DNA of 64,000 nt from Escherichia phage A4: sequence record ON286972; one strand, given 5' to 3'. The notes beneath the pieces are model-generated. The model had not been told where the DNA came from, made no database searches, and worked only from the letters and a program-made list of their open reading frames with translations. Of this stretch, positions 1 through 64,000 are shown piece after piece; the first letter of the stretch is position 1, and the number at the start of each line of letters is the position of its first letter. The position numbers and the translations under genes were made by a program.

Positions 1-74
1 ATGGTATTGAGGTAAAAACTAAGTACACAAGTGACGATTATGATGATGATAATTCTATGGAGATTGAAGATTGA
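1..74 (+). CDS. 3' end of an upstream gene entering the window (partial)
   Basis: Frame open from position 3 to TGA at 72-74; no start inside the window. Confidence 0.3.
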   Translation, partial: GIEVKTKYTSDDYDDDNSMEIED

Positions 75-640
75 AAGCAAAAGACTTAGCAGCACTGTTG
101 ATGCAGAATCCTGAAATGGAAGTGTATCATGAGCACATGCACATTGATGATATGTGTGAGGTTTACTATTCTGCTGAAAATGTCACTGGTATTGAAATTA
201 CTCCAAGTGGTGTATTCATCAGTACTGAACGTGTTGATTTCAATTCCCAGCAAGAAATCAAAACTCCACATAATAAACCTCGCATTGGTGCTATTGACCT
301 AGTATTTCATCAGGACCGTTTGGTAGAATATGATGAAGACGATGGTACTACCAGAACTGATGTTGAGAATGTTGTTTTTCGTTTTTATAATGCATACGAA
401 GACCCAACTACTGGGGAAGACTTCTTCCGTGAGCTATTCGAGGATGGTCAAGTTTATGGTCAGGATGGAACAGTTTTTGTTCTGGACCCTAACTATGAGC
501 CAGATCACAATACATGGCAATTCTATACACCACAAGATGTAATGGAAGTTAAAGTACTGACTTCTGTTGACGATGCGTGGAATCCAGTATATACTTCAAT
601 GACCTTTGAAGAAGCACGTAATTTCTTTGTAAACAAATAA
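71..640 (+). CDS. hypothetical protein
   Basis: 189-aa ORF; TTG start with GGAG 8 nt upstream (alternative ATG at 101); overlaps upstream stop. Confidence 0.5.
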   Translation: MKAKDLAALLMQNPEMEVYHEHMHIDDMCEVYYSAENVTGIEITPSGVFISTERVDFNSQQEIKTPHNKPRIGAIDLVFHQDRLVEYDEDDGTTRTDVENVVFRFYNAYEDPTTGEDFFRELFEDGQVYGQDGTVFVLDPNYEPDHNTWQFYTPQDVMEVKVLTSVDDAWNPVYTSMTFEEARNFFVNK

Positions 641-655
641 TAAGGATTCAAATAT

Positions 656-937
656 ATGAAAATTGTTGGCGTAGCATGGATGTTGATGAATGATGGTACT
701 AAAGGCTTTGAAGAATATGCAATCCTTGAAAATGTAAATGATTTAAAGCATTTCAAGAAAACCACTGACGATGATACATTCGATATCGTCTATACGTACC
801 AGCTTATCCCTAATGACACAGACTACGAAGCATTTGAGTATGATTCTGATTTGTTTAACTCTGTAATTATGGATTCAGCAGAGTCCCTTGATGAAAATGC
901 AGTACTTCTAATGTTGAGTACAGTACCAGCAATGTAG
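656..937 (+). CDS. hypothetical protein
   Basis: 93-aa ORF, ATG preceded by AAGGA. Confidence 0.5.
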   Translation: MKIVGVAWMLMNDGTKGFEEYAILENVNDLKHFKKTTDDDTFDIVYTYQLIPNDTDYEAFEYDSDLFNSVIMDSAESLDENAVLLMLSTVPAM

Positions 938-944
938 AGGTTTT

Positions 945-1442
945 ATGTATACAATTATATTATTGCGTAGTTCATATGGTGAATCTGATGGTGCAACTGA
1001 TGGTATAATGAGTTTTGATTACGCACATAGTACATCAGATGCGATTGATACCATTAAAGAGATTGTACGAACTGAACATTACCGTGTACGTTCTGAACCA
1101 TCGAATGCATTTGCCGATATTGCAATCACTGCATTGTATAATGGTAAAGTTTTTAGTACGTACCCACAATATTCTGAAGATATCTATATAGTTGCTGAAG
1201 CACCAGAATTCAGTACTGAAGAAGAAAAGTACATTTTCAATGTTGGTGATATAATGTTTTCAGAAAGTAAGAAAATCACAAAAAATCATGCTTTCTGTGA
1301 ACGAATTAAAAACGAAGAAAATGCATTAGGTAAAAAGTTAAAACCACTATACGCTAGTATGTTACGTGAAGAACAAGAACGCAAACATCTGGAGGAACTA
1401 ATGAAAAAGTATCCTGATATGGTGAAAAATTATGGCACTTAG
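945..1442 (+). CDS. hypothetical protein
   Basis: 165-aa ORF, ATG preceded by GAGG; contains one copy of the TTCAGTACTGAA palindrome. Confidence 0.55.
   Translation: MYTIILLRSSYGESDGATDGIMSFDYAHSTSDAIDTIKEIVRTEHYRVRSEPSNAFADIAITALYNGKVFSTYPQYSEDIYIVAEAPEFSTEEEKYIFNVGDIMFSESKKITKNHAFCERIKNEENALGKKLKPLYASMLREEQERKHLEELMKKYPDMVKNYGT
1209..1220. repeat. 12-bp palindrome TTCAGTACTGAA
   Basis: Exact copy inside a CDS, in the F-S-T-E frame. Confidence 0.8.
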
Positions 1443-1767
1443 AGGTAGTAAGAAATATAATGCTTTTGAAACATACGTTTCGAAAGATGGAAAACTACAC
1501 CGAGATTTAAAGCCTGAGTGTAAGGTATTACTTGATACAGTGCGTGATGCACCTTATGGTGGTAAACGCCGCAAATTGATTTATGAAATTCTGAAAAGCG
1601 GTGCAGAATTACAGGTTAATGGAAAACATTGTGTCCAAACGAAGAATGATCCTGATATCTTACGTCTTCTTAAAGAAGGTAAGATTGAAATGTTCAATGA
1701 AGGTGTTTCTTATTACGGACAAAGAGTAAAATGTAAACATACTTTTTTGAGAATTAAAAATGGATGA
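1432..1767 (+). CDS. hypothetical protein
   Basis: 111-aa ORF overlapping the previous gene end. Confidence 0.5.
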   Translation: MALRGSKKYNAFETYVSKDGKLHRDLKPECKVLLDTVRDAPYGGKRRKLIYEILKSGAELQVNGKHCVQTKNDPDILRLLKEGKIEMFNEGVSYYGQRVKCKHTFLRIKNG

Positions 1768-1930
1768 AACAGATATAGAATTACTAATTCAAAATAATCT
1801 TAGTGTAGAAATAGAATCAGAAGATGTAGAACTGTGGAATAGTGATGGTAGTACTTCACCACATAAACGCATTACTGTAAAATTACTATACGGAGGTAGT
1901 GTAATTAGTACAACAGAAACAAGTTTATAA
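1760..1930 (+). CDS. small hypothetical protein (56 aa)
   Basis: ATG overlapping the preceding stop (ATGGATGA); fills the gap before tdk; below the ORF-track size cutoff. Confidence 0.3.
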   Translation: MDETDIELLIQNNLSVEIESEDVELWNSDGSTSPHKRITVKLLYGGSVISTTETSL

Positions 1931-1944
1931 ACTAAGGATTGGTT

Positions 1945-2529
1945 ATGGGTAAACTTATTTTCTTTAGTGGGAGTATGTCATCAGGAAAGAGTACACATCT
2001 TTTACAGAACGCATATAACCACAAGAAGAACGGGATGAAAGTCATCTACTTAACGAGTGCATTAGATGATCGTTATGGTACTGGTAAAATAACATCGAGA
2101 ATCGGTATAGAATCTGAAGCTCAAGTTATTCCAAAAGATGACCTAAGCGTTATTCATGACGTAATAAAACTATTACAGGTTGACAATGATTATAATAGTA
2201 TCTACGTTGATGAATGTCAGTTTTTAAATCGAAAACAAATTGATTTATTAGCCGATATTGCTGATGAGCATATGGTTGATGTATATTGTTATGGTATTAA
2301 AACCGATTTTGAATCAAATACATTTGAAGGTTCTCAAAGGTTATTTGAAATAGCAGATGAGATCCATGAATTAAAGAACGTATGTGAAAATCAAAAGTGC
2401 GGAAGAAATGCCATAATGAATGCTCGCATCGTAGATAGTACTGATAAAGTGTTTATTGGTGGTGATGAATCATATAAGAGCCTGTGTAGAAAATGTTATA
2501 AAAACTATATGAGGAATAAAAATGGTTGA
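1945..2529 (+). CDS. tdk: thymidine kinase
   Basis: P-loop FFSGSMSSGKST and overall collinearity with bacterial and T4 Tdk, C-terminal Cys pairs; ATG at 1945 with AAGGA upstream (track ORF starts at TTG 1939). Confidence 0.9.
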   Translation: MGKLIFFSGSMSSGKSTHLLQNAYNHKKNGMKVIYLTSALDDRYGTGKITSRIGIESEAQVIPKDDLSVIHDVIKLLQVDNDYNSIYVDECQFLNRKQIDLLADIADEHMVDVYCYGIKTDFESNTFEGSQRLFEIADEIHELKNVCENQKCGRNAIMNARIVDSTDKVFIGGDESYKSLCRKCYKNYMRNKNG

Positions 2530-2755
2530 TAAACTACTTAAAAATATTGCAGTACGCTTGTTGGATGGTTTTGTTGATACAGTGAAACTACTATTCAGTA
2601 CTGCAATGAGCATTTTAGTAATATTGATGTTCGCATTAGTATTACATTTTGTACCAGTATGGATTGTAATTACTGCAATTGTCGTTCTACTTATCATCAT
2701 CTCGTACTTCACATATCGTGAAGATTTGCAAGAGTTGCTTGATAAAGATGACTAA
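2522..2755 (+). CDS. small membrane protein, holin-like topology
   Basis: 77 aa, two hydrophobic helices and a highly charged C-terminus (REDLQELLDKDD). Confidence 0.4.
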   Translation: MVDKLLKNIAVRLLDGFVDTVKLLFSTAMSILVILMFALVLHFVPVWIVITAIVVLLIIISYFTYREDLQELLDKDD

Positions 2756-2763
2756 AACTTTAT

Positions 2764-2790
2764 ATTCCTCACTATGTGGGGAATATTTTT
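2764..2790 (+). terminator. rho-independent terminator
   Basis: ATTCCTCAC / GTGGGGAAT stem (one G-U), 3-nt loop, ATTTTT tail. Confidence 0.5.
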
Positions 2791-2801
2791 AAGGTAATAT
2801 T

Positions 2802-3263
2802 ATGATTAATCGTGAAATATTGCAATGCTTGTATCGTTTGGTTGATGTTTGTAAAGATACTAATCTATTGAAAATGGATTTTTATGAACACAAAGCTAAT
2901 ATATTAGCTGAAATTCTTGGATATACAAATCCTCAATTCCGATACTATGACGGTGCGATGTTTAGTGCATTTGATGGTAATTATTCAGTCCAATGCGTAG
3001 CACAAGAGTTATTTTATGTGTGGGATGACACAACGAATTGTCAGGTTATGATCGAAGTTAGATATCCAGATGGGAGTAATACACCAATGGGTGAATATAA
3101 TAGATTAGATACATTTTATGCATTACAACCATCCACACCTACACCTGTTCCATATCCTAATATTGAATCTGAAATTATCCATTATGAGATGATTCAGAAA
3201 TGTAAATCACTCTCAACTTATGATGAGATATATTTTCCATTAGTTTTTATAGGATCTAAATGA
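2802..3263 (+). CDS. hypothetical protein
   Basis: 153-aa ORF after a terminator hairpin. Confidence 0.5.
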   Translation: MINREILQCLYRLVDVCKDTNLLKMDFYEHKANILAEILGYTNPQFRYYDGAMFSAFDGNYSVQCVAQELFYVWDDTTNCQVMIEVRYPDGSNTPMGEYNRLDTFYALQPSTPTPVPYPNIESEIIHYEMIQKCKSLSTYDEIYFPLVFIGSK

Positions 3264-3646
3264 TGAGATGGAAAAAGAGACATACTAAACGATTTACTGA
3301 GATCGTCAAAAAGTATTATAATTCTAAAGATAGTTTTGCATCTATGTTGTATGAAAGTATTACACCTAGACGTTATCCACAATGCTATGTTAATGTAAGA
3401 AACAAAAGTAAGAACCGATATACAGTAGAGTTATATGGGGAAGGTACTACATTTCTTGGGACTCGTATTTCAGTACCTTCTTACCTGTACTCACGAGTTA
3501 AACGCAGTCGTGTTCAGGGTGTACTAGTCGGATATCAAATGTTGTCCATTGATGAAGTTAATGATAAGCTCACACGAAACTTTTCTTACACAGATTTCGA
3601 AATTCATGATATAATCTTAGATATCTTATCAGATTTGGGGAATTGA
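3260..3646 (+). CDS. hypothetical protein
   Basis: 128-aa ORF overlapping the previous stop. Confidence 0.5.
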   Translation: MMRWKKRHTKRFTEIVKKYYNSKDSFASMLYESITPRRYPQCYVNVRNKSKNRYTVELYGEGTTFLGTRISVPSYLYSRVKRSRVQGVLVGYQMLSIDEVNDKLTRNFSYTDFEIHDIILDILSDLGN

Positions 3647-3695
3647 CCGTGGTATACGTAGAAGTCTTTATGTTTGATGTTAAAAAAGGAAAAAA

Positions 3696-3830
3696 ATGAT
3701 GAAAGGATTAAAGAAATTTGGATCGGATTTTGTTAAGTGTATTCGCTACACTTATGATGCAAATCCAGAAATGACCGCCATTGTCGGTGTGTTTATTACA
3801 TTAGTTGTGTTAAGCTTTGTAGTGGTGTAA
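3696..3830 (+). CDS. small membrane peptide (44 aa)
   Basis: ATG-initiated ORF with a C-terminal hydrophobic helix, fills an intergenic gap. Confidence 0.3.
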   Translation: MMKGLKKFGSDFVKCIRYTYDANPEMTAIVGVFITLVVLSFVVV

Positions 3831-3833
3831 AAT

Positions 3834-4037
3834 ATGATTGAAATTAATGCTGATATATATTGTAGTGCATCACCCAATTACTTCATTTATGCACTAAGTA
3901 CATTTGGTGAAACTGAAGGTGAAACTTTTGTTTTAGTAGATAATACTACATGGTACAAAACAAGTAATAAAATTCCAAAAGATGTTTTGGAAACATATGT
4001 TCGTATTGAAAATAAAAACATATATGTACATTTATAG
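3834..4037 (+). CDS. hypothetical protein
   Basis: 67-aa ORF. Confidence 0.4.
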   Translation: MIEINADIYCSASPNYFIYALSTFGETEGETFVLVDNTTWYKTSNKIPKDVLETYVRIENKNIYVHL

Positions 4038-4044
4038 GTAAAAT

Positions 4045-4455
4045 ATGATTGAAATGGAAGGAACTCTGGTGTATGATCCAGACCGTGGCACTATGAAAAA
4101 GAAGAAGGACTTCTGGTTAGTACTGCAACTTCCATTACAGTTGGTTAGATACTACCAGTACTTCATCAGAACTGATCTACACATTGATGTTAAAGACCCA
4201 CAATGGGGAGCACACGTCAGTATTGTTCGTGGTGAAGTGCCACCAAATCCAGAGTACTGGAAAAAGTACGATGGTCAAAAAATTAAAATAAAATTCAATC
4301 CTGATATTGTTCAAGTGAAAGATAAAAAGAAACCAGGCTCGTTCTTTATCATAGAGTTCGATGATGAATTCATTGGACACATTCGCAATGAACTAGGATT
4401 ACAATCAAAGTACTTACGTTATCACCTCACAGTAGGGAGAACGTACTACGACTAA
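4045..4455 (+). CDS. hypothetical protein
   Basis: 136-aa ORF, lysine-rich; no confident family assignment. Confidence 0.5.
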   Translation: MIEMEGTLVYDPDRGTMKKKKDFWLVLQLPLQLVRYYQYFIRTDLHIDVKDPQWGAHVSIVRGEVPPNPEYWKKYDGQKIKIKFNPDIVQVKDKKKPGSFFIIEFDDEFIGHIRNELGLQSKYLRYHLTVGRTYYD

Positions 4456-4488
4456 CCTATAGGTTTGTCATACAATTGGCTAAATAAA

Positions 4489-4508
4489 ATGGGTATTAAT
4501 ATACCCAT
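4489..4508 (+). repeat. perfect hairpin ATGGGTAT-TAAT-ATACCCAT
   Basis: 8-bp inverted repeat with 4-nt loop, no T-tail. Confidence 0.5.
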
Positions 4509-4540
4509 AATTATAACCAAAAGAAATATCAAGATTTTAC

Positions 4541-4568
4541 TTGATATGAAATTGAAAGATGCTATACT
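4541..4568 (+). promoter_or_regulatory. sigma70-like promoter upstream of the LysM/lysozyme-like gene
   Basis: TTGATA, 16-bp spacer, extended -10 TGcTATACT. Confidence 0.45.
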
Positions 4569-4597
4569 ACTTACATGTACAGAATGAAAGTTACCTT

Positions 4598-4609
4598 TTC
4601 AGTACTGAA
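4598..4609. repeat. 12-bp palindrome TTCAGTACTGAA (14-bp TTTCAGTACTGAAA)
   Basis: Intergenic copy between the promoter-like site and the lysozyme-like gene. Confidence 0.8.
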
Positions 4610-4702
4610 AGTATTGTAGAAAGTCCGATGAGGCTTTTGCAAATGGCCTCATAAGCCCTCTTTGTAATTGCTCATCATAACACGCAAACAAAGGAGGCGT
4701 TT

Positions 4703-5629
4703 TTGACAATAGCGATACAAACACCTAAAACTAAGACAGCTATAGGCTTATTAGTTTCACTTGTTATCATCGCTGCGTTTGGATTTTATGGTTTTTCTCA
4801 ACATGATCGTGCATCATCATCGGGCGAAAGTCAGGTGCACAATTTAAAACCGCAAGTTACACAAATTCAAAAGCAGGAATTACCTAAAGGGTATACACCT
4901 AAAGTAGTTCCAGGCAGCGAGAAACATTATACTGTTGAATACGGTGATAGTTATCATTCGATAGCTAAGAAGTTTAAACCGCATAATGTGTTGTTTGAAG
5001 ATTACGTTACAGTATTGAAGAATATCAATCTTAATGCTAAACTTCATACATCGCAGGGTATCTTTATCCCAACAAAAGAGGATTTGAAAGACGTACTGTT
5101 ACCTGATGTGGTAGTACTTTTCGATTATAATGATCCTGAAATAGTTGCACACATCAAAGAAGCTGAAGGTTCAATTGAATTTCAGTCCAAGAACAAAAGA
5201 CGTTTACTTGGGGGAAAAGTTGGAGTTCCTTTCTACAATTCAAAATTTCATCCTTATAAGGATATGAAAGGTAATTATACAATAGGTTATGGACATTACT
5301 TAGGTAAGAACGAATCTGATGCAATTAAGTACAGAAACGGTATTACCAAAGCACAAGCACATAAACTATTACTTCAAGATTTGAAAAGGACATATAATGA
5401 CTTTACAACTCTAATGAAGAAAAAAAATGCAGTAAATCTTACAAAAGACCAACAACGTATTCTCTTTGACATGGCTTACACGATGGGTGTTGATAAGTTG
5501 GCCTCATTTAATAAACTATGGAGAAGTGCTGAAGCTGAAAATCATAAGAAGTTTAAAAGAGAAATCAAAAATTCCTTATGGTATAGGCAAGTAACAAACA
5601 GAGCGGATACTTTGTTAAGCTCAATCTAA
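4703..5629 (+). CDS. membrane-anchored LysM domain plus T4-lysozyme-like (GH24-like) protein
   Basis: TTG start with strong SD AAGGAGG; N-terminal TM helix; LysM-like segment YTVEYGDSYHSIAKKF; C-terminal block YKDMKGNYTIGYGH...WYRQVTNRA matching T4 lysozyme YKDTEGYYTIGIGH...WYNQTPNRA. Confidence 0.7.
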   Translation: MTIAIQTPKTKTAIGLLVSLVIIAAFGFYGFSQHDRASSSGESQVHNLKPQVTQIQKQELPKGYTPKVVPGSEKHYTVEYGDSYHSIAKKFKPHNVLFEDYVTVLKNINLNAKLHTSQGIFIPTKEDLKDVLLPDVVVLFDYNDPEIVAHIKEAEGSIEFQSKNKRRLLGGKVGVPFYNSKFHPYKDMKGNYTIGYGHYLGKNESDAIKYRNGITKAQAHKLLLQDLKRTYNDFTTLMKKKNAVNLTKDQQRILFDMAYTMGVDKLASFNKLWRSAEAENHKKFKREIKNSLWYRQVTNRADTLLSSI

Positions 5630-5643
5630 AAGGAAGGTGAAGT

Positions 5644-5976
5644 ATGCTAAATCTAGTTATTCAAGGTAATGTTGATATTACTCCAGCAATCCATGACGCA
5701 ATTCATCAAGAAGCAAACACTCTAAATAAATTTAGTGATTCTTCAGTACTGAATATTGGTGTTCATGTGAAAAAAGAGCATAAGACACAGTACGCAGTAA
5801 CTTTAACATCAGGTGGTAAGTCTGTTACTGCCGATGATGCAGATTTATACAAGGCGATTGTCGATTCATTCGAAAAAATGGAAACTGTATTCAGTAAAGA
5901 CAAAAGCATTAAATTGCACCGCCGAAACCATCCAGACCGTCCAGTTGTAGTTGATGTAACTGACGAAGAAGAGTAA
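5644..5976 (+). CDS. hpf: ribosome hibernation promoting factor (HPF/YfiA family) homolog
   Basis: 110 aa; N-terminus MLNLVIQGNVDITPAIHDAI parallels E. coli HPF MQLNITGNNVEITEALREFV; similar length and overall pattern. Confidence 0.75.
   Translation: MLNLVIQGNVDITPAIHDAIHQEANTLNKFSDSSVLNIGVHVKKEHKTQYAVTLTSGGKSVTADDADLYKAIVDSFEKMETVFSKDKSIKLHRRNHPDRPVVVDVTDEEE
5742..5753. repeat. 12-bp palindrome TTCAGTACTGAA
   Basis: Inside hpf, in the S-S-V-L-N frame. Confidence 0.8.
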
Positions 5977-5983
5977 TATAATA

Positions 5984-6012
5984 AAGGGACAGATTAATTC
6001 TGTCCCTTTTCT
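5984..6012 (+). terminator. rho-independent terminator after hpf
   Basis: AAGGGACAG / CTGTCCCTT stem, 7-nt loop, TTTCTT tail. Confidence 0.6.
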
Positions 6013-6027
6013 TATGGAGTTTTAATT

Positions 6028-6441
6028 ATGAATTATGCTTGGATGGAAATTGTAAAATCTCTCGTATCAACACATGATGTTGATTTACCAGATAGTCTAG
6101 TGTTTAATAGATGGTACTATCCAAATCCAGAGGACTGTAGGGTTGGAATTGGATTTTTTATTAATGATAAATCTAATTTGATTGGATTAATTGAAGATAT
6201 GAAATCCAACGCAGTATCAATCTCTATTGAGTTTAATGAAGACCACATAAAATACTACGACAATAAAATGGCAGAAGATGATGATGTTATAATCCCTGTA
6301 GATATAGACGAAGCTTCATTTTTTCAGTTATCATTGATTTATGATCTATCTAACATTACTTATGATAATGTGAAAGACCTTTTTATATTGTACAATAAAA
6401 TGTATAATTACTTTTTAAGACCTTTTTATATTGTACAATAA
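6028..6441 (+). CDS. hypothetical protein
   Basis: 137-aa ORF; its 3' end runs through the 43-bp tandem duplication. Confidence 0.5.
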   Translation: MNYAWMEIVKSLVSTHDVDLPDSLVFNRWYYPNPEDCRVGIGFFINDKSNLIGLIEDMKSNAVSISIEFNEDHIKYYDNKMAEDDDVIIPVDIDEASFFQLSLIYDLSNITYDNVKDLFILYNKMYNYFLRPFYIVQ

Positions 6442-6460
6442 AATGTATAATTACTTTTTA
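6375..6460 (+). repeat. exact 43-bp tandem duplication (2 copies)
   Basis: AGACCTTTTTATATTGTACAATAAAATGTATAATTACTTTTTA at 6375-6417 and 6418-6460; each copy carries an extended -10-like TGTATAAT. Confidence 0.85.
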
Positions 6461-6476
6461 TAATGGAGGTATTGTA

Positions 6477-6662
6477 ATGGAATATACAATAGGTGCAATA
6501 GTATGTATCGCAGCATTATTAGGTGGCATTGGTGTGATGATTTACTTTGATGCAGAACCCAGTACTGAAATGGGTACAACCCTGGAACTCAAACCTGGCA
6601 TTAAGGTGAACGACTCTTACTGTTACGATCCACATAGTAATAAGTATGTGATTTGTTTATGA
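6477..6662 (+). CDS. small membrane protein
   Basis: 61 aa, N-terminal hydrophobic helix, GGAGG RBS. Confidence 0.4.
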   Translation: MEYTIGAIVCIAALLGGIGVMIYFDAEPSTEMGTTLELKPGIKVNDSYCYDPHSNKYVICL

Positions 6663-7069
6663 AAAAGTTTAATATTAAACCGATATTTGATGCTATCGAA
6701 ATTAAATTGAAAGACCAACGAAAACCCGATGGTACTGGTTTATTCTTTAGTTTAGATAGAACCTACGTTGAAACACATGTATCAAGTTTTGATAGAACTG
6801 GTAATCTTTTCATCCGTTCATATAACATGTTTTATAGTGAAGATGTTTTTATGATAGATATCACTTTAGATGAAAGTATAGGTTTGATGTACATTGAAGA
6901 TGTTCAATCAAACGATCAACGAAACGGCACACTTCCTATTGGTGCTACCGAGGAAGAGTTTATGCAATATCAGTTCATTGATGATACCTTTGGTATTGAC
7001 TTTGTGACATATCAGAGTATAATGCGTGTATACGAACAGTATGAGGATTACGTAATTGGACGTTACTAA
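6659..7069 (+). CDS. hypothetical protein (paralog A of a tandem pair)
   Basis: ATG at 6659 overlapping the preceding stop (track starts at TTG 6653); C-terminus homologous to the next gene (QYQFIDDTFGIDF vs QYMFIDDTFSIDY). Confidence 0.55.
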   Translation: MKKFNIKPIFDAIEIKLKDQRKPDGTGLFFSLDRTYVETHVSSFDRTGNLFIRSYNMFYSEDVFMIDITLDESIGLMYIEDVQSNDQRNGTLPIGATEEEFMQYQFIDDTFGIDFVTYQSIMRVYEQYEDYVIGRY

Positions 7070-7478
7070 AATACCCAAATTCAACGAAACGTTAAAGTAC
7101 TTTTCTGAACAAGAGTTCAGTACTGAAAGACGTGGTTTAGTCACATACAACCAATATCGCGTAATGTATACTAACCAGTTACAAGGAACAGTACGTATTA
7201 AAATCCGTAATGCATATGATGATGGTGATGAATTATTAATTATACTAAGAAAAAGTAAGATAGAACTACAATACCATAGATTTGATACTTCCGATGAGTT
7301 TGCATGGAATGTGTTAGAAAAGAAAGTAGGTTCATTGCCTGTAGTTGATGATGGACCTGAAACACTTGATCAGTACATGTTCATTGATGATACATTTAGT
7401 ATTGACTATTCTTCATTTCAGTATATACTATCTATACATAAACAATATGAATCCCGCTTGCGTGACAGATTAATTTAA
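7056..7478 (+). CDS. hypothetical protein (paralog B of a tandem pair)
   Basis: TTG start with GAGGA upstream; C-terminal similarity to the preceding gene. Confidence 0.5.
   Translation: MDVTKIPKFNETLKYFSEQEFSTERRGLVTYNQYRVMYTNQLQGTVRIKIRNAYDDGDELLIILRKSKIELQYHRFDTSDEFAWNVLEKKVGSLPVVDDGPETLDQYMFIDDTFSIDYSSFQYILSIHKQYESRLRDRLI
7116..7127. repeat. 12-bp palindrome TTCAGTACTGAA
   Basis: Inside a CDS, in the F-S-T-E frame. Confidence 0.8.
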
Positions 7479-7489
7479 TTGGAGGCTTT

Positions 7490-7612
7490 ATGATTGCAAT
7501 GTTAGAAGAAGATTGGGGTGTTTCTGAACAAGGAACCGACGAATATCAAGTTCCAGAATACAAGCCAAAAGGCTTCTGGGAAAGTCTGCGTGATTGGTTG
7601 ATGGGAGAATAA
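7490..7612 (+). CDS. small hypothetical protein (40 aa)
   Basis: ATG with GGAGG RBS; acidic/tryptophan-rich; below the ORF-track cutoff. Confidence 0.25.
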   Translation: MIAMLEEDWGVSEQGTDEYQVPEYKPKGFWESLRDWLMGE

Positions 7613-7621
7613 GATTAGAAA

Positions 7622-8689
7622 ATGTATAAATTTTATTTTAATGAAAATAACGAGAAGGTATATTTCCATGAAGAATTAGGTATGCGTTTCGAATGGATGC
7701 GTCCCGAAGATTTATCACCAAAATTAATTAAAACATCAAAAACACCTAAAGAACATTTTGATGAAATAATAGAAAAAGGATATAATATTTTAGGATTTGC
7801 TATAACATCAAGTGATGAATGGAAATCTAGTTTTACAAGAACTGTTGTTGAAAAAGATGGTATTATATATACAAAAAGAAATATAAATGATATAAAAACG
7901 AAAGGTATGAAATATATCATTGGGAAATATGACAATGAAAATTATAGATATTATCTTTATAAGACTTCAAAAAGTCTAATGACTGGTGAATGTGAATTAC
8001 TTTTAGAACAACCAATAATTAAAGATAAAAGAACCAAATTAACTTATAAATGCTTAAAATGTGGTCACGTTGATGAAATGGAAATTAGTAATATACAAAG
8101 TGGTCAGGGTTGCTCTATTTGTCGATTTGAAAAAACCAGATTAGCACACGCATTCACCACCGCTGAATTTGTTGAACGAGCAAAAGAAATTCATGGTAAT
8201 GTATATAACTATTCAAAAGTCATCTACATTAATAGTAGCACTCATGTTGAAATAATTTGTAAAAAACATAATAATTCTTTTTATATCATTCCAAATTTTC
8301 ATATAGCAAAAAATAAAAATCAAGGTTGCCCAATATGCTCATCTGAACATACTGAATCCAGAGCTAGTAGAGAAATAACACGTTTTTTAATTGAAAATGG
8401 TATAAAATTTAATAAAGAACAAACATTTAGTGACTGTAAAAATAAAATGTTATTAAGATTTGATTTTTATTTGGTTGATTATGATATTTGTATTGAGTAT
8501 GATGGTAAACAACATTTTGAGAAATCACCTCATTGGGGTGGAGAAGATAAATTGAAAAACATCAAGGATAACGATACTATAAAGACACAATATTGTGAAA
8601 AGAATTTTATTAAATTAATACGTGTAACATATTATGAAGACCACTTAACTGTATTAAAAAAACATCTTTCAGAGGAAGGTATATTATGA
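7622..8689 (+). CDS. putative free-standing endonuclease (zinc-ribbon Cys pairs plus C-terminal PD-(D/E)xK Vsr/DUF559-like core)
   Basis: Several CxxC pairs (CLKCGH, GCSICR, GCPICS); C-terminal FDFYLVDYDICIEYDGKQHF...IKLIRV resembles the endonuclease core of Vsr/DUF559-type nucleases. Confidence 0.5.
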   Translation: MYKFYFNENNEKVYFHEELGMRFEWMRPEDLSPKLIKTSKTPKEHFDEIIEKGYNILGFAITSSDEWKSSFTRTVVEKDGIIYTKRNINDIKTKGMKYIIGKYDNENYRYYLYKTSKSLMTGECELLLEQPIIKDKRTKLTYKCLKCGHVDEMEISNIQSGQGCSICRFEKTRLAHAFTTAEFVERAKEIHGNVYNYSKVIYINSSTHVEIICKKHNNSFYIIPNFHIAKNKNQGCPICSSEHTESRASREITRFLIENGIKFNKEQTFSDCKNKMLLRFDFYLVDYDICIEYDGKQHFEKSPHWGGEDKLKNIKDNDTIKTQYCEKNFIKLIRVTYYEDHLTVLKKHLSEEGIL

Positions 8690-9798
8690 AAAAGTATTTG
8701 GTGGGCGGCTATGTGAGGGACCGTTTAATGGGTATTCGTACAAAAGACAAAGATTATGTCATTGTCGGTGCTACCGAATCCGATATTAAGTACTTACAAA
8801 GTATTGGCTATAAGCAAGTAGGTAAGGATTTTCCCGTGTATCTAAGTCCAGAGGGTAATGAGCACGCATTGGCCCGTACCGAACGTAAAACTGGTACTGG
8901 TTACGGTGGCTTCGAAGTGAATACTAAAGGCGTGACACTAGAGCAAGATCTATACAGAAGGGATATTACGGTAAATAGCATAGCGTATGATCCAGTACTG
9001 CAAATTCACATCGACCCATACGGTGGTAAAGCTGATATCAAGAATAAAGTACTACGCCATGTATCCGAGCACTTCAAAGAAGATCCATTACGTGTATTAC
9101 GTCTAGCTCGCTTTGCTACGCGTTATTCTGATTTCTCTATACACGAGACTACTGAAGCACTTGCAATCGATATGGTAGCGTCTGGTGAGCTAAATCACCT
9201 TGTTCCAGACCGTGTTTATGTTGAATTTGAAAAAGCACTGTCAGAAGAAAAGCCAGCTAAGTTCCTTAAAACACTAAGTAAGTTGGGTTACTATGAAAAA
9301 GCATTTAATGCAACATTAACCAAAAAGTCATTGGAACTCATTGATCATATCTCTGATAATTGTACTGAAGCATATAAGCCATATTTCTTATGGTCTGTGC
9401 TTCTTGAGAAAGAAGAAGTTGGTGAGGATTCAGTACTGAATGGTGCTATTAAAATGCCCGTTAAGTACGTTAAATTCAGTAATTACATCAAACGTTTCCG
9501 TGATGATATCAAGGCATTCCGTAAAAAGACCCCAAATGAAATGGGACAATTATTACTGGATATGAATATCAAGAATAACGGCGGTGAAGAATTCCTTTAC
9601 AAAGTACTGGAATATTTTATTCTACGTAAAGAGATTGATTTAGACCTTGAAGATTTAATCATTAAGGTATATGATCGTTACACTGATGTAGTACTTCCAG
9701 ATATTCAACAACTGGTAAAAGACGGTGAGTTAGAAGCATCTGAAATCCGTGATTTTGTTTCAGATTTACGTTGTGAAGCAATTCAACAAATGTTTTAA
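8686..9798 (+). CDS. cca: CCA-adding tRNA nucleotidyltransferase
   Basis: LVGGYVRD motif, DFPVYLSPEGNEHALARTERK matching E. coli Cca, RRDITVNS motif; 370 aa without the C-terminal HD domain. Confidence 0.9.
   Translation: MKKYLVGGYVRDRLMGIRTKDKDYVIVGATESDIKYLQSIGYKQVGKDFPVYLSPEGNEHALARTERKTGTGYGGFEVNTKGVTLEQDLYRRDITVNSIAYDPVLQIHIDPYGGKADIKNKVLRHVSEHFKEDPLRVLRLARFATRYSDFSIHETTEALAIDMVASGELNHLVPDRVYVEFEKALSEEKPAKFLKTLSKLGYYEKAFNATLTKKSLELIDHISDNCTEAYKPYFLWSVLLEKEEVGEDSVLNGAIKMPVKYVKFSNYIKRFRDDIKAFRKKTPNEMGQLLLDMNIKNNGGEEFLYKVLEYFILRKEIDLDLEDLIIKVYDRYTDVVLPDIQQLVKDGELEASEIRDFVSDLRCEAIQQMF
9429..9440. repeat. 12-bp palindrome TTCAGTACTGAA (14-bp ATTCAGTACTGAAT)
   Basis: Inside cca, in the D-S-V-L-N frame. 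Confidence 0.8.
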
Positions 9799-9804
9799 AA
9801 CTCT

Positions 9805-9832
9805 GGGACAAGAGAACGACTTCTGATATAAT
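9805..9832 (+). promoter_or_regulatory. sigma70-like early promoter upstream of the NUDIX gene
   Basis: GGGACA, 16-bp spacer, TGaTATAAT. Confidence 0.5.
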
Positions 9833-9884
9833 AATTGTATCTGGGCATCATTGCTATTAAGAGATAAGATTATGCGTTATAGTT

Positions 9885-10301
9885 GTGGCATTATATTTTA
9901 TCGTGATGGTCAGATACTTGTTGGACACACAACACGGACAGAAGCATTGGGATTTACCAAAAGGTAAAACCGAGGGCAATGAAACATTTGCTGAAGCTGC
10001 TGTTCGTGAGTGCTATGAAGAAACAGGATTTGAGATTGATGAAAAGGATCTTCTCTTATTAGGTGATGTATCATACAGGAAAGGGAAAAGATTAGTTTTA
10101 TTTTTCTATACAGCTAAATACAAACCCGAACCGGATGAACTGAAGTGTAACAGTACTTATACCAATCGATATGGTAAAAGCCATCCAGAATTGGATAAAT
10201 TCATGTACATTGATGTTCAAGATTGTCAAAAGTATTTGACCGAACGAATGTGTAACAGTATAATTAAAGCTGTTAAATTGTTTCAAAAAAATAAAGGATA
10301 G
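9885..10301 (+). CDS. NUDIX hydrolase, apparently frameshifted (N-terminal strand encoded in another frame from ATG 9872)
   Basis: Nudix box GKTEGNETFAEAAVRECYEETGFE; track ORF begins at GTG 9885, while ATG 9872 opens a 31-codon frame (MRYSCGIIFYRDGQILVGHTT...) that looks like the missing N-terminus. Confidence 0.55.
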   Translation: MALYFIVMVRYLLDTQHGQKHWDLPKGKTEGNETFAEAAVRECYEETGFEIDEKDLLLLGDVSYRKGKRLVLFFYTAKYKPEPDELKCNSTYTNRYGKSHPELDKFMYIDVQDCQKYLTERMCNSIIKAVKLFQKNKG

Positions 10302-10305
10302 TTAT

Positions 10306-10554
10306 ATGAAAGTGAAAATTTATGGTCGCACGACTGGTTGTAATTTCTGTGATACAGCAAAAGCAATTTGTGAGAACAATTCATTTGAAATGGATTTTAT
10401 CGATGTGGTTTCTGAAGGTATTGATGGTGCTAAACTATCAGAAATTTGCGGTGAGCCAGTTCGTCAAGTTCCACAAATTTTCGTAAATGATGAGTATGTT
10501 CCTGGTGGATGTACTGGTTTTGTTAACGGGCTAAAAGAAGGTCGCTGGAACTAA
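10306..10554 (+). CDS. nrdC: glutaredoxin/thioredoxin-like protein (T4 NrdC-like)
   Basis: 82 aa, CNFC redox motif near the N-terminus, PQIFVNDEYVPGG resembling the glutaredoxin cis-Pro region. Confidence 0.8.
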   Translation: MKVKIYGRTTGCNFCDTAKAICENNSFEMDFIDVVSEGIDGAKLSEICGEPVRQVPQIFVNDEYVPGGCTGFVNGLKEGRWN

Positions 10555-10793
10555 TGAATATCGATAAGGTATCATCACGAGCACGTGCATTGGCTGACAG
10601 TTTGGGAGTTAAATTTGAAACTCCAGATATCAACCAATCAAAACAAAAAGCTCAAAAGAAAATTCATGAAATGAAAGAATACACATCAAGACGTGAAGAA
10701 TACGATGCTGCTATTTCTCACATTATTGAAGTGTTTAGTAAAGATGATATTTTAGCATTTATTGCTTCACATGAGGTTGTAAAAAACCCCTAA
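10554..10793 (+). CDS. hypothetical protein
   Basis: 79-aa ORF, ATG overlapping the preceding stop. Confidence 0.5.
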   Translation: MNIDKVSSRARALADSLGVKFETPDINQSKQKAQKKIHEMKEYTSRREEYDAAISHIIEVFSKDDILAFIASHEVVKNP

Positions 10794-10843
10794 ATAATAT
10801 TGAAGAACAACAAGTTCTTCTTAACAATTTGGGAGATACTATT

Positions 10844-11086
10844 ATGCTCAGTTTTCGTGAACAATTAGCAAAAGGTCAATTTCAGACTAAAGCTCAAACA
10901 AATATTCCTAAAAAATCTGCATTCTTAGGAACAATTACGGAAGATGGTTATTGTGACTTCAATCCACCAGAAGATAGCTGGTATATTGAAAAAGACACAA
11001 AACGTAGTAATAGACTTCACAAAAGTACAATAGCAAGAAAGCATCGAAAAGAATTGAAGAAAATTCGTTTCGGTGAAGAAGAATAA
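10844..11086 (+). CDS. hypothetical protein
   Basis: ATG at 10844 with GGAG upstream (track starts at TTG 10829); basic C-terminus. Confidence 0.45.
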   Translation: MLSFREQLAKGQFQTKAQTNIPKKSAFLGTITEDGYCDFNPPEDSWYIEKDTKRSNRLHKSTIARKHRKELKKIRFGEEE

Positions 11087-11097
11087 CCTAATAATAT

Positions 11098-11130
11098 AAA
11101 GGACTTGAGATTATCGAGTCCTTTTCTTTT
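11098..11130 (+). terminator. rho-independent terminator
   Basis: GGACTTGA / TCGAGTCC stem (one G-U), 5-nt loop, TTTTCTTTT tail. Confidence 0.55.
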
Positions 11131-11140
11131 CGGAGAACAC

Positions 11141-11617
11141 ATGATACATGAACATCACGGAAATCTGTTTGAATTATTCAGTACTGTAACTGATGATCAT
11201 ACTGCATTACATATTATAGCTCATGGTTGTAATGCTCAAGGTAAAATGGGTTCTGGTTTTGCAAAAGAACTCAGAATGCAGTACCCAAAGGCATATGATG
11301 ATTATAAAGAATATGAAAAGAGAATGGGTTTTCTAAGAACCGGACAAATTGCATATTCAGCAATTAATGATGATTTGATTATCGCAAACTGCATTACTCA
11401 AAAATGGTACGGAACTGATGGTGCAAAATACGTAAGCTATGATGCCATTGATGACGTTTTCATGCATTTGAATTTTTTCTGTAAAATTGAACGAAATGTT
11501 CATGTACACTTTCCGAAAATTGGAGCCGATTTGGGCGGTGGTAACTGGAACGTTATCAAAGAAATCATTGACCACAGGCTGGTTAATGCTGAAAAACATT
11601 TATATATTCTCAAATAA
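11141..11617 (+). CDS. macro domain protein (OARD1/TARG1-like, Macro_2 type)
   Basis: LHIIAHGCNAQGKMGSGFAKEL and HFPKIGADLGGGNW parallel TARG1 LAHCISEDCRMGAGIAVLF and MPRIGCGLDRLQW; ATG 11141 follows a terminator hairpin (track TTG start 11105 lies inside the hairpin). Confidence 0.7.
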   Translation: MIHEHHGNLFELFSTVTDDHTALHIIAHGCNAQGKMGSGFAKELRMQYPKAYDDYKEYEKRMGFLRTGQIAYSAINDDLIIANCITQKWYGTDGAKYVSYDAIDDVFMHLNFFCKIERNVHVHFPKIGADLGGGNWNVIKEIIDHRLVNAEKHLYILK

Positions 11618-11636
11618 ACAAAAGGACTTGACAAAA

Positions 11637-11945
11637 ATGACTATTACCGTTAAACTACTAAACATCAACAACGTTGGCCCAGTACTAGCAGTTCTACAAA
11701 CCGATGCTCCAGAAGCAGTAGTAGTTAACTACCCAGCACAGCTAGGTACTGACGAAAAAGGTGAAATCATTCTACGTGATTATCTAGAATTTATTAGTTC
11801 AGAAAAAGGTGTTATTTTCTTCAAATCTAACATCATCAGTATCAGTGATGCAAACCCTGCACTGGTTGATGCTTATGTTGAAGCAATTAAGACTCTAGAA
11901 GATAAGCCAGCGTTGATTGTCCCTGACAACAAAATCATCCTATAA
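11637..11945 (+). CDS. hypothetical protein
   Basis: ATG at 11637 with AAAGGA upstream; the track ORF start 11487 overlaps the macro gene. Confidence 0.5.
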   Translation: MTITVKLLNINNVGPVLAVLQTDAPEAVVVNYPAQLGTDEKGEIILRDYLEFISSEKGVIFFKSNIISISDANPALVDAYVEAIKTLEDKPALIVPDNKIIL

Positions 11946-11957
11946 TAGAGGTATAAA

Positions 11958-12335
11958 ATGGCTGCTAATGAAGTGAAAGCAAAAACTATTCAAGCTATCG
12001 TAGTACTGAAAGGTAAAACCCCATCACCAAAAGAATTGGTTATGGCTGGCATGACTATGCTACATCAGTACAACCCAGCATCCCCTAACTATGTTCAAGA
12101 ATATGAAGCCAAACAGTTTAAAGCTCATTGGGATTCATGGATTAAAGACAATGAACTGGAACAAGTTGTCTATGAAGCAGATGACATGGATGAAATGATG
12201 CAGATTGAATATCTTGCGAATCAGCAGTCAGTACCACTAAGTATGTTTGGTAATGGGGAAGAGGTTCTAGTACTCGGCCCCTTCACTAAAAAAGATATTG
12301 AACACATTGTCACTAACTGTACAAAGATAAGTTAG
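11958..12335 (+). CDS. hypothetical protein
   Basis: 125-aa ORF with RBS. Confidence 0.5.
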   Translation: MAANEVKAKTIQAIVVLKGKTPSPKELVMAGMTMLHQYNPASPNYVQEYEAKQFKAHWDSWIKDNELEQVVYEADDMDEMMQIEYLANQQSVPLSMFGNGEEVLVLGPFTKKDIEHIVTNCTKIS

Positions 12336-12547
12336 TGAGCGATCATCTTTTAACAGGTGTTTATAATCATAAATTAATAGTCGGGAATACTCATTACTGG
12401 ATTGAGCCAAATCAAGACTATATAATATACTATCATGATGGGAAACATATATATTCAGTTAGTATATTTGGTTTCCTTGATATGATAGATACTGAACACT
12501 TTGTTAACTTAGTTTATTTGCGTTGTTGGTACGATAGACTAAGCTAA
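12335..12547 (+). CDS. hypothetical protein
   Basis: 70-aa ORF with GTG start overlapping the previous stop. Confidence 0.3.
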   Translation: MSDHLLTGVYNHKLIVGNTHYWIEPNQDYIIYYHDGKHIYSVSIFGFLDMIDTEHFVNLVYLRCWYDRLS

Positions 12548-12553
12548 ATCAAT

Positions 12554-12598
12554 AGCACCTCTAAATAATGTATATAAACATTAAAGAGGTGCTTTTTT
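12554..12598 (+). terminator. hairpin with long loop followed by T-run
   Basis: AGCACCTCT / AGAGGTGCT 9-bp stem, 22-nt loop containing TATATAAA, then TTTTTT. Confidence 0.35.
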
Positions 12599-13390
12599 AT
12601 GTCATATGACTATATGGGTGGAAATCCAGATGCCCCAAATTACGATCACCGTGAAAAATTAAAAGATGTGATTACACAAATGTTGGGTGCTGGTGCTGTT
12701 GAAGTTGAAATTACTGATGGACAATTAGAAATCGCAATCGATAATGCGGTATCAAACTACAGAGCATGGAGTTCTGCATCAAAAGAAGAAGCTTTTTTAA
12801 GCATGAAATTCTATGATTCTCAATCAGTTTACATGCTACCAACTGAAGTAGAAATTGTTAAGAAAATTTATCGTTATGGTAATGGTTATTTGAGTTCTGG
12901 TAGTGGTAACTCGGTTGACCCATTTTCAATTGCATTTACAAACACATATCTACTAACGTCTGCTCGCAACGCTGGTGGTTATGATTTAACAACCTATGAC
13001 TTCAGTTTCCAGTTTCAGGAATTAGTAGGTCGTATGTTTGGACGTGAGATTATTTTCCAGTTTAATCCCATGACTAAGAAACTGGTTATTGACCGTGATA
13101 TTCGCGGCACAGAAGAAGTACTGGTTCATGTGTATCATAACATCCCAGAACCACTACTATTCCAACGTCAAATGAGTTATCCGTGGCTTCGTGATTGGGC
13201 TTTATCGGAAGCGATGATTATGTTAGGTCGCAACCGTGCTAAGTTTGCTTCTTTGCCTGGACCACAAGGAACATTTTCAATGGATGGTGATACACTTCGT
13301 AATGAAGGTATGCAACTCCAGGAACAACTTAAAGAACAGTTGAAGAGATACAAAGATGGTGGTGAACCACTTGGTATGATTATTGGTTAA
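12599..13390 (+). CDS. hypothetical protein, possibly virion/tail-associated
   Basis: 263-aa ORF upstream of the dNMP kinase and tail sheath genes; followed by a strong terminator. Confidence 0.5.
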   Translation: MSYDYMGGNPDAPNYDHREKLKDVITQMLGAGAVEVEITDGQLEIAIDNAVSNYRAWSSASKEEAFLSMKFYDSQSVYMLPTEVEIVKKIYRYGNGYLSSGSGNSVDPFSIAFTNTYLLTSARNAGGYDLTTYDFSFQFQELVGRMFGREIIFQFNPMTKKLVIDRDIRGTEEVLVHVYHNIPEPLLFQRQMSYPWLRDWALSEAMIMLGRNRAKFASLPGPQGTFSMDGDTLRNEGMQLQEQLKEQLKRYKDGGEPLGMIIG

Positions 13391-13400
13391 AATAAAAAAA

Positions 13401-13425
13401 AGACTCCATGTTGGGGTCTTTTTTC
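13401..13425 (+). terminator. rho-independent terminator
   Basis: AGACTCCA / TGGGGTCT stem, 3-nt loop, TTTTTT tail. Confidence 0.6.
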
Positions 13426-13440
13426 ATATACGGTGATATA

Positions 13441-13698
13441 ATGACAATTGAATATGCAAAATTCAGATGTGGAAAATTAAGCGACAATTATTTCGAATCA
13501 GAACAGTACTGGCGATTTATCAAAAATGCATTAGTAGATGTATTCACCAGGGATGTAATTAACGCATGGGCAAGTATATGCAGGGATGATAATGGAAAAA
13601 CATTTTATGTTGTATATGTGTCAGTATACAACGGTAATGAAACTATTATTGATATAGTTAGAAGCTTAGTTGGTGATGAATATATGAAGGAAGTGTAA
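13441..13698 (+). CDS. hypothetical protein
   Basis: ATG at 13441 just after the terminator (track start 13408 lies inside the hairpin). Confidence 0.4.
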   Translation: MTIEYAKFRCGKLSDNYFESEQYWRFIKNALVDVFTRDVINAWASICRDDNGKTFYVVYVSVYNGNETIIDIVRSLVGDEYMKEV

Positions 13699-13700
13699 CT

Positions 13701-14327
13701 ATGGAAAGAAAAATCGTAGCCATCAATGGCTCAATAGGAAGTGGTAAAGATACATACGCTAAAACATTCATCGATAATGGATATACCCGTATGTCGTTTG
13801 CAAAGAACCTGAAAGATTCAGTTGCAGCTATTTTTGGCTGGGACAGGGAAATGCTAGAAGGAACTACTAAAGAAGGTCGTGCTATTCGTGAACAACCGGA
13901 TCAGTACTGGTGTAATAAATTAGGACGTGATGATGTTTCACCACGTTGGGTACTGCAAAATTACGGTACTAATGTAGTTCGTCGTTATTTGCATAATGAC
14001 ATTTGGGTATTCAGTTTAGAACGTTCTATGATGGAAATAGAAGGTAACATTATCATTACTGATTGTCGTTTTCCAAATGAATTGAAAATGATTCGTGAAA
14101 ATAACGGTATCATCATTGAAGTTCAACGCAATTTACCATTCTGGTATGGTCTAGCAGCATCATACAATAAAGGTGATATCCAAATGAAACCAGTTGAACT
14201 GGAATCAGTACATGAATCTGAATGGGCATGGATTGGTATTAACAACCCACATTATATTATCAAGAATAATGGAACTATAAAAGACCTAGAAAACAAAGCA
14301 CTGGATATTATTTATACGAAAAACTGA
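13701..14327 (+). CDS. P-loop nucleotide kinase, T4 gp1 dNMP kinase-like
   Basis: N-terminal P-loop AINGSIGSGKDT and size/arrangement similar to phage dNMP kinases. Confidence 0.6.
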   Translation: MERKIVAINGSIGSGKDTYAKTFIDNGYTRMSFAKNLKDSVAAIFGWDREMLEGTTKEGRAIREQPDQYWCNKLGRDDVSPRWVLQNYGTNVVRRYLHNDIWVFSLERSMMEIEGNIIITDCRFPNELKMIRENNGIIIEVQRNLPFWYGLAASYNKGDIQMKPVELESVHESEWAWIGINNPHYIIKNNGTIKDLENKALDIIYTKN

Positions 14328-14363
14328 TAAAAAATCAATTAGCTCAAGTCAATTAAATCCACC

Positions 14364-14371
14364 AATAAATA
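14364..14371 (+). promoter_or_regulatory. T4-late-promoter-like motif upstream of the sheath gene
   Basis: AATAAATA 50 bp before the ATG (T4 late consensus TATAAATA). Confidence 0.35.
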
Positions 14372-14421
14372 AGACTATACGAAATATATTCGAATAACCA
14401 ATTATTTTTGGAGGATTTAAT

Positions 14422-17085
14422 ATGGCAGGAGAACTCCTATCGCCTGGCGTTTCCATTTCAGTTACTGATGAAAGTATGAGCACTGCTTCCGCACCTGGAA
14501 CAGTACCACTATTCATCATTGCTACCGCAGAAGATAAATTAGTACCAGGTAGCAACACAATCGCTGCTGGAACCACAAAAGCAAATGCTGGTAAGTTGCA
14601 ACTTCTAACTTCTCAGAAAAGTTCACTAGACACTTACGGCACACCGATTTTTCAATCAAGTAATGGTTCAGTTGTTCAAGGTGACGAACTAAACGAATAC
14701 GGCCTACATGCTGCTTATTCTTACCTTGGTATTACTAACCGTGCTTATGTTGTACGTGCAGATATCGACTTGGCACAACTATCACCTTCTGCTACTGCTC
14801 CAACTGGTCCAGTACCAAACGGTACATTGTGGCTAGATGTTGCTCAATCACAAGTTGAAGCATATGTTTCTAAAGTGGATTCACCAACCAGTTTCTATGA
14901 CTGGCAACTAAAACCAGTAACTATTGTTAGTGCTGAAGAAGTTAGTGATGTTAGCCTAGTTGGTATCAACGTTGACGATCTAGTACTACGTTATAAGCCA
15001 AGCAATGGTCAAATGCTAATGTACAAACGTGCAGCATCTGGTCTAGTTCAAGTTGAAACTTACCTTTCACCAATCAACAAAGTACCAGTAGGTAATACAG
15101 TTGAGAAAGGTAATATCTGGATTCGTGATGGATACACTCAAAATGGTGCTAATTACTTCGGTACTCGTTTTGTTATTAAACGTTATGCATCCCTAACTCA
15201 AGTTTGGAATCAAGTACAAGCATTCACTGGTAACAGTTTCCAAGAAATTGAATCCAAAAGTGGTGTTCTAAATAACAGCTTCATCGCTACTCGTTTTGAC
15301 TGGGATAGTAAGAGTTTCTCTTTCTATATTCAAAGTGCAAAACTACCAGCACTAAGTGCTCCAGCGATTCCAGTTGGTGAAACTGTAGTTGTTCAAGCAG
15401 ACCAAGATTCTTACTTGACTTTCTCTTATTTGACCAAAACTGTTAAAGTACTAGCAGTTGCACTAGGTGGTGTTATTAACACTCAAACTATTCTTGACAA
15501 TCTAAATGCTTCATCTGAACTAATCAATGATGGCTTTAAATTTAAAAGAGAAAGTAATGGTGGCCTAGTAATTAATAGTTCTAAAGGTTATAGTTTCAAA
15601 ACTGCACAAAGTGGTAGTGTACTATTTGATGAAGATGAATTTGCAAAACTAACTGTTGATAGTAATAACTATGCTTTGATTAACGTTAACAATTTCCGTG
15701 TTGATAGTAACGTTCCACGTAGTATCGCTAAAGAAGGTACTCTATGGTATGATTTCAGTAATTCTGATAATCTAAATGTTACCATGTATCTAGCTGATGT
15801 TGCTAATGACAAATGGGTTGAAGTTGACGAAGCTAACAAATATGTGCAAGTTGACGAACCTGCTGCTGACCGTACAATCTGGGTTTCTCCTAAATCACAA
15901 GGTATTGATGGCTACGATTTCTATCGTAATGTTAATGGTGAGTGGGTTAAACTTGACAGTACTGATCAAAGTACACTAAACGGTATGATCTTCAAGGACT
16001 TTAACTTCCCTGAACAAGTTCCAGCGGCTGCTCTATACCAAAACGGTATGCTCGCAATCGACCTTGGAAATACTGAAGGTGTGGTTAAGAAAATGATCGA
16101 TGGATTTTGGCATGTTGTCAGTGGTGTTGGTCTTGATGGGAATGGCTTGTTTGGTCGTGCTGCTCAACGCCAATTGGTTGTAGAAGCACTAAATGCAGTT
16201 ATCGTTGGAAACGATGATATCCGTTCTGAATTCATTGACTTTAACCTAATTTCTGTTCCTGGTTATGTTGAATGTTTAGATGAGTGTGTGACCCTAAACA
16301 CCGACCGTAAAGAAACTGCTTTCATCGTAACTGATGTTCCAGCACGTTTGAACCCAACTGGTAACGGTAATGCTGTTCAACAATGGGCAACTAACGCAAA
16401 TAACGCACCAAGTAATGGTGATGTTGGTCGTACTACTGCATATGATTATGCTGCTCAATATATGGGCTGGTGCTTAAGTACTAACGTTGATGGTGAAGAA
16501 GTTGCAGTTCCTGGCAGTACTATTGCAATGCGTACCTATGCATACAGCGACAGCGTAAGTTATGTATGGTATCCACCTGCTGGTACTACTCGTGGTGTTG
16601 TAACAAACGCTGCATCTGTAGGCTTCATCAATGATGAAGGTGAATATCAGCCAGTGGTTTATAACCAAGGTCAACGTGATGTAATGTACACCAACAACAT
16701 TAACCCAATTGCAATGCGTCCAAATCGTGGTTTGCTAGTATATGGTGATAAAACACTATCTCCTAACCAAACTTCCGCATTAAGCCGTGTTAACGTTGCA
16801 CGTTTAGTTGTTTATATTCGTCGTCAACTAGAAATTATTTCTGAACCATTCCTATTCCGTTTGAATACTCCAAGTACTCGTCAGGAATTCAGTGGTGTAG
16901 TTAATAGCTTCCTAGCTGAAATCGTTCAACAACAAGGTCTATATAACTTCGCAGTTGTTTGTGATGAAAGTAACAACACCTCCGAGCGAATTGACCGTAA
17001 CGAACTTTGGATGGATATCGCAATCCAACCTACTAAGTCTATCAACTTCATTTACGTACCGATTCGTATTGAAAAGACTCAATAA
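14422..17085 (+). CDS. tail sheath protein (T4 gp18 homolog)
   Basis: N-terminus LLSPG as in gp18; C-terminus FAVVCDESNNTSERIDRNELWMDIAIQPTKSINFIYV matches gp18 RVVCDTTNNTPSVIDRNEFVATFYIQPARSINYITL. Confidence 0.9.
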   Translation: MAGELLSPGVSISVTDESMSTASAPGTVPLFIIATAEDKLVPGSNTIAAGTTKANAGKLQLLTSQKSSLDTYGTPIFQSSNGSVVQGDELNEYGLHAAYSYLGITNRAYVVRADIDLAQLSPSATAPTGPVPNGTLWLDVAQSQVEAYVSKVDSPTSFYDWQLKPVTIVSAEEVSDVSLVGINVDDLVLRYKPSNGQMLMYKRAASGLVQVETYLSPINKVPVGNTVEKGNIWIRDGYTQNGANYFGTRFVIKRYASLTQVWNQVQAFTGNSFQEIESKSGVLNNSFIATRFDWDSKSFSFYIQSAKLPALSAPAIPVGETVVVQADQDSYLTFSYLTKTVKVLAVALGGVINTQTILDNLNASSELINDGFKFKRESNGGLVINSSKGYSFKTAQSGSVLFDEDEFAKLTVDSNNYALINVNNFRVDSNVPRSIAKEGTLWYDFSNSDNLNVTMYLADVANDKWVEVDEANKYVQVDEPAADRTIWVSPKSQGIDGYDFYRNVNGEWVKLDSTDQSTLNGMIFKDFNFPEQVPAAALYQNGMLAIDLGNTEGVVKKMIDGFWHVVSGVGLDGNGLFGRAAQRQLVVEALNAVIVGNDDIRSEFIDFNLISVPGYVECLDECVTLNTDRKETAFIVTDVPARLNPTGNGNAVQQWATNANNAPSNGDVGRTTAYDYAAQYMGWCLSTNVDGEEVAVPGSTIAMRTYAYSDSVSYVWYPPAGTTRGVVTNAASVGFINDEGEYQPVVYNQGQRDVMYTNNINPIAMRPNRGLLVYGDKTLSPNQTSALSRVNVARLVVYIRRQLEIISEPFLFRLNTPSTRQEFSGVVNSFLAEIVQQQGLYNFAVVCDESNNTSERIDRNELWMDIAIQPTKSINFIYVPIRIEKTQ

Positions 17086-17091
17086 CACACT

Positions 17092-17118
17092 AAGGGAACC
17101 ATATGGTTCCCTTTTTTA
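17092..17118 (+). terminator. rho-independent terminator after the sheath gene
   Basis: AAGGGAACC / GGTTCCCTT perfect stem, ATAT loop, TTTTT tail. Confidence 0.7.
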
Positions 17119-17163
17119 TTGTTTAAATTAAATACCATATATTCAGTAAGGTGAGAGGGATAT

Positions 17164-17334
17164 ATGGACGAAATAATTAAAAGTATCCTACAAGAATTGG
17201 CCTTTAATTCAGAATCACAAGAAGAAGCCCAAAATCTTATAGAAGCCTTAATGGAAGTATTAAAAGATGTGGGTATTGTGAGTGATTTTTCTGCTTATAC
17301 AAATGGTAGATGGTCAGTTCGGTGTAAGGTTTAA
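17164..17334 (+). CDS. small hypothetical protein (56 aa)
   Basis: ATG with GAGGGA RBS in the sheath-tube intergenic region. Confidence 0.25.
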   Translation: MDEIIKSILQELAFNSESQEEAQNLIEALMEVLKDVGIVSDFSAYTNGRWSVRCKV

Positions 17335-17435
17335 GCTATATACTGGTGAATTCCAGTACACATATTGTATTAATATGGATTGGTTCCCTATAGATAAAAC
17401 ATATCATTAAGTACTACATAAAGTATGTTAATTTT

Positions 17436-17443
17436 TATAAATA
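17436..17443 (+). promoter_or_regulatory. T4-late-promoter-like motif upstream of the tube gene
   Basis: Exact TATAAATA 38 bp upstream of the ATG. Confidence 0.5.
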
Positions 17444-17480
17444 ATATAAAGATCTCATTTCCTAATAGGAGAATTAATTA

Positions 17481-18164
17481 ATGGCTACTATGCTAGATCG
17501 ATATGGCGTTCCGCTTGCTGGTGGTGGTCGTATTTCAATGAAACAACCAAAAGCAAAATATAAATTCCGTGTAATTTTCTTTGGTTTTGGTGCCAATGAT
17601 GATGGCAACATGATTACACTAGATACAAACACTGTTGGTGCAGTATCTGTATCGCATGAAAACGTAACTGTTCATAGTTATAACAGTTCCGCACACTATA
17701 AAGGCAAATATACTTGGGATGCGATTGAAGTTGCTTTCCGTGATTCAGTTGGTAATGCTTCAGCAAAAGCACTTTACAACCAAATGCGTAAAGAATTCAA
17801 CTACTATAGTCAAGAATCTCGTATGACTGATTCCCAGTTTAAATTTGAAATGTGGATTCAAGAACTAGATGGTTCTAACAGCGAAAATGCAACAAACCTT
17901 TTTGAAGGTACTCTAAGTACTTGGGTTTGTCAGGGTTGCTTTATTGAATCCAGCAACTTTGGTGATTGGGATTACTCTTCAAGCGAAGCACAAGTTATTA
18001 CAATGAGTGTTCAACCAGATGGTTGTGCTAAGTTGGGTCCAAACGGTGAAGCATTCGGTGATGAAGTTACTGGTTTCGGTAACCCAAGTACTGCATCTTC
18101 TATTAGTGGTGCACAAACCAACATTAGTAGTACTACACTACCTGATACAAACTTCTTTGATTAA
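17481..18164 (+). CDS. tail tube protein (gp19-like)
   Basis: Directly downstream of the sheath gene; TATAAATA motif 38 bp upstream; C-terminal DWDYSSSEAQVITMSV resembles the gp19 C-terminus. Confidence 0.6.
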   Translation: MATMLDRYGVPLAGGGRISMKQPKAKYKFRVIFFGFGANDDGNMITLDTNTVGAVSVSHENVTVHSYNSSAHYKGKYTWDAIEVAFRDSVGNASAKALYNQMRKEFNYYSQESRMTDSQFKFEMWIQELDGSNSENATNLFEGTLSTWVCQGCFIESSNFGDWDYSSSEAQVITMSVQPDGCAKLGPNGEAFGDEVTGFGNPSTASSISGAQTNISSTTLPDTNFFD

Positions 18165-18180
18165 TTAAAGATACTTCTAA

Positions 18181-18209
18181 AGCCTCGAAACTATTTCGGG
18201 GCTTTTTTT
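18181..18209 (+). terminator. rho-independent terminator after the first tube gene
   Basis: GCCTCGAA / TTCGGGGC stem, T7 tail. Confidence 0.65.
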
Positions 18210-18251
18210 ATGCTAAATAAAGTATAATACCTTAAATTAAAAGAGGTTGCT

Positions 18252-19028
18252 ATGGCAAAAAACATGATTAGTAAATATGGCGTTCCATTACCATCGGGAA
18301 GAAATAAAACAATGCTACAACCTAAAGCTAAGTATAAATTTAGAGTTATTGTTTATAATTTCGGTACTGATATTGATGAGCGTGATCACATCGCATTAGA
18401 TGTTGATAAAGTTGATAGACCAACAGTAACATTCAGTACTCATAAGTTGAACCATTTTACTACCAATACTACATATATTGGTAATCATAACTGGGAACCC
18501 ATCACACTAACAATTCGTGATTCAATCGGTAATGAAAGTGCTAAAGCATTGTCTAGACAGTTACAAAAACAATTAGATTTTCAAAGACGTATTACCTCCA
18601 GAAGTGAACAAGACTATGGTTCGTATAAATTTGGTATGGTTATTCAAATGCTAAATGGACGTAACACAGATGATAGTATTGAAGATTTGGCAAGAAATAC
18701 GGCTGTTTCTGCTGCAACCGCAGTGACAAATAATGGTGGGTTAGTTAACGCAGTAGATCAATTCATCGGCGGCTCCAACTATAATAGTGCTGGTGTAATG
18801 GAATACTTTGTTCTTACAGGGTGTATCATCACCAATATTAGTTACGATTCATTGGAATATAGCTCCAGTGCACCAGTAACTATGGATATTACAATTAAGC
18901 CTGATAATTGTATTCAATTTGATAATATTGAAGAAATGTATAGTACTCGCATTAATTCATTACTACCAGAAAAAGTTAATCAGGGACTAGATATCATTGA
19001 CCGTGTATTCGGTAATATAGGTTTTTAA
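18252..19028 (+). CDS. tail tube paralog (gp19-family)
   Basis: N-terminus YGVPLPSGRNKTMLQPKAKYKFRVIVYNFG nearly identical in pattern to the preceding gene. Confidence 0.55.
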   Translation: MAKNMISKYGVPLPSGRNKTMLQPKAKYKFRVIVYNFGTDIDERDHIALDVDKVDRPTVTFSTHKLNHFTTNTTYIGNHNWEPITLTIRDSIGNESAKALSRQLQKQLDFQRRITSRSEQDYGSYKFGMVIQMLNGRNTDDSIEDLARNTAVSAATAVTNNGGLVNAVDQFIGGSNYNSAGVMEYFVLTGCIITNISYDSLEYSSSAPVTMDITIKPDNCIQFDNIEEMYSTRINSLLPEKVNQGLDIIDRVFGNIGF

Positions 19029-19038
19029 GGAGAGTACT

Positions 19039-21152
<2,114 letters not shown>

Positions 21153-21180
21153 CTTAAACGACCATTAATGGAGTTATTAA

Positions 21181-21711
21181 ATGAACAAACTACAACAAAT
21201 TCTAACAGAAAATAAACCTGTATATGAATATCGTGTCAAATTTGCATTTGAACCTAGTACTGAACAATTGAGTAAAGTTACCCAACGTCTAGTAGATCGC
21301 TATGATGCTTTCGAAGTTGGTGCTCTGAAGAAAACTATTTTCATGGAAAAACCACTAGACTTTTATGAACTAGATTGTGGTGAAATCTGGATGTTTGATT
21401 TCAAATGCAATCGTGGCGTACAGTCTAATGTACTAATGTATGAAATTGGAAACCTTCTATCTGTTACTGAAGCACTTATTCGTGTTCGCGGTAAAGATGA
21501 ACCACGTCAAATTGAAATGTCCATCAGTGAAGATGACGTTGATTTTGACGAAATTCGTGTTATCGGAAAAGATTTCGGTGATGCAGTAGATAGTACTGGT
21601 ATTTCTGGTCAAGAACGTGCTGATAAAGCAGTTGAAGACGCAAAAGAAGAGATTAAACGTGATAATAAATACTCTCAATATATGAGTGCTGGTTTTGGTA
21701 AAAAGGAATAA
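21181..21711 (+). CDS. hypothetical protein
   Basis: 176-aa ORF. Confidence 0.5.
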   Translation: MNKLQQILTENKPVYEYRVKFAFEPSTEQLSKVTQRLVDRYDAFEVGALKKTIFMEKPLDFYELDCGEIWMFDFKCNRGVQSNVLMYEIGNLLSVTEALIRVRGKDEPRQIEMSISEDDVDFDEIRVIGKDFGDAVDSTGISGQERADKAVEDAKEEIKRDNKYSQYMSAGFGKKE

Positions 21712-21714
21712 ACG

Positions 21715-22266
21715 ATGAGTATACTTAATGAAATGTTTGAGTATGAGGACAATGAACTGAATGAAGCTCGTCCTTATAGTCGTTCTCAAAGTGCTATTGA
21801 TAGTGCTAAAGGGAAAGTAAAAGGTATGTTCGGTAGTGGGCAGATTGAGCAAGGTGCACAGGAAGTTGGTGCAGAAGCTAACCGCCTATGGGCTGAATTT
21901 AAACGATATATTGGTAAAAAATATGGTAAAGCACAAAGCTCTGTTCCATATGCTGATGTTGCACAATTCTTCAAAGGTAATCAATTGGATGTGAAATTCC
22001 TCGGTAATAATCAACGCCGTTCTTTTACACCAAAAGATGTTGGTAACGCTCTATTACAGGCTGCTCGTGAATACATGAACACATATCGTGATCAAGAAGA
22101 GCCAGCACCAGCTAAACCACAAAGTGAACCAGCAGCAGCACCACAAGCTTCAAATGAACCACCACAACCAGCGGCGAATCCATCTACCCAATCACAAGGT
22201 ATTGCTGGTATTCTACAAGGTCTAAGTCCTGCTGAACGTGAGCAACTACTTCGAATGATTTCGTAA
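21715..22266 (+). CDS. hypothetical protein
   Basis: 183 aa; Pro/Gln/Ala-rich C-terminal tail. Confidence 0.5.
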   Translation: MSILNEMFEYEDNELNEARPYSRSQSAIDSAKGKVKGMFGSGQIEQGAQEVGAEANRLWAEFKRYIGKKYGKAQSSVPYADVAQFFKGNQLDVKFLGNNQRRSFTPKDVGNALLQAAREYMNTYRDQEEPAPAKPQSEPAAAPQASNEPPQPAANPSTQSQGIAGILQGLSPAEREQLLRMIS

Positions 22267-22278
22267 GGGGATAATACA

Positions 22279-23751
22279 ATGCTTAAATTATTCAGTACTG
22301 AAAGTACGGTAGTTCCTAATGGGTATATCTATACTTCCCATACTGGAGCAAAATATGTCTTCTTAGAAGGTATGTGGTTCAATGATAGTAATATGATGAT
22401 GGTTGATCCACAAAAATATCCAAATATGTATGCTTGTGCTCGACAACAAATTGTTGAGCACAACAATAAATCAAACACTGCATTTAAAATTGGCGAAAAC
22501 TATCTTCACAATGGAAAAGAGTGTACGTTCATCGGTGAAAGCCGCTTCCATAGTGATGACGGTACTATTCTTTCTGAAAGTGAAGTGATTACAGAACTAA
22601 TGGGTGATGAACAACGTGTATATCAAGTTTCCAAAGAAACTCTACAAAAAGAGTGGAGTACTTTGAAATTTTATATTCTACCCCCACATGCACAAGATAT
22701 TTCTATCCCAGCAGGTATGGTAGTTCAAGGATATAAGTTTATTCCTAACAGTCATCGCTTTGTTGAACTAAAAAGCGGTCGCCCTGTAAGCCCAGAAATG
22801 ACACGTAAACTAAGTGAAGAAGGTCTTCGCATTGCTCGCCAATTATCTACAAACAATAAACTAATCCCATTGAAATCTGTATTGATTCAAGGTAATGTTC
22901 GTTCTGAATGGAACGGTAAAGAATTTTGCGATAATGACGGTAATGTGGTAGTATCTGAACAAGGCTCGAAAGCTATTTTCCAAGCATATTCACAGTTCGT
23001 TAAGGCAAATCCTGAAGATTTTCCTTCTTTAACTGGTGCTAGTACTGGTGAAGAACAACGTTTTGGTTCTGTACCGAAGCCAGAAAAAGTTACCGAAGCT
23101 GAAGATGAACCAGCAGTTGGTGTACCAGATGGATACCGTTTTACTTCTGGTAAAAACAAAACTTATGCTAAACAACGTGGTGCTTGGTTTGATGTTGAAA
23201 CTAAAAAACAACTAAATTCAGGTGCTGCACAAAGTATTGAGCGTGCTGCACAACAAGCTATTCTTAAACATAACGAATCCGGTGCAATGAAAATCGGAAC
23301 AAAAGTTACTTCTAAGAAAGGCAAAGAATATGTATACGTTGGTGGTGATCGATTCATTGGTCCAGATGGTAAAATGATTCCAAAAAGTGCTGCACAAGCT
23401 ATTCTGGATCGTTTTGAATCTTCTAAATCAGAGAATGAACCTAAACCAAATGACGCACCACAAGAAGAACCAAAAGCACAAGAAGAACCTAAACCTGAAG
23501 CACAGGCTGAACCGAAAGAAGAACCAAAGGAAGAGCCTAAACCAGAACCGACCCCTGAACCAGAAGTTGAGCAAGGGAATGGTATGGAAGCACTTGCATC
23601 ACAAATTAAATCTTCTCCTTATGCGAAAAAGATTACAGTACTGCTAACCCGTGGTGATAAGGTTTCTTTACTAGCCGCTGACATTCTATTAGCTGGTAAT
23701 AAAGATGAAGTAGTGCAGATTTTAAAATCATTAAATAATAATGATGAATAA
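22279..23751 (+). CDS. hypothetical repeat-containing protein
   Basis: 490 aa; recurring G-x-Y-x-F-x-G-D-x-F...DG modules and a PEPK-rich low-complexity linker (EPKPEAQAEPKEEPKEEPKPEP). Confidence 0.55.
   Translation: MLKLFSTESTVVPNGYIYTSHTGAKYVFLEGMWFNDSNMMMVDPQKYPNMYACARQQIVEHNNKSNTAFKIGENYLHNGKECTFIGESRFHSDDGTILSESEVITELMGDEQRVYQVSKETLQKEWSTLKFYILPPHAQDISIPAGMVVQGYKFIPNSHRFVELKSGRPVSPEMTRKLSEEGLRIARQLSTNNKLIPLKSVLIQGNVRSEWNGKEFCDNDGNVVVSEQGSKAIFQAYSQFVKANPEDFPSLTGASTGEEQRFGSVPKPEKVTEAEDEPAVGVPDGYRFTSGKNKTYAKQRGAWFDVETKKQLNSGAAQSIERAAQQAILKHNESGAMKIGTKVTSKKGKEYVYVGGDRFIGPDGKMIPKSAAQAILDRFESSKSENEPKPNDAPQEEPKAQEEPKPEAQAEPKEEPKEEPKPEPTPEPEVEQGNGMEALASQIKSSPYAKKITVLLTRGDKVSLLAADILLAGNKDEVVQILKSLNNNDE
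22291..22302. repeat. 12-bp palindrome TTCAGTACTGAA
   Basis: Inside a CDS at codons 5-8, F-S-T-E frame. Confidence 0.8.
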
Positions 23752-23770
23752 CTAAAAGGATTTATTGAAA

Positions 23771-24715
23771 ATGGCAAAAAAAATTAATGAAGCACAGGTT
23801 AAAATTGATATTGCTGGTCTAGAATCTGATGATCTAGAAGCACTATCCCGTATGCTTGCACTAGCTGGTCAAGCTGAAAAGCAATCATCCGTAGCACCTA
23901 CTGTTTCTCCAATCGCTCCACTTGACTTCGGTTCTTTTGGTGGTTCAGCGGAAGAACCAGAAGTTGTTGCTCCAGAAATGGGTGCTGATGTAGCACCTGT
24001 TCCAGAAATTGGTGAAGAAGACCCACTAGCACAAGCTGTTGATGATCTATCTGGTTCAGTAACTGATTTCGGTGCTGATGCAGAAGGTGAAGCTGACATT
24101 CCAGTTATCGATGTTGAAGCTCCTGGTGAAGAAGATGAACTTTCTCTTGACATGAGTGGTCAACCTAAGCTAGAATCTACTCTATCAGATGAAGACGAAG
24201 AAGTTATTGAAGAAGAATTCGATTTCGGTCGTATGATGTCTCTAGCTGGTCTTCCTGTTACTGAAGCAGTAGATGAAGATGAAGAAGAAATTGAAGAAGA
24301 AGTTACTGAATCTCAAATCCTTCCTGACCTAAGTCTAGAAGAAGAGAGTCCAGCACTTGACACAACTGATTTTGGTCCTTTCCGTTCTGAATACGATGCT
24401 GTTCAAGATGGTCAAGCTAAAACCAATGGTGTTGAAGGTGATAACTTCATCGTAGTTCCTAAAGGAAACCAATTCTACTGGAGACGTGTTGTTCAAGAAG
24501 AACTTGACAATGTTCCAAATCCAGAAGAATATGATAATGAAGGCAATGTACATCGTGTACATGAATTCAAGCCAAAAGCACCTGGTACTGCTCTAGGTGA
24601 TAACCCACTTAATGTTTACGAAGCTGAAGAAGAAGAGTCTGAAGAAGACGAATCTGTAGAAGACATTTTTGAAAGTCTCCAAAGTAAGTACAATAAGTTT
24701 CTAGGAGATAAGTAA
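23771..24715 (+). CDS. highly acidic protein (scaffold or internal-protein-like)
   Basis: ATG at 23771 (track TTG 23765); long D/E-rich segments. Confidence 0.5.
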   Translation: MAKKINEAQVKIDIAGLESDDLEALSRMLALAGQAEKQSSVAPTVSPIAPLDFGSFGGSAEEPEVVAPEMGADVAPVPEIGEEDPLAQAVDDLSGSVTDFGADAEGEADIPVIDVEAPGEEDELSLDMSGQPKLESTLSDEDEEVIEEEFDFGRMMSLAGLPVTEAVDEDEEEIEEEVTESQILPDLSLEEESPALDTTDFGPFRSEYDAVQDGQAKTNGVEGDNFIVVPKGNQFYWRRVVQEELDNVPNPEEYDNEGNVHRVHEFKPKAPGTALGDNPLNVYEAEEEESEEDESVEDIFESLQSKYNKFLGDK

Positions 24716-24716
24716 T

Positions 24717-25118
24717 ATGTCATACAGCTATCGTGAACTAGTGGAATCACTAGATGCGATTATGGCAGAAGAAGAAGTTCCTCAAGAAGAAAATGGTATC
24801 GTTGTCCAAGAAGATTCGGACAACGTTATCGTTGATTTACTAAAGGAAATCACTACATCTTTAGTTGCTTTAGTTGATAAAGCAAAAGAAGAAGGTTCTG
24901 ACCATAAAGAAATCGCAGAAAAACTTAAAAAAGCATGTGACATTTTGGCAGATGTGGAATATAATGATGACTTAGAAGCGAAAGACAGTACTAAAGAAAT
25001 TGAAGAAGATTTCGGTACTGAAGATATGGCTCCTAAAGTTGACAGTGAAGGTCATCGTAGCTATAAAGTTAAAGATGCTCCTTCTTATGCTGCCAGACAA
25101 GGTTTTGTGGGGATGTAA
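24717..25118 (+). CDS. acidic hypothetical protein
   Basis: 133-aa ORF, E/D-rich. Confidence 0.5.
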   Translation: MSYSYRELVESLDAIMAEEEVPQEENGIVVQEDSDNVIVDLLKEITTSLVALVDKAKEEGSDHKEIAEKLKKACDILADVEYNDDLEAKDSTKEIEEDFGTEDMAPKVDSEGHRSYKVKDAPSYAARQGFVGM

Positions 25119-25120
25119 TT

Positions 25121-25465
25121 ATGATACCACAACCCACTAACAGCACTGAATTTCAAAATGAAGTACTTATAAAAGTTAAAGAAGTACATGAATCGGACGC
25201 TGAAATCACTGACAGAATGCTTCTGATGTCTATTTTTGAAAACTTCAGAACTGGTGGTGGTTTGAGGCTTAGTAAGTATGGATTTATGATTTGTGAAGAA
25301 AATAATCTTTATGAATTTACAAAAATCCCCTTGCTAAGAGAGTTCAAAAGCTCTATAATATTTACATCGCTTGATAGAATATGTAGAAGTCCTTATTATG
25401 TTGATGGCTACTACATATATCTCTCCGACGCAATGATAGTTACTGAATTAACATTGTGTCGGTGA
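25121..25465 (+). CDS. hypothetical protein
   Basis: 114-aa ORF. Confidence 0.5.
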   Translation: MIPQPTNSTEFQNEVLIKVKEVHESDAEITDRMLLMSIFENFRTGGGLRLSKYGFMICEENNLYEFTKIPLLREFKSSIIFTSLDRICRSPYYVDGYYIYLSDAMIVTELTLCR

Positions 25466-25529
25466 TGATTTCAAGCAGTTATTTTCGATGCATATGTAGA
25501 ACGCTTCGAAAATAAAAATGAAAAAGATG

Positions 25530-25557
25530 TTGACAGTACAGATTAACGTGATATAAT
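25530..25557 (+). promoter_or_regulatory. strong sigma70-type promoter P1 upstream of the MoxR-VWA operon
   Basis: TTGACA, 16-bp spacer, extended -10 TGaTATAAT. Confidence 0.65.
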
Positions 25558-25623
25558 GAACGTCACGAAGCAAGATTTCAAAATCACAAGATGTGAGATT
25601 GAAAAAGAAAGAAAAAAAGTTGT

Positions 25624-25651
25624 TGACAAGCCTGAACGATGTGATATAATG
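25624..25651 (+). promoter_or_regulatory. strong sigma70-type promoter P2 upstream of the MoxR-VWA operon
   Basis: TTGACA, 16-bp spacer, TGaTATAAT; the -10 is flanked by the inverted repeat GATGTG / CACATC. Confidence 0.65.
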
Positions 25652-25712
25652 ACCACATCAAGACGGCAAACAAGATTGACCTTTTTAAACACACGGATGA
25701 TTCACTGAAGAT

Positions 25713-25752
25713 AAGGAACTGATAAGTTAAAATACTTTTAACACAGTTCCTT
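25713..25752 (+). repeat. nested palindrome / hairpin in the leader of the MoxR-VWA operon
   Basis: AAGGAACTG ... CAGTTCCTT outer 9-bp stem enclosing the inner inverted repeat GTTAAAA-TAC-TTTTAAC. Confidence 0.6.
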
Positions 25753-25779
25753 TACTTTTGCCAACGGATTGGTTATAAT
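25751..25779 (+). promoter_or_regulatory. weaker promoter-like site P3 proximal to the MoxR start
   Basis: TTTACT, 17-bp spacer, TATAAT about 38 bp before the ATG. Confidence 0.4.
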
Positions 25780-25817
25780 ATAAACCTAGTTTTTTATCCA
25801 ACAAAAGGAAAATACAC

Positions 25818-27143
25818 ATGAGCGAACAACAAGATATCCTGAACGTAAAACTGACTCCTAAGAAAGCAAAAATGGCTATGGCTCTGGCAGATAAAATTCA
25901 GGATAGTCTGATGATTTGGGGTAGCCCTGGTATCGGTAAGTCTGCGATTGCACGTCAATACGCTGACGAGAACTATCCTCTTCGTAAGGATAACTTGGCT
26001 AAAATCGAGTTCATGAAACAACAAATTGAAGTTGATACTGAAAATGCTGATGCACTTCGCCGCGAACTGGCAGCGTTTGAAGCAAAACTGATTGACCAAG
26101 ACACTAACTTCATCGACTTCCGTCTGTCACAGATTGAACCAAGTGACCTACGTGGTATCCCAGTCCCTGAAAAAGTGTTCCTGGATATGGATGGCAAACA
26201 ACTGATTGAATCTGAACTGGAAACAGCTAAAGATTACATTGCTGAAACAGCAGTTGTATGGGCAGCACCTAAAGTACTGAAACTGTCTCCAGATTGGAAA
26301 GGTGTTATCCTGTTTGACGAAATTAACTCTGCTATGCCGATTGTACAGGCAGCGTCTTATCAGCTAATCCTCGACCGTTGTGTTGGTGAGATGAAGCTAC
26401 CTAAGACTGCACTGATTCTCGCAGCAGGTAACCGTGAAACTGATGGCGGCGTAACGTTCTCTCTGGCAACGCCACTACGTGACCGTATGACCCACATCGA
26501 AATGGTTCCTTACCATCAAGATTGGATTGACGATTACGCGATTGCTAAGCGTTTGAACCCAGGTACTGTTGCGTTCATCAACAACACTGGTGCTAAGTAC
26601 TTCAACACCCTTAGCCCACAAGATCCTTCTCACAGTGGTGGTACTTCTCCACGTTCATGGGAAGCAGTAGCACGCTACGAAGACCTGAAGAAAGGCAACA
26701 ACATTGATAAAGAAGTGTTCCGTGCTCTAATCGCTGGTCGTGTTGGTGAAGGTGTAGCAACTGAATATATCGAATACGTAGAAAACGTATCTAAACTACC
26801 AGATACTATGTCCATCCTACAGGGTGAGATTAAAGAGATTGATGCAACGCTGGATATTTCTGCGAACTACTTCATCTCTCTGAATCTGGTTTATAAAATT
26901 ATCGACCTGTACAATGAGAAGCAAGAACAACGTCTTCCAGTTGAAGAGTGGGGCAAGCTGTGCAACAACTTCATCACCTTCCTGGACCGTAACTTCTCCG
27001 AAACTCAGGCAGAACTGGCAGTACTAGCAATTCGTACCATCACTCAACATAAGGTAGCGATTGCGTACAAAGATGTTCCAGCGTTCAAAGACTTCGTTAT
27101 GAAGTACTCTGACCTAGTACGCAAAGCACGTTCTCTTGGTTAA
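25818..27143 (+). CDS. AAA+ ATPase, MoxR/CbbQ-like
   Basis: Walker A GSPGIGKS, Walker B VILFDEIN, sensor region LAAGNRE; 441 aa. Confidence 0.85.
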   Translation: MSEQQDILNVKLTPKKAKMAMALADKIQDSLMIWGSPGIGKSAIARQYADENYPLRKDNLAKIEFMKQQIEVDTENADALRRELAAFEAKLIDQDTNFIDFRLSQIEPSDLRGIPVPEKVFLDMDGKQLIESELETAKDYIAETAVVWAAPKVLKLSPDWKGVILFDEINSAMPIVQAASYQLILDRCVGEMKLPKTALILAAGNRETDGGVTFSLATPLRDRMTHIEMVPYHQDWIDDYAIAKRLNPGTVAFINNTGAKYFNTLSPQDPSHSGGTSPRSWEAVARYEDLKKGNNIDKEVFRALIAGRVGEGVATEYIEYVENVSKLPDTMSILQGEIKEIDATLDISANYFISLNLVYKIIDLYNEKQEQRLPVEEWGKLCNNFITFLDRNFSETQAELAVLAIRTITQHKVAIAYKDVPAFKDFVMKYSDLVRKARSLG

Positions 27144-27166
27144 TAACTAAAAGAATGTTTGACAAG

Positions 27167-27193
27167 AAGGATGCCACATGGTATCCTTCTTTT
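27167..27193 (+). terminator. hairpin between the MoxR and VWA genes (attenuator-like)
   Basis: AAGGATGCC / GGTATCCTT stem (one G-U), ACAT loop, then CTTTTATCTT. Confidence 0.35.
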
Positions 27194-27217
27194 ATCTTAA
27201 CTAAACGAGGAAATATC

Positions 27218-28621
27218 ATGTCCGATAAGAAATTTAGCGACGTAACACCACAACTCCAGAAAGAATGCCAAGACCGTTTGATTCTTGCTCGTACTTCTCT
27301 GATGTTAACTGCTCCATTCTTTGGTGTACTGGCTTCACGTCTGCGTCCAGTTGCAAACAATACATGGTGTCGTACCTTAGCAGTAGATGGTAAACATTTA
27401 TTCTATAACGTAGAATTTATCATGGGTATTCAAGACCCAAGCAAGAAAGAAGCATACGAAGAAGCAATTCGTGAGAAGCATCCTGAAGTAACTGAAGAAC
27501 AATTGAAAGAAATGACCGAAGGTTTGACTGATGAAAACCTGATTGCAGTTATCTGTCATGAAATTCTTCACTGTGCATACGATCACTTCCTTCGTCGTGG
27601 TATGCGTGACCCACAACGCTACAACCGTGCAGCAGACTACGCAATCAACCAAATTATTGTTCGTGAAAAAATTGGTAAGATTCAAAGTCAATGGTTGTAT
27701 GATAAGAAGTATGATGGTATGACCGCCGAAGAGATTTATATTCTTCTAGAAGAAGAAGATAAACAAGATCAAGATGAAGGTGAAGGACAACCACAATCTG
27801 GTAGTGGTGAAGGTGAAGGTAAATCACGCGGTACTTTTGGTGATATCCAAAATGGTAAAGGCAAAGGCACTACCATTGACCAACACGATGTACCACAAGA
27901 TGGTGAAGGTGGTGCATCTGAAGCACAAAAACGTGAATACATGGACGATTTCAAAACAGCAATGATGAATGCTGCTCGTGCAGGTGGTACTCCTGCTGAA
28001 ATCGCTCGTATGATCAATAACTTTAAAGAACCAAAAATTGACTGGCGTTCTAAACTTCAACGTACTCTTCGTAGCTGGTTGAAGTCCGATGCGACCTATC
28101 AAAGCCCAAGCCGCCGTTCGTGGGGTGCTGGTTTTGGTTCTAACGGTTCATTCTACGGGAATCCAATCTTCCCAGGTATGAAACCAGATGACGATATTGA
28201 TATTGCAATTGCACTCGATGCATCAGGCTCTATCAGTGAAGATATGCTTCGTGATTTCATCAGTGAAGTACTAGGCATCACTAAACAATTCAAGCAGTTT
28301 AAAATTCGTATCATGACATTTGATACTGAAGTTTATACTGTGATGGATTATAAAACTGGTGAAGAACGTAAGATTCTTGAATATCCAGTTAAAGGTGGTG
28401 GCGGTACTGACTTTGAAGCAGTTTGGGTTCACATGAAGCATGACAATTATAAGCCTAAACAGCTTATCATGTTTACCGATGGTGAACCGTGGCAGTCATG
28501 GGGTGATCCTAACTACTGTAAAACACTGTTTGTGATTCACAGTAACCCGAACAAAGTAGCACCATTTGGTGAAACTGTTCACTACGAATATGAAGCGGAC
28601 AAAAAACGCCAACGTTCGTAA
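27218..28621 (+). CDS. VWA domain protein with N-terminal metallopeptidase-like (HExxH) domain, MoxR partner type
   Basis: HEILHCAYDH zincin-like motif; MIDAS-like DASGS followed by a VWA-type segment; ATG 27218 with GAGG RBS (track start 27155 precedes a hairpin). Confidence 0.8.
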   Translation: MSDKKFSDVTPQLQKECQDRLILARTSLMLTAPFFGVLASRLRPVANNTWCRTLAVDGKHLFYNVEFIMGIQDPSKKEAYEEAIREKHPEVTEEQLKEMTEGLTDENLIAVICHEILHCAYDHFLRRGMRDPQRYNRAADYAINQIIVREKIGKIQSQWLYDKKYDGMTAEEIYILLEEEDKQDQDEGEGQPQSGSGEGEGKSRGTFGDIQNGKGKGTTIDQHDVPQDGEGGASEAQKREYMDDFKTAMMNAARAGGTPAEIARMINNFKEPKIDWRSKLQRTLRSWLKSDATYQSPSRRSWGAGFGSNGSFYGNPIFPGMKPDDDIDIAIALDASGSISEDMLRDFISEVLGITKQFKQFKIRIMTFDTEVYTVMDYKTGEERKILEYPVKGGGGTDFEAVWVHMKHDNYKPKQLIMFTDGEPWQSWGDPNYCKTLFVIHSNPNKVAPFGETVHYEYEADKKRQRS

Positions 28622-28631
28622 AAATAAATAT

Positions 28632-28660
28632 AGAGAACGATTCGTCGTTCTCTTTTATTT
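28632..28660 (+). terminator. rho-independent terminator after the VWA gene
   Basis: AGAGAACGA / TCGTTCTCT perfect stem, TTCG loop, TTTTATTTT tail. Confidence 0.7.
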
Positions 28661-28667
28661 TATAATT

Positions 28668-28695
28668 GGGACAACCCAATTAACTATGATATAAT
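28668..28695 (+). promoter_or_regulatory. sigma70-like early promoter
   Basis: GGGACA, 16-bp spacer, TGaTATAAT. Confidence 0.5.
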
Positions 28696-28728
28696 GGAAA
28701 TCGTAATAACATACATGGAGAGTAATAT

Positions 28729-28971
28729 ATGAGTACTGAAAACAATGCACAAGACGAAGTAATCCTAGACCTAGTTGACCTAATCAACGCTGCTCGTATT
28801 ATGGAATCTGCGGTTGCACGTAATGCGTTTCAAGTTGATGAACTAGTGAACGTAGCACCAATTGTTTCCAAGTTCGTTAAATTTGCTGATAAAGCACTTG
28901 CTGATATCAAAGAACGTGAAGAAGCTGCTGCTCAAGCACAAGATACCGCTGGTACAGAAGGGGAAGAATAA
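28729..28971 (+). CDS. hypothetical protein
   Basis: 80-aa ORF after a promoter-like site. Confidence 0.5.
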   Translation: MSTENNAQDEVILDLVDLINAARIMESAVARNAFQVDELVNVAPIVSKFVKFADKALADIKEREEAAAQAQDTAGTEGEE

Positions 28972-29627
28972 TGGCTGCTATTCGTCACACAGGTGTAATT
29001 CGTAATACTGGTTCTCGTGTTTTCGTTGTTTGGCGTTCACTTCCAGATGATCATGATCATTGTCTAGTTGTGTATCGTGACTCACTTCCAGAAGCATATG
29101 TATCTGCTGTAACCGATTTAGTTATGGGTCGTGGACAAGCTTCTGTTGAACTTTGGGAAGTTATGCATCAAGTAGGTTATCTCGATGGTCGTAAAATGCT
29201 AGATGTTCTTCACAATCTACAATATCTACGTAAAGTCCGTACTTGTGATATTGACATGCACACTGGCGGTAACAACAAGATTTCACTTGATGTACTGAAT
29301 GATGCAATCGACGGTAATGAAAGTAAAAAACATGAAGATGGTAAAGTAAAAGATTACAACCCATTCAATCCACAAGTTCAAGATACAAAAGTCGAAGATG
29401 AAACTATTGTTGATGAACTACTAAAAACTGCTGCAAAATATGATCAACTAGCTAAAGAGCATTATGAGCGTGCTTATAACCTAGAACCTTCTCTTCGTCC
29501 CAACGAAACGAATGTGAAAACTGATTCTGATAAGAAAGTTTTTTACATTGAACTTCCAGAAGGTATTTCTCAAACCAAAGCAATTGAGAAACTAAAACTT
29601 GTTTTTGCAGAGCGTAAGAATGGCTAA
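28971..29627 (+). CDS. hypothetical protein
   Basis: 218-aa ORF. Confidence 0.5.
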   Translation: MAAIRHTGVIRNTGSRVFVVWRSLPDDHDHCLVVYRDSLPEAYVSAVTDLVMGRGQASVELWEVMHQVGYLDGRKMLDVLHNLQYLRKVRTCDIDMHTGGNNKISLDVLNDAIDGNESKKHEDGKVKDYNPFNPQVQDTKVEDETIVDELLKTAAKYDQLAKEHYERAYNLEPSLRPNETNVKTDSDKKVFYIELPEGISQTKAIEKLKLVFAERKNG

Positions 29628-29925
29628 AGTTACTAGAGAAGATATCATTCTCAAAATAACTGAAGAAAGACAGAAACAAATAGATAATCCAAATACATTA
29701 TCTGATACACTTAAAACAAAGAATGATTGGGCTTCCTTATGTGCCTATTATCTCTTCGAAGGGGCAACTCGCCCCGATAAGCATGTATCATTCGATGAAT
29801 TTAGAGAGTCCTTAATCAAAGCTGGTGCTGTCATTTTGGCAGCCCTTGAAACCAGTTTCGCATTAGAGGATGAGAAATTACAAGAATTAATGTCTGCTTT
29901 GGAACATAAGAATGACGATAAATGA
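29620..29925 (+). CDS. hypothetical protein
   Basis: ATG at 29620 overlapping the previous stop (ATGGCTAA); track ORF from 29599. Confidence 0.45.
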   Translation: MAKVTREDIILKITEERQKQIDNPNTLSDTLKTKNDWASLCAYYLFEGATRPDKHVSFDEFRESLIKAGAVILAALETSFALEDEKLQELMSALEHKNDDK

Positions 29926-30502
29926 ACTTGATGAAGCAATCAAGGGATTAACTAATACATTTTATAGCGGTGGTGCACAAGGTGCAGACCGCTTTTTCAC
30001 TTTATATGCTATGGAAAATGGTTTTAATGTAATTAACTTTTCATTCAAAAATCATAATCATAGTGTTGATGAAAGTACTATATTAGAAATCCCATCTTAT
30101 ATTTTGAATGATAGTTCTATTCTACATCAACTAAACATGGCATGTTATTCATTACAACGCCGTGTACCTAAACCTGGCTCGTATGTTTATAATCTATTAG
30201 CTCGTAATAGATATCAAATTTTAAACACAGAGAGAGTTTATTGTATGGCTTCACTTGTTTCACCTACTCAAGTTAGTGGTGGTACTGCATGGGCTGTACA
30301 AATGTATATTGACAGTACTGATAATCCTGAAATATACTGCTATGACATTAATGACAGAAAAGTATATTCATATAATCCAGTACTAAAAGAATTCGAAGAA
30401 ACCGCATCAGTACCTAAGCCGCATGGAAATTGGACGGGAATAGGCTCAAGAAATGCACAAGAAAAGCATATGATGCACTTTACAACATTTTTTCAAGGAT
30501 GA
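29912..30502 (+). CDS. hypothetical protein, possible SLOG/DprA-like Rossmann fold
   Basis: N-terminal YSGGAQGADRFF resembles the glycine-rich SLOG motif; weak assignment. Confidence 0.4.
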   Translation: MTINELDEAIKGLTNTFYSGGAQGADRFFTLYAMENGFNVINFSFKNHNHSVDESTILEIPSYILNDSSILHQLNMACYSLQRRVPKPGSYVYNLLARNRYQILNTERVYCMASLVSPTQVSGGTAWAVQMYIDSTDNPEIYCYDINDRKVYSYNPVLKEFEETASVPKPHGNWTGIGSRNAQEKHMMHFTTFFQG

Positions 30503-30505
30503 ACA

Positions 30506-31435
30506 ATGAAACAACTACAAGAACTATATCAAAAAATTCTGGATGAAGGCGTAGAAAGTACTGATCGTACAGGTGTAGGTACTATCAAACTAATCGGTCA
30601 ACAAATGCGTTTTGACCTTCAACAAGGCTTTCCAGCAGTGACAACCAAACGTTTAGCTTGGAAAGCAATGACTTCAGAATTATTATGGTTCATTGAAGGT
30701 TCTCATGATGAGCGTCGCTTGTGTGAAATTCTACACGGCACTCGTGATTGGGAAAAGAAAACAATTTGGACAGACAACTACCTTAATCAAGGTGTAGCTC
30801 TTGGATATTCTAATGGTGAGCTTGGACCAGTTTATGGTAAGCAATGGCGTGAATGGGAAGATTATAAATTCAGTGCCAGTACTGTAGAAATTCAGGAATT
30901 GAAAGATAAAGGTTATAAAGTAATTGATTATACTGGTTCACATGGTGTTGTTATGCGTCGTGTTACTGACCAACTAAAACAAGTCATTGAAGGTATCAAA
31001 GCAGATCCATACGGTCGTCGTCACATTCTAAGTGCCTGGAACGTTGGTGAGCTTGATGATATGACTTTACCACCCTGTCATAGCTTCGTACAGTTTTGTG
31101 TCGTACAGGGTAAGCTAAGCTGTATTCTGCATCAACGTTCAGCAGATCTATTTTTGGGCGTACCATTTAACATTAGTAGCTATTCACTACTAACACATAT
31201 GATTGCTCAAATTACAGGTTTAGATGTTGGTGAGTTTATTTGGAATGGTGGTGATTGTCACATTTACAAAAACCACGTTGAACAAGTAAAAGAACAACTT
31301 CAACGTGAACCACGTGAATTACCAGAACTATGGCTAGATCCTTCAATTACCGATATTGAAGATTTTACAATGGATTCTTTCAAACTTTTGAATTACAATC
31401 CAATGCCAACAATTAAAGCACCAATGGCTGTATAA
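30506..31435 (+). CDS. thyA: thymidylate synthase
   Basis: Active-site region PPCHSFVQF and QRSADLFLGVPFNISSYSLLTHMIAQ, C-terminal CHIYKNH, all hallmark ThyA motifs. Confidence 0.92.
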   Translation: MKQLQELYQKILDEGVESTDRTGVGTIKLIGQQMRFDLQQGFPAVTTKRLAWKAMTSELLWFIEGSHDERRLCEILHGTRDWEKKTIWTDNYLNQGVALGYSNGELGPVYGKQWREWEDYKFSASTVEIQELKDKGYKVIDYTGSHGVVMRRVTDQLKQVIEGIKADPYGRRHILSAWNVGELDDMTLPPCHSFVQFCVVQGKLSCILHQRSADLFLGVPFNISSYSLLTHMIAQITGLDVGEFIWNGGDCHIYKNHVEQVKEQLQREPRELPELWLDPSITDIEDFTMDSFKLLNYNPMPTIKAPMAV

Positions 31436-31440
31436 TAGAA

Positions 31441-31468
31441 AAGGGAGACAAATGTCTCCCTTTTTTTA
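31441..31468. terminator. bidirectional terminator between thyA and the convergent fiber gene
   Basis: AAGGGAGAC / GTCTCCCTT stem flanked by A-run and T-run. Confidence 0.65.
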
Positions 31469-33439
31469 TTTCACGGTTACTAATGTTCTTCCTGCAAAAC
31501 GAACATCAGGAGAAGAAGGAATACTATAAACTACACCAGTTAATGTAAACTTAACACTATCAACATCAACTTTAACAAATTCATCAGTTGTTACTTGTTC
31601 TTGAATTTCAGCATTAACTATATCAGTTTCTGGAACTGTCAGTCTGTAATATGCACCATCAAGTACCCAATTATCAACAGTGAATAATGTAGTTCTTACT
31701 GTACCAGAACCAATCGGAACCCATTTACCATCAACTTTCTGCATTGATGTTCTATTCTGTTCAGAGTACGCAATCATACCATCAACACCTTCACTGTCAT
31801 TAACAGTTGTTAGTACTGGCAATTGGATACCATAACGGTTAATACGTGTACGCAACACATTACTGTCATATACAGATAAATCCGCATAACCACGAACATC
31901 CATACGCAATTCACCGTTTAGTAGTTTCATATTAATATCGTTGGTAACGTGTGCAAATCTAAATGAATTACCACTGGTTAGCAGGATTCCATTAAAATTA
32001 TTATTAGCATTGTTAAAATTAGTTTCTTTATTAAACGTGGACACCGAGTTAACTGTTAATAAATTAGTTGAACTACCAGTTCCTAATATAGTATTACCTT
32101 TAACGTTCAAATTACCATTAGTTGTAACATTTGAAACCGCCGTAACATCACCCGTTAAAGTACTAATACCATCAACTTCTAAGTTTCCATGTAATTTGGT
32201 TACACCATTTTGCATTTCAACTTGTACTTTGTTCATAGAACTAAATGACAAAATATTATTTTCCCCACTAATACCAACATTTGTATTAGAATTATTAGCA
32301 AAACGTAATGTTGGTGCGGTTGCGGGTGCAGTGGTGCTTTGATATAAATTCAAAGAACCGTTTGTTACTCGCACACGTTCAACACCTGCTGTGGTTAAAC
32401 CAATAGCGGCATCTGCTGGGTGGAAAATACCAGTTTTTGTGTCAGTCCATTTACTTGGATCGTTTCCTGGGTTAGTATTTGGGTCATATGGAGCGTTATT
32501 AAAGCCTATAGCTGGCTCTGTAGCACTACCATAAGTTACCCCTAGTCTTCCTTTGCCTATCAGTCCATCATCAACCATAGAGTCACCAGTGCGGCGTAAG
32601 CCCTCTAATACGAGGTTATCTAAGGTAGTTTGAACTGTACCTGCGTTGGTACTGAATTGACGTTGACTACCAACCATGATAGTGTTATCATACAGTACTG
32701 AAGAAGCTGAAATACTAGCTCTTGACTGACGTAGGCGAATGTTTTTAGTTTCAGTGATGATAATCCAGTCACTATCAGCTAATGCAGTTTGGCCTTGTGG
32801 TGTTAAAGATGTATCAAACGGTGTAGTGATCGATTCATCTTGTGCCAAATTCACAAGACCTTCATGACCACTTGCTGGGATTGCAGTTGTTACAATACGA
32901 GCAAATGCATAACTTACCAATTTTTTAGTTGGTTCAATTGGGTTTTGATCTATATAATATAGAATTTCAATCCAATCACCTTGACCAGTTGGGTTCACTG
33001 GTGTGAATTTAACTGGATTTGTTGTAGGGGTATTTTGTGTATAGTGCTCTTGTGCGGCATCCATAATACCACGAACTACATAATAATCACCATTCAAAGA
33101 AACTGATGGTGCAGGTAATGCAGCATAGGATGCGGGTGGGTTTGTATCATCTTCAATAGCATCATATGTACCAAGGAATTGCAATCCACTTGTTACAGAA
33201 TCTGGTAATTGAGATGACAATAGTTTACCATTTGCATCTAGGTTTGCAAAACGTCTATACGCAACTGAACCATCTTCAAATTCGAGAACACCTTCGAATG
33301 CTTTCCATTCAGTGTTGTATCGAATCATACCTGTACGCATTTGGTCTGCTGTTACTATCGTTGGGGCTTTTGGTAGTTCAAGGAAAGCTTTGCTATCTAT
33401 GATAACACCACCATCACCACGAATTCTATTAATTGACAT
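31466..33439 (-). CDS. putative tail fiber / receptor-binding protein
   Basis: 657 aa, Thr/Asn/Gly-rich beta-rich composition, first gene of the minus-strand fiber locus. Confidence 0.5.
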   Translation of the reverse strand: MSINRIRGDGGVIIDSKAFLELPKAPTIVTADQMRTGMIRYNTEWKAFEGVLEFEDGSVAYRRFANLDANGKLLSSQLPDSVTSGLQFLGTYDAIEDDTNPPASYAALPAPSVSLNGDYYVVRGIMDAAQEHYTQNTPTTNPVKFTPVNPTGQGDWIEILYYIDQNPIEPTKKLVSYAFARIVTTAIPASGHEGLVNLAQDESITTPFDTSLTPQGQTALADSDWIIITETKNIRLRQSRASISASSVLYDNTIMVGSQRQFSTNAGTVQTTLDNLVLEGLRRTGDSMVDDGLIGKGRLGVTYGSATEPAIGFNNAPYDPNTNPGNDPSKWTDTKTGIFHPADAAIGLTTAGVERVRVTNGSLNLYQSTTAPATAPTLRFANNSNTNVGISGENNILSFSSMNKVQVEMQNGVTKLHGNLEVDGISTLTGDVTAVSNVTTNGNLNVKGNTILGTGSSTNLLTVNSVSTFNKETNFNNANNNFNGILLTSGNSFRFAHVTNDINMKLLNGELRMDVRGYADLSVYDSNVLRTRINRYGIQLPVLTTVNDSEGVDGMIAYSEQNRTSMQKVDGKWVPIGSGTVRTTLFTVDNWVLDGAYYRLTVPETDIVNAEIQEQVTTDEFVKVDVDSVKFTLTGVVYSIPSSPDVRFAGRTLVTVK

Positions 33440-33458
33440 TATTGACTATCCTCATACA

Positions 33459-33477
33459 ATTATATCAAGTATTTATT
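33459..33477 (-). promoter_or_regulatory. promoter-like region for the 657-aa fiber gene
   Basis: Minus strand AATAAATA followed by extended -10 TGaTATAAT about 20 bp upstream of ATG 33439. Confidence 0.35.
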
Positions 33478-33490
33478 TTAAGAAAAAGAA

Positions 33491-33512
33491 AAGGCCAACC
33501 ATAGTTGACCTT
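33491..33512 (-). terminator. rho-independent terminator (minus strand)
   Basis: Minus-strand AAGGTCAAC / GTTGGCCTT stem (one G-U) followed by a T-rich run. Confidence 0.5.
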
Positions 33513-33520
33513 AGTGTTTA

Positions 33521-34309
33521 TTAATTACGTACTGGGATCTTAGATTGATCTGGATATACAAAAGTTGCTGCTTTTTGTGCATCAAAAATAGTAGTTGCTG
33601 CATCAATTGCAGTTTGTTGTGCAGTTGCTGCATCAAAGTAACCGTCGATTTGTGCCAATAGACCATTGAAAATTTCAACCATCTCATCACCATCAACTGT
33701 TACAATCTCACCACTATCTAGATAGATATTAATAGTTTGGGAACCATTAATCGCTTGTGTATAATAGTTGTTTAACATCTGACGACCATTAACATCACTA
33801 GGGAATGTTACATCAACTGTTCCGTCAGCATTTTTATAATGATAACCACTATTAATTAAATTATCTCGTTCATATGCGGTTCTTTGCTTCAAATCAGCTT
33901 TAACATCAGCCAAATCCATATCAATGTAGGTTTGTGTTTTTACTGCTGTTAATGCTGCATATGGTGCTACTTCGGTTTCGTTAAATGTAACTACTGCATC
34001 ACCTTCAATTTTGCGATATTCAAGGTATTCACCCTTTGAATTTCTATCGCCAACAGATACATATTCTAACCACCAAAATCCTTCTTTCTTGCGAACTTCA
34101 TCAGCATTTTGTGGGATTACTGCATTTGGGGTTATTTTTATTCCATACAATGGTCTAATATCACTATATGTGTAATGATATTTACCATTAGGATCATTGG
34201 GTGGTTGTGGACTAAATGAAAGACCTTTTACATTTTTTGGATTTGAAATAATGCTTCCTAGTTTATAATCTGCTGTTGAACTACCACTTACATATGTAAA
34301 TTGAGCCAT
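33521..34309 (-). CDS. hypothetical virion protein
   Basis: 262-aa ORF between fiber genes, GAGGT RBS. Confidence 0.5.
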   Translation of the reverse strand: MAQFTYVSGSSTADYKLGSIISNPKNVKGLSFSPQPPNDPNGKYHYTYSDIRPLYGIKITPNAVIPQNADEVRKKEGFWWLEYVSVGDRNSKGEYLEYRKIEGDAVVTFNETEVAPYAALTAVKTQTYIDMDLADVKADLKQRTAYERDNLINSGYHYKNADGTVDVTFPSDVNGRQMLNNYYTQAINGSQTINIYLDSGEIVTVDGDEMVEIFNGLLAQIDGYFDAATAQQTAIDAATTIFDAQKAATFVYPDQSKIPVRN

Positions 34310-34346
34310 AATATTACCTCATTAAAAATTAAATTATTTACAAAGA

Positions 34347-34368
34347 GGTACAGGAAAAATCCTGTACC
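34347..34368 (-). terminator. hairpin after the large fiber gene
   Basis: GGTACAGG / CCTGTACC perfect 8-bp stem, 6-nt loop. Confidence 0.45.
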
Positions 34369-34380
34369 AATTATTTTATA

Positions 34381-37300
34381 TTAAGCAGTACGTTGAGCAA
34401 TAAACATATCTACTACTGGACTGTATCCATCATAAATCAACTGAACGATACTCACTCCACCTGGATTTGTGTTAATTTCACCACCAACGTTTGCATAAGT
34501 TCCGTCCCAATCAAAACTATGTCCACCAGTTGTATCTTGTGCGACATAGATATAATAAGAACCAGCTTTACCACTACCAATTAAACCAGTTATTGGTGTC
34601 ATCATTACGTTTTGATCTAGTGTTATATAATACACATTTGATAGACCATCTGGTGTCCAATTACCACCAACAGCAGCAGTACTTGCAGTAACTTTAGGTG
34701 ATGGAGTAACAGCATACTTTTTAGTAGTTACACTTTCAGTTACTAAATCAGCAATATCTGTATGTAGTGTACCTTCAATAGTTACATCTTTAGCAAATGT
34801 TGCATTTTCAGCAAATGAAGATGTACCAGTAACTGTGATTGCATCAGCAGACGCAGAACCTAGTGTTACAGCACCTTTAAGGTTAGTAGCACCAGTAATT
34901 GCTGCACCACCCGCAACTACATTGAAGCCACCCGCAGTGATTTCGATACCACCAGTACTAACAGTTAGTTTCTTACCGATAGTAACAACATCAGATAGTG
35001 TAGTTGCACCAGTAACTGCTAGAGTTGTGTTAATCTTAGCACTTGCCATAGTTGCTAGGCCAGAAGTTGTAATAGTTGCAGTAGTTACTGCACCAGACGC
35101 ACTAACGTTTGCACCAGACACATCACCAGTTGTGGTGATTGCACCATCACCAGCGTTGATAGTAGCACCATTAGTTGCAATACCACCTTTCAAAGTACTC
35201 AAACCTTCAGCAGTGATTGTTGAACCAACTGTTAGGGTTGTACCAGCAGCGATAAAGGTTGTAGAAGTTAGAGATTTAACTTCAACTGCACTTGCAGATT
35301 GGTCCAGTGTACCAATAATCTTACCACTAACAGTAAAGTCGCCAGTAGTTACTGCGTTACCATTAACAGTTAGGCTGTTAGCTGTTGAACCTTGTGCACC
35401 GAATGTTGCAGCACGTGCGTGCATATCTTCATCAGTAGTAATATCCTCAACTGCGTGAATTGTGGTATTAGAAGTTAATGAGTTCAGGGAAATATCCTGA
35501 CCAGCCAAATCTACTGAACCGTTAATATTACCAGCAACAAATAGGTTACTACCAATATAAGTATCACCAACAAATTGGATAGTTTCCGGTCTTGAACTAA
35601 CTTTAGGACCGATGATAATACCTTTCGCAGAAATATCAGCTTTAGGCATAGTCACAGTAGAAGCATCAGAGATGTTCACGGATGCACCATTAACAACCAA
35701 AGCACCACCAACAGTCAAACCAGTAGTTACCGCTGCACTACCAAATGTACCTTTACCAGTTGTGGTAATTGTAGTACCAGTAATGTCACCAGCAGCAGTG
35801 ATTGCGGTATTTGCACTAACAGCCAAACCACCAGTTAGAGTGCTTAGACCAGTAACTTCTAGTGTTTCTCTGGATTTCAAGCTTTTCGCATCAACTGGAG
35901 TAGTAGATAGATCCAATGTTCCAGGGTTTAGTGTTCCATTAATGGTAACATCACCAGAAACTGTTAGTGAACTGAGAGCAGCTTCACCAGCGGTTAGTTT
36001 TCCAGTTAGATTTGTAGTACCAGTAACAGCCAAAGCACCACCAGCACTTAGAGCACCAGTAACTTCCGCACTACTTAATGTAGCTTTACCACTTGTTGAA
36101 AGAGTAGTAGTGTTAGTACCACCATTTAGAGTTGAAACACCAGTAACAGTTAGTGTAGTACCAGCAGTTACAGAACCGAGTGCAGTTAAGTTAGCACTTG
36201 CATCAACACCTTCAACGTTTAGAACAGCAGAACCTAAGTTTAGGCTACCTTCAGGTGTAAATGCACCTTTAACAGTTAGGTCACCAGTAACAACTGCATC
36301 ACCTGAAACATCAACACTTGCTAGTGTTGCTTTACCAGAAGTTTGTAGAGTTGCGGATTGAACTTCACCAGTAGTTTTGATTAATGCAGAACCTGCATCA
36401 ACCCCACCAGATAGAGTACTTAGTCCAGTAACACCTAATGTTTCACCAATTGTCAAATAACCACCAACAGTTGCGTCATTATCAACTGCTACACCAACAC
36501 CAGTAGCACTTACTTGGATTGATTTAGAAGTAATTTTACCACCAACATCAACAGTACCATCAAAAGTTGCAGCACCTACAGTATGTAGGGTTGAACTTAG
36601 TGTAGTTGCACCAGAAATTGTTGGAGCACCAGTAATTGTACCAGTAGTTAGAATTAGGTCAGTACCAACAGTAGTACTTGTAGTACTTGCTAATGAGTTA
36701 GTTTCCAAATCAGCATTTGTGATAGTCAAGTTACCATCGATAGTAACGTCATTATCAACTTGTAGTGATTTAACAGTCAAATCAGTTGTACTAAAATCAA
36801 CGGAAGTTGCAGTGAAAGCACCTTCAACGTGCAAATCACCAGTAACATCTGTTGGTTTAGCTAGTGTTATTTTATCTCCAGCACTTGTGTATGAACCAGC
36901 ACTTACTGAACCATCAACCACTGCCGCAGCAGCAACTTTCAAGTTTCCAGAAGCAACAGTCAAGCCACCTTTAGCAGTAATACCACCGACGTTTACAGTT
37001 ACTGCGTTACCAAATGTTGAAGTACCAGTAACTTCAAGTGCACCAGAAACGGTCGCTTTACCACCGACTGTTGCATCACCAGTAACATTCAATTTACCAG
37101 CGGTTGCTTCAGTACTTGTTAGTTTTGGTAGAATACTTGGTTCAGTATTTTCAGTAACAGTAATAACACCAGAAGAAGTTAGTGATTTAACAGTTAGATC
37201 TGCCGCAGCAGCATTAATTGCACCATCAACAGTTAAGCTTCCACCAATGGTTGCACCTTCAGTTGTTGTTAATGATTTAGAACTGATATCAACTGGGCTT

Positions 37301-39918
37301 AAATCTAATCCACCTTCAGGTGTAAATGTACCTTTAACAGTTAAGTCACCATGTGCAACTGTATCATTTTCTAAATTAATACCATCGGTATTAACAATAG
37401 AAGGAGTAGTTACAGAAACAGCAGAAACAGCAGCCAATGTACTTTCACCAGTAACATTTAATGTAGAAATGTTTGCTGTAGTTACTGTTGCTGTACCAGT
37501 TGTACTGTTAGTTGTAGTAATATCAGTACTTTGTAATTTTGGTAGAATGTTAGTTCCAGTAGCATCATTACTAATCACAGGACCAGCACTAGTTAAAGAT
37601 TTAACACTTACATCTGCTGCACTTAAATCTACAGTACCATCAACAGTTAGGTTTCCACCTATATGTGCACTTTCAGATACATCAAGTGTTTTAACAGTTA
37701 CATCAGCCGCACTTAGGTCAATAACACCAGCCGTTAAAGTTCCAGTAACATTCAAATCACCACCAACTGATGCATTATGATCTACACTTAGACCAGTTCC
37801 GGTTCCGGTAATTTGTGCGGAAGCTGCGGTCACTTTAGTAGTTGCTGTGATATTTGGGGCAGAGATAGTACCGTCAGATTCAATTGAACCAGTTTCTAAT
37901 GCATCAGAACCAACACCAGTAACTTTACCAGTAACTTCAACTTTCAAGCCACTAAAGAGTGCGTTTCCACCAACACTTAGATTAGTTCCCACTGCAACTT
38001 CTTCAGTTGTGGTTACAGAATTAGGTAGAATGTCTAGACCATCAACGTTTGCTTTAATTGCAGCACCAGATAGTGTACCAGTAACGTTCAAATCTTTAAC
38101 AGTGGTTGTTTGACCAACAACTTCAAATAAACCATCAACTACCGTGTTACCAACCAATGTGGTAGTACCGTCAACTGTTAGGTTTCCAGATGCAGTTACG
38201 TCAACACCTTTAACATTACCAGATGCAGTTACATCTTTAGGAGTAATGTCTTGACCAGCTAGTGTAATACCAGTTGTAGTTCCAGTAACAGTCAAATCAG
38301 TTATAGTTGTGCCTTTTAGAACGGAATCCCCATCAACTGTTAGTGTACCAGAAGCATCTAGATTAACACCACTAATATTACCAGAAGCAGTTACATCTTT
38401 AGGTGTAATATCTTGACCAGAAATGTCAGGAACAAAACCAGTAACTGTACCAGTGAAATTAACGTCTTTGAATTGAGCCTTACCATCCACATCTAGAGTT
38501 AATGTATTTGGATCTTGTACCGCATTACCAGTTATTTTCAAATAATCAAATAGGTTCAAACCTTTTGCTGTAATACCGTAGGTAGATGCAGATACATCAC
38601 CAAATGTAGCAGTTTTCAGTACTGTTAGATTTGCTGGGGTCATTAATTCAGACTGTACTTCGTTTTGTAGAATTACAGTTGGGCGTAAACCAGGAGCAGT
38701 ATATGTAAAGTTAACTTTAGCATTCGTGTCTGCTACGTTTCCACCTAAAGTGACAGATTTTAAATTAGCATTCGCAGTTGAACCAACAATATTAGATTCT
38801 AGGTTTAATGCACCTTTTAGTGTAGTTAGTTTTTCAACAACTAAATTATCCGCAGTAATATCACTTAGTACAAAGTTACCTGATAGTGTTCCAGTAATAT
38901 CCAAATCACCAACAGTAGTTTTACCAGTAATATTAGTAGTTCCATCAACTTGTAGGTCAGTTAATTGTGTTTTACCTTTAGTTACACGTAGAATTGGTGT
39001 GGTTGGATCTTGTATTGAGTTACCAGAAAGTGTTAGGTAATCAAATAGGTTCAAACCTTTTGCGGTAATACCATTGGTTGCTGCTGATACATCACCAAAT
39101 GTAGCAGTTTTAAGTACTGTTAGATTTGCTGGAGTCATTAGCTCGGACTGTACTTCGTTTTGTAGAATTACAGTTGGGCGTAATCCTGGAGCAGTGTATG
39201 CAAAGCCTAGGCGTGCAGTCGAGTCCGCTGCATTAGAACCTAAAGATACAGCTTTTATGTTTGCTACAGTATTAGTACCAATGATGTTTGATTCTAGGGT
39301 TACAGCACCTTTTAATGTAGATAGTTTTTCAACAACTAAATTATCGGTATTAACATCCCCTAATGTGAAATCACCATCTAATTTACCAGTTACAGTTAGA
39401 TTCTCAACGGTTGCACCAGTTGCAGTAATATCAGTTGCTGATACAGTTGCAATGGTTGCTTCATTAGCAGTTAATTTATCAAAGCTTGCAGTGGTTGCTG
39501 CCGCAGCAGTGAGGTTACCATTTAATGTTGTTGTACCATTAACTTCTAATGCAGAAGTGGTGGTATCTTGAAAAATTGCTTTTCCTGATGTTTGTGTAAT
39601 ATCTTTGGCAAAAGTAGAAGTGCCATTAAAAGTAGCATTGGAATTAATAGTTGCTGTATCGGAACCAGCAGTAGTATTACCAATAACTGTATTGCCAAGT
39701 ACATCCATTCCACCCTTAAGTGACGCTTTGCCTGTAACATCGAGTGTTGTGTTGATTGTTGCTTGATCTACTGTAATTGCAGTGAAGGTAGCATCAGCGA
39801 AACTAACGGTCCCCTTAATGGTTACGTTTTTATCGAAGACCGCATTACCTTTAACTGATAATTCTTTACCAACATTAGTATTACCAGTTACTGCTAGATC
39901 TGTTTTTATCGAGTACAT
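34381..39918 (-). CDS. large repetitive tail fiber protein
   Basis: 1845 aa, extremely Thr/Gly/Val/Ala/Ser-rich with repeated motifs and an internal 165-aa tandem duplication. Confidence 0.65.
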   Translation of the reverse strand: MYSIKTDLAVTGNTNVGKELSVKGNAVFDKNVTIKGTVSFADATFTAITVDQATINTTLDVTGKASLKGGMDVLGNTVIGNTTAGSDTATINSNATFNGTSTFAKDITQTSGKAIFQDTTTSALEVNGTTTLNGNLTAAAATTASFDKLTANEATIATVSATDITATGATVENLTVTGKLDGDFTLGDVNTDNLVVEKLSTLKGAVTLESNIIGTNTVANIKAVSLGSNAADSTARLGFAYTAPGLRPTVILQNEVQSELMTPANLTVLKTATFGDVSAATNGITAKGLNLFDYLTLSGNSIQDPTTPILRVTKGKTQLTDLQVDGTTNITGKTTVGDLDITGTLSGNFVLSDITADNLVVEKLTTLKGALNLESNIVGSTANANLKSVTLGGNVADTNAKVNFTYTAPGLRPTVILQNEVQSELMTPANLTVLKTATFGDVSASTYGITAKGLNLFDYLKITGNAVQDPNTLTLDVDGKAQFKDVNFTGTVTGFVPDISGQDITPKDVTASGNISGVNLDASGTLTVDGDSVLKGTTITDLTVTGTTTGITLAGQDITPKDVTASGNVKGVDVTASGNLTVDGTTTLVGNTVVDGLFEVVGQTTTVKDLNVTGTLSGAAIKANVDGLDILPNSVTTTEEVAVGTNLSVGGNALFSGLKVEVTGKVTGVGSDALETGSIESDGTISAPNITATTKVTAASAQITGTGTGLSVDHNASVGGDLNVTGTLTAGVIDLSAADVTVKTLDVSESAHIGGNLTVDGTVDLSAADVSVKSLTSAGPVISNDATGTNILPKLQSTDITTTNSTTGTATVTTANISTLNVTGESTLAAVSAVSVTTPSIVNTDGINLENDTVAHGDLTVKGTFTPEGGLDLSPVDISSKSLTTTEGATIGGSLTVDGAINAAAADLTVKSLTSSGVITVTENTEPSILPKLTSTEATAGKLNVTGDATVGGKATVSGALEVTGTSTFGNAVTVNVGGITAKGGLTVASGNLKVAAAAVVDGSVSAGSYTSAGDKITLAKPTDVTGDLHVEGAFTATSVDFSTTDLTVKSLQVDNDVTIDGNLTITNADLETNSLASTTSTTVGTDLILTTGTITGAPTISGATTLSSTLHTVGAATFDGTVDVGGKITSKSIQVSATGVGVAVDNDATVGGYLTIGETLGVTGLSTLSGGVDAGSALIKTTGEVQSATLQTSGKATLASVDVSGDAVVTGDLTVKGAFTPEGSLNLGSAVLNVEGVDASANLTALGSVTAGTTLTVTGVSTLNGGTNTTTLSTSGKATLSSAEVTGALSAGGALAVTGTTNLTGKLTAGEAALSSLTVSGDVTINGTLNPGTLDLSTTPVDAKSLKSRETLEVTGLSTLTGGLAVSANTAITAAGDITGTTITTTGKGTFGSAAVTTGLTVGGALVVNGASVNISDASTVTMPKADISAKGIIIGPKVSSRPETIQFVGDTYIGSNLFVAGNINGSVDLAGQDISLNSLTSNTTIHAVEDITTDEDMHARAATFGAQGSTANSLTVNGNAVTTGDFTVSGKIIGTLDQSASAVEVKSLTSTTFIAAGTTLTVGSTITAEGLSTLKGGIATNGATINAGDGAITTTGDVSGANVSASGAVTTATITTSGLATMASAKINTTLAVTGATTLSDVVTIGKKLTVSTGGIEITAGGFNVVAGGAAITGATNLKGAVTLGSASADAITVTGTSSFAENATFAKDVTIEGTLHTDIADLVTESVTTKKYAVTPSPKVTASTAAVGGNWTPDGLSNVYYITLDQNVMMTPITGLIGSGKAGSYYIYVAQDTTGGHSFDWDGTYANVGGEINTNPGGVSIVQLIYDGYSPVVDMFIAQRTA
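38420..39405 (-). repeat. intragenic tandem duplication of about 495 bp (2 copies, diverged) within the large fiber gene
   Basis: The protein segment APGLRPTVILQNEVQSELMTPANLTVLKTATFGDVSA recurs 165 residues apart; matching DNA stretches seen around 38551 and 39046. Confidence 0.7.
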
Positions 39919-39974
39919 TCATTTCCCTCCATTTGGGTAAAATTAAAATACTTATTAACTGTGTTAATATGTAA

Positions 39975-39982
39975 TTATTTAT
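39975..39982 (-). promoter_or_regulatory. late-promoter-like motif for the large fiber gene
   Basis: ATAAATAA on the minus strand, between an upstream terminator and the GGAGGG RBS. Confidence 0.35.
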
Positions 39983-39992
39983 TTGTATATAT

Positions 39993-40025
39993 GAAAAAGC
40001 CAGGCACTAAGACATCATACCTGGC
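39993..40025 (-). terminator. hairpin terminator after the 300-aa fiber gene
   Basis: GCCAGG / CCTGGC stem with 15-nt loop, followed on the minus strand by TTTTT. Confidence 0.4.
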
Positions 40026-40032
40026 ATAAATC

Positions 40033-40935
40033 TTATTTCCCAGCGATAACAATCTTACCACTGAATTGTTCATCAGATACAAAAGTAACATTACCATCTG
40101 TATCAATTTGTGTATCCACGAATACCAAATCAAACGGTGCAGATGCTGTTGAACCAGGTACATCATTACCATAGATTGCCACGTACAAAGAATCAGGACT
40201 TTGTTTATGTGTATCAGCAGTGACAGTGTAAGTGAATTTATCAGCAGCAGCAATCCAGTCTGCTTTGTTAATCAATTTTCCGTATGGGGTAGTCATAGCG
40301 GTTGCTCCTATAATATTAACTTTAACCTCAGTAATACCATCTGGGAGGCCAAGCATTTTAATTGTAATATCCCCAAATCCAGACACTGTAATTTCGGAAT
40401 TAACCACACTACGAATATTTGGATTACCGTCTGTTGGTGTATCTTCCATTTGAACTAAAATGTCACGACCACGGTCATGTTGTGATTCAGGAATGGTATA
40501 TGTATATTCATCGACTGTTCCAGGAATAAGAACAAATGCTGCAACAGGGACAGAGAATGAAGTTACATAAGGACTATCGGTTACTGGACCACCACCATTA
40601 AATGGTTTCCAAATCCCAAGGTCTTTAATATATATTTGAACGATGTTGGTTGCATCAACCATAAAATAAACATCACCATCAGTTCCTAGTGTATCAGCAG
40701 GAGCGATATCACCACGCAAAATACCACTTGCACCACTACCACCATGAGCATTAAAATATGCTAAGGTTACTAGGTGTGTGTTTGCGGTTGGGTCACCAGC
40801 AGAAACCGGAAGAAGTCTTGTTCCAGAATAATCTTGGATTTGCACAATATCACCATTTGTTGTGAATTGTGCACCATTTTTACCTAGAATAAATTTCTTC
40901 TTCAAAGTTCCTTCTAAATTAGAAAAAACTGCCAT
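40033..40935 (-). CDS. tail fiber/spike protein sharing an N-terminal module with the next gene
   Basis: N-terminus MAVFSNLEGTLKKKFILGKNGA nearly identical to the 40953-43124 protein. Confidence 0.55.
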   Translation of the reverse strand: MAVFSNLEGTLKKKFILGKNGAQFTTNGDIVQIQDYSGTRLLPVSAGDPTANTHLVTLAYFNAHGGSGASGILRGDIAPADTLGTDGDVYFMVDATNIVQIYIKDLGIWKPFNGGGPVTDSPYVTSFSVPVAAFVLIPGTVDEYTYTIPESQHDRGRDILVQMEDTPTDGNPNIRSVVNSEITVSGFGDITIKMLGLPDGITEVKVNIIGATAMTTPYGKLINKADWIAAADKFTYTVTADTHKQSPDSLYVAIYGNDVPGSTASAPFDLVFVDTQIDTDGNVTFVSDEQFSGKIVIAGK

Positions 40936-40952
40936 TTTGAAATATCTCCTTA

Positions 40953-43124
40953 TTATGGAAGTGTAATGTATGTAATTGGGGATTCGGCTAACAATGGAGT
41001 CCCATCAGGGAAAGCAGTTTTTATTTCGTCTGCTATATCAATGCAAAATACCGAGTTGACCACGTATGTAGCTCGTGTTATATGAGTGTGGAGATCAGTC
41101 CCATTTTCACCAGCACCAGGAATTACAATTCTTGTACCTGCTGCTTTAGCATATTGGTTTGTACCCCATGCAGTGTTATGTGTTCGAATAGTTTTAGCAC
41201 CAACTACTGCTGCTTTAAGCTGTTCATATTTTCCTACGAATGCACCAGCTACTGTTACTACATATTTACCCCCAGATTGTTTGTGTAAAATTGTTCCTTT
41301 GGGGAAATATCTACCACCTGGGAATTCATCATAAGGTAGATAATATTGCTCCGTGACTGGTATCAGTACTGGGCCACGGTGACCAGTTCCATCTATTTCA
41401 GTTGTTACCGTGAAGTTATTACCAGATTGATCTATTCTATCAACATACATTCGTGAGAATGAATAATTTGATATATTAGCGTCATCTTGAACTATATTAC
41501 CAATCCAACTGGTATATGTATAATTAGTTCTGGTATAAACGCCACCACCTTCACCATCTTGATATTGACCAATTACATCTAAATTCTTTGTATAAATTTT
41601 ACTGAATTTTGATGATGATGGTAATCCACGCCAATATAATTTTTCACAAGTTATATTGTGCATATCAGTTTCGTTAGTCCATGCGTTTGCACCGGATGTG
41701 TATATTTCTATACTAGATTCAGGAATGAAAACGTTTTGAACTTTAAAATCTTTTGGTGGACCTGCATACCATGCATATTGGTGTGTTGCATCAGCAGGGT
41801 TAACACCCCATGTAAATTTAATCATTCTGTTTGTTGGTGCAGTTGCTGGATCATCCAAATAGCGACCAGTTAATCCGTCAACAACAAAATCTTGACATCC
41901 ATAAGTGATGATACCTGCGGCAGTTAAGCCAGTTCCAGTTGATATTGTGGTTGATGGAAATGTCTCATTATCTATTATATTAAAATTCTTACCGACTTCA
42001 ACGTGTATACATTGACGACAGTTATATACTCTATTTCGAGCAATAGTGAAGTTTTTAACATATTGACTATCTGGAATATCAACTCCATATGGACCTTTAC
42101 CAGCAACACCGATACCGATACCCCAGTTTGATAGTGGGATTGGAGCGTTAGTACCATCAACGTTTTCAATATGGTTTCCTTCAATGATTAGACCATCAGT
42201 GAAGTGTCTTGAAACTACGTTTAATTCAATACCATCACCATAGATATCGTGAATATGGTTATATGCATAGCGAGCATATTTTACTATCTCACCACTACCA
42301 CCTTGCTGTAGAACACCAAAGTTAACATCGTACATTTCATTGAAACAAAAGTCGAGAATACCTTCTGAAGTTAAATCACGCATAAAGAATGCACAGGTGA
42401 ATGTTGTACCATAAAAGCGGTTGAAATAGAACTTACCATTACCACCAGAAAACTGAATATAACTACGAGCAATGTTTGCCCCTTGTATTTTACAGTTGGT
42501 TGCTGATATCATTGTTTTACCAGTGCCAGTTAATGTGCCACCATACCATTCAATATTTTCAAAATATATTGCTTTGGATAAACGATAAACACCTTTACCT
42601 TGTATTTGGATATCATGAGCTTTAGCGTAATCAGCACAAGCTTGAACTGCGTCAGTATCATCAGCAATACCATCACCGATAGCACCAAATTCTTCAGGTG
42701 TTATATAATACAAAGCTTGTTGTAGTGTTCCACCAGAAACCAAACCAATATAATCAGAACCATTAGTACTGGATAATACTTTAGTATTAACATACATTGA
42801 TTTTATCCATGCACCATTCTTCTTAGCGAAAATATCTAGGATACCACCACTTTCTTGGTCTAATTGCAAATAAGTATAATTATTCTTACCAAGACTATTA
42901 TCTGGGATTTCATTCCCAAATAATACGGTTGGGTGGTCAGCGAGATACTTTGCAGTAATCGCTGAATTATCATTAATCGGTTCACCAACTTGTACGGGCA
43001 ATAAGATGCTTCCGAAACTATCTGTAATAGACAGGGAATTGTTAGCATAATTAATTAATGCCCCATTTTTACCAAGTATAAACTTGGTTTTCATTGTCCC
43101 TTCAAAGTTAGAAAAAACTGCCAT
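40953..43124 (-). CDS. tailspike with pectate-lyase-like right-handed beta-helix (putative polysaccharide depolymerase)
   Basis: Shared N-terminal module; EEFGAIGDGIADDTDAVQACADYA is the hallmark start of Pectate_lyase_3-type beta-helix tailspikes. Confidence 0.75.
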   Translation of the reverse strand: MAVFSNFEGTMKTKFILGKNGALINYANNSLSITDSFGSILLPVQVGEPINDNSAITAKYLADHPTVLFGNEIPDNSLGKNNYTYLQLDQESGGILDIFAKKNGAWIKSMYVNTKVLSSTNGSDYIGLVSGGTLQQALYYITPEEFGAIGDGIADDTDAVQACADYAKAHDIQIQGKGVYRLSKAIYFENIEWYGGTLTGTGKTMISATNCKIQGANIARSYIQFSGGNGKFYFNRFYGTTFTCAFFMRDLTSEGILDFCFNEMYDVNFGVLQQGGSGEIVKYARYAYNHIHDIYGDGIELNVVSRHFTDGLIIEGNHIENVDGTNAPIPLSNWGIGIGVAGKGPYGVDIPDSQYVKNFTIARNRVYNCRQCIHVEVGKNFNIIDNETFPSTTISTGTGLTAAGIITYGCQDFVVDGLTGRYLDDPATAPTNRMIKFTWGVNPADATHQYAWYAGPPKDFKVQNVFIPESSIEIYTSGANAWTNETDMHNITCEKLYWRGLPSSSKFSKIYTKNLDVIGQYQDGEGGGVYTRTNYTYTSWIGNIVQDDANISNYSFSRMYVDRIDQSGNNFTVTTEIDGTGHRGPVLIPVTEQYYLPYDEFPGGRYFPKGTILHKQSGGKYVVTVAGAFVGKYEQLKAAVVGAKTIRTHNTAWGTNQYAKAAGTRIVIPGAGENGTDLHTHITRATYVVNSVFCIDIADEIKTAFPDGTPLLAESPITYITLP

Positions 43125-43137
43125 TAATCAATCCCCC

Positions 43138-44265
43138 TTAGATGTTGTTTTCAATTGGTTGGATTGGTGCTTGCCATGCTAGAGTACAAATTACTTTCAT
43201 TTGACCATAATTACTGTTATTAACTGATTCATTAAAAACACAAGCAATGATTTCATCTTCTGCTGACGGTTCATGGTTTGTTTCATTAACGATAAAGCGT
43301 AGTGCACGGTTGATATCAAAATAATCAACTGGTGCAATAATAGTACCACCGATATCTTCTTGTGCTTCCCCACCTACACGAATGTGCATTTCAGTTACAG
43401 GGTCAATATAAGCTTGGGTGATATCAACTTCAATATTAGTTACTACATAACCTGCTGGGCATGTACCGATTACCAATACTGCGTTGGTCCATGAATGATC
43501 AATCGTGTTTACAACGATAATTGAATCTTTACCATTCTGACCCGGATCACCTTGCTTACCTTCTGGACCAGGTTCACCATCTTTACCACGGAACTCAATA
43601 CCTTCACTCCATTCTTTTGTTGGAGGGGTGGTTTGATTATTAATATCTACGTAATATAGTTTTCCATCAGTCGTGTTATAGAAGCAATAATCTTCTGGTA
43701 AGTTATCAATACTTGGGAAAGCAGGACCGTCACTGTCAATATGGAAACGACCACGTGGACCTTGTTCACCACGGAAATCAATACCATTACTCCATGAACC
43801 AGCTTTTTGATTATAAAAATACACTTTACCATCGGAAGTATTATAGAAAGTATATTGGTCAAATAGACCAGTGGTTGGGAAAACAGGACCAGAAGAATCA
43901 ATTTTAAATGATTTACCTGGTGCACCAGTATCACCTTTACCAAATTCTACTGTGTTCCAAGTACTTGGTTCTACACCAGCATCATTTGTTTTAAAATATA
44001 GTTTTGCAGTTCCATTTGCTAGACTTAAATAACACCAACCTTCTGGTTTATCAACTGCAAATGTACCGTCTGGTATTTCCATACCAACATCATCAGGATA
44101 GAAATTTTTACCATTAGTACCGTCATGTCCAACGACTAGACCCAAATCTTGTATTGTATTATCAGCGAATGTTACAATCAAATGTCCAGCAGAGTTAATT
44201 ACTAAACTCTTAATACCAGAATTGTTACATGAACCGCCAGACCCATTGTTGAATGAAATTGTCAT
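43138..44265 (-). CDS. collagen-like repeat tail fiber protein
   Basis: G-x-x triplet runs (GKDGEPGPEGKQGDPGQNGKD, GEQGPRG) and internal repeats around YFYN and YYVD. Confidence 0.6.
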   Translation of the reverse strand: MTISFNNGSGGSCNNSGIKSLVINSAGHLIVTFADNTIQDLGLVVGHDGTNGKNFYPDDVGMEIPDGTFAVDKPEGWCYLSLANGTAKLYFKTNDAGVEPSTWNTVEFGKGDTGAPGKSFKIDSSGPVFPTTGLFDQYTFYNTSDGKVYFYNQKAGSWSNGIDFRGEQGPRGRFHIDSDGPAFPSIDNLPEDYCFYNTTDGKLYYVDINNQTTPPTKEWSEGIEFRGKDGEPGPEGKQGDPGQNGKDSIIVVNTIDHSWTNAVLVIGTCPAGYVVTNIEVDITQAYIDPVTEMHIRVGGEAQEDIGGTIIAPVDYFDINRALRFIVNETNHEPSAEDEIIACVFNESVNNSNYGQMKVICTLAWQAPIQPIENNI

Positions 44266-44300
44266 AATTATTCCCTTTATGAATTGTTATCATATAGGAA

Positions 44301-44307
44301 TATTTAT
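44301..44307 (-). promoter_or_regulatory. late-promoter-like motif for the collagen-like fiber gene
   Basis: ATAAATA on the minus strand about 36 bp upstream of ATG 44265. Confidence 0.35.
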
Positions 44308-44335
44308 CTGTTCAATGCAGCAACGAAGACCAATA

Positions 44336-44343
44336 ATAAATAA
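44336..44343 (+). promoter_or_regulatory. late-promoter-like motif
   Basis: ATAAATAA about 32 bp upstream of ATG 44375. Confidence 0.35.
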
Positions 44344-44374
44344 ATGAAAGTTCACTACACAAAAGGGCTTAACA

Positions 44375-44872
44375 ATGGCTTTAAGATCAAAGAATTTTCT
44401 TTTCAAACGCAAAGGAAAAGATGGAGCTATTCAGGATTTTCCAGATTCTGATAGTTGGTATCCATCAAATGACGATTATCACTGGAACGAAGTGACATTA
44501 CCAATGGCAAGCGGTGGCTACTATGGTAGTACAACTGGTCTACATACAATTTCCTTCACATTACGTGAATTTATTGGAAGAATTTATGTGTTAGCAACAT
44601 TAGCTAGTAACCCAACTGATGATGATTGGTTCCCGATTAAATTTACCGAATCATGTAATTATTATCTGGAATTTACTGATACCAGAATTTACAACCCAAA
44701 TAATGGCGATAGTATGCTTGAGCATGGTACAACTGGCACATTTGCAGAAACACTAACTGGTAATTTTACATATTTGAAAGTTGGTATCGACCGTAATTAC
44801 ATTAGTCAGAATCCAACTGATATTCAAAAGAGTATGGCTGGAAAAATTGAAGAAATTTTAATAAACTTTTAA
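44375..44872 (+). CDS. hypothetical protein
   Basis: 165-aa ORF divergent from the fiber genes; ATAAATAA motif upstream. Confidence 0.5.
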   Translation: MALRSKNFLFKRKGKDGAIQDFPDSDSWYPSNDDYHWNEVTLPMASGGYYGSTTGLHTISFTLREFIGRIYVLATLASNPTDDDWFPIKFTESCNYYLEFTDTRIYNPNNGDSMLEHGTTGTFAETLTGNFTYLKVGIDRNYISQNPTDIQKSMAGKIEEILINF

Positions 44873-44881
44873 GGATTGGAA

Positions 44882-45490
44882 ATGAAATTAGAAACAGAAC
44901 AACCAAAACTGTTCGTTAAGGGTCATGTACTAATTACTGACGTTACTGATCCTGCGAATGAAAAAATTGTACTCGATAAATCGAACGCAATTCACCCAGA
45001 AAACATGAGTACTGCAATCGCTAACGCACTAGCATATAACCAAGATAGTTCTGGTATCCCAGTTGGTTCAATATCAGAAATGCGTTTTGGTAACGGTGGT
45101 ACTGTAGTATTGAGTACTGGGCGTGTAACATACAAAAAACCACGTGTAACTTCATTTGGTGGTCTATATTCACAAACATATTTGAAGAAAATAAACCCAC
45201 GAATCTCAAGTAGTATTGATTCACAATATAATAACATCACAACTGTTCATATTCCAGGTCAAGCATACACCGATATCGTTTGTATTTGTACTTTGGGACT
45301 AGGTGAACCAGTAGACCAGAATACAAGTTCAAGTACTAACATGGACGGTACTTACGTATTTGATGAATTGGGTTTATATACTGATGGTGATAATGGTATG
45401 CCGTTATCTCATATTATTTTCCACCCAGTAGAGAAAAGTGCGAACCGTGTTTTACAAATAAAATATACTGTTCGTGTACAACTACAGTAA
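44882..45490 (+). CDS. hypothetical protein
   Basis: ATG 44882 with AAGGA RBS (track TTG 44876). Confidence 0.5.
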   Translation: MKLETEQPKLFVKGHVLITDVTDPANEKIVLDKSNAIHPENMSTAIANALAYNQDSSGIPVGSISEMRFGNGGTVVLSTGRVTYKKPRVTSFGGLYSQTYLKKINPRISSSIDSQYNNITTVHIPGQAYTDIVCICTLGLGEPVDQNTSSSTNMDGTYVFDELGLYTDGDNGMPLSHIIFHPVEKSANRVLQIKYTVRVQLQ

Positions 45491-45500
45491 GGAGTGGTAA

Positions 45501-46598
45501 ATGAATAATTATACTATATATCGCAGTGATGGAAGCGTTTATGCTTCCATTCCAAACAACGTTATCCTTGGTCCTAACCAACCAGGTACTAACCCAGTTC
45601 CTATTAACTTAGTTGGGCGTAATAAGGTTGGTTATGGTCAAGCATGGAACGAAAACTTTCTACACTTAGTTGAGCATTTTAGTGGTCCATCTGCACCACG
45701 TGGTAGTGTTAAAGGACAAATTTGGTATAAAAACACTGGTAACATTGGTGAACTACTTATTTCTCTAGTAGATAACGCTCGTCAACCAATAGACACTGCT
45801 TCTGAAGCAGATTGGGCATCAATCCCAATGATCACAATTTTCAACACCATCCCAGATGGCGAAAGTAGTGTTATGGGTCGTATGGTTTTGACAAATAACG
45901 GTGATTCACTCCGTGTTTTGATGAAAAACAAAGAATGGCGTGAAATTCAAACATCTCGTCCTGAAAACAAAGAATATTCATCACTATTGGATATAAACTA
46001 TGATTTAGGTAAAAAATATATTGAATTTACCCAAACTGAAAGTACTAAGACACTTGCATATTTCAACTTAGGTGGTGGTTCTAAGGTAGATCCAGACAAC
46101 TGGACATCATTTAGTAATGGTAATGGTGTTTTCCAATTCGGAAGTAACTATTTCTATGATTTGAAGATTATGATTCGTGAAGTACAGGATAGTACTGGTG
46201 AAGTTGTTTCTTTACCATTCAACTCCAAGACATTTATCATTAAAGGTCAATTCTATATTGACAATGAAGGTGCTTTTGTGCCAGGTTCTATACCATGTAG
46301 TGAGATTCCAGACCCACGTCGAATTACAAGTCTGGAAGTTATTAAAGATGTTATTACCAGTTCACAACCAACTTGGGATGTTAATATGGTAGTTAATGGT
46401 GTGGACCCAACAATTCCAAATCCAGGTGGAATGACGAAGACTGATTATGAAGCATGGGTTATCAACTCACTCAATACTAATAAACATTTAGGTTTCCGTG
46501 TTGATGGTTCAATTTCCGGTTTAGGAACTGGTCAAAGTGTTAAGCTTCAGGCTTCAGTACTGCTTAATATAACTGGTATTCCTATTATTGGTGTGTAA
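45501..46598 (+). CDS. hypothetical protein
   Basis: 365-aa ORF with GGAG RBS. Confidence 0.5.
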   Translation: MNNYTIYRSDGSVYASIPNNVILGPNQPGTNPVPINLVGRNKVGYGQAWNENFLHLVEHFSGPSAPRGSVKGQIWYKNTGNIGELLISLVDNARQPIDTASEADWASIPMITIFNTIPDGESSVMGRMVLTNNGDSLRVLMKNKEWREIQTSRPENKEYSSLLDINYDLGKKYIEFTQTESTKTLAYFNLGGGSKVDPDNWTSFSNGNGVFQFGSNYFYDLKIMIREVQDSTGEVVSLPFNSKTFIIKGQFYIDNEGAFVPGSIPCSEIPDPRRITSLEVIKDVITSSQPTWDVNMVVNGVDPTIPNPGGMTKTDYEAWVINSLNTNKHLGFRVDGSISGLGTGQSVKLQASVLLNITGIPIIGV

Positions 46599-46606
46599 TA
46601 CAAAAG

Positions 46607-46632
46607 AAAAGGAGCCATTGGCTCCTTTTTTT
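46607..46632. terminator. bidirectional terminator between convergent genes
   Basis: AAAAGGAGCC-ATT-GGCTCCTTTTTTT. Confidence 0.65.
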
Positions 46633-47095
46633 AATATCTATATGGTAGACTATTGACAAATTGTGTACCAGCGTTTATACTTTCCCATAAAGAATAAAAA
46701 TCTTTCATCAAATTGACATTTAATAATGTATTTTTAGCTCCAGGGTGAAGAGGTTTAGGCCATGAGCCAATTTTAACCCAAGCATATCCAGAGCTTTCCT
46801 TATTGAGAATAGGAACAAACTCATTTTCAACAACAACAACGAAAGAATAATATTTGAACTTACCATTCTTAGTACAAAATACATCAAAGGGTATAATATC
46901 AATTATATCAGGTAACGAATCTCCCAATTCTTCTCGTATTTCACGATGCAAAGCTTGCAAAGGGGATTCGTTGTATTCGAGTTTTCCACCAACAAAAGCC
47001 CAGTTGTTTGAATAGGTACTGCTTTCAGATCTAAGATTGAGCATCATATGACCAGTACTTTTAGATAAAAATATTGCTCCTACTGCCTCATTCAT
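46631..47095 (-). CDS. NUDIX hydrolase
   Basis: Nudix box GGKLEYNESPLQALHREIREELG; strong AAGGAGG RBS. Confidence 0.75.
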   Translation of the reverse strand: MNEAVGAIFLSKSTGHMMLNLRSESSTYSNNWAFVGGKLEYNESPLQALHREIREELGDSLPDIIDIIPFDVFCTKNGKFKYYSFVVVVENEFVPILNKESSGYAWVKIGSWPKPLHPGAKNTLLNVNLMKDFYSLWESINAGTQFVNSLPYRY

Positions 47096-47104
47096 ACATC
47101 CTCC

Positions 47105-48448
47105 TTATTTGTCAGTGAATGATATCTTCCAATATCCCTGACGGTATTGCGACATAATACTCTTATGCCATTTGAATTTTTCATTGTATCTATAATAGTG
47201 ACTGTCTTGACGATTGTAAACATAATTAAGTACTGAAGACGGTTCAATTAGTTCAGCACCTTCATTTGTTATTTTGAACAAATAATTTGGTGGAATAACT
47301 GTGTCTTTGTAAATTAAATCTCTTGCACTATTATTTACATAATATTGTTCAGGTATAGCTGAATACAATTCTGCATCTTTGGATATCAACGCTATGATAG
47401 AGTAATCGACAACATAATTACTACTATCCAATTGAACAACAATCTTGTTTGCCTTATCTTCGTGTCCCATTGATATTATAGTTCCACGCAAAGGATTACT
47501 TTCTTCGATTGCTTGTTGGAATTTAATACCGAGTTTCTTATCTTTGTATTCAGGCTCTAAGTACTGAATATATTTCTCCCAAGAATATATACCACCGTTG
47601 GATGTTCTCTCACTCATACTTTGACTTACCAATGTAAGGACATAAGTATCTGCGTTTTTATCCGATGCTTCTGTTATTTCTTCAACTTTGATGCATAAAT
47701 TTTTAGGAGTGAATACATCAGTAATTATATCCTGATAGTTTCCTATTTCAAAATCCAATTCATCACGACCACTTTCTATATTAGTTGTTATCTGTTGTAT
47801 AAGCTTTGGCTTTTCAACGATAGCAGGTAATGATAACCATATAGTTGTTTCAAATGTAAGAACCATAATATCAAGTTCAGTATCAGTTCCTTGTGGAAAT
47901 CCACGAGTACTGAATTGACAGTCAATTAATTCCACATCACTTTGTGCCGTCCAGTCTAATGGGTTATCAGATAGTTGCAATTGAACACTTGGAGCAAACA
48001 ATGTACTGATTTGCTCATATAATTCCATTTTTGTTTGCAGTTGTGTAACCCATATGTTTAAATCAAATGTAAATGTCCAAGGTACAGGGTTATGTCTTGT
48101 TATTTTATACTGCTTATCCAACTCAGGAGTGAATTCATTTGGTGCAGGGGACTTATTTGTCCCCATAATAATAGTTTCGTTCGCATTTGAACGAATACTT
48201 TTACGATCCAATTTCAATTGATTCACACTAATAGTCATGATCGGTGCAGTAGGCATTACGTTCTCACTGTTACCATTGATAACAGCAGCAGCCAAACGTG
48301 AAATATCTGCATATCTACATGGAACTTGCTTGTATCTTGGTTTACCTTCGTCATCAACTCCATTTTGTACTTGAAACCCACCAAAAATCCTGATAAGATG
48401 TTTCAGTACTCGACGAAATTGACCATCATAGTAGTATTCTACTTTCAT
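47105..48448 (-). CDS. hypothetical protein (possible virion/baseplate component)
   Basis: 447-aa ORF, AAGGGGA RBS; no family recognised. Confidence 0.5.
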   Translation of the reverse strand: MKVEYYYDGQFRRVLKHLIRIFGGFQVQNGVDDEGKPRYKQVPCRYADISRLAAAVINGNSENVMPTAPIMTISVNQLKLDRKSIRSNANETIIMGTNKSPAPNEFTPELDKQYKITRHNPVPWTFTFDLNIWVTQLQTKMELYEQISTLFAPSVQLQLSDNPLDWTAQSDVELIDCQFSTRGFPQGTDTELDIMVLTFETTIWLSLPAIVEKPKLIQQITTNIESGRDELDFEIGNYQDIITDVFTPKNLCIKVEEITEASDKNADTYVLTLVSQSMSERTSNGGIYSWEKYIQYLEPEYKDKKLGIKFQQAIEESNPLRGTIISMGHEDKANKIVVQLDSSNYVVDYSIIALISKDAELYSAIPEQYYVNNSARDLIYKDTVIPPNYLFKITNEGAELIEPSSVLNYVYNRQDSHYYRYNEKFKWHKSIMSQYRQGYWKISFTDK

Positions 48449-49941
48449 TCTTTATCCCCTTTTGCACGGTATAGAGTGTTTGGTTTTGCCGCGTCGTGTA
48501 ATGGGACACGATTAGGACTGTTAACGAACTCGGTTAGGGCTAAATCTGCACCTTCCCACGGTTTACGTCCACCATAATCAAAGATTACCCAAGATTTTTT
48601 AACTTCACTGTATTCCCAAAGAGTTACAGGGTTGTAATCCGTGCGATAGAAGTATTCACCATCAGTAGGATCAGATGGGAACGTGTCCCCTTCTTGCACA
48701 GTGCCGCGAGCAGGTGGAATTTTAGGTCTTGAATCTTGTTGCGAGTCTATGTTACCATACACACTGTTAGAACTGAAAGGTAAGTTAACATGTGTATCTG
48801 GTGGAACTTGCCATGTACCATCTAAGTACTGGTACATTGTTGGTTTTTCATATTGAATGTAAAAATCCTCAGCATTTTTAGGTGGAACGTCACCAGTTGA
48901 GTATTCAACGTCACAATTGAGCCACTTTTTGAGAGATTTGTCATATTGATACAGGGAATATCCAGTAACATCTGAATCATTCTCTTTATAGAAGAAATCA
49001 CCATCAGATGGTTTACGTGGAAACGTTGTTCCATACGGTACTGAAACATTTTCCCATGAATTGTTGACTTTCTCTTTCAGTACTGGTAAAGTTTTCTTCA
49101 AGAAGTACATTTTGTTAGCTGGTTCTTCTGGGAAGTCATATCCATTAAGAACAAACTTTGACAAATCGGTTGTATCTGGTCTATCATCGTATATATGTTC
49201 ATTTGTGAAGTGGATATAAGGGACTTCATCATCAGCTTGCATTATAATACGGTTCATGATATCCATTTCGTTATCATAACTGCTGTTTGGTGAAGAACCA
49301 TTGGAACCACTGTTACCATTACCATTATTTGGGTCATCTGGGTTGTCTGGATAATCATTATTAGTAAGTAAGTCCGCGTACTCAGGTGAATCGGTAATAG
49401 GTTTGACACGAATTTTGTAAATGTGATGTTGCCATGTTGCAGAGTAACCTTCAGATGTTCTAAAGCCGTCCTGAACTACGTAAAAACGGTTTAAACCTGA
49501 ATCTTTACCAACAACATCGAAATCACGAAGGTTTGGAAGTTCAATTACATCACCAGGCATAATTTTTCTTCCCAATCGCTGCATCATTGTGTTATAATGA
49601 ACTGTAATGTCCATTGTGTTGAAGTTAAAGAACAACCCAGGAATTTTTAAATCAGGTGTTGCTTCTTGGACTTGATAAACACAACTAAGTGTGATAGCCT
49701 CTAGATTGTAACTACGATTTGAGGTTTCACCAAAAATTAGGTCACCAATACTTGACGCAGCGGAACCATCAGTGATATAATCACCACCGTAAGAATAGTC
49801 GTTAGGAGTTGTTGATGGTTTAGCACCGACAAAGGCATAAAGCCACATGTCTACGCCACCAATATTGTATTGTTCAGCAATGGCAGAATCTATGAATTTA
49901 TAATCATTGGTTCTACCTTTTTTCCACATTCTGTATGCCAT
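48445..49941 (-). CDS. hypothetical protein (possible virion/baseplate component)
   Basis: ATG at 49941 with GGAG RBS (track TTG 49953); overlaps downstream gene by ATGA. Confidence 0.5.
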   Translation of the reverse strand: MAYRMWKKGRTNDYKFIDSAIAEQYNIGGVDMWLYAFVGAKPSTTPNDYSYGGDYITDGSAASSIGDLIFGETSNRSYNLEAITLSCVYQVQEATPDLKIPGLFFNFNTMDITVHYNTMMQRLGRKIMPGDVIELPNLRDFDVVGKDSGLNRFYVVQDGFRTSEGYSATWQHHIYKIRVKPITDSPEYADLLTNNDYPDNPDDPNNGNGNSGSNGSSPNSSYDNEMDIMNRIIMQADDEVPYIHFTNEHIYDDRPDTTDLSKFVLNGYDFPEEPANKMYFLKKTLPVLKEKVNNSWENVSVPYGTTFPRKPSDGDFFYKENDSDVTGYSLYQYDKSLKKWLNCDVEYSTGDVPPKNAEDFYIQYEKPTMYQYLDGTWQVPPDTHVNLPFSSNSVYGNIDSQQDSRPKIPPARGTVQEGDTFPSDPTDGEYFYRTDYNPVTLWEYSEVKKSWVIFDYGGRKPWEGADLALTEFVNSPNRVPLHDAAKPNTLYRAKGDKE

Positions 49942-49982
49942 TTTGTTCTCCAAAATAAATCGGTATATCTGTATTTACTAGG

Positions 49983-50010
49983 TAGACAAACTGAAAGAAT
50001 GTGATATAAT
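49983..50010 (+). promoter_or_regulatory. sigma70-like promoter of the clpA-like gene
   Basis: TAGACA, 16-bp spacer, TGaTATAAT, 40 bp upstream of the ATG. Confidence 0.55.
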
Positions 50011-50049
50011 GATTTTAATGACAGTGAGAAGAATCACATAGGAGAGAAC

Positions 50050-52335
50050 ATGAATTTAACACAGCTATTCAAAAGCAGCGACGACCTTGCAACCTCTATG
50101 GGTCATACTTTCTTGACAATCGATCACATCAGTGCTACAGTGCTGACAGTGGATAGCATTATTGATGTATTTGGGACAATGAACGTTGACGCAACGAAAG
50201 TGCGTGATCGCTTGATTGAATATCTGAAAAATACCAATGTTCCACACGCACCACGCAGCACTATGGGGGAAGAAGTTAATCGCACTACACTAATCGTCAA
50301 TCGTGTAATGCAAGAACTATCTAAGAAATCTGTCATCGAACAACTCAAACGTGACGATTTCTCAATTGATGCATTCTTTGTACTGTTTGAATGTTTGTCA
50401 TTCCCAAACACTGCATTAGAAGCAGCATTGTTGGAAGAGGGTGTAACTCGTACTGAAGCGGCCCGTACTCTTCAGAAATATGTAGAATCTCTTGATTCTG
50501 AAATTAACCTACAAAGCATCGCTGATGAACCTACTGGGGAGAAAAAGGTGGCTCAACAACAACCTGCATCAAAACAGAAATCAATCGAAGATTACACGAC
50601 CAACCTAACACAGTTGGCTAAAGATGGTAAACTGGACCCAATGATTGGTCGTCAAAAAGAACTGGACGCACTAATTGAAACTCTGGCTCGTAAAACTAAG
50701 AAGAATGCTATTCTGACTGGTGAAGCTGGTGTTGGTAAAACTCAGATTGTTGACGGTCTAGCACAAGCCATTGTTGATGGTAATGTACCAGAACATCTAC
50801 AAAACATTGAGATTTTATCTCTTAACGTTGGTGCACTAACTGCTGGTACTAAGTATCGTGGTGAATTCGAAGAACGTATTGATAATCTTCTCAAAGAACT
50901 GAAGAAACGTGAAAATACAATCGTGTTCATTGACGAAATCCATATCATGGTAGGTGCAGGTTCTGCAAGCAACGGTTCAATGGATATGAGTAACATGTTG
51001 AAACCAGCACTATCTCGTGGTGAGATTCGTGTAATCGGTGCAACTACTTATGATGAATACCGTAAAAACATCGAGAAAGATAGTGCATTGACTCGTCGTT
51101 TCATGAAAATTGACGTAGTTGAGCCAACTATTGAAGAAACTCGTGCGATTGTAAATGGTCTGCAAGGTACATATGAGAAATTCCATAACGTAACTTTCAG
51201 TACTGAAGCAATGGATGCGATTGTGTCTTTGAGTGATAAGTTCCTGAAGAACAAACACTTCCCAGACAAAGCAATCGACCTTATGGATGCAGCAGCAGCT
51301 AAGAAACGTTCACGCGATGAATCTGATAATGTGATTTCACTACGCACAATTCAAGAAGTTGTTGCGGGAATTGCAAACTTGGATATCAACGTAGTAGCTT
51401 GTACTGAAACTGAACGTATGAAGTCACTACCAGCAGCACTTCGTAGCCGTGTATTCGGTCAAGAAGAAGCAGTGGAGAAATTGGTTGATAACGTAATGGT
51501 TGCACGTGCAGGACTTCGTGAGAAAGCAAGTGTTCAGGGTGCATTCATGTTTGTCGGTCCGTCTGGTACTGGTAAAACTGAAATCACTAAAGCACTAGCC
51601 GATGCAATGGGTTCTGAACTGATTCGCTTCGATATGTCTGAATTTTCACAAGAACATACCGTTGCAAAACTAATTGGTTCACCTCCTGGCTATGTTGGTC
51701 ACGATACTGGTAATGGTCTGCTACTCGACAAAATTGAGCAATTCCCGAATGCAGTTCTACTGCTGGACGAAATTGAAAAAGCACACCCTAAAGTACTGCT
51801 AACCTTCCTACAGGTTCTGGATGAAGGTCACCTAACTGGTTCACAGGGTAAAACTGTATACTTTAACAACGTAACAGTTATTATGACAACCAACTTGGGT
51901 GCAGCAGATGCAAATAAACGTAGTCTGGGTTTGAGTGGTGGTGAAACAGCACAGGAGAAGGCAGTGAAAGCTTTCCTACCACCTGAATTCCTAAACCGTA
52001 TCGATAGCATCGTGAAGTTTAATGAGCTATCCAGTGAAGCTATCCAGAGCGTTATTGATAAGTTCATGGCTGGTCTAAATGAGCAAATCAAAGAGCGTGG
52101 CGTGAAAGTAACACTGACTAAAGCGGCACGTGAATGGTTAGAAGCAAATGGTGTTCAGCCTGGAATGGGTGCACGTCCAATGAAACGTACAATCGAGCAG
52201 AACATCCGTGTTCCTCTGGCTAAAGAAATGCTATGCGGTTCACTGGTAAATGGTGGTAACGTAACATTTGATGTGATTAACGGAAAGTTGGGTATCAAAC
52301 CAAAACGTCAAGTTAAAACCCCATCTGTAGTGTAA
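50050..52335 (+). CDS. clpA: ClpA-like AAA+ unfoldase with two ATPase domains
   Basis: Collinear with E. coli ClpA throughout: GEAGVGKTQIVDGLA (D1 Walker A), IVFIDEIH, GPSGTGKTE (D2 Walker A), LLLDEIEKAHP, GARPMKR. Confidence 0.9.
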   Translation: MNLTQLFKSSDDLATSMGHTFLTIDHISATVLTVDSIIDVFGTMNVDATKVRDRLIEYLKNTNVPHAPRSTMGEEVNRTTLIVNRVMQELSKKSVIEQLKRDDFSIDAFFVLFECLSFPNTALEAALLEEGVTRTEAARTLQKYVESLDSEINLQSIADEPTGEKKVAQQQPASKQKSIEDYTTNLTQLAKDGKLDPMIGRQKELDALIETLARKTKKNAILTGEAGVGKTQIVDGLAQAIVDGNVPEHLQNIEILSLNVGALTAGTKYRGEFEERIDNLLKELKKRENTIVFIDEIHIMVGAGSASNGSMDMSNMLKPALSRGEIRVIGATTYDEYRKNIEKDSALTRRFMKIDVVEPTIEETRAIVNGLQGTYEKFHNVTFSTEAMDAIVSLSDKFLKNKHFPDKAIDLMDAAAAKKRSRDESDNVISLRTIQEVVAGIANLDINVVACTETERMKSLPAALRSRVFGQEEAVEKLVDNVMVARAGLREKASVQGAFMFVGPSGTGKTEITKALADAMGSELIRFDMSEFSQEHTVAKLIGSPPGYVGHDTGNGLLLDKIEQFPNAVLLLDEIEKAHPKVLLTFLQVLDEGHLTGSQGKTVYFNNVTVIMTTNLGAADANKRSLGLSGGETAQEKAVKAFLPPEFLNRIDSIVKFNELSSEAIQSVIDKFMAGLNEQIKERGVKVTLTKAAREWLEANGVQPGMGARPMKRTIEQNIRVPLAKEMLCGSLVNGGNVTFDVINGKLGIKPKRQVKTPSVV
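51196..51207. repeat. 12-bp palindrome TTCAGTACTGAA
   Basis: Inside the clpA-like gene, F-S-T-E frame. Confidence 0.8.
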
Positions 52336-52340
52336 AAAGA

Positions 52341-52368
52341 AAAGGAGAGCCATTGGCTCTCCTTTTTT
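52341..52368. terminator. bidirectional terminator between the clpA-like gene and the giant gene
   Basis: AAAGGAGAGCC-ATT-GGCTCTCCTTTTTT, nearly the same hairpin as at 46607. Confidence 0.65.
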
Positions 52369-52369
52369 G

Positions 52370-55300
52370 TTATTGAATATTCAATAGATTTTCTATATCA
52401 GTTCCAGTAATTGACAATCCATTTCTGAATGTATCTAATGGAATTGGTGGATAGAAGTTTTGATATTGAGTAAACTTATCAATGCTCCCCAAGTTCAATC
52501 CATTAAAGCTATAAGACGTTCCTTTAGTAAAATTATGTTCCGCACTATACATGACACCACGTAATAGACGGTCAGTGTTTCTTACCTGAACCTTCTCATA
52601 TCCAACCACAATAATATCATCATTCTGTGCCGCAGCACCTGACAGTACTGAATCAGTAATGATATATGGGCTTATTGAACGAGGTTTAGCAACATAAGTG
52701 ATTGCCTCATCTTCAACGGTTGTAATGTTAATTACACCACATCCTACTTCTTTGATGAACGTGTTATTGACCACAGGTTGTGCATACTGCCACACGCGAT
52801 CATAACTTAGTACTGGTTGAATAACATCAACATCGTATTCAAATACAGTGATTTCAATACCATCAGTCATTTTAGCTCGTACTAGTTCACCCAGGACACC
52901 TTTACCAGAGATTGGCTGATTGTAACCATTATCAATTGTAATACCATCAACTTCAAAAATCTCATTGGAAACTAACCACAAATCAATTTCATCAGGTGTG
53001 ATACCATCATTGAATTTACCACCATATAATGTTTCGTCATAGAATACTTCATAGTTCAATGCATGTATACTGTAATGACGATTATTTTCATATAGTTTAA
53101 GTCCATTGTCATCAAACTCAGGGTCTTGGAAAGTGCGGATTCTAACTAAGTTCATTGATAATGTATAAAAACGCTCATTACTTTCACGCTTAGTTATACT
53201 ATCAAACATTAACACTACACCATTACTATCAACCAACTCTACGTTACCATTACCCAATACACGTACTGTGTATAGTTTTGGTTTTTTAGAGGATTGGATT
53301 TTACTAGCACTTAATATAGTTACCCAGTTACCGTCTTGGAATCGTACATAATCTTCACCATCTGGCGTGAAAATCATAACCTTATCACCATCTTTCAAAC
53401 CTTCATCGTGAACCTTGATTTCAGTAATTGTTTTAATTTCTGAAATTGGGAAGAAGTATTTTTCAGATTCTTTGAACACATCTTTACCCATATTCTCAAT
53501 GACAATATCATATGATGGAATACTTACAACTGCTTCTGACATATTGTAAGGGTTTTGTACGATCATACCCTCAATCTGGAATCTACTTGTGTCTTTTAAT
53601 TGCTCTTGAGCAACTTCATCGAAACCGTAACCATCAACAGTGAAACGTAATTGTGCCATTGTTCTTCCTGATGGGTTTAGTTCAGAAATGTCGATGATAT
53701 AAGGATCAATCTCACTATCTTTAACTTCCCATTTAATGGATTTGGTTTGTGATTCCAATGCCAAGTTATCGAATGCATTCATATCATTGAAATATTTTGC
53801 AGTATTGATACTTTCCAGTACTTCAACATATGCAGAATACATTGGATTATTCTGGTCTTGTGGTAAATCATTTAAATCAATTTCAGCCAATACAACTGAT
53901 TCTCCGGTTGTTATGAATAAGTCTTCCATGAAATCAGATATGCTGTAACTTTCAGGAATCGGTAGATATTCACCTGCCGCATTCACAACATACACATATT
54001 TCCTTGGCATCATAACAAAAGCATACTTATCAACTGCACGATTACTTAAGATTTCTCTAGCAACATAATAATGATCTAGAATATTCTTATTAAATGTTTG
54101 TCGCATTGCAGATAACACATGAACGGTATCAGAATAATAACGGTCATTTAATGTGGTATCATACTTGTAGCAATAAACACCATATTCTATCTCTAGTATA
54201 TTACGAACTTGGTCTTCATTAGTAAACTCAGGGTGATTTTTCTTGATCATATCGACATATTTTTCATATAATTCAATACTAATCTCAAAATAACCATAGT
54301 TGTAATCACTACTTGCACTGAACCCAAAAGGTAGGCGAGTATTAGGATTATCATTATAGTTCGTACCCTTAAATGGACAACCAATCTCATTAGAAACCAT
54401 GTCATCAGATATATTCTTAAACATTTTCACACGAGTTGCTAATGTATTGTATTGAATATATTTCTTAACGTCTTCTAAAATGTTACTGTTGTTTGTATCA
54501 GCAGTTACCTGCTCCAAATCAGCAGTAAATTGGTCAGTCATTGCAATATCAGTTGAATGGGCTTTATACCATGCATCAATTCCTTTAATGACACCATTAC
54601 TAATATCCAAATCTGAATATTTGGTAGTCATTTCAATACCAATCTGTGAAATTAAGGTATTATTATCATATTCAGGGAATGTATAAACATATCTCTGTAA
54701 TTCATAATCATTTCCTATATCCGAAGCATTAGATTGATACTTACTATTGGTTGATTTCAACTCATCAATTGTATAATTACTATCATACGGGTCACATTGA
54801 ATATTATCATAATGCATAATAACGTCGATTTCTTGGAATCGTCTGTTAGGTGTGATAAAGTCACTTGGTAGTGAACCAATCTTTTCCCAACGTTGGGTTA
54901 CGTCATTAAATTGTGCATATTCTAAATCCCAAATGTCTTTTTCAGTCTTAACCCACACACCATCAACTAAAATATAGCCATCTGGGTCAAGGTCATTACT
55001 GATACCATTAATCAAATCATCATCAGAAGTTTTCTGTTCTATTTGAGAACGGATTTTGGTTCTGTATGGTTTAACTTCTTCGAAGTACTCAACAATTTGA
55101 TTAATCAAGTTGTCATTTGAGTAGTTTTGTACGAGAGATTGTTCTAAACCTACAATATAGATATATGAGGTTTTGAATACCCAGTCAACAACACTTTGTT
55201 CAGTGTGTACGTACTTAACCATATCAAAAACAATATTACTTTGATATAAGTTGAATGAATTTTTCAACAACGCTAACGCATTACGAACGTTAACCTCATG

Positions 55301-58300
55301 AGAATTCAAAGAACCATCATCATTGTAAACATTGTACCCAGAATATAACATTGAATTCAATTCAACTGTACTATTCTCACGTCCAATAGCTTTCCAGTAT
55401 ATATTATTACGAGATGCAGTCTTGATGTATAATGTCCAAACACCATCACTATCAGTTACACGGATAATATCACCAATTTGGTAATTTTTAGTGTTTGCGT
55501 CATCTAAACTAACTTCTTGTGTATATTCAGTGTTGCTATCGTATCCAGTATCGTACCAATCAGCCAGATTCCAGTACTGGGTCATATCCAAAGATGTACC
55601 AAGTGATTCTATGAAGTCAGCTTGTTTAATCATCTTGTGTTGACCTTCACCTCTATTTTCTAGAGTGATTGTAACAGTACTACCAACTGCACTTGGACTG
55701 TTCATCAATTGAATGTATCCATTTGGATCAATGTGAACAAAATATACTGAACTAGAAGATAATGGTGCTGGTAGAGTTCCGATGGAACTTACAAATACTG
55801 CATCATTCTCTTTAAAGCGGTTATCTTCTGGTGCAATTACCAATTCATTGTTAAATGATAGAACACGGAATGTAATATCATTTGGGTTCATTTTTAATGT
55901 TTTCACATTAAACACATCATTCATAACAACACTGTTAGTTGTGATGTTCTGTGAACGGTAAAAGTTATTTGCACTCTCAACAAACGCACGACGAGCTTCA
56001 ATGACATTCTGGAACCAAGTTTTATTAGAACCTAAACCAGTTTCAACTTTAGGATAAATTATTTCATTTACAACACCAGTTGAAGTAGTTTCTTGACCAA
56101 TTAGTGAGTTCCATAGTGAATTCCAAATATCTGGGTTAAAGTCATAACTATCACCTTCTTTACAGAGTTGATATTGATCATGCTTCAGTACTTCGATATT
56201 GTCATTTCTATATGAAATTGTCAAAATGCTTGTATCATCATTAACTTCAAATTGCATATTACTTAGAATGAAACTATTTTCATTAATAGGTGCAAACCAA
56301 GGAACATTCAATTGTGTTGGATCTTGAATAATACGTGCAATATCAGTACAAGACTTACTACGAGTAGTCATTGGTGGAACATAAATGGTATTACGAACCC
56401 AGAAATAATAACGAACTACATATGTATCAGTGATTGGATCATATTCCATAGATGAACTGTAGTTCTCATCCATTGCAATCCCACTTGGGAGATACATAGT
56501 ATTGTTTTTATTTTTATTGGCTTGTTCTGCACAATATTTTTCCCAGTTGTATGGTTCTACTGGTGAACTAACCCATTCTAGAACATCAATAACACTGTGT
56601 GGTAATAATTTACCCCAATTATAACGCTTATATTCATTAGTTGCTTTTACATCAACGTTACCATCCTCATCAAAGATTGGACGGGTATAATCCAGATAGA
56701 ATGCAGTGCTAGTGTTCCACCACACTTTACCTACCTTTTCAGCACCCCATGCTTGTAATAGTTCACCGTTACTGCTATACTGTGCTGGGTCCACTGGAGA
56801 GATGAAATCAACATCTTGCATTGCAACCCCAGGAATAACACCGTTAATTGGGTCAAACACATTCAAATACAATGCAGTAATGTTTGTTCTTTCATCATAC
56901 GTAGTAGGACGGTCAAACAAAGTGCTTTCAGGTGCACTGTAACTATATTTTTTAGCAATATATTCATCGCGTTCTTGTTGAGTACTAAATCTACTAACAT
57001 AACGATACAAACGTGGTGCTGATTCTACTGTTGAAAAGTCAATAGTAATGGAAGTGTCAAATGGCACTACCATAACTTTTGGATCTAGTCCAGAAGTGTA
57101 GTATTGGCATTCATCACGTAGGGCATCAGGCATAAAGTTTGTTTCATCAACAAAATAATAATAATCACCATCATTGAGTGGGATATCATCAGACAATAGT
57201 ACTTTACAATATTGCTCAGCATATGGATCTTCACTTTCAATTGGTGTAATAGAAACCATTGTAATACCAGTATCTACTAAATCATACACATTCCATTCGT
57301 TATTGATATCTTGGAACATCCAAACAGATGTTGGGATTTTACCAGAATTATTCATATAACTAATGCGGTCTTGATTTGCAGTTTCGTAATTTAATGTGGT
57401 ATAATCAATTTCATCTAGGGTTACTGGTCCAATATTAGGTAATTGGATATTCTCACTTCTCCCATTACGCATAGGGAATGAGAATTTACCTTTTGGACGA
57501 CTAATCCAGCGTGAATCTTCACCAATTTCACCATAATATACAATTTCATTCTCAGATTCAACCTTATCGGAATAACGGTCAAATGTAATCATTTGTGGTT
57601 GTTGTTTAAACTCATTATTAATTAGTTTAAATTGAAGATTTTTAACACCATCAATGTTACCATAAGAACCAACACGGAATGCCCATTCTTGTAATGCTTT
57701 ATACTCATCAGTATTATATGATTTAGATACACGTAATACTTTTTCTAGTACTTGGTTAGTGCCTTTATCATGAATAAAACCTTTATAGAAATCAATTCGA
57801 CCAGGCTCATTAGTGATCATACGTTGTAAGTAATCACGAGACTGATAGCCAATTAAGTGGTTTGAAAGTTCATTTAATTGAACATCACTAACTGGGGTTT
57901 CATTATCATAATACTGTTGGAAATTAGACACCAAAGTTTCAAATGATGGTAATGTACCAGCTTCTAGGATGATAAATCCAGGAGCTTGTAAACGTCCAGA
58001 CCATGAACCAGTGATATATCCATACAATTTAATCAATTCTTGAACTGCACCATAGGTTGGTTCATAGATATAATCACCGAAAATCGTCTGATCATCAAAA
58101 ATAACAGCATGTTCATAAGAACTGATACTTAAACGAATAAGTGCTATGCGTTTATTTGATTCTTCAGTAGTTCTTACCGTGAATATGTTACCAATACGAG
58201 ATGTTTCAATCTCAAATTGACGTATACCTTGGTTTGAATCATCTAATAATGACCAAACACCACCACTATTTTGTGCAATTGACTGAACTGAACCAAAATC

Positions 58301-61300
58301 TGTACCAAATTTAGCATTAATTGCTGATGGGGTACAAGAAATGAATTCACCAGTACTCAATTGTTGTTGACTCCAGATTAAAAAGTCTTTTGCAATTGTA
58401 TTCCAGTCCTGTTGGATACCAGATTCATCAACTTCTTCAAAAATCCAACCATGTTGCTTTAGATACTCACCATAACCACAAATAAATGTGTAAACTTCCT
58501 GGAAGGTATTCATCAAAGTTCCGTAAGGAATGGATGCATCATTTTTCCACTCATTATAATGAACAACATTACGATTATCAACTTTCAAAGATACTTTATG
58601 ACCGTTTTTAACAGGCAATTTATAATTGAATGTTGCAGAAACTAAATCATAACCATCAATTTGGTAAGCACTACCAGTCCAAGTAATTTTAATTGCACTC
58701 ATTTGCTCATTTCTAATATTATTAGAACGAACTAAACCGATAGATTGGTTTTCTTGTGAAATTAGACCAGTTGCTTCTGATGTAAATGTTAATTGATCAG
58801 CTTTAGTGAATCCACCTAGTTTATGACCCACATTAATATGAGAAGAACGAACAATTTCACCGTACTTAGTTGTAATATTTTTGTTTTGATACATCAAATA
58901 ATCACTAACAATCATTTGATAACCAATAACGCGAGTACTATTCTCACCATGTACGATTGTATCACTATTAAAGTTCAAACGTAAACGAGTATCACCATAT
59001 AAAAACTGTGGTTCATTACCAGATACAGTTTTTAATGTATTATTTCGGGTATCCCAGAAATAGTTTGTGAACTGTGCAGGTTTAGCTTTGAATAACATCA
59101 ATAATTCATCATATGCAAACATTGCTGTGTTCATATAAGTGAATTCCATATCACCCATATCACCATAAGTCCACGGTTCAGCACGATGATTTAGACTACC
59201 ATATACAAGACCTAAAACTTCAGGAGCAATGTACTCAATGACGCAAATATCAACACCAGATGCTGTCTGCTTGCCTGTTTTAGTGATCTTAAAGGGTTGT
59301 GTACCAAAACGTTTGTACTTGTCATATTGACCTTTACGTGCACCAAACAAGATAGTACCCGTTGAGCTATCACCTTTCTCGTTACCAACGTCCCATAACC
59401 CACTAGGAACCATGTTACCTTGTTCGTTGATAACTAATGCCTCATAAACATAAACAACATCACCATCACGTTCGCCAACTTGAACTGCGGTAGGTTCATA
59501 TTCCTGGTTCCACCAAACTGGACGTTGGGAGAAACCAAACATTTCCCACGGATGGGTTGCTGGGCGATATGTACCAAATTGGTCAGTGTAGATTGCTCGC
59601 CATGAACCACGGGCTGCTATTTGTGTTTGTTGACCATTAACCATATAATGTGTTCCAGTATAGTTCCAAGTCATCCAGTTATTTGGATCATAATCATGTG
59701 AACTGTTACTGATACCATTGGTTGCGATGAAGTTAATATAACCACGTAGTAGTAAGTTCTTTTTCTCTTCGTCATTATACTCTGTATCTCTGAAATACGG
59801 AGTCGGGAAAAGATCAGAAGCATCTAGCTTAGGTTGGTAATCTTCATCTTTGAAAATAACATCAATACTATTGAAAATTCTATTTTCTAACTCATATATA
59901 ACGTCATCCATTTTATCAACACCGTTTATTACACGGTATGCTTTAGTGATTGCACCTGTATGACTGATGTTATAACAGCTTTGCTTACTACCAGCATTCA
60001 AAAATGTTGCTTTTTCTGGAACGTGTGCTTTCAAAATACCCAAAAACTGTGGAGTTGGTGGTACAAACGCACGAATGAAGCCAGAAGTACTTGCTACGTT
60101 ATCATAATAGAATGGGAAAGTATTATCATGACCCATATTAATAATTGTTAGAATTTCATCAACAATATTAGAAGCATTATTAGCTAAGAAGTTTGCTGGG
60201 TTCTCATTGTACAAACGGATCATTTGTGTATTGAACTTGTTTACGAAACGGAAATATTCGGATTGCATAAACAATACAGATTCAAATAGGTCAATATCTT
60301 CATTTGCAGAATGTGCCATTAACGGTAGCATTGATGCTTCGTTTTGAATAATCTTAGTACCAACGGAGTTATCCACTAAACCTTTAGACAAACGATCTTC
60401 GTAGTCGTTGAAATCATCAACGGAACCACTGGTGATATTCTTTTGAATGATATCTTTAAAATGTAATGTAAAATTACTTTGGTTGATATAAAGAATATTA
60501 TCGTTGTATGGGTTATTTTGTAAATTGATTGGGATTTCATATGCACCCAACTCTTTATTTGGTACTTCAGTACTGCTGTATGTTCTAATTTGAATCACTG
60601 ATTCATCTTTAAGAGCTACATCTTCACCTAAAGTGATGCTTTGAACCTTGTTATTATATACATGACGTGTATAATCGGTTACATCAACTCCATCAACTTG
60701 AATTTCAATGATTTCGGTACTCTTACCATCAATAATTTTCTGGGCTAATTCAAATGTGCGATTGAAACGTTCACTTTGAATACCTTCACCACTAATTACA
60801 TGCCAATCCATATAGGTTTGACGTTCTTCTTTGTAATATTGATAGGTACGATCCACTTCAGTAACATATGCATACATACCTTCTAATGGATTTTTAAAGT
60901 TTTCCATTTCGAATACAGTATTGAATACACGATACATATCAGTGTGTTCTATTTGTGGCGTTTGTTTAACGAATTGCTTTGAATCTTCCTTAGAACGAAC
61001 CCAATCGGTCTTAAGGTGTAGTTCATTATCTTTACCAACTACATTATAGTAGTACAATCCAGAAATTTCAGTTTCAACACCCAAATGATCATATGTATAA
61101 CGAACACTTTGTAGGAAGTTTTCGTACATATAGTAATTATAATTACCTAGTTCGATATTATAACCATATACTTTATCAGTGCCGTAATTATAGTTGATTT
61201 TAAAACCAAATAGGGATGAACCAACAAAATTACTTGATGGATAAATTGTAGAATCATTTAATTTAAAACCATCACGGTCATATAATTGGAATTGTGGGAA

Positions 61301-62347
61301 TACGTTTACACCAGATTTTGTTTGTGCTCTAATCCAGTTAACACCATTCCAGTACATGGATGTATTTTTATATACATTACCATCACGCACCAAAATAACA
61401 TCACCATTATGTGGCTCACCACTTGGGCGGTCGTCAGTTTCTTCATCTGGGTCCAATGCTAGACCATATGTGCGAGAACCATCTTGCATTTTCTTAATAA
61501 AAACTTTATAAATGCGGTTGTTTTCACCAACGTTACCTATACTAGTGAAAAGAATACGCATACCATCTTGTGGAATAATCCCGTCAATACGAATACCATC
61601 ATTTACGTCTTTTTGGACGATATCTTCTGGTTTAATTGTATCAGAGAAAAGATCCACAACACCACGGAAATGTGTCCCGTAGTTAATTAATTCGATATTT
61701 TTATTGTACTCGATGATTGGTGCTTGTGCACGAATAAAACGAGTATCTTGTGTCATGTCAGCAGTTAGTACTGTTCCATCTTCTAGTGTTTGACCAATAG
61801 TATACCAAAAGTTCTGTAGGGACCATGTGTTTCCGTTATCAGCACCACGTTCCATAACAATAAAGTCAGGAGTTGTGATACCATAACTATTTTTACTATC
61901 CCACAAATAGGAACTATAGTTGGTCATTTTGTTTGGGTTAATTGGCGGTGTCCAAGAATAGAACTTACCAGAAAATAGACGGCTCTCGTTTGAAGTTAAC
62001 GTGCCGTAGTGTTCCATGTAGCCAACCAAATCATCATAAAATTGAAGCGAACGAATGCTTGTGTCATCATTACGAGACACATATGCTGTTGATAATTGAT
62101 ATAGCTGACGTTCAACGGTTGCTTCGTCAAGGAAAATCTTAGCAGATGCAGCAGGAGAACCCATATCACCAATATATCCATCAACGATTTCATTATCCGC
62201 TGGATTGAACCATTGTTGAATTACATCATCACTAACCTTTTGAATGTCTTCTAAGCCTTGCATCCATTCAGGTAATCTTTTAATGAAAAGCTTCTGTTGT
62301 ACTGCTTCTGCCGTTTTAGTTGGTAGAAACTTAAAATTATTAGTCAT
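52370..62347 (-). CDS. giant protein of about 3300 aa (putative virion structural protein)
   Basis: Single uninterrupted ORF; ATG at 62347 has GGAG RBS and lies 36 bp downstream of an ATAAATAA motif (track ATG 62377 has no RBS); no enzymatic motif recognised. Confidence 0.7.
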   Translation of the reverse strand: MTNNFKFLPTKTAEAVQQKLFIKRLPEWMQGLEDIQKVSDDVIQQWFNPADNEIVDGYIGDMGSPAASAKIFLDEATVERQLYQLSTAYVSRNDDTSIRSLQFYDDLVGYMEHYGTLTSNESRLFSGKFYSWTPPINPNKMTNYSSYLWDSKNSYGITTPDFIVMERGADNGNTWSLQNFWYTIGQTLEDGTVLTADMTQDTRFIRAQAPIIEYNKNIELINYGTHFRGVVDLFSDTIKPEDIVQKDVNDGIRIDGIIPQDGMRILFTSIGNVGENNRIYKVFIKKMQDGSRTYGLALDPDEETDDRPSGEPHNGDVILVRDGNVYKNTSMYWNGVNWIRAQTKSGVNVFPQFQLYDRDGFKLNDSTIYPSSNFVGSSLFGFKINYNYGTDKVYGYNIELGNYNYYMYENFLQSVRYTYDHLGVETEISGLYYYNVVGKDNELHLKTDWVRSKEDSKQFVKQTPQIEHTDMYRVFNTVFEMENFKNPLEGMYAYVTEVDRTYQYYKEERQTYMDWHVISGEGIQSERFNRTFELAQKIIDGKSTEIIEIQVDGVDVTDYTRHVYNNKVQSITLGEDVALKDESVIQIRTYSSTEVPNKELGAYEIPINLQNNPYNDNILYINQSNFTLHFKDIIQKNITSGSVDDFNDYEDRLSKGLVDNSVGTKIIQNEASMLPLMAHSANEDIDLFESVLFMQSEYFRFVNKFNTQMIRLYNENPANFLANNASNIVDEILTIINMGHDNTFPFYYDNVASTSGFIRAFVPPTPQFLGILKAHVPEKATFLNAGSKQSCYNISHTGAITKAYRVINGVDKMDDVIYELENRIFNSIDVIFKDEDYQPKLDASDLFPTPYFRDTEYNDEEKKNLLLRGYINFIATNGISNSSHDYDPNNWMTWNYTGTHYMVNGQQTQIAARGSWRAIYTDQFGTYRPATHPWEMFGFSQRPVWWNQEYEPTAVQVGERDGDVVYVYEALVINEQGNMVPSGLWDVGNEKGDSSTGTILFGARKGQYDKYKRFGTQPFKITKTGKQTASGVDICVIEYIAPEVLGLVYGSLNHRAEPWTYGDMGDMEFTYMNTAMFAYDELLMLFKAKPAQFTNYFWDTRNNTLKTVSGNEPQFLYGDTRLRLNFNSDTIVHGENSTRVIGYQMIVSDYLMYQNKNITTKYGEIVRSSHINVGHKLGGFTKADQLTFTSEATGLISQENQSIGLVRSNNIRNEQMSAIKITWTGSAYQIDGYDLVSATFNYKLPVKNGHKVSLKVDNRNVVHYNEWKNDASIPYGTLMNTFQEVYTFICGYGEYLKQHGWIFEEVDESGIQQDWNTIAKDFLIWSQQQLSTGEFISCTPSAINAKFGTDFGSVQSIAQNSGGVWSLLDDSNQGIRQFEIETSRIGNIFTVRTTEESNKRIALIRLSISSYEHAVIFDDQTIFGDYIYEPTYGAVQELIKLYGYITGSWSGRLQAPGFIILEAGTLPSFETLVSNFQQYYDNETPVSDVQLNELSNHLIGYQSRDYLQRMITNEPGRIDFYKGFIHDKGTNQVLEKVLRVSKSYNTDEYKALQEWAFRVGSYGNIDGVKNLQFKLINNEFKQQPQMITFDRYSDKVESENEIVYYGEIGEDSRWISRPKGKFSFPMRNGRSENIQLPNIGPVTLDEIDYTTLNYETANQDRISYMNNSGKIPTSVWMFQDINNEWNVYDLVDTGITMVSITPIESEDPYAEQYCKVLLSDDIPLNDGDYYYFVDETNFMPDALRDECQYYTSGLDPKVMVVPFDTSITIDFSTVESAPRLYRYVSRFSTQQERDEYIAKKYSYSAPESTLFDRPTTYDERTNITALYLNVFDPINGVIPGVAMQDVDFISPVDPAQYSSNGELLQAWGAEKVGKVWWNTSTAFYLDYTRPIFDEDGNVDVKATNEYKRYNWGKLLPHSVIDVLEWVSSPVEPYNWEKYCAEQANKNKNNTMYLPSGIAMDENYSSSMEYDPITDTYVVRYYFWVRNTIYVPPMTTRSKSCTDIARIIQDPTQLNVPWFAPINENSFILSNMQFEVNDDTSILTISYRNDNIEVLKHDQYQLCKEGDSYDFNPDIWNSLWNSLIGQETTSTGVVNEIIYPKVETGLGSNKTWFQNVIEARRAFVESANNFYRSQNITTNSVVMNDVFNVKTLKMNPNDITFRVLSFNNELVIAPEDNRFKENDAVFVSSIGTLPAPLSSSSVYFVHIDPNGYIQLMNSPSAVGSTVTITLENRGEGQHKMIKQADFIESLGTSLDMTQYWNLADWYDTGYDSNTEYTQEVSLDDANTKNYQIGDIIRVTDSDGVWTLYIKTASRNNIYWKAIGRENSTVELNSMLYSGYNVYNDDGSLNSHEVNVRNALALLKNSFNLYQSNIVFDMVKYVHTEQSVVDWVFKTSYIYIVGLEQSLVQNYSNDNLINQIVEYFEEVKPYRTKIRSQIEQKTSDDDLINGISNDLDPDGYILVDGVWVKTEKDIWDLEYAQFNDVTQRWEKIGSLPSDFITPNRRFQEIDVIMHYDNIQCDPYDSNYTIDELKSTNSKYQSNASDIGNDYELQRYVYTFPEYDNNTLISQIGIEMTTKYSDLDISNGVIKGIDAWYKAHSTDIAMTDQFTADLEQVTADTNNSNILEDVKKYIQYNTLATRVKMFKNISDDMVSNEIGCPFKGTNYNDNPNTRLPFGFSASSDYNYGYFEISIELYEKYVDMIKKNHPEFTNEDQVRNILEIEYGVYCYKYDTTLNDRYYSDTVHVLSAMRQTFNKNILDHYYVAREILSNRAVDKYAFVMMPRKYVYVVNAAGEYLPIPESYSISDFMEDLFITTGESVVLAEIDLNDLPQDQNNPMYSAYVEVLESINTAKYFNDMNAFDNLALESQTKSIKWEVKDSEIDPYIIDISELNPSGRTMAQLRFTVDGYGFDEVAQEQLKDTSRFQIEGMIVQNPYNMSEAVVSIPSYDIVIENMGKDVFKESEKYFFPISEIKTITEIKVHDEGLKDGDKVMIFTPDGEDYVRFQDGNWVTILSASKIQSSKKPKLYTVRVLGNGNVELVDSNGVVLMFDSITKRESNERFYTLSMNLVRIRTFQDPEFDDNGLKLYENNRHYSIHALNYEVFYDETLYGGKFNDGITPDEIDLWLVSNEIFEVDGITIDNGYNQPISGKGVLGELVRAKMTDGIEITVFEYDVDVIQPVLSYDRVWQYAQPVVNNTFIKEVGCGVINITTVEDEAITYVAKPRSISPYIITDSVLSGAAAQNDDIIVVGYEKVQVRNTDRLLRGVMYSAEHNFTKGTSYSFNGLNLGSIDKFTQYQNFYPPIPLDTFRNGLSITGTDIENLLNIQ

Positions 62348-62382
62348 GTATAGGACTCCATAAATTCGTTCATTCATTTGAT

Positions 62383-62390
62383 TTATTTAT
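62383..62390 (-). promoter_or_regulatory. late-promoter-like motif for the giant gene
   Basis: ATAAATAA immediately after a terminator, 36 bp upstream of ATG 62347. Confidence 0.35.
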
Positions 62391-62395
62391 GCTAT

Positions 62396-62419
62396 AAAAA
62401 AGGCGACCCGAAGGCCGCC
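62396..62419 (-). terminator. rho-independent terminator with UUCG tetraloop (minus strand)
   Basis: Minus-strand GGCGGCC-UUCG-GGUCGCC followed by TTTTTT. Confidence 0.6.
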
Positions 62420-62428
62420 ACGATTTTA

Positions 62429-64000
62429 TTAAAAACCAATATTAATATTACTTTTAGCTAGAGAGTTAACGATTTGTACGTTATCAACGGTAGCAGTACT
62501 AATGAATATTTGGTCAGGTCTAGAAGGTATCTCAAACAATGAACCAAACTTAGAATTAGGGTTTTGAGCTACAATTACAACAGTACTAATGTGTCTACCA
62601 AGTTGGGTATGAAGGTACGTACACAAATCAGTATAATAGAAACTTTCACCAAAATCCCAGTTCTCAACTGCAAAGTACTGGTTAGTTAATGAAACAATAT
62701 TTTGACGAATTTCATCATCACTCATTGTACTATTAGGTAATTTCACTACTTTGAAATCAGCTTTATAATCCGGTGCTGCACTATTACCAAATAAAGGCAA
62801 ATATTCAGCACTGTGCCATATCAAACTATCACTAATTACAGTTTTCTTCTCAACATCCTTGAAGATATCTTGTAATTCAACCGATGTTGGTGGTTTAGGC
62901 ATATCACCTTTAGCACCATTCTTCAACCAAATATCAACTTCTGTCTTATATGAGTTTGTTAAAACATACATATCAATTAAGTTGGTTCTGCTTGGGTCGA
63001 TTCGATTATCATCTGGTGCATAATGCTTCCAGTGGAAGTTAATAGACGTTCTAGCATTAGTTTTTATAGTAAGTTCAGATGTAATATCCTTATAACCATA
63101 ATAATTAAGCTTTTTATTAGCGTCAACACTTGTACCCATGTTTTTAATACAACGATAGAAAGCAGTTTCTGGAGTAGCCGCACTTGGGTCTGTAACTTCA
63201 GTCATGTTCTGAATTAGAACACCCAAACGGTCATTGTTATTACCAACTGTTTGTTCGATGAAGTAATATTGCCCTTCGTATTGGAATGCAATAATAAAAC
63301 CAGTACCTTTACTATATAGTTCACTTAGTGTAGTTGAGCGAATTTCATTATTACGAATGAATTCTTGTCTCTTGTACGCATTAGTTTCCGCTAATGCCTG
63401 ATCCATTGTGTAATTCCATGTTGAATCCATGATAGTGAATGATGAATTTGGTAATGTCAATGAAGAAATAGTAAAATCTTCATTTTGTTGAAATACCAAT
63501 ATACCACCATATTTTCTAGAATCTTCACCTGTCCAATCAGGAACAATAGATTGGAATTGGTTAGGATTTAATGGAATACCATTACTATCCATACTTTCTG
63601 ATGTAATTACAACTCTTGAACCATCCAAATAACCATTTTCTTGTTTTATTGTATCCAGAATCTGGAAATCAATGTTATTGGTTAGGCCCACGTTACTAGT
63701 ACTGGTAGAGTTTGATGAAAGAATCTCAATTTTATCACTTTGCACTGAACCAGTACTAATATCAGTGATTTTCTTAGAGCTTACAAAGTAAAAACGAACT
63801 TTTTCTCCACCAACAAATACATACTCAACACCATTGGAATCAAATTCCCATGTTTCAGCAGTGTATTGGATGTTAACCATCACCTGTACTAACGAACCAT
63901 TGTATGTTATAGTATCACTAGTGGTTGTCATTTCCAAAGGAACCCATGTAGTGGATACAATATCATAAATTAGAATAAAGTTAGTTTTCTTATCTAACAT
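62429..64000 (-). CDS. hypothetical protein (start coincides with window edge, may be 5'-truncated)
   Basis: 523-aa ORF; minus-strand ATG sits exactly at the window end. Confidence 0.5.
   Translation of the reverse strand: MLDKKTNFILIYDIVSTTWVPLEMTTTSDTITYNGSLVQVMVNIQYTAETWEFDSNGVEYVFVGGEKVRFYFVSSKKITDISTGSVQSDKIEILSSNSTSTSNVGLTNNIDFQILDTIKQENGYLDGSRVVITSESMDSNGIPLNPNQFQSIVPDWTGEDSRKYGGILVFQQNEDFTISSLTLPNSSFTIMDSTWNYTMDQALAETNAYKRQEFIRNNEIRSTTLSELYSKGTGFIIAFQYEGQYYFIEQTVGNNNDRLGVLIQNMTEVTDPSAATPETAFYRCIKNMGTSVDANKKLNYYGYKDITSELTIKTNARTSINFHWKHYAPDDNRIDPSRTNLIDMYVLTNSYKTEVDIWLKNGAKGDMPKPPTSVELQDIFKDVEKKTVISDSLIWHSAEYLPLFGNSAAPDYKADFKVVKLPNSTMSDDEIRQNIVSLTNQYFAVENWDFGESFYYTDLCTYLHTQLGRHISTVVIVAQNPNSKFGSLFEIPSRPDQIFISTATVDNVQIVNSLAKSNINIGF

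Follow-up and report, generated by a model that had tools for sequence, protein, structure and literature searches.

T4 lysozyme, the product of gene e (GH24, PF00959), waits in the cytoplasm for a holin and has a catalytic glutamate, Glu11, of which Arg145 is the salt-bridge partner. In P1 Lyz (1xjt) and R21 (3hde), both signal-arrest-release (SAR) endolysins, a GH24-type lysozyme follows an uncleaved N-terminal hydrophobic helix, and export is independent of a holin. The phi29 endolysin gp15 is a T4-type lysozyme with two C-terminal LysM repeats, and E. coli MltD is a lipoprotein lytic transglycosylase with LysM repeats that is attached to the membrane and faces the periplasm. The bacterial polarity factor SpmX carries its transmembrane segments at the C terminus, and its role is non-lytic. 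Closest to the locus reported here is the CBB_187 group, described in 2017 as predicted SAR endolysins composed of a transmembrane segment, a weak LysM and a lysozyme domain; induction of CBB_187 inhibits the growth of E. coli, with the data not shown in that paper (PMC5259590). A 162-aa soluble lysozyme, LysUE1 of UE-S1, has been shown to lyse E. coli by both turbidity and CFU assays (PMC12805682).

The window, i.e. the whole stretch of 64,000 nucleotides analysed, contains at 4703-5629 on the plus strand a genuine ORF of 308 aa with a TTG start, which is also used by the SP27 orthologue and CBB_187. Judged from the sequence, its product is apparently an active, ordinary muramidase of the T4 type (GH24), and the phage that encodes it is a jumbo coliphage of the Rak2-like/Asteriusvirus kind. 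The protein matches phrog_15410 over its full length (2-308 of 311 profile positions, E=2.9e-154), and 64 full-length orthologues were found; tblastn matches in Asteriusvirus and RaK2 are annotated 'lysozyme/endolysin'. CBB_187, GAP32 gp180, 121Q gp532 and RaK2 gp506 (ORF029) are orthologues with 46-88% identity and the same three-part architecture. Nothing material separates them from the window protein, which is a new sequence variant of a family already described. The best public match shares 94% identity (P0001, from a metagenome), and the named coliphages share 81-88%. The 'gp180' mentioned in PMC8273493 is a different protein, an unrelated T5-like tail fibre. No clear orthologue is discussed in the PA5oct literature.

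The gene lies among genes for thymidine kinase, a CCA-adding enzyme, a Nudix hydrolase, glutaredoxin and a ribosome hibernation factor. In SP27, RaK2 and fEgEco12 it is located upstream of the HPF-like and CCA-adding enzyme genes, and the lysozyme-HPF gene pair is kept even in a relative with 31% identity. PHROGs and Pfam searches of the neighbours found no holin or spanin, and no 'holin' is annotated within 20 kb on either side in fEgEco12. Because no holin, pinholin or spanin was found beside the gene, the link of the anchored lysozyme to lysis rests on analogy.

The coordinates of all features are given in Table 1. The first-pass annotation had read the ORF correctly as a transmembrane helix, a LysM-like segment and a T4-type lysozyme, behind a TTG start with a strong Shine-Dalgarno sequence. 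The AlphaFold model has a pLDDT above 90 across residues 73-308 and below 50 for residues 1-72; the linker within the latter differs in length and sequence between orthologues. The LysM-like module has a predicted beta-alpha-alpha-beta fold, that of LysM domains, and scores below the curated threshold of PF01476 (15.0 bits vs 20.9, with only profile positions 1-17 aligned). It is regarded as a degenerate LysM by descent, since four homologues (P0068, P0069, P0071 and P0073) pass that threshold with 21.2-28.2 bits. The C-terminal domain has the two-lobed T4 lysozyme fold and matches PF00959 (Phage_lysozyme) with 48.2 bits vs a cut-off of 22.3 (E=1.7e-12) and T4 lysozyme chains at E about 1e-8 (phmmer vs PDB).

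Table 1. Features of the anchored lysozyme gene and its leader (positions in the window)
Feature	Position	Strand	Basis
Sigma-70-like promoter candidate: TTGATA, 16-nt spacer, TG-extended TATACT	4541..4568	+	10/12 matches
Predicted 8-bp hairpin in the 5' leader, AUGAGGCC...GGCCUCAU	4628..4652	+	Folding prediction; sequence conserved in SP27
Predicted stem, GCCCUCUUUG pairing with the Shine-Dalgarno region CAAAGGAGGC (ribosome-site sequestration)	4655..4698	+	z about -2.9
Shine-Dalgarno sequence AAAGGAGG, 5 nt upstream of TTG	4690..4697	+	Conserved in SP27 and RaK2
CDS, 308 aa, membrane-anchored LysM + GH24 lysozyme	4703..5629	+	phrog_15410 match, orthologues
Predicted uncleaved signal-anchor transmembrane helix AIGLLVSLVIIAAFGFYGF, residues 13-31, N-in/C-out	4739..4795	+	Hydropathy, Hessa energy, AlphaFold
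Low-complexity Ser/Gln/Pro/Lys-rich linker, residues 32-72, predicted disordered	4796..4918	+	pLDDT <50
Degenerate LysM-fold module, beta-alpha-alpha-beta, residues 73-123	4919..5071	+	
GH24 / T4-type lysozyme domain, residues 143-308	5129..5626	+	
Glu155 codon GAA (T4 lysozyme catalytic Glu11)	5165..5167	+	Invariant E155-G156, MAFFT alignments, helix end
Conserved insertion between catalytic Glu and Asp, residues 157-182	5171..5248	+	Alignments and model
Asp187 codon GAT (T4 lysozyme Asp20)	5261..5263	+	Invariant, aligned
Thr193 codon ACA (T4 lysozyme Thr26)	5279..5281	+	Invariant, aligned
Arg300 codon AGA (T4 lysozyme Arg145)	5600..5602	+	Invariant, aligned

Unlike T4 lysozyme, the window protein has a signal anchor, a linker and a LysM module ahead of the lysozyme domain and is predicted to be exported by Sec; it also has an insertion between Glu and Asp and lacks the 35-50 loop of the T4 enzyme. 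Going by their descriptions, phi29 gp15 and MltD resemble it in that a glycan-strand-cleaving domain is joined to LysM; they differ in domain order, in the number of LysM repeats and in the type of anchor, and MltD also in catalytic family. The SpmX muramidase domain (6h9d) shows no orthology with the window protein.

The catalytic glutamate had been reported by the first-pass annotation as not evident, with no acidic residue nearby. In an ungapped comparison FYN is indeed found nine residues before D187 and no acid stands there; E155, however, is located 32 residues before D187 and aligns with E11 of T4 lysozyme. Since the insertion separates the Glu from the Asp, both ungapped and local alignments miss it: Pfam, phmmer vs PDB and the hhalign comparison of the family profile with T4 lysozyme all start at T4 residue 16 and leave the Glu unplaced. 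Global MAFFT alignments with paralogues of intermediate insertion length were required, and these pair E155-G156 with E11-G12. The alignment with T4 lysozyme thus puts a Glu at the catalytic position, the very outcome that the first-pass annotation had named as refuting its reading. The T4 lysozyme query was 163 aa long, without Leu99 (true length 164); positions 1-98 are unaffected, and Arg145 was located through the NRAK motif. E155-G156, D187, T193 and R300 are invariant among the 33 aligned orthologues (44-88% identity), in which the glutamate motif is always (A/S)EG(S/T). Across a broader collection, which includes homologues of 26-41% identity, short soluble lysozymes and T4 lysozyme, at least 90% of the sequences retain E155-G156. 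In the AlphaFold model E155 is found at the C-terminal end of helix 145-155, the first helix of the domain.

The insertion is 23-26 residues long and has no counterpart in T4 lysozyme. Five of its residues (Q161, R166, L168, G171 and F182) are invariant. A core of 13-14 aa is common to the soluble and baseplate paralogues, and about 10 more residues (KRRLLGGKVG) are specific to the clade with transmembrane helix and LysM. In the AlphaFold model (pLDDT 89-95) it forms a short helix and extra beta-strands beside the active-site cleft, and these strands would enlarge the sheet of the N-lobe.

When the 64 kb were searched by tblastn, neither this protein nor T4 lysozyme as query revealed another lysozyme gene. 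Lysozyme paralogues do occur beyond the window, in vB_Ec-M-J at a distance of about 66 kb. The first-pass annotation had suggested looking for a separate endolysin, and a soluble lysozyme of endolysin type does exist in related genomes. The gene for this 162-aa lysozyme (RaK2 ORF073, 121Q gp586, LysUE1 of UE-S1) belongs to the baseplate module and lies on the other strand. The enzyme falls within the GH24 sub-family of the window protein; it has the motif KExEG(T/S)xxYQ and a shorter form of the Glu-Asp insertion, of 13-14 aa, placed before F-x-Y-K-D. Identity to the window protein is about 39% in the domain; the anchor, the LysM and the KRRLLGGKVG segment are absent. LysUE1 is 96% similar to the 162-aa lysozyme YP_009102173.1 of 121Q, which was matched to the 121Q locus orthologous to RaK2 ORF073, and ORF073 has the same layout of EG plus insertion. 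The invariant catalytic residues, together with lysis by LysUE1 and the toxicity of CBB_187, suggest by analogy that the anchored lysozyme is active as well.

The N-terminal helix, noted already in the first-pass annotation, has a Kyte-Doolittle mean of 2.31 and a summed Hessa apparent free energy of -0.96 kcal/mol over residues 13-31; AlphaFold places it at residues 13-26. The N-in/C-out topology is predicted from Lys9 and Lys11, which precede the helix on its N side. By inspection the protein has no Cys, which leaves no room for a lipobox, and shows no obvious AxA site for cleavage.

A promoter of the gene's own, as given by the first-pass annotation, is plausible. The region ahead of the gene contains a promoter candidate, TTGATA-16-TGcTATACT, whose -10 block TGCTATACT recurs unchanged in SP27; RaK2 carries TTGACA-17-TAAAAT at the equivalent place. 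Around the gene, however, the 7 promoter-like matches represent no excess over the 9.0 expected from shuffled sequence. The T4-type late promoter motif TATAAATA occurs just twice in the 64 kb, both times away from the gene, and a literature search found no transcriptome of a Rak2-like coliphage. Sequestration of the Shine-Dalgarno sequence comparable to that in Table 1 is predicted in SP27 (z -2.9) and RaK2 (z -4.3). Lysozyme output is probably kept low by the TTG start and by the predicted masking of the ribosome-binding site in the leader. A tethered, constitutively active muramidase expressed from a sigma-70-type promoter would need restraint, and weak translation is the sole restraint proposed.

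The explanation preferred as a whole, and held with moderate confidence, is a catalytically intact GH24 muramidase that is delivered by Sec, tethered or slowly released, and damped in translation. Residues 13-31 would serve as an uncleaved signal anchor by which Sec inserts the protein, leaving the remainder in the periplasm, and the flexible linker of about 40 residues would let the LysM module and the lysozyme domain reach the peptidoglycan. There the LysM module would hold a glycan strand while Glu155, Asp187 and Thr193 cleave the MurNAc-GlcNAc bond. Glu155 would keep its customary place in the fold, closing the first helix, parted from the Asp in sequence by 26 inserted residues that in the model add a small helix and extra strands beside the active-site cleft. 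The enzyme would most likely act while tethered, or be released only slowly, as a Sec-delivered, holin-independent lysis enzyme beside the separate 162-aa soluble lysozyme.

Alternatively, the protein could be a true SAR endolysin that stays inactive in the inner membrane until a (pin)holin or spontaneous depolarisation frees it to the periplasm, where it degrades the wall. This is possible, though on balance doubtful. The first-pass annotation had proposed a SAR endolysin with a shifted catalytic residue; the Glu is shifted by the insertion in the linear sequence, not in the fold, and it is the release that is questionable. As in P1 Lyz and R21, an uncleaved N-terminal transmembrane segment for Sec export is predicted ahead of the GH24 domain, and seven residues of the helix are small (3 Gly, 3 Ala, 1 Ser). 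In several orthologues the hydrophobic segment contains Glu or Asp, or its summed insertion energy is positive (-2.5 to +4.4 kcal/mol across the family), so that marginal, releasable anchors are conceivable. The GAP32 paper of Abbasifar et al. (2014, Virology) reportedly lists 'a predicted signal-arrest-release lysin'. The authors of the CBB study likewise draw the SAR analogy for CBB_187, which is toxic when induced (PMC5259590).

Although the literature calls the family SAR, the anchored lysozyme lacks features that define SAR endolysins. Gly, Ala, Ser and Thr make up about half or more of a SAR domain (P1 Lyz 53%, R21 63%; sequences verified against 1xjt and 3hde), whereas the Leu/Phe/Ile-rich helix of the window protein has 37% (family mean 35%, range 21-47%). 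A SAR segment adjoins the catalytic domain and regulates it; here the linker and the LysM module place 124 residues between the helix and E155, compared with about 9-18 in R21 and P1 Lyz, so neither the refolding of the helix into the enzyme (R21) nor disulfide caging (P1 Lyz) can apply. A regulatory Cys is lacking, as in 22 of the 33 aligned family members (the other 11 carry one to three), and no pinholin was found nearby. Three distant homologues (P0070, P0071 and P0073) have a homologous cytoplasmic domain of 80-95 aa ahead of the helix (BLASTP E=4e-12), which could not cross the membrane after a released helix and therefore argues against release. Anchor composition, spacing and these relatives thus favour a stable tether, as far as the sequences indicate.

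A more far-reaching version, in which the enzyme is never released, appears unlikely as a complete account. The lysozyme would be permanently tethered, guided by its LysM, produced early or in the middle of infection and tightly damped, and would serve either a holin-less lysis gated by the membrane potential or wall remodelling before the burst; the basic, clade-specific KRRLLGGKVG hairpin by the cleft would regulate the enzyme or select its substrate.

We regard as improbable a purely non-lytic role in early or middle infection, with the tethered muramidase loosening the sacculus near the inner membrane, for instance for cell enlargement in the long jumbo-phage cycle, and the 162-aa lysozyme, whose lytic activity has been shown, as the real endolysin. 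The setting is consistent with such a role: the gene stands among nucleotide-metabolism and translation-related genes of early/middle type and not in a lysis cassette, its pairing with the HPF gene is kept in the distant relative, and it has a conserved sigma-70-type promoter candidate with no T4-type late motif nearby. The timing of the candidate promoter, however, is presumptive, T4 gene e likewise lies outside any lysis cassette, and the toxicity of CBB_187 fits lysis equally well. We know of no precedent for a phage wall-remodelling enzyme of such function.

A lysozyme carried on the virion or ejected from it, serving to open the wall in infection, is highly improbable. Baseplate hubs and internal virion proteins can contain GH24 domains, and the C-terminal domain matches PHROG families of these kinds. 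The phage, however, has an 886-aa lysozyme dedicated to the baseplate; RaK2 ORF029 is absent from the structural proteins that MS identified, the phAPEC6 orthologue gp293 was undetected by MS, and a Sec-type signal anchor suggests delivery into the periplasm of the producing cell itself. Just as improbable is the non-catalytic, peptidoglycan-binding pseudo-lysozyme without a general acid that the first-pass annotation had also offered, which draws on the alignments beginning at T4 residue 16 and is contradicted by the invariant catalytic residues and the helix ending in Glu, by PHROG lysozyme profiles that align from residues 143-147 onward, and by the enzymatic activity of the paralogue family bearing the insertion.

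A lysozyme homologue without the catalytic acid would be a candidate pseudo-enzyme; with the acid present, the question as originally posed matters little. An automated check of the active site will falsely call the Glu missing in members of this GH24 sub-family, because the insertion makes local alignments drop the N-terminal helix. The real question raised by the anchored lysozyme is how Rak2-group jumbo phages lyse their hosts, as these phages have no established holin and possess both a soluble and a membrane-anchored lysozyme outside the virion. If the latter is never released, it would represent a control of phage lysozyme distinct from those of holin-endolysin systems, SAR endolysins and signal-peptide endolysins.

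The lysozyme gene has a TTG start behind a strong Shine-Dalgarno sequence, as proposed in the first-pass annotation, and the start position is common to the orthologues (TTG in phage SP27, ATG in RaK2, TTG in CBB_187). The proposed anatomy of a transmembrane helix, a LysM-like segment and a T4-type lysozyme domain was confirmed by hydrophobicity and profile matches. Residues 13-31 form a strongly hydrophobic segment (Kyte-Doolittle mean 2.31) with two lysines on its N side and with neither a cysteine nor an obvious cleavage site. The LysM stretch lies below the Pfam threshold (15.0 bits, cut-off 20.9); the C-terminal Phage_lysozyme/GH24 domain scores 48.2 bits (cut-off 22.3, E=1.7e-12), and T4 lysozyme chains in the PDB were matched at E ~1e-8 (phmmer). 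By these scores the domain matches are far above chance level. The coordinates of the features are summarized in the table.

Features of the lysozyme locus and of other parts of the window
Feature	Position	Strand	Remarks
Sigma-70-type promoter candidate	4541-4568	+	TTGATA-16-TG-extended TATACT, ~135 nt upstream of gene
Predicted leader fold	4628-4698	+	8-bp hairpin and stem pairing GCCCUCUUUG with Shine-Dalgarno, z ~-2.9
Shine-Dalgarno	4690-4697	+	AAAGGAGG, 5 bases ahead of TTG
Lysozyme ORF	4703-5629	+	308 codons, TTG start
Ribosome hibernation factor homologue	5644-5976	+	PF02482 Ribosomal_S30AE, E=3.8e-10; directly downstream of lysozyme
61-aa ORF	6477-6662	+	phrog_4189 (unknown function); Gly/Ala-rich N-terminal hydrophobic segment TIGAIVCIAALLGGIGVMIYF, three Cys
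Tandem paralogues, 138 and 140 aa	6653-7069, 7056-7478	+	both phrog_20693 (unknown function); slight overlap
355-aa ORF	7622-8689	+	DUF4379 treble-clef zinc-finger motif; immediately upstream of CCA-adding enzyme gene
CCA-adding enzyme gene	8686-9798
887-aa ORF	14422-17085		probably tail sheath gene, by size and order only versus RaK2, fEgEco12
Three ORFs	17481-20133		probably tail-tube genes, by size and order only versus RaK2, fEgEco12
Single 3335-aa ORF	52370-62377	-	by position, probably equivalent to ORF070w of RaK2, a giant virion structural protein

Megablast of 4000-6500 matched 34 genomes of jumbo coliphages and Salmonella phages (347-386 kb, 83-86% identity), including vB_Ec-M-J, BF17, fEgEco12, SP27 (placed in Asteriusvirus) and slurp01. 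Full-length orthologues found by tblastn in jumbo coliphages and Salmonella phages (75-81% identity), Erwinia phage pEa_SNUABM_44 (52%) and Klebsiella phage RaK2 (46%) are annotated as 'lysozyme', 'endolysin' or 'hypothetical protein'. A large protein database contained 64 full-length homologues, and phrog_15410 was matched end to end (E=2.9e-154). By sequence, the window protein is orthologous to a described family, which is predicted to provide Rak2-like jumbo phages with a membrane-anchored endolysin. The GAP32 paper of Abbasifar et al. (2014) is said to have 'a predicted signal-arrest-release lysin' among its contents. CBB_187, with the homologues GAP32 gp180, 121Q gp532 and RaK2 gp506, was described as having a transmembrane domain at the N-terminus, a weak LysM-like domain in the middle and a lysozyme domain at the C-terminus; its authors liken it to P1 Lyz and phiKMV gp45, both signal-arrest endolysins, and cloning attempts suggested toxicity because E. 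coli growth was inhibited on induction (PMC5259590). RaK2 ORF029 is absent from the MS-supported structural proteins (PMC3622015), and phAPEC6 gp293, the second lysozyme annotated there, was undetected in virions (PMC7247149). We infer that gp293 is an orthologue of the window protein, because the 162-aa paralogue of phAPEC6 carries a 'hypothetical' annotation.

The first-pass annotation found no counterpart of the catalytic Glu11 of T4 lysozyme. As far as it goes, its ungapped reading is correct: nine residues before Asp187 the sequence reads FYN, with no acid. Local alignments (Pfam, phmmer against PDB, hhalign) all begin at T4 lysozyme residue 16, equivalent to residue 183. The glutamate is nevertheless present. 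Across 33 aligned orthologues (44-88% identity) Glu155-Gly156 is invariant within a conserved I-K-x-(A/S)-E-G-(S/T) motif, as are Asp187, Thr193 and Arg300. When the GH24 domain was aligned together with T4 lysozyme and the other two lysozyme domains of RaK2, E155-G156 paired with E11-G12, D187 with D20, T193 with T26 and R300 with R145, the salt-bridge partner of Glu11 in T4 lysozyme. In the paralogues this point is occupied by an insertion of 13-14 residues (EGTxxYQSKLGYFKNNKFW), to which the membrane-anchored clade adds ~10 residues (KRRLLGGKVG). The result was the same in a broader alignment with 26-41%-identical full-length homologues and several soluble lysozymes of 150-165 aa collected with an exhaustive HMMER scan. 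The PHROG profiles phrog_13211 (baseplate lysozyme) and phrog_7 (endolysin) align from residues 143-147 on and therefore include the Glu motif. On these alignments the apparent loss is an artefact, since the conserved insertion separates Glu from Asp. A pseudo-enzyme devoid of the catalytic Glu, one of the two alternatives of the first-pass annotation, is rejected, Glu155 being invariant, aligned with E11 and hidden by the insertion.

In an AlphaFold2 model computed from the alignment of orthologues, confidence is high from residue 73 up to the C-terminus (block pLDDT 77-97). Helix 145-155 stops exactly at Glu155, like helix A of T4 lysozyme, which terminates at Glu11. The insertion (pLDDT 89-95) is modelled as a short helix (158-161) and extra short strands (166-168, 173-174, 177-178), followed by the canonical three strands (181-186, 192-194, 198-201). 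A linker of ~40 residues, variable in length among orthologues, is predicted to be disordered (pLDDT <50).

As to a separate endolysin, tblastn with the window protein and T4 lysozyme found no second lysozyme gene in the 64-kb window; related genomes have three GH24 loci each and encode a 162-aa soluble lysozyme. Those of RaK2 are ORF029 (orthologue of the window protein), ORF073 (162 aa) and ORF078 (886-aa baseplate lysozyme) (PMC3622015). Purified LysUE1 (162 aa) of Asteriusvirus phage UE-S1 reduced turbidity and CFU of E. coli, with greater effect in the presence of EDTA, and is 96% similar to the 121Q lysozyme YP_009102173.1, also of 162 aa (PMC12805682). By product name and size, the latter was matched to the 121Q locus orthologous to RaK2 ORF073 (79% identical). 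LysUE1 has the same 'EG, insertion, YKD' layout as the window GH24 domain and is lytic; a GH24 enzyme of this layout is therefore active. The phage probably has a conventional soluble lysozyme besides the membrane-anchored one.

Around the lysozyme lie, among others, small genes of unknown function, the CCA-adding enzyme gene and an HPF/RaiA-like gene; no holin or spanin family was found among them (PHROGs, Pfam), and in fEgEco12 no 'holin' is annotated within 20 kb on either side. On a metagenomic contig (L004 1548-1916), the lysozyme-then-HPF pair is kept even though the lysozyme homologue there is just 31% identical. The 61-aa ORF, two genes downstream of the lysozyme and in the same place in SP27, encodes a small membrane protein that could conceivably be lysis-related, a speculation at this stage. 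In fEgEco12, ~9.8 kb upstream of the lysozyme and outside the window (L005 10839-11524), a 124-aa gene product annotated 'cell division protein FtsB' and a 104-aa one annotated 'lytic conversion lipoprotein' are encoded side by side. They may be unrecognised spanins of these phages, because i-spanin/o-spanin pairs have this layout, with a small lipoprotein after a coiled-coil membrane protein. At the position of the 355-aa ORF, no gene of that size occurs in SP27, fEgEco12 or RaK2, which gives it the look of an insertion that is recent and may be mobile. No tRNA genes were found in the window.

In the AT-rich upstream region, promoter-like matches are no commoner than in shuffled sequence, and the sigma-70-type promoter is therefore only a candidate. 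SP27 has an identical -10 block, and the same intergenic gap of RaK2 contains TTGACA-17-TAAAAT. A scan of the window detected no T4-type late motif near the gene. Masking of the Shine-Dalgarno sequence is likewise predicted for the SP27 and RaK2 leaders and, with the TTG start, suggests that a toxic product is translated weakly or conditionally. T4 gene e is under comparable control, its ribosome site being hidden in early transcripts; the likeness is an analogy only.

Given the basic residues that precede it, the helix would be inserted by Sec N-in/C-out, placing residues 32-308 in the periplasm, and the disordered linker would let the LysM and catalytic domains reach the wall. That the protein works as such a tethered enzyme is given an even chance, somewhat more likely than true signal-arrest-release (SAR) from the membrane, which we regard as possible but doubtful. 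Release would accord with a few orthologues having Glu or Asp inside the segment and with summed insertion energies of -2.5 to +4.4 kcal/mol across the family, so a marginal anchor is conceivable. Against it, Gly/Ala/Ser/Thr make up 37% of the helix and large hydrophobic residues 58% (family means 35% and 58%), compared with 53% and 42% in P1 Lyz and 63% and 37% in R21 of phage 21 (reference sequences identical to 1xjt_A and 3hde_A). From helix to catalytic Glu there are 124 residues, versus ~9-18 in R21 and P1 Lyz, and cysteine is absent from the window protein and from most of the family; both known modes of SAR control are therefore inapplicable. In three distant homologues (P0070, P0071, P0073) the helix is preceded by a conserved extension of 80-95 residues, which is presumably cytoplasmic and is related in sequence from one to another (two members match at BLASTP E=4e-12); one lies in the same gene order, lysozyme then S30AE/HPF gene. 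Such a domain cannot cross the membrane behind a freed helix, so the anchor would be stable at least in those homologues. The extra domain marks a sub-clade of the TM-LysM-lysozyme family (L004 229-1446). Contrary to its label in the literature, the family lacks two defining SAR features, and its members may act while tethered.

What the first reader, a model, noticed from the sequence alone, without database searches (positions are those of the whole stretch)
5644..5976. Ribosome hibernation factor (HPF/YfiA) homolog encoded by the phage
The 110-aa product aligns along its length with bacterial HPF (MLNLVIQGNVDITPAIHDAI vs MQLNITGNNVEITEALREFV). It has its own RBS and terminator. A phage HPF could silence or protect ribosomes during infection, which is a translational-takeover strategy.
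Basis: partly seen in the sequence, partly recalled or inferred. Interest (0 to 1): 0.6.

Follow-up and report, generated by a model that had tools for sequence, protein, structure and literature searches.

The report
Known phage ribosome-hibernation-factor homolog
A giant E. coli phage carries a small, well-conserved gene for a protein with the fold of the bacterial factors that park idle ribosomes; the gene is real, but it is already annotated and published for this phage group, and nobody has yet shown what it does.

Summary
Window 5644..5976 (+) is a real 110-aa gene with a conserved RBS and terminator. It is under purifying selection (dN/dS 0.12-0.27).

The product passes Pfam Ribosomal_S30AE (40.8 bits against a 23.7 cut-off). 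[quoted passage not shown]

It is not new. The window is a jumbo coliphage related to 121Q and PBECO4. Orthologs are already labelled 'HPF/RaiA family ribosome-associated protein' in RefSeq. The positional ortholog in Cronobacter phage GAP32 was reported as a phage HPF by Mizuno et al. 2019.

What I add:
- It is an old gene of this jumbo-phage lineage in a fixed slot (lysozyme, S30AE, CCA-adding enzyme), not a recent host capture.
- It is equidistant from host HPF and RaiA by sequence, and fails both of NCBI's E. coli-type models.
- Its architecture is RaiA-like: one domain plus a conserved basic-then-acidic tail.
- Only about half of the documented ribosome-contact residues survive.

Ribosome binding is therefore plausible but unproven. 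The only phage HPF tested so far (rV5) did not co-purify with salt-washed ribosomes.

The parts
4541..4568 (+). Sigma-70-type promoter-like site (TTGATA, 16 nt, TG-n-TATACT, extended -10) about 135 nt upstream of the lysozyme gene; probable start of the transcription unit that contains the S30AE gene
   Evidence: Scores 10 of 12 with the TG motif. It is conserved and closer to consensus in UE-S1 (TTGACT ... TGcTATAAT), inside an intergenic region that otherwise has a large indel. The scan count in the region does not exceed shuffles, so conservation is the only support. Function is inferred.
4703..5629 (+). Upstream gene of the same unit: 308-aa lysozyme with an apparently hydrophobic N-terminal stretch (by eye, no membrane-segment prediction was run) and a weak LysM match
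   Evidence: Pfam Phage_lysozyme E = 1.7e-12; PHROG 15410 E = 2.9e-154. Its stop codon TAA at 5627-5629 lies 14 nt before the S30AE start with no terminator between them. The lysozyme-then-S30AE order is conserved in seven phage lineages.
5632..5639 (+). Shine-Dalgarno sequence GGAAGGTG, 4 nt upstream of the ATG
   Evidence: Read directly from the sequence and conserved in six orthologous loci.
5644..5898 (+). Codons 1-85: folded S30AE (HPF/RaiA-type) domain, beta1(2-8) alpha1(14-30) beta2(36-46) beta3(49-56) beta4(59-65) alpha2(68-85)
   Evidence: Pfam PF02482 at 40.8 bits against 23.7. AF2 model with pLDDT 75-91 across the core. Foldseek PDB hits 2ywq, 4hei, 8uu4_w and 6h4n_x with target-normalised TM 0.70-0.76. 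Core dN/dS 0.08-0.27.
5899..5976 (+). Codons 86-110 plus stop: conserved disordered C-terminal tail DKSIKLHRRNHPDRPVVVDVTDEEE, a basic stretch with an RR pair followed by an acidic terminus
   Evidence: pLDDT below 50 for residues 93-110. The motif KDKSIKL-RRNHP..DLTE-EE is conserved in the phage clades. R94 and the terminal E are 100% conserved. R93-R94 align in register with RaiA R95-R96. Tail dN/dS 0.05-0.34. E. coli HPF ends at the position aligned with R93.
5983..6015 (+). Intrinsic terminator: stem AAAGGGACAGA / TCTGTCCCTTT, loop TTAAT, T-rich tail
   Evidence: MFE -18.6 kcal/mol, z = -4.76. Conserved in relatives, with compensatory arm changes in EJP2. A terminator is annotated at the same place in UE-S1 and Munch.

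Best explanation
The gene encodes a single-domain member of the S30AE (HPF/RaiA/pY) ribosome-hibernation-factor superfamily. It has been inherited vertically in one lineage of jumbo myophages (Asteriusvirus, Mimasvirus, Eneladusvirus, Munch-like and Hallingskeid-like phages).

Shown here: the family membership, the fold, the purifying selection, the conserved genomic slot, and the conserved tail.

Inferred: like its cellular relatives, the protein inserts into the channel between the head and body of the host 30S subunit. There it would overlap the mRNA and the A- and P-site tRNA positions, mainly through the basic face of helix alpha2 (K78, K85, K87, K90) and the RR pair at 93-94.

It has no dimerisation domain. 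It carries a RaiA-like extension beyond the end of short HPF. So the most likely outcome is RaiA-like: idle, protected 70S monomers rather than 100S dimers, and competition with host HPF/RMF.

About half of the host factors' contact residues are replaced, so binding is probably weaker or more easily reversed than that of the host factors.

The gene appears to be co-transcribed with the upstream lysozyme gene, from a conserved sigma-70-type promoter to a conserved terminator.

My confidence by step: S30AE fold and family about 0.95; binds host ribosomes at the HPF/RaiA site about 0.6; RaiA-like outcome (70S, not 100S) about 0.35.
For: Family and fold:
- Pfam S30AE above threshold.
- PDB sequence hits are HPF family only.
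- The top 36 Foldseek PDB hits are all HPF, pY, YfiA or RaiA chains, many solved on ribosomes.
- BFVD hits include PBECO4 'ribosomal subunit interface protein' and the GAP32 S30EA protein.

A maintained gene:
- dN/dS 0.12-0.27 in both core and tail.
- Conserved RBS and terminator.
- Gene G+C 36.6% against 36.2% for the window.
- Same slot in seven phage lineages, down to 22-34% protein identity.

Contact residues that are retained (alignment, mapped on contacts reported in bioRxiv 10.1101/2025.10.07.680626):
- K80 to K78, K87 to K85, HPF K89 to K87.
- T53 retained; RaiA K29 to K29.
- RaiA R95/R96, which contact 16S rRNA and uS7, align with R93/R94.

RaiA-like architecture:
- 110 aa, against 113 for RaiA and 95 for HPF.
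- The tail is disordered and ends in acidic residues, as in RaiA.
- The RaiA tail heads toward the RMF site.
- RaiA stabilises inactive 70S, whereas HPF with RMF makes 100S (PMC4889938).

In S. aureus HPF, losing one basic pair does not abolish ribosome binding; only loss of both pairs does. The window protein keeps one residue of each pair.
Against: - No experiment exists for this clade.
- The only phage HPF tested (rV5, a separate clade) was absent from salt-washed 70S and 100S fractions and did not change 100S levels (PMC6375957).
- Several documented contacts are lost. R83, called essential for the m4C1402 network, is T81; Thermus HPF also has T at this position. K91 is I89. K26 is T26. 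The uS9-contacting pair H55/E60 is T55/S60.
- Only 2 of the 7 positions that are basic in both Enterobacterales HPF and RaiA are kept.
- The window protein falls below NCBIfam's general HPF/YfiA cut-off (34.8 against 40.9).
- By profile score the clade is no closer to RaiA (median 43.6 bits) than to HPF (42.0). NCBIfam's HPF model scores slightly higher than the RaiA model for most members.
- A basic stretch after alpha2 is common to the whole family, so the RaiA-like reading rests only on tail length and the acidic end.
Confidence: 0.55

Rival explanations
1. Anti-hibernation decoy. The phage protein is a deliberately weak, easily displaced occupant of the HPF/RaiA site. It, or its tail, keeps host RMF, HPF and RaiA off ribosomes. 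Ribosomes of stressed or stationary-phase hosts therefore stay available for phage mRNAs instead of being locked as 100S.
For: Mizuno et al. proposed that viral HPF competes with cellular homologs to prevent dimers. About half of the contact residues are replaced, which is consistent with lower affinity. The conserved tail points, by analogy with RaiA, toward the RMF site. The rV5 HPF washed off ribosomes at high salt.
Against: This is inferred purely from residue losses, and affinity cannot be read from sequence. It overlaps with the best explanation and differs only in net effect. There are no infection data from stationary-phase hosts.
Confidence: 0.2
2. True HPF-like action. The protein cooperates with host RMF to convert 70S into 100S dimers, shutting down host translation or storing ribosomes.
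For: NCBIfam's E. coli HPF model scores slightly above the RaiA model for most clade members (20.1 against 17.3 for the window; 35-41 against 20-35 for Munch-like proteins).
Against: All scores are far below the HPF equivalog cut-off of 125. The protein extends 15-18 residues beyond the end of short HPF with a conserved, selected tail. In RaiA such a tail is the feature associated with no RMF binding and no 100S. The rV5 HPF did not change 100S levels.
Confidence: 0.1
3. Exapted fold. The protein no longer works on ribosomes and instead binds another RNA or protein, for example phage transcripts, tRNA, or a host factor.
For: Loss of R83, K91, K26 and the uS9-contacting pair, and loss of all three conserved basic residues of alpha1 in the Asteriusvirus clade. 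It falls below the TIGR00741 cut-off. The rV5 result was negative. Weak structural resemblance to dsRNA-binding domains appears at the bottom of the fold list. S. aureus HPF is reported to have a second, non-ribosomal partner (title of PMC9522360, listed).
Against: The alpha2 basic face, T53, K29 and the RR pair are retained and under selection. The more conservative Munch-like sister clade keeps 4 of the 7 shared basic positions and passes TIGR00741, which argues for a continuous ancestral function. No alternative partner is suggested by any data.
Confidence: 0.1
4. Recently captured host hpf or raiA gene carried as a passenger (moron) without a phage-specific role.
For: Mizuno et al. inferred relatively recent transfer for the rV5-type HPFs, which cluster among gammaproteobacterial sequences.
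Against: Only 24% identity to E. coli RaiA, and no significant BLASTP match to E. coli HPF. The composition is that of the phage. An exhaustive phmmer search of 1.8 billion representatives found only 11 hits at E <= 0.001, and no close cellular relative among them. The slot is fixed across phage genera with deep divergence. Purifying selection is evident.
Confidence: 0.02

Closest known systems
Phage-encoded HPF/S30AE proteins of Mizuno et al. 2019 (Nat Commun 10:752), in particular Cronobacter jumbo phage GAP32 gp183 (AFC21633)
   Same: Same Pfam family. Same genomic slot between the lysozyme and CCA-adding enzyme genes. Same single-domain-plus-tail size (111 aa). Structural match E = 6e-7. 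Same jumbo-phage supergroup.
   Different: Very low sequence identity: about 22% in the structural alignment, and not found by tblastn. The rV5-type HPFs in the same paper form a separate clade that my searches did not find.
Annotated orthologs in Asteriusvirus genomes (121Q gp533 YP_009102120, PBECO4, UE-S1, Sharanji WNN14706, phAPEC6, Turkey5)
   Same: 73-88% protein identity, with identical neighbours, RBS and terminator. Already named 'HPF/RaiA family ribosome-associated protein', 'ribosome-associated inhibitor A' or 'sigma 54 modulation protein/S30EA'. Listed as a translation factor in the Sharanji paper.
   Different: The window phage is a distinct genome (82-84% nucleotide identity to the best phage records). 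A 99%-identical protein sits on a 357,761-bp contig labelled E. coli in NCBI.
E. coli RaiA (YfiA, protein Y)
   Same: Fold, total length (113 against 110 aa), a disordered C-terminal extension with an RR pair in the same register and an acidic end, K29, and the alpha2 lysines.
   Different: 24% identity. NCBIfam RaiA model 17.3 bits against a cut-off of 158. R17, R23, K26, R83 and K91 are replaced. Not closer to RaiA than to HPF by profile score.
E. coli HPF (YhbH), short form
   Different: HPF ends at residue 95 with no tail. BLASTP is not significant. NCBIfam HPF model 20.1 bits against a cut-off of 125. The H55/E60 pair that contacts uS9 and R83 are not conserved.
Long HPF of Gram-positive bacteria and Thermus (N-terminal domain)
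   Same: These give the best sequence and structure matches: 9t0z at E = 5e-7, Thermus 6gzx at 5.6e-6, 2ywq at target-normalised TM 0.76. Thermus HPF also has T at the R83 position.
   Different: The phage protein has no C-terminal dimerisation domain. It ends after a 25-residue tail.

Membership tests
Pfam PF02482 Ribosomal_S30AE (HPF/RaiA/pY superfamily) | Profile match at or above the curated gathering score (23.7 bits) | tested here: met
   40.8 bits, E = 3.8e-10, residues 8-87 on profile positions 5-84 of 88.
Pfam PF02482 Ribosomal_S30AE (HPF/RaiA/pY superfamily) | [quoted passage not shown] | tested here: met
   AF2 gives this exact topology at mean pLDDT 77. The Foldseek PDB top 36 are all family members; the best have target-normalised TM 0.70-0.76 and rmsd 2.4-2.7 A.
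Pfam PF02482 Ribosomal_S30AE (HPF/RaiA/pY superfamily) | Conserved basic pairs on both helices (S. aureus K27/R30 and K84/R87; E. coli positions 26/29 and 80/83 by motif register, which is my inference), whose joint loss abolishes ribosome binding | tested here: inconclusive
   The window has T26/K29 and K78/T81, so one residue of each pair is kept. The mutational data are from PMC4889938.
Pfam PF02482 Ribosomal_S30AE (HPF/RaiA/pY superfamily) | Binds the 30S decoding channel and blocks tRNA and mRNA binding | not testable with these tools
   Needs biochemistry or cryo-EM. The only phage HPF tested (rV5) was not retained on salt-washed ribosomes.
NCBIfam TIGR00741 yfiA (HPF/YfiA family equivalog) | Score at or above the curated cut-off of 40.9 bits | tested here: not met
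   34.8 bits for the window protein. Asteriusvirus relatives score 32.5-40.8. Munch-like relatives pass at 50-57.
Short HPF, E. coli type (NCBIfam NF007780) | Equivalog score at or above 125 bits | tested here: not met
   20.1 bits.
Short HPF, E. coli type (NCBIfam NF007780) | About 95 aa, ending shortly after alpha2 with no extension | tested here: not met
   The window protein is 110 aa. It has 15 conserved residues beyond the position aligned with HPF H95.
Short HPF, E. coli type (NCBIfam NF007780) | Promotes 100S formation together with RMF | not testable with these tools
   Needs sucrose-gradient assays.
RaiA/YfiA (NCBIfam NF007654) | Equivalog score at or above 158 bits | tested here: not met
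   17.3 bits. A phage-only HMM scores RaiA and HPF sets equally, with medians of 43.6 and 42.0 bits.
RaiA/YfiA (NCBIfam NF007654) | Single domain plus a flexible C-terminal extension of about 20-25 residues (RR pair, acidic end) beyond the end of short HPF | tested here: met
   The alignment puts R93-R94 on RaiA R95-R96 and an acidic terminus on the RaiA EE..EEE end. The tail is disordered in the model and under selection. This is a resemblance in architecture, not evidence of orthology.
RaiA/YfiA (NCBIfam NF007654) | Stabilises vacant 70S and antagonises RMF/HPF-driven 100S formation | not testable with these tools
   Needs biochemistry.
Long HPF | C-terminal dimerisation domain (total length about 180-190 aa) | tested here: not met
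   The protein ends at residue 110, and the stop codon is followed directly by the terminator.

The most novel reading that the evidence does not exclude
The jumbo-phage S30AE clade may be a remodelled, RaiA-shaped factor that the phage uses against host ribosome hibernation or ribosome-directed defence. It would occupy the decoding channel reversibly while its conserved tail blocks the RMF site. Ribosomes of starved or stressed hosts would then be kept as protected, quickly reusable 70S for phage translation. That would make it a viral counter-measure to hibernation rather than a hibernation factor.
Probability: 0.2. Interest if true: 0.6.

Novelty: already known. Interest (0 to 1): 0.25.

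Why it matters
Phages that carry their own ribosome-hibernation-type factor suggest that viruses manage the pool of idle host ribosomes. This is relevant to how phages infect slow-growing or starved bacteria, and so to phage therapy.

The existence of the gene has been on record since 2012-2019 and is in RefSeq annotation, so this window adds no new kind of element.

What remains open is function. The single published test of a phage HPF was negative. This clade combines a RaiA-like tail with a half-replaced contact surface, which makes it a reasonable but not urgent candidate for a binding and cryo-EM study.

Tried and rejected
- Recent capture from the host: rejected. Identity is low, composition is phage-like, an exhaustive search found no close cellular relative, and the slot is fixed across genera.
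- Assigning the protein to HPF or RaiA by profile scores: no discrimination. A first search with a profile that included E. coli RaiA returned mostly RaiA, but that ranking is biased by construction, so I did not use it.
- Dodecin (Pfam 20.5 bits against a cut-off of 22.5): rejected. It is sub-threshold and the fold search returned only HPF-family structures.
- Anti-phage defence or counter-defence family: no PADLOC match.
- A tRNA-gene context in the window: none found.
- My first reading, that loss of R17 and K23 on alpha1 would cripple binding, was softened. Those residues are conserved in host factors but are not listed as ribosome contacts in the structural preprint.
- Truncated copies in Salmonella phages SD-15_S21, SD-1_S14, SD-2_S15 and SD-6_S16 could indicate gene decay. 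However, the neighbouring genes in the two loci I inspected (SD-15_S21, SD-1_S14) are fragmented too, so assembly quality cannot be excluded.
- Literature searches for an experimental study of this clade found only annotation-level mentions.
- Several database calls failed on queue limits and were repeated.

Full report
**The observation**

- A Shine-Dalgarno sequence GGAAGGTG lies at 5632-5639, 4 nt before the start. It is conserved in six orthologous loci.
- Directly after the stop there is a hairpin at 5983-6009, followed by TTTTCTTAT counted from the end of the G+C core. It folds at -18.6 kcal/mol, z = -4.76 against shuffles.
- The hairpin is conserved in relatives. In phage EJP2 both arms have changed in a compensatory way.
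- The simple scan reported the hairpin only on the minus strand, because it extended the stem into the T-run.
- dN/dS against six Asteriusvirus orthologs is 0.12-0.27, with both the folded part and the tail constrained.

So this is a real, maintained gene with its own translation start and a terminator.

**Family and fold**

- Pfam Ribosomal_S30AE matches at 40.8 bits (gathering score 23.7), E = 3.8e-10, over nearly the whole profile.
- A phmmer search of PDB sequences returns only HPF, pY and YfiA chains at E below 0.1. The best are a long HPF (9t0z, 5e-7) and Thermus HPF.
- An AlphaFold2 model (mean pLDDT 77) has the order beta1-alpha1-beta2-beta3-beta4-alpha2, followed by a disordered tail from about residue 86.
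- Foldseek against the PDB gives HPF-family chains as the top 36 matches, many solved on ribosomes. The best have target-normalised TM 0.70-0.76 and rmsd 2.4-2.7 A.

One correction: the similarity to E. coli HPF itself is not significant pairwise (BLASTP E = 1.4). E. coli RaiA gives E = 0.001 with 24% identity over 79 residues.

**What genome this is, and what is already known**

The surrounding 4 kb matches 35 jumbo coliphage and Salmonella phage genomes of the 121Q/PBECO4 group (Asteriusvirus) at 81-84% nucleotide identity.

tblastn finds the protein in 42 phage records. Several of them already call it one of the following:
- 'HPF/RaiA family ribosome-associated protein' (RefSeq 121Q gp533, PBECO4, UE-S1)
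- 'ribosome-associated inhibitor A' (phAPEC6, Turkey3)
- 'ribosome hibernation promoting factor' (Turkey5)
- 'sigma 54 modulation protein/S30EA'

A 99%-identical protein with the HPF/RaiA name sits on a 357,761-bp contig labelled E. coli.

The Sharanji genome paper lists the ortholog among translation-related genes, without experiments (PMC11895373).

Mizuno et al. 2019 reported phage-encoded S30AE/HPF in rV5-like coliphages and in the jumbo Cronobacter phage GAP32 (AFC21633). They expressed the rV5 protein in E. coli and did not find it in salt-washed 70S or 100S ribosomes. 100S levels did not change. They speculated that viral HPF competes with host factors to prevent dimers (PMC6375957).

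In the GAP32 record, AFC21633 lies between the lysozyme gene and the CCA-adding enzyme gene, the same slot as in the window. The existence of this gene in this phage group is therefore already known.

**Evolutionary picture**

The order lysozyme, S30AE gene, a few small ORFs, CCA-adding enzyme, NUDIX, glutaredoxin is conserved in:
- Asteriusvirus
- Salmonella phage Munch and relatives
- Erwinia phage Hallingskeid
- Eneladusvirus
- Mimasvirus XbC2 and GAP32

Protein identity to the window falls to 22-34% across these. A RaK2-like Klebsiella phage has the same neighbourhood but no detectable S30AE ORF.

The gene's G+C content equals that of the window. An exhaustive phmmer search over 1.8 billion representative proteins finds only 11 hits at E <= 0.001. 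About half are long proteins matched in many short stretches, which I did not examine and take to be spurious.

This is an old, vertically inherited phage gene, not a recent host capture.

**HPF-like or RaiA-like?**

By sequence the question cannot be decided.
- NCBIfam's E. coli-type equivalog models score 20.1 (HPF, cut-off 125) and 17.3 (RaiA, cut-off 158).
- The general HPF/YfiA model scores 34.8, below its cut-off of 40.9.
- The Munch-like sister clade passes the general model at 50-57 bits.
- A phage-only HMM scores Enterobacterales RaiA and HPF sets equally, with medians of 43.6 and 42.0 bits.

By architecture the protein resembles RaiA. E. coli HPF ends at residue 95, whereas the phage proteins continue with a conserved tail, KDKSIKL-RRNHP..DLTE-EE.
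- The tail's RR pair aligns in register with RaiA R95-R96.
- Its end is acidic, like RaiA's.
- The Mimasvirus and Eneladusvirus proteins, although very divergent, keep the same layout of a basic stretch followed by an acidic terminus.

According to a structural preprint on Gram-negative hibernating ribosomes, RaiA R95/R96 contact 16S rRNA and uS7. The RaiA tail runs toward the RMF site, and its last dozen residues are disordered (bioRxiv 10.1101/2025.10.07.680626).

RaiA stabilises inactive 70S, whereas HPF with RMF makes 100S (PMC4889938).

A basic stretch after alpha2 is common to the whole family. So the RaiA-like reading rests on tail length and the acidic end only.

**Is the ribosome-binding surface intact?**

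I aligned 31 phage proteins, 83 RaiA and 107 HPF sequences and mapped the published contacts.

| Host position | Window residue | Status |
|---|---|---|
| K80 | K78 | kept |
| K87 | K85 | kept |
| HPF K89 | K87 | kept |
| T53 | T53 | kept |
| RaiA K29 | K29 | kept |
| RaiA R95/R96 | R93/R94 | kept |
| R83 (m4C1402 contact) | T81 | lost; Thermus HPF also has T here |
| K91 | I89 | lost; a lysine follows at 90 |
| K26 | T26 | lost |
| H55/E60 (uS9 contact) | T55/S60 | lost |

Of the seven positions that are basic in both host families, the window protein keeps two. The Hallingskeid-like clade keeps three and the Munch-like clade four.

In S. aureus HPF, mutating either helix's basic pair leaves ribosome binding intact, and only the quadruple mutant abolishes it. 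By motif register (my inference) the window protein keeps one residue of each pair.

Binding is therefore plausible, perhaps weaker than for host factors. It cannot be decided from sequence.

**Expression unit**

Only 14 nt separate the stop of the upstream lysozyme gene (4703..5629; Pfam Phage_lysozyme) from the S30AE start. No terminator lies between them.

A sigma-70-type promoter with an extended -10 lies at 4541-4568. It is conserved, and closer to consensus, in UE-S1, within an otherwise rearranged intergenic region.

I infer a bicistronic unit from this promoter to the terminator at 5983-6015. Timing of expression is unknown.

**Verdict**

The finding is correct and ordinary in the sense that it is already annotated and published. 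The mechanism I consider most likely is RaiA-type occupation of the 30S decoding channel, giving idle, protected 70S and competing with host RMF and HPF. The contact surface is partly remodelled.

The main rival is that the same binding serves to counter host hibernation rather than impose it.

No experiment addresses this clade, and the one related experiment was negative.

Noticed in passing
window 7622..8689 (+): A 355-aa ORF with a treble-clef zinc-finger domain (DUF4379, E = 2e-7) and a weak DUF2726-like C-terminus sits immediately upstream of the CCA-adding enzyme gene, with its stop codon overlapping that gene's start. In most relatives the nucleotide match stops at about window 7628 and the CCA gene follows the small ORFs directly. 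This looks like an insertion specific to this phage, and perhaps to TH47; it may be a homing-endonuclease-like selfish gene.
   Followed up: partly
window 4628..4655 (+), 5' leader of the lysozyme gene: An inverted repeat GATGAGGC-TTTTGCAAAT-GGCCTCAT lies between the promoter-like site and the lysozyme RBS. It is almost perfectly conserved in UE-S1 although the flanking leader has diverged and carries indels. It may be a regulatory RNA structure.
   Followed up: no
window 6653..7069 and 7056..7478 (+); also 6028..6441: The two ORFs downstream of the S30AE gene are tandem paralogs (BLASTP E = 4e-10) sharing a C-terminal FIDDTF-ID...QYE motif. The ORF at 6028..6441 is only marginally similar to them (E = 0.039). 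Function is unknown, and each belongs to an unannotated PHROG.
   Followed up: partly
window 11958..12335 (+): A 125-aa ORF gives a sub-threshold match to peptidyl-tRNA hydrolase PTH2 (20.6 bits against a cut-off of 23, E = 5e-4). If real, this would be another translation-related gene near the CCA-adding enzyme, NUDIX and glutaredoxin genes.
   Followed up: no
L011 1501-1725 (Salmonella phage SD-15_S21); L012 (SD-1_S14); also SD-2_S15 and SD-6_S16: In these Salmonella Asteriusvirus records the S30AE gene is shortened. One is a 74-aa product that appears, from comparing its sequence with the 121Q ortholog, to lack the segment holding strands beta2 and beta3. The others retain only C-terminal fragments. 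In the two loci I inspected the neighbouring lysozyme gene is fragmented too, so this may be assembly error rather than gene decay.
   Followed up: partly
L013 5540-6992 (Klebsiella phage KP13-7, Alcyoneusvirus): The RaK2-like relative keeps the thymidine kinase ... CCA-NUDIX-glutaredoxin neighbourhood. A 300-aa unannotated ORF occupies the lysozyme gene's place, but there is no S30AE-like ORF. A 150-aa hypothetical protein occupies the slot, which implies loss or replacement in that genus.
   Followed up: partly
P0001 (protein), from a 357,761-bp contig labelled Escherichia coli in NCBI: The closest relative of the window protein (99% identical; R93 is H) lies on a phage-genome-sized contig filed under E. 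coli. The best named phage genomes are only 82-84% identical in DNA. The window's phage therefore seems to be represented publicly only inside a bacterial assembly.
   Followed up: no

Follow-up and report, generated by a model that had tools for sequence, protein, structure and literature searches.

All tRNA genes of Escherichia coli encode the 3'-terminal CCA, and the cca gene of this host serves repair alone (PMC6468291). In class II nucleotidyltransferases adding the terminal A depends on a flexible loop of 10-12 amino acids between motifs A and B, and an EDxxR motif forms the amino-acid template that selects CTP or ATP; E. coli Cca with a G70A or Y71A change in the loop is impaired in making the full CCA (PMC2532741). 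Structures have been solved for class II enzymes that lack HD activity, from T. maritima (3H37/3H38/5HC9), B. stearothermophilus (1MIV) and human mitochondria (4X4W/8CBM). A survey of jumbo phages found CCA-adding enzymes to be common in groups 2/3 (PMC7824862), and papers on Asteriusvirus list 7 tRNAs plus a tRNA nucleotidyltransferase gene (PMC11895373). The gene described here is already known, both as PHROG 2244 and as a tRNA nucleotidyltransferase in RefSeq 121Q and many relatives, and is covered by the genome papers and the survey. Its phage orthologs (121Q gp539 YP_009102126, UE-S1, PBECO4, Sharanji WNN14700.1 and GAP32 among them) come from Rak2-like jumbo phages of Escherichia, Klebsiella, Cronobacter, Erwinia, Salmonella and Xanthomonas. 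In the literature searched we found neither experimental work on PHROG 2244 or the Rak2-like cca orthologs nor a biochemical assay of any phage Cca, and it appears that no CCA-adding enzyme encoded by a phage has been characterised biochemically.

The window analysed here, a stretch of 64,000 nucleotides from Escherichia phage A4 (ON286972), is under a fifth of the ~350-kb genome of an Asteriusvirus (121Q/PBECO4/TH47-like) jumbo coliphage, and its gene order follows that of TH47 collinearly between 343.1 and 278.0 kb, in descending coordinates. The features of the cca locus are collected in Table 1.

Table 1. Features of the cca locus, in positions of the window; residues are those of the cca product
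Feature	Positions	Strand	Residues	Remarks
cca, class II tRNA nucleotidyltransferase (CCA-adding enzyme), HD-less	8686..9798	+	1-370	ORF of 370 aa
Motif A GGYVRD and catalytic carboxylates D21-K-D23	8704..8754	+	7-12; 21-23	G7, G8, R11, D12 and D23 invariant, D21 nearly so (alignment, 43 homologs)
Flexible loop R67-F76 (RKTGTGYGGF)	8884..8913	+	67-76	corresponds to E. coli R65-F74
Motif B RRD	8956..8964	+	91-93	R91, R92, D93 invariant in 43 homologs
Motif C			110-117	
Motif D EDPLR	9079..9093	+	132-136	E132, D133, P134, R136 invariant in 43 homologs
Motif E			176-183	
C-terminal helical half	9301..9798	+	206-370	all-helical at high pLDDT
Conserved island NNGGEEFLY	9574-9600	+	297-305	inside the C-terminal half
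Homing endonuclease, free-standing	7622..8689	+		355 aa; PHROG 559 'HNH endonuclease', E=8.7e-51
NUDIX hydrolase	9906..10301 (alternative GTG start 9885)	+		Pfam NUDIX E=2.2e-12; PHROG 1185 E=1.5e-46
Glutaredoxin	10306..10554	+		Pfam Glutaredoxin E=4.2e-9; syntenic in relatives

Family placement and catalytic motifs

A sequence-only reading of the window had called the cca product a class II tRNA nucleotidyltransferase and had itself proposed profile searches against other nucleotidyltransferase subfamilies. These upheld the assignment, as the NCBIfam CCA models scored 270, 229, 207 and 207 bits, against 88.9 bits (cut-off 305.65) and 48.3 bits (cut-off 702) for the PcnB models TIGR01942 and NF008634 and 64.3 bits (cut-off 1440) for the A-adding model NF041569. 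The match to PHROG 2244 (tRNA nucleotidyltransferase) extends over the full length of the protein (E=2.4e-112, 377 bits; residues 1-369 on profile positions 3-387 of 392), and Pfam found PF01743 (PolyA_pol head) and PF12627 (PolyA_pol_RNAbd) and nothing else. The 270.5-bit alignment to PRK10885 covers residues 1-202 of the model's 409. No NCBIfam equivalog's curated cut-off is reached, that of E. coli-type Cca (NF008137/PRK10885, 451 bits) included, because half of each model alone matches; an HD-bearing control protein (P0117) scored 615.5 bits over the full length of the E. coli-type model. On these comparisons of sequence, 8686..9798 is a real gene of the class II CCA-adding enzyme family whose product would be enzymatically active, and the putative catalytic head and neck (residues 1-205) are closely related to those of gammaproteobacterial Cca, the head being 54-58% identical to bona fide, HD-bearing Cca homologs.

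The GGYVRD and RRD motifs pointed out in the sequence-only reading lie at the residues given in Table 1, and ARTERK at residues 63-68. Within the flexible loop R67, K68, G72, Y73 and F76 are invariant across the alignment of 43 homologs, and the pLDDT of the predicted model falls to 74 at residues 71-80, which fits a flexible loop. The phage protein shares motifs A-E and the head and neck with E. coli Cca (PRK10885/NF008137), whose loop reads RKSGSGYTGF, and the catalytic residues of the E. coli enzyme, D21 and D23, stand at the same positions in both proteins (PMC6468291). E. coli PcnB has the Pol-beta class II head fold and EDxxR in common with the phage protein, but the latter scores far lower on PcnB profiles, and its loop is of the Cca type. 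Moreover, the PcnB-model alignments begin at model positions 32 and 63, whereas in the phage protein motif A is preceded by 6 residues, so that a PcnB-like N-terminal extension is absent.

The C-terminal half lacks the HD module

The HD phosphohydrolase module of E. coli-type Cca is missing from the phage protein, as had been read from the sequence. Its C-terminal 176 aa match no Pfam family at E<=10, PF01966 (HD) included, while the control, a bacterial homolog that has the HD domain, gave HD at E=2.5e-9. The C-half holds 1 His and no HD dipeptide, and in the alignment to bacterial homologs the phage protein has gaps at the HHPE-D, HDLGK and GHE positions; relative to E. coli Cca about 40 residues, with the HD ligands, are deleted. 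A degenerate HD domain was considered and rejected on the missing Pfam signal, the deleted ligand positions and the single His. The C-half, which is unrelated in sequence to that of E. coli Cca and 7-14% identical to the C-halves of bacterial Cca proteins, is a helical region specific to this phage clade that stands in place of the HD-containing region. The label 'multifunctional CCA protein' carried by some phage records is an over-annotation, and it is wrong for this clade because the HD module is absent.

The AlphaFold2 model of the cca product (pLDDT 92.9, pTM 0.86) superposes end to end in Foldseek on 3H38, 1MIV, 4X4W and 5HC9 (TM 0.63-0.73, about 390-400 columns), its C-half lying on the C-half of the solved enzymes, and 3H38, 1MIV and 4WC2 give TM 0.65-0.73. 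On the predicted structure the full-length class II architecture, with a helical C-terminal region behind the catalytic head, is therefore present. An enzyme truncated of its C-terminal half was also considered; this reading fails, since the superposition is full length and a TMq of up to 0.73 is impossible with the N-half alone aligned. The solved class II enzymes without HD activity have the same catalytic motifs and predicted overall architecture as the phage protein, although overall identity to them is 20-23% and the phage protein, at 370 aa, is shorter than their ~390-440 aa.

The divergence of the C-half bears on what the enzyme makes. The C-terminal region of class II enzymes influences whether CCA or poly(A) is the product (PMC2532741), and Foldseek also returns the A-adding enzyme of A. 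aeolicus (TM 0.65) and E. coli PAP (TM 0.61), so an altered specificity could be envisaged, in which the protein is a poly(A) polymerase, adds A only or CC only, or acts on RNAs other than tRNA. We consider such a change very unlikely, given the gap between the Cca and the PcnB and A-adding profile scores, the lack of the PcnB-like extension and the identity of the head to bona fide Cca. CC-adding enzymes have lost the flexible loop through deletion (PMC2532741), whereas that of the phage protein is full length and Cca-like with its G-Y intact. One half of a split CC/A pair is likewise disfavoured, since tblastn (E<=1e-5) found a single cca site in each listed Asteriusvirus record and there is therefore no second homolog to complete such a pair. 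The exact product would presumably be CCA, although the C-half has 7-14% identity to characterised enzymes.

Gene neighbourhood and selection

A nuclease-like gene and a NUDIX gene had been noted directly upstream and downstream of cca, and both were recovered (Table 1). The upstream gene is a homing endonuclease that also matches PHROG 9084 and 7140 and Pfam DUF4379 and DUF723, with a zinc-ribbon/treble-clef region and a nuclease domain. The end of its reading frame and the start codon of cca overlap in ATGA, and its GC content is 26%, against 36% for the window. Among the relatives compared it is found in this genome and TH47 alone and is absent from 121Q, UE-S1, PBECO4 and others; at the insertion site 121Q reads ...GAATAA C ATG-cca. 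As a functional partner of cca it was rejected, being a lineage-specific, low-GC insertion that is missing in most relatives. The cca ORF is intact despite the insertion, and a Shine-Dalgarno-like GAGGAAGG is kept 5' of its ATG.

The Asteriusvirus orthologs have the same length and 85-89% identity and share the order small ORF, cca, NUDIX, glutaredoxin, from which this genome and TH47 differ by the homing endonuclease directly 5' of cca. The NUDIX gene is conserved downstream of cca, being syntenic in 121Q and E9.1, and is called at 131 aa on a contig with an identical cca protein. That cca protein occurs unchanged on ENA ERZ14213602 NODE_2 (187,944 bp) and on one more contig of the 0.2-1 Mb size class. 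Promoter-like sites between 6000 and 12500 show no excess (33 found, 34.2 expected from shuffling), and the sole plus-strand terminator-like site in that interval lies at 11098-11124.

Since host Cca could in principle do the same job, and the 5' end of the gene is the site of a homing-endonuclease insertion, cca might be thought a dispensable passenger or a decaying gene with no role in infection. This we regard as scarcely credible. Against 121Q, dN/dS is 0.069 overall, 0.060 for the N-half and 0.078 for the C-half at a dS of about 1 (valid comparisons were 121Q and the TH47 N-half, the TH47 C-half being left out for a 3-nt indel), so that purifying selection on cca, its C-half included, is strong. 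Across the Rak2-like jumbo phages the gene has full-length orthologs (48-89% identity) in which none of the catalytic residues varies, and the intact ORF with its retained Shine-Dalgarno-like sequence also speaks against decay.

tRNA genes and the proposed role

No tRNA gene had been seen in the window by the sequence-only reading, and neither ARAGORN (0 genes) nor an Rfam scan at the gathering threshold (no match to any family) found one there. This is a windowing artefact rather than a biological oddity, because the window covers a fraction of a ~350-kb genome, and relatives carry their tRNAs in a different region. The same reading had offered phage tRNAs encoded elsewhere as a substrate, and the relatives bear this out. 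TH47 has 5 tRNA genes (160.0-165.1 kb) and UE-S1 has 7 (61.5-68.8 kb, with cca at 239.5 kb), in each case clustered within about 5-7 kb, some 170 kb from cca and >110 kb beyond the equivalent of the window. A similar cluster is probably present in this exact phage genome, judging from these relatives (77-89% nucleotide identity).

Many of the clustered genes do not encode CCA. In TH47 this holds for four of five, namely Thr (U-CAA), Asn (G-CAA), Arg (A-UAA) and Met (A-CAA), Ser being the only one with an encoded CCA, and in UE-S1 for three of seven (Gly, T-TAA; Ser-ACT, G-CAA; Thr, A-CAA), the other four encoding it. For TH47, ARAGORN at default settings gives 4 tRNAs and Rfam at its gathering threshold misses the long-arm tRNA-Ser; the fifth, intron-containing tRNA was called through ARAGORN -i, an Rfam group I intron match and manual reading. 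The TH47 set has the further oddities of G-U-rich acceptor stems and an intron within tRNA-Met. As these genes lack an encoded CCA, its addition is needed for their maturation, unlike for any E. coli tRNA.

We therefore favour as the likely reading that cca encodes an active CCA-adding enzyme of a 121Q-like jumbo phage that mainly completes the phage's own tRNAs. During infection the enzyme would most likely add C, C and A, template-free, to tRNA 3' ends, with the EDxxR pocket choosing the nucleotide, the flexible loop switching from C to A addition, and the C-half probably holding the tRNA, by analogy with the solved class II enzymes. Its main job would probably be the finishing of phage tRNAs, many of them without an encoded CCA and encoded ~170 kb away in relatives, for which it may have a preference. 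A secondary job would be to keep the 3' ends of host and phage tRNAs intact against exonucleolytic end turnover, and the phage would then be independent of the amount of host Cca. Phage T4 makes tRNA precursors without CCA that the host enzyme completes, and T4 is not known to carry a cca gene. Host Cca could also finish the CCA-less tRNAs of the present phages, so the phage gene is probably helpful rather than strictly required.

A role in counter-defence or repair would call for the same enzyme chemistry and is compatible with phage-tRNA maturation, which would then be secondary to the rebuilding of host and phage tRNA 3' ends removed or blocked by defence, toxins or phage-induced RNA decay. 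The jumbo-phage survey places CCA-adding enzymes under RNA repair in biological conflicts (PMC7824862), and abortive-infection toxins of the AbiE/MenT type target the tRNA 3'-CCA end (PMC7725324). Damage of the MenT type, however, is an added nucleotide, for which the remedy is an exonuclease and not a CCA-adder. In E. coli Cca the 2',3'-cyclic phosphodiesterase and phosphatase activities reportedly reside in the HD module; with this end-healing module absent, the phage enzyme alone could not use phosphate-bearing ends, which weakens the counter-defence reading somewhat. Furthermore, the PHROG-annotated relative E9.1 has no gene for an RNA ligase, PNK or end healing in the +/-20 kb around cca, and our literature search on anti-phage nucleases specific for tRNA 3' ends found none linked to these phages. 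That repair is the main function thus seems unlikely to us.

With the gene itself already known, what is new here is the CCA-less status of four of the five tRNA genes of TH47 and three of the seven of UE-S1. The discovery value is small and the gains are modest, consisting of a corrected mislabel and a rationale for the presence of cca, since 3-4 of the 5-7 tRNA genes in relatives are CCA-less while none are in the host. Beyond phage-tRNA maturation as such, a more speculative and rather improbable proposal is that the C-half evolved to favour the odd, CCA-less tRNAs of the phage, or to restore ends hit by CCA-directed defence toxins. If either were true, the phage Cca would be more than a plain duplicate of the host repair enzyme, serving as a dedicated part of a self-sufficient phage module for translation or counter-defence.

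The cca gene and the family of its product

The open reading frame taken in the sequence-only reading for a class II CCA-adding enzyme is genuine, and all three motifs named there (GGYVRD, ARTERK and RRD) were found in its 370-residue product, together with further class II elements of Cca (see table) and catalytic carboxylates (D21 and D23) at the E. coli Cca positions (PMC6468291). The profile scores do not place the protein in a poly(A) polymerase or other non-CCA subfamily: CCA-type NCBIfam models scored 270, 229, 207 and 207 bits, against 89 and 48 bits for two models of PcnB (E. coli poly(A) polymerase I) and 64 bits for an A-adding model, and PHROG 2244 (tRNA nucleotidyltransferase) matched end to end (residues 1-369, E=2.4e-112).

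In E. coli Cca, addition of the terminal A depends on a flexible loop (R65-F74) between motifs A and B, in which the mutations G70A and Y71A impair complete CCA synthesis and which was removed by deletion in CC-adding enzymes (PMC2532741). The phage Cca reads RKTGTGYGGF where E. coli Cca reads RKSGSGYTGF, and loop residues R67, K68, G72, Y73 and F76 are invariant across a 43-sequence homolog alignment spanning 37-89% identity. Since tblastn (E<=1e-5) finds a Cca homolog at one place per listed Asteriusvirus record, these sequences make a split pair of CC-adding and A-adding enzymes unlikely. The product is thus a genuine and unexceptional tRNA nucleotidyltransferase of a phage, whose CCA-adding activity we infer. 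RefSeq relatives already carry this annotation and the family has an entry as PHROG 2244; no biochemical work on any phage Cca was found in the searchable literature. In the relative E9.1, a second gene annotated 'nucleotidyltransferase' (410 aa) precedes cca by ~17 kb, outside the window, and is not a Cca homolog (tblastn E<=1e-5).

Features of the cca region and of the compared relatives (window positions unless a record, locus or residue range is named)
Feature	Position	Strand	Remark
HPF/RaiA (S30AE) homolog	5644-5976	+	2.7 kb upstream of cca
ORF, first of pair	6653-7069	+	~140 aa
ORF, second of pair	7056-7478	+	~140 aa
Homing endonuclease	7622-8689	+	355 aa
cca	8686-9798	+	370 aa
GGYVRD	aa 7-12		Cca motif
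D-x-D	D21-x-D23		class II element
ARTERK	aa 63-68		Cca motif
RRD	aa 91-93		Cca motif
Motif C, DPYGGKAD	aa 110-117		class II element
EDPLR template	aa 132-136		class II element
Motif E	aa 176-183		class II element
NUDIX hydrolase	9906-10301	+
Glutaredoxin	10306-10554	+
Macro-domain ('Appr-1-p processing') protein	11105-11617	+	Pfam Macro E=0.005, below cut-off
TH47 tRNA-Met(CAU)	MT446416.1 162478-162173	-	L005 (TH47 locus) 13119-13432
UE-S1 tRNA-like gene	L010 (UE-S1 locus) 10421-10495	+	unannotated; ARAGORN 'SeC|Met'
E9.1 'nucleotidyltransferase'	L011 (E9.1 locus) 2654-3886

The C-terminal half of the enzyme

All NCBIfam CCA models match within residues 1 to ~205 only, and the phage Cca therefore falls below every NCBIfam equivalog cut-off, while an HD-bearing bacterial control (P0117) passes PRK10885, the model of E. 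coli-type Cca, at 615 bits. The absence of the C-terminal HD phosphohydrolase module, also proposed from sequence, is borne out: deletions in the phage clade coincide with the HHPE-D, HDLGK and GHE ligand sites of HD-bearing homologs, a Pfam search of the C-terminal 176 residues gave no match even at E<=10 (the control HD domain was found at 2.5e-9), and the C-terminal half, with a single histidine, lacks any HD dipeptide. The label 'multifunctional' is wrong for the Cca of this clade. Identity to bacterial Cca is only 7-14% in this half, compared with 54-58% in the N-terminal half.

A truncated enzyme is ruled out by a confident AlphaFold2 model (pLDDT 92.9, pTM 0.86; input, the 43-sequence alignment), all-helical beyond residue 128, which Foldseek superposed on full-length class II enzymes over ~390-400 columns, namely those of T. 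maritima (3H38, TMq 0.73), B. stearothermophilus (1MIV, 0.65) and human mitochondria (4X4W/8CBM, 0.63-0.68), the A. aeolicus A-adding enzyme (4WC2, 0.65) and E. coli poly(A) polymerase (3AQL, 0.61). A TMq of 0.73 is unreachable with the N-terminal half alone, so the C-terminal half corresponds to that of the solved enzymes; as modelled, it is a clade-specific helical region superposing on their C-terminal halves and, by analogy, probably binds tRNA. The dN/dS values against 121Q (0.060 for the N-terminal and 0.078 for the C-terminal half; dS ~1) show strong purifying selection on both halves.

Neighbours of cca

The nuclease-like gene reported directly upstream matches PHROG 559 'HNH endonuclease' (E=8.7e-51), homing-endonuclease PHROGs including 9084, and Pfam domains (DUF4379 and DUF723) that include a treble-clef zinc finger. 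It is a clean insertion of ~1.07 kb, placed precisely between the points where a 40-aa ORF stops and cca starts; in 121Q the ORF end (...GAATAA) is followed by one base and the cca ATG, and here the endonuclease stop overlaps the cca start (ATGA). The gene is a free-standing mobile homing endonuclease, and a partnership with Cca was rejected given its low GC content (26% vs 36% for the window) and its occurrence in TH47 alone among the relatives compared. Copies of weak similarity to it (70-73% along 100-230 nt) lie elsewhere in these relatives.

Directly downstream, the expected NUDIX gene is present and is followed by glutaredoxin, two small ORFs and a weak macro-domain protein, a conserved run in which an ADP-ribose or nucleotide-metabolism theme is possible. 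The upstream homolog of the ribosome hibernation factor HPF/RaiA scored 34.8 bits against TIGR00741, just under the 40.9 cut-off, has a precomputed Pfam S30AE match on an identical contig and is annotated HPF/RaiA in 121Q. Two adjacent ORFs resemble tandem paralogs with a common C-terminal pattern (...QYQFIDDTFGIDFVTYQSIMRVYEQYE vs ...QYMFIDDTFSIDYSSFQYILSIHKQYE), and neither has a Pfam match. Promoter-like sites near cca were not above chance, and no operon is therefore claimed.

tRNA genes of relatives and the role of the enzyme

ARAGORN found no tRNA or tmRNA within the 64-kb window, as first noticed, and a gathering-threshold Rfam scan matched no RNA family there. The region shares 82-89% DNA identity with Asteriusvirus jumbo coliphages of 310-373 kb (TH47, UE-S1, PBECO4, 121Q) and is collinear with TH47 (343.1 to 278.0 kb), and the identical Cca protein occurs in the same gene order in metagenome/SRA assemblies. 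At such genome sizes the window is less than one fifth of the genome; what seemed intriguing, a CCA-adding enzyme without tRNA genes, dissolves as a windowing artefact.

The tRNAs do lie elsewhere in relatives. In a whole-genome scan of TH47, the interval 160.0-165.1 kb yielded tRNA-Thr, Asn, Ser and Arg, and with tRNA-Met(CAU) as a fifth gene they form a cluster ~170 kb from cca and >110 kb past the window end. In UE-S1, where Cca is 89% identical, the annotation places seven tRNAs at 61.5-68.8 kb, whereas cca lies at 239.5 kb, and Sharanji has seven tRNAs and a cca labelled 'multifunctional CCA protein' (PMC11895373). The TH47 tRNA-Met is split in its anticodon loop by a ~230-nt group I intron (RF00028, 100.5 bits), is miscalled tRNA-Arg(acg) by ARAGORN -i, gives the loop CUCAUAA once its exons are rejoined, and has an HNH-like ORF downstream; the UE-S1 tRNA-Met is without intron. 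Although TH47 and UE-S1 belong to one genus, their cassettes (UE-S1, L010 7927-15199) are strongly unlike (5 vs 7 genes), HNH endonuclease genes are scattered among them, and tRNAs of the same anticodon differ in sequence and CCA-encoding status, which suggests frequent cassette exchange. In the UE-S1 tRNA-like gene the anticodon loop (tcat) has 8 nt and the T stem is weak; this may be a pseudogene or, alternatively, a tRNA resembling frameshift suppressors.

Judged from the 3' flanks of these genes in the two relatives TH47 and UE-S1, CCA is absent from many of the phage tRNA genes: Thr (U-CAA), Asn (G-CAA), Arg (A-UAA) and Met (A-CAA) in TH47, where Ser encodes it, and Gly (T-TAA), Ser-ACT (G-CAA) and Thr (A-CAA) in UE-S1, where Ser-TGA, Arg, Met and Asn do. 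The sets differ and CCA addition is needed in both, which supports the servicing of phage tRNAs first proposed for the enzyme. Host Cca could complete these tRNAs too; in T4, the host enzyme does so. In E. coli, by contrast, no tRNA gene lacks CCA, and the host cca serves in repair without being essential (PMC6468291).

That the phage Cca serves primarily in tRNA 3'-end repair and counter-defence is compatible with this role and, as the main function, improbable: a jumbo-phage survey places CCA-adding enzymes among RNA-repair functions (PMC7824862) and the 3'-CCA end is a target of AbiE/MenT toxins (PMC7725324), but MenT-type lesions call for trimming rather than addition. Moreover, no RNA ligase/PNK genes lie within +/-20 kb in the PHROG-annotated E9.1, and the phage Cca is missing the HD module. 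In E. coli Cca, end healing is an activity of this module. On the most economical reading, the phage Cca would complete CCA-less phage tRNAs, with 3'-end repair as a backup during infection.

Follow-up and report, generated by a model that had tools for sequence, protein, structure and literature searches.

We analyzed a 64,000-nucleotide stretch of the genome of Escherichia phage A4 (ON286972), referred to here as the window. Phage A4 is a 121Q/PBECO4-like jumbo phage (Asteriusvirus). The open reading frame (ORF) at 7622 to 8689 on the plus strand begins with an ATG start codon and encodes 355 amino acids, and its product is 100% identical to the hypothetical protein A4_535 of this phage. The features of the locus, with the evidence for each, are as follows.

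7490 to 7612, plus strand: upstream 40-aa gene, annotated as a 123-bp hypothetical CDS in relatives.
7613 to 8685, plus strand: 1073-bp insert, a putative mobile cassette (junction alignments, GC content, absence from relatives).
7622 to 8689, plus strand: CDS of the putative homing endonuclease A4_535, 355 aa (100% protein identity, PHROG matches, dN/dS).
7622 to 8011, plus strand: N-terminal region, residues 1 to 130 (AlphaFold pLDDT, Pfam, dN/dS).
8021 to 8125, plus strand: partial zinc module, residues 134 to 168, with C144, C147, C164 and C167 (Pfam, module HMM).
8153 to 8341, plus strand: complete CapR/DUF723-like zinc module of ~60 aa, residues 178 to 240, with C213, H216, C236 and C239 (module HMM).
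8351 to 8686, plus strand: predicted Vsr/DUF559-like PD-(D/E)xK nuclease domain, residues 244 to 355 (AF2, Foldseek against PDB and BFVD, column composition).
8672 to 8679, plus strand: Shine-Dalgarno-like GAGGAAGG within the 3' end of the endonuclease gene (read from the sequence).
8686 to 9798, plus strand: cca, tRNA nucleotidyltransferase, the proposed target gene (Pfam and PHROG).
8686 to 8999, plus strand: putatively co-transferred 5' part of cca, its first 314 bp (A4/TH47 identity).
8950 to 8982, plus strand: candidate target/immunity site, the cca codons for LYRRD(I/L)T(V/I)NSI (recoded in insert-bearing phages).

The gene lies directly upstream of cca, as originally predicted, and its TGA stop codon overlaps the cca start codon in the sequence ATGA (8686 to 8689). 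The downstream ORF matches the PolyA_pol head domain (1.8e-18) and phrog_2244, tRNA nucleotidyltransferase (2.4e-112). GAGGAAGG is located 6 nt upstream of the cca ATG, where insert-free relatives have a GGGGGA that serves cca, and would be the ribosome-binding site for cca in phage A4. A scan for promoters and terminators gave no excess over the shuffled expectation (18 promoter-like sites versus 15.9 expected), and no promoter belonging to the endonuclease gene was found by the promoter scan. No paralogue of the gene was found elsewhere within the 64-kb window. Genes for translation and RNA repair are numerous around cca, including HPF, NUDIX and macro-domain genes.

Alignments with UE-S1 and 121Q showed that the insert stands in place of one nucleotide (T or C), which in relatives lies between the stop codon of the 40-aa gene and the cca ATG. 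The 3' junction, GAGGGTATATTATGAAAAAGTA, was also found in L018 and L019. The endonuclease gene has a GC content of 26.3%, compared with 36.2% for the window. The original prediction had named presence/absence polymorphism among related phages as a check, and the gene proved not to be universally conserved: of the 40 related GenBank records, that of TH47 alone has the insert at the cca junction. The 123-bp CDS abuts cca in UE-S1, 121Q, slurp01, PBECO4, E9.1, WPEC5, Turkey3, vB_Ec-M-J and SD-15; beyond UE-S1 and 121Q, the insert was absent from 9 annotated loci. A different insert was suspected at this junction in BF17 and vB_Ec-M-J, since megablast homology ended there, and was rejected; in vB_Ec-M-J the 40-aa gene abuts a cca that is merely too divergent for megablast. 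A split or interrupted cca in CMSTMSU was also rejected, as this is an "UNVERIFIED_ORG" record with fragmented ORFs throughout, and the break is probably an artifact of assembly quality. A homologue with 59% identity to A4_535, P0002, is found at this cca junction in a distant lineage of phages whose upstream neighborhood differs.

Comparison of A4 with TH47 revealed a sharply bounded region of near identity. Over 7607 to 8999, A4 and TH47 are 99.4% identical, with 8 mismatches in 1393 bp, whereas the flanks are 65 to 88% identical, with dense mismatches. The shared tract begins only 6 bp to the left of the insert. To the right of 8983, A4 tracks the insert-free UE-S1 (97%) and TH47 tracks the insert-free WPEC5 (98 to 100%); the left flanks of A4 and TH47 had no match to any sampled donor. 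On this evidence, we interpret the 7607 to 8999 tract as the footprint of transfer with co-conversion, and the alignments indicate that no fewer than two distinct genomic backgrounds recently received the insert together with the 5' tract of cca.

The right-hand part of this tract contains a cluster of substitutions. Thirteen positions in the whole cca gene are private to A4 and TH47, and 10 of these fall within 28 bp, at 8955 to 8982 (permutation p < 5e-5). The clustered substitutions are mostly synonymous. All 12 insert-free relatives (12/12) read TAT/TCT-CGY-CG[T/A] here, whereas A4 and TH47 read TAC-AGA-AGG, and L018, an independent insert-bearing lineage, has 6 of the 10 clustered private states. 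These observations, which come from only two closely related genomes with the insert and a single distant lineage, suggest that the codons of the conserved YRRD(L/I)T motif of cca are probably the target and immunity site. Hitch-hiking from a divergent donor outside the sample could in principle also have produced the recoded patch. In UE-S1-type alleles the candidate site is flanked by a 5-bp inverted repeat (TTGTA...TACAA), to which we gave no weight, since the remaining insert-free alleles do not conserve it. The gene had originally been described as lying between otherwise unrelated genes; its position does not appear accidental, because the comparative data point to cca as its target.

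The same comparisons bear on whether the gene is instead ancestral and was deleted in most relatives, with the likeness of A4 and TH47 arising from ordinary homologous recombination without any nuclease activity. Asteriusvirus genomes are strongly mosaic in this region, and recombination tracts without an endonuclease are common. However, every insert-free relative has the identical 1-nt junction, Klebsiella phage RaK2 included for the cca allele, and independent deletions of such precision are therefore implausible. The GC content of the gene, 10 points below that of the genome, and the diverged homologue that fills this junction where the upstream neighborhood is another one also argue against an ancestral gene, as do the edges of the tract, which are the insert on one side and the private, mostly synonymous cluster on the other. 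We consider loss of an ancestral gene extremely improbable.

A database search returned 524 homologues of A4_535 at E <= 1e-5, and comparison with P0002 gave a dN/dS of ~0.2 in all three regions of the protein. On these two grounds the ORF is more than a chance reading frame, and the low dN/dS indicates that purifying selection acts on A4_535. The protein matched PHROG 559 (8.7e-51) and phrog_9084, "homing endonuclease" (3.1e-25), and several of its homologues are named "very-short-patch-repair endonuclease" by JGI. PHROG 559 and many RefSeq homologues carry the label HNH endonuclease, an assignment that we rejected, as A4_535 has no HNH Pfam match and a predicted PD-(D/E)xK fold instead; PF01844 was precomputed on only one homologue among those listed, and the HNH label on its relatives appears to be annotation carry-over. 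A search of NCBIfam gave nothing useful. No relatives of the endonuclease were found in IMG/VR, where a search for cca retrieved 4 loci only, 2 of which duplicate GenBank phages.

The middle of the protein carries two predicted zinc-binding sites. Repeated CxxC pairs had been noted here from the sequence, and we located them at C144-x2-C147, C164-x2-C167 and C236-x2-C239; together with C213-x2-H216, these make up two four-ligand sites. The expectation that the Cys pairs bind zinc is supported at the first site by Pfam DUF4379, a "probable treble clef zinc finger" (2e-7, above the curated cutoff). This partial module also matched CapR (0.0022) and, over residues 134 to 167, the module HMM (i-Evalue 0.001), and the complete module matched the module HMM over residues 179 to 239 at 5.8e-26. 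Members of the family carry 2 to 4 copies of the ~60-aa module followed by a conserved C-terminal block, with DUF723 matched in 42 of 55 members and DUF4379 in 51 of 55. In phage homing endonucleases, DNA binding has been ascribed to CapR/DUF723 zinc modules (PMC10448857), and by analogy those of A4_535 would recognize the target DNA. No NUMOD or helix-turn-helix match was found in A4_535. Upstream of the modules, residues 1 to 130 had no Pfam match, and AlphaFold pLDDT was below 50 across most of residues 14 to 103. This region is 56% identical to that of P0002, with a dN/dS of 0.18, and is therefore under constraint; it probably belongs to the DNA-binding portion.

The C-terminal block, FDFYLVDYDICIEYDGKQHF...IKLIRV, was located at residues 280 to 335, and had been predicted to form a Vsr/DUF559-type PD-(D/E)xK core. 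Residues 238 to 355 were modeled alone with AlphaFold after a full-length Foldseek query was diluted by the unmodeled N terminus, and the resulting model had a pLDDT of 94. In a Foldseek search of the PDB, this model matched E. coli Vsr (1vsr and 1cw0; probability 0.99, TM 0.51 to 0.55, RMSD 3.8 Å), followed by further PD-(D/E)xK proteins, namely PvuRts1I, AbaSI, the R2 RLE domain, Cas4 and TnsA. The E values were modest, at ~0.02 to 0.04, and mitoribosomal proteins were among the top matches with a probability of 1.0. Vsr is the best interpretable match. Against BFVD, 169 matches were obtained at E <= 1e-3, some of them annotated as homing endonuclease or group I intron protein, and family members also matched Pfam DUF2726 and DUF559. 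The structural match to Vsr and the DUF559/DUF2726 matches of the family are in line with the predicted core, and the absence of a nuclease fold, named beforehand as the outcome that would count against it, was not what we found. No Pfam Vsr match was seen in A4_535 or in family members, and the protein is not a Vsr mismatch-repair endonuclease proper. Sequence searches of the PDB, by phmmer with the protein and by hmmsearch with a 55-sequence profile, found neither Vsr nor 3R3P at E <= 10; the lone match, to a 33-residue stretch of a tail protein (E = 0.81), was rejected as chance.

Within the nuclease domain, D281, E292, D294, H298, D318 and K321 are conserved, and D281, E292, G295 and H298 are invariant. 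We aligned the C-terminal profile by hhalign with one Vsr sequence, which reproduces the published numbering of E25, D51, H64, H69, D97, W68 and W86. The probability of this alignment was very low (1.1), making it a guide to residue correspondence only; it pairs D281 with Vsr D51, D294/G295 with H64/G65, and the position of S249 with E25. A4_535 is predicted to have nuclease activity, and it would presumably cut both strands of the DNA rather than one.

One substitution in this region raises the question of whether the endonuclease is decaying or inactive, late in a homing cycle, and kept for the cca ribosome-binding site and the stop/start coupling. The near-invariant Glu of the family (59 of 62 sequences) is Ser249 in A4_535, which could alter or reduce activity. 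The protein has a single complete zinc module, compared with 2 to 4 in most relatives, and the Shine-Dalgarno sequence of cca is located inside the endonuclease gene. The A4 and TH47 copies, the latter also an intact ORF, differ at 4 positions, all of them nonsynonymous (4/4), which is compatible with relaxed constraint, although the number is too small to interpret. However, the Glu-to-Ser change is common to P0002, and dN/dS between the two proteins is ~0.2 in every region, which argues that the Ser variant is maintained under selection. All other conserved residues of the catalytic region are intact in A4_535, and the near identity (99.4%) of cassettes that sit in two diverged backgrounds points to recent mobility. 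Decay thus seems improbable to us.

A4_535 has several features of a homing endonuclease gene, namely sporadic presence at one site, a nuclease domain together with modules of a DNA-binding type, and a tract that points to transfer with co-conversion. We conclude that it is very probably a free-standing homing endonuclease, with "intronless homing" as its mode of spread, and a further member of a known, recently recognized Vsr-like family. The original prediction had reached the same reading by likeness to T4-like phages; the nuclease fold and sporadic presence bear out the reading, and the phage context does not apply, as A4 is an Asteriusvirus. We propose that a specific DNA sequence is recognized by the zinc modules, probably with help from the N-terminal region, and that the C-terminal PD-(D/E)xK domain then cuts the bound DNA. 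The target would most likely be cca of co-infecting insert-free relatives, at or next to the YRRD(L/I)T codons, which lie ~270 to 300 bp beyond the insertion point in the downstream direction. The break would be repaired by recombination with the insert-bearing genome as template, copying the endonuclease gene and the intervening 5' part of cca, and the mostly synonymous recoding in the copied stretch would shield the new host from re-cutting. The cassette is intergenic, appears to borrow upstream transcription and would provide the ribosome-binding site for cca, and for these reasons it may be cheap for the phage.

The setting of the gene also brings to mind a nuclease that benefits the phage, either by excluding co-infecting relatives or as an RNA- or tRNA-directed partner of cca and the HPF, NUDIX and macro-domain genes. 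The concentration of translation and RNA-repair functions around it and the mitoribosomal proteins among the Foldseek matches would fit such a role, and free-standing endonucleases are known to cause marker exclusion (PMC2988022). Against this, at least 38 relatives retain the cca/HPF/NUDIX neighborhood without the endonuclease gene, indicating that the gene is not part of that module, and both the tract that moved with the insert and the recoding of the cca motif are signatures at the DNA level. Competitor exclusion, moreover, is hardly a rival, because it is the identical mechanism viewed from the side of the phage. Taken as a separate explanation, a beneficial nuclease is very unlikely. Within the homing reading, there is a slim chance that the clade found beside cca (A4_535, its TH47 copy and P0002) works by a mechanism of its own, perhaps as a nickase or with a changed use of metal, and that its zinc fingers read the codons of the catalytic RRD motif of CCA-adding enzymes. 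If this were true, the "cut" and "immune" alleles would be the first experimentally tractable specificity model for the zinc-module/Vsr-like family, and might lead to a re-targetable scaffold.

In itself, A4_535 would be an ordinary selfish phage gene, and its value is practical, as it belongs to a large family often mislabeled "HNH endonuclease." The locus offers an intact gene, a near-isogenic pair of alleles representing the states before (WPEC5) and after (TH47), a precisely bounded tract and a 28-bp candidate site within a conserved enzyme motif, and sequence comparison reveals movement between phages, and the probable cut site, unusually clearly. On the homing reading, it documents homing-driven mosaicism among Asteriusvirus jumbo phages.

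The zinc-module/Vsr-like architecture was recognized recently, with thousands of UniProt matches, and has been described as an outgroup of the EDxHD/Vsr homing endonucleases (PMC12350094). A4_535 resembles those proteins in joining ~60-aa CapR/DUF4379/DUF723 modules to a C-terminal Vsr-like domain of ~100 aa. Members of the family are present in phages, in many cases next to or within conserved genes, among them terL and the genes for RNA polymerase subunits, and we found no biochemically characterized or cleavage-assayed member in the literature searched. The examples in PMC12350094 are intron-borne (group I or group II), with three to five modules each, whereas A4_535 is free-standing and intergenic, has one complete and one partial module preceded by an unassigned stretch of 130 residues, and carries Ser249 at the position of the family Glu.

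The prototype of the EDxHD family, which includes free-standing phage members such as Hef, is I-Bth0305I (PDB 3R3P; PMC3239194). It has a Vsr-homologous C-terminal catalytic domain, as A4_535 has a Vsr-like one, and the DNA-binding region is N-terminal in both (predicted for A4_535). The composite motif E...D...x...H...D corresponds to Vsr E25, D51, H64, H69 and D97 (PMC3239194). By the weak hhalign alignment and by spacing, which is similar, A4_535 has D281, D294 (x), H298 and D318 of this motif, with Ser249 in place of the first Glu, and so lacks the complete motif. A4_535 also differs from I-Bth0305I in having zinc modules rather than NUMOD or helix-turn-helix elements and an extra invariant Glu, E292 (IEYDG), which is DUF559-like; 3R3P gave no sequence or profile match and was absent among the Foldseek matches listed. 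E. coli Vsr itself (1VSR, 1CW0) is a single-domain chromosomal repair nickase that acts on T:G mismatches and has its own zinc site, unlike A4_535, which has several domains, zinc modules at its N-terminal side among them, and whose distribution is sporadic and mobile.

Free-standing phage endonucleases target codons of critical residues, cut hundreds of base pairs from their own gene and co-convert the interval, and are often promoter-less cassettes (PMC2988022). T4 SegF, SegG and MobE are such intergenic, promoter-less cassettes, in the orientation of their neighbors, with cleavage in the adjacent conserved gene and co-conversion (PMC2988022). Their folds, GIY-YIG and HNH, are unrelated to that of the A4 protein, whereas A4_535 has a PD-(D/E)xK fold, a predicted activity and an Asteriusvirus lineage; the 7607 to 8999 tract in phage A4 matches the pattern of co-conversion seen with SegF, SegG and MobE.

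The window contains, at 7622 to 8689 on the plus strand, an ATG-initiated open reading frame encoding 355 amino acids, which matched "hypothetical protein A4_535 [Escherichia phage A4]" at 100% identity. Its TGA stop overlaps the ATG of cca (ATGA, 8686 to 8689), and the downstream gene encodes a CCA-adding tRNA nucleotidyltransferase (Pfam PolyA_pol, 1.8e-18; phrog_2244, 2.4e-112). Cysteine pairs are present at C144/C147, C164/C167, and C236/C239, with an additional C213/H216 pair, and the C-terminal block quoted in the original prediction corresponds to residues 280 to 335. The reading frame, the Cys pairs, the C-terminal block, and the position directly 5' of cca were all confirmed as first described. 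The surrounding 5 kb matched 40 GenBank phage records at about 80 to 86% identity, nearly all of them Asteriusvirus, the 121Q/PBECO4-type jumbo phages (genomes of 310 to 386 kb) that infect E. coli and Salmonella. The source is an Asteriusvirus-type jumbo phage and not a T4-like phage, and the original framing is therefore corrected on that point. The genes around the locus form a plus-strand run of translation- and RNA-related functions from 5644 to 11617, including the following:

5644-5976, plus strand, HPF/RaiA-like ribosome-associated protein (from the annotation of relatives)
8686-9798, plus strand, cca (Pfam PolyA_pol, phrog_2244)
9885-10301, plus strand, NUDIX hydrolase
10306-10554, plus strand, glutaredoxin-like protein
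11105-11617, plus strand, open reading frame, possibly the counterpart of an Appr-1-p (macro) domain protein in the CRJP21 annotation

In the record of Escherichia phage CMSTMSU (MH494197; UNVERIFIED_ORG), cca and its neighbors are annotated as short fragments, with "tRNA nucleotidyltransferase" appearing three times; this looks like assembly frameshift errors rather than biology.

A single nucleotide lies between the cca ATG and the end of a 40-amino-acid gene (its stop codon) in UE-S1 and 121Q. Junction alignments showed that 1073 extra bases in the window (7613-8685) replace this nucleotide and that, 3' of the insert, homology restarts exactly at the cca ATG. The insert-free layout is also annotated in slurp01, WPEC5, E9.1, PBECO4, Turkey3, SD-15_S21, and vB_Ec-M-J, and inspection of the Turkey5 and ph0011 loci revealed no insert. 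The proposed presence/absence polymorphism among relatives was borne out: by megablast the insert was covered in 1 of the 40 related records, TH47 (MT446416), and by tblastn a close A4_535 copy was found in TH47 only (98.9% identity), all other matches being below 60% identity and located elsewhere in their respective genomes. The gene has a GC content of 26.3%, versus 36.2% for the window. Within its final codons the insert carries GAGGAAGG, 6 nt 5' of the cca ATG, in place of the GGGGGA found before cca in insert-free phages. A promoter scan detected no promoter-like signals above shuffled expectation, and the cassette has the same layout as the promoter-less cassettes of T4 free-standing endonucleases (PMC2988022).

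Comparison of A4 with TH47 delimited a transferred tract. Identity between the two phages is 65 to 88% over most of the 5 kb around the locus; the stretch 7607-8999 has only 8 mismatches in 1393 positions, and mismatches become dense immediately on either side. This near-identical tract comprises the insert and the initial 314 bp of cca. Rightward of 8983, TH47 matches insert-free WPEC5 and Turkey3 at 98 to 100% identity for at least 1.6 kb, and A4 matches insert-free UE-S1 at 97%; one cassette is therefore present in two distinct genomic settings. TH47 and A4 each depart from their insert-free relatives for the last time at 8982, and the first A4/TH47 mismatch is at 9000. The shared tract begins 6 bp before the insert, and on this left side TH47 departs from WPEC5 over about 85 bp and A4 is unlike both. 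A4 and TH47 diverge most (55 to 75% identity) in a tandem paralogous pair of adjacent, slightly overlapping plus-strand open reading frames, 6653-7069 and 7056-7478 (138 and 140 amino acids), both matching phrog_20693 (1.4e-58 and 1.1e-44); in Turkey5 and Salmonella phage SD-15_S21 this stretch is apparently absent or reduced in length. A second presence/absence polymorphism lies at about 6472, between open reading frames 6028-6441 and 6477-6662, where WPEC5, Turkey3, and ph0011 have roughly 0.45 to 0.5 kb extra; a 372-bp gene is annotated there, joined in WPEC5 and Turkey3 by a second gene of 126 bp, and this sequence is missing from A4, TH47, UE-S1, and 121Q.

A large-database search returned 524 homologues of A4_535 at an E value of ≤1e-5. 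Alignment of 55 of these revealed two to four copies of a ~60-residue module (consensus ...IHGxKYDYSKVxY...C..HG.F.Q.P..H...GC..C) and, after them, a conserved C-terminal domain, in which D281, I291, E292, G295, and H298 are invariant and D294, Q297, D318, and K321 nearly so. Pfam matches among the 55 were to DUF4379 (51/55), DUF723 (42/55), DUF2726 (8/55), and DUF559 (2/55). In A4_535 itself, the sole Pfam match above the curated cutoff was DUF4379, a "probable treble clef zinc finger" (residues 133-168, 2e-7), with weaker matches to CapR (0.0022) and DUF2726 (residues 279-340, 0.046). A module HMM identified a single complete copy (residues 179-239, 5.8e-26) and a partial one (residues 134-167, i-Evalue 0.001). 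No family match was found for the first ~130 residues, and AlphaFold pLDDT was below 50 across most of residues 14-103. This region is conserved (56% identity, dN/dS 0.18) relative to P0002, the closest nonidentical homologue, which is 59% identical overall and encoded on two metagenomic contigs; all three parts of the protein (N-terminal region, zinc modules, and nuclease domain) give a dN/dS of about 0.2 between the two genes.

Searching the PDB by sequence, with A4_535 and with a 55-sequence family profile, found nothing. Residues 238-355 were modeled confidently by AlphaFold (pLDDT 94, pTM 0.84) with the element order alpha-beta-beta-beta-alpha-beta-alpha. Foldseek against the PDB matched this model to two Toxoplasma mitoribosomal proteins (probability 1.0), to E. 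coli Vsr (1vsr and 1cw0_A; probability 0.99, TM 0.51 to 0.55, RMSD 3.8 Å), and then to PvuRts1I, AbaSI, the R2 retrotransposon restriction-like endonuclease domain, the Cas4 protein SSO0001, TnsA, Hjc, and RecE. Every named nuclease among them has the PD-(D/E)xK fold, and I-Bth0305I (3R3P), the EDxHD family prototype, was not among the matches listed. Against predicted viral structures there were 169 matches at E ≤1e-3 (TM up to 0.92), some annotated as homing endonucleases (Enterococcus, Bacillus, and Staphylococcus phages) and others as group I intron protein, DUF2726, DUF559, or treble-clef proteins. Because the PDB E values are modest (0.01 to 0.05), we regard a PD-(D/E)xK fold as well supported rather than proven; the model agrees with the Vsr/DUF559-type core originally proposed. 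PHROGs searches matched phrog_559 (8.7e-51, labeled "HNH endonuclease") and phrog_9084 ("homing endonuclease," 3.1e-25). We rejected the HNH identity, which labels PHROG 559 and many RefSeq homologues (those of RaK2, GAP32, 121Q, LfeInf, and others), as A4_535 has no HNH Pfam match and its predicted fold is PD-(D/E)xK/Vsr-like. The label on these homologues is probably a propagated misannotation.

The IE(Y)DGxQH block, invariant in the family, is presumably nearer DUF559 than Vsr, a resemblance backed only by the two weak DUF559 matches. The EDxHD motif is composite, with residues E170, D196, N208, H213, and D222 in I-Bth0305I and counterparts E25, D51, H64, H69, and D97 in Vsr (PMC3239194). 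A weak profile alignment, usable only as a guide and made with a Vsr sequence that agrees with the published residue numbers, placed D281 at Vsr D51 and D294/G295 at H64/G65; spacing suggests that H298 and D318 correspond to H69 and D97. The same alignment placed at E25 the Glu of a family "SKGE" motif, present in 59 of 62 sequences. This position is Ser249 in A4_535 and likewise Ser in P0002, a stable trait of the cca-associated clade and no recent lesion; activity may still be altered or reduced.

An alignment of cca covered A4, TH47, Klebsiella phage RaK2, and 11 insert-free Asteriusvirus phages. Across the whole 1.1-kb gene, only 13 positions are private, i.e., A4 and TH47 agree with each other and differ there from every insert-free genome. 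All of them fall in 8686-8982, with 10 in the 28 bp of 8955-8982; when positions were permuted 20,000 times within the tract, a 33-bp window of this density never arose. The 28-bp stretch encodes YRRD(I/L)T(V/I)NSI. All 12 insert-free genomes read TAT (TCT in RaK2)-CG[C/T]-CG[T/A]-GA[C/T]-[C/T]T..., and A4 and TH47 read TAC-AGA-AGG-GAT-ATT-ACG-GTA, double substitutions switching both Arg codons. Of the 10 clustered changes, 8 are synonymous and 2 are conservative replacements (L to I, I to V). Elsewhere in the cotransferred part of cca, 264 bp contain 3 private positions, so a divergent donor does not by itself account for the cluster. Homing endonucleases typically recognize codons of functionally critical residues, and free-standing ones cut hundreds of base pairs from their own gene, with coconversion of the interval (PMC2988022). 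Taken with these precedents, the clustered changes incline us, by a narrow margin, to a model in which A4_535 would cut insert-free cca at or near the YRRD(I/L)T motif and the recoded A4/TH47 allele would confer immunity to cutting.

In an independent lineage, the P0002 gene also lies immediately 5' of cca; the two genes overlap in the same ATGA, the 3' junction is almost identical to that in A4, and the GC contrast is the same (26% versus 36%). Upstream it differs from A4, an HPF/RaiA gene being directly 5'. The 5' tract of its linked cca is 64% identical to A4, versus 65 to 69% to insert-free phages, yet it has the private state at 6 of the 10 clustered positions (AGA for the first Arg among them) and at none of the 3 positions outside the cluster. 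These data are suggestive but not decisive in linking the endonuclease with the YRRD stretch.

A4_535 is the only family member within the 64-kb window. By tblastn, relatives of 30 to 47% identity are encoded at six other places in TH47 and at one to seven places at other loci in other jumbo phages, which therefore hold several family members; annotations include "homing endonuclease" (JP4, 97405-98448) and "homing endonuclease EDxHD" (Muenster).

The insertion, the transfer tract, and the nuclease-fold prediction uphold the original reading of the gene as a predicted free-standing homing endonuclease gene, of a known, recently recognized kind; we infer enzymatic activity, cut type, and target. 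The locus offers an unusually clean natural transfer record together with a testable candidate target. Endonucleases described in 2025 from within group I and II introns of phages contain three to five CapR/DUF4379/DUF723-like domains of ~60 residues and end in a ~100-residue domain distantly related to EDxHD/Vsr (PMC12350094), and in T5orf172 homing endonucleases, CapR/DUF723-type zinc fingers have been described as the repeated units that bind DNA (PMC10448857). The literature searched contained no biochemically characterized member of the zinc-module/Vsr-like family. A4_535 shares the architecture of the intron endonucleases and fits that group. It falls outside the EDxHD family in the strict sense, because it has no detectable similarity to I-Bth0305I, lacks the first motif Glu, and carries zinc modules in place of NUMOD/HTH elements. 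By analogy, A4_535 would work in the same way as the T4 Seg and Mob endonucleases, to which its predicted fold is unrelated.
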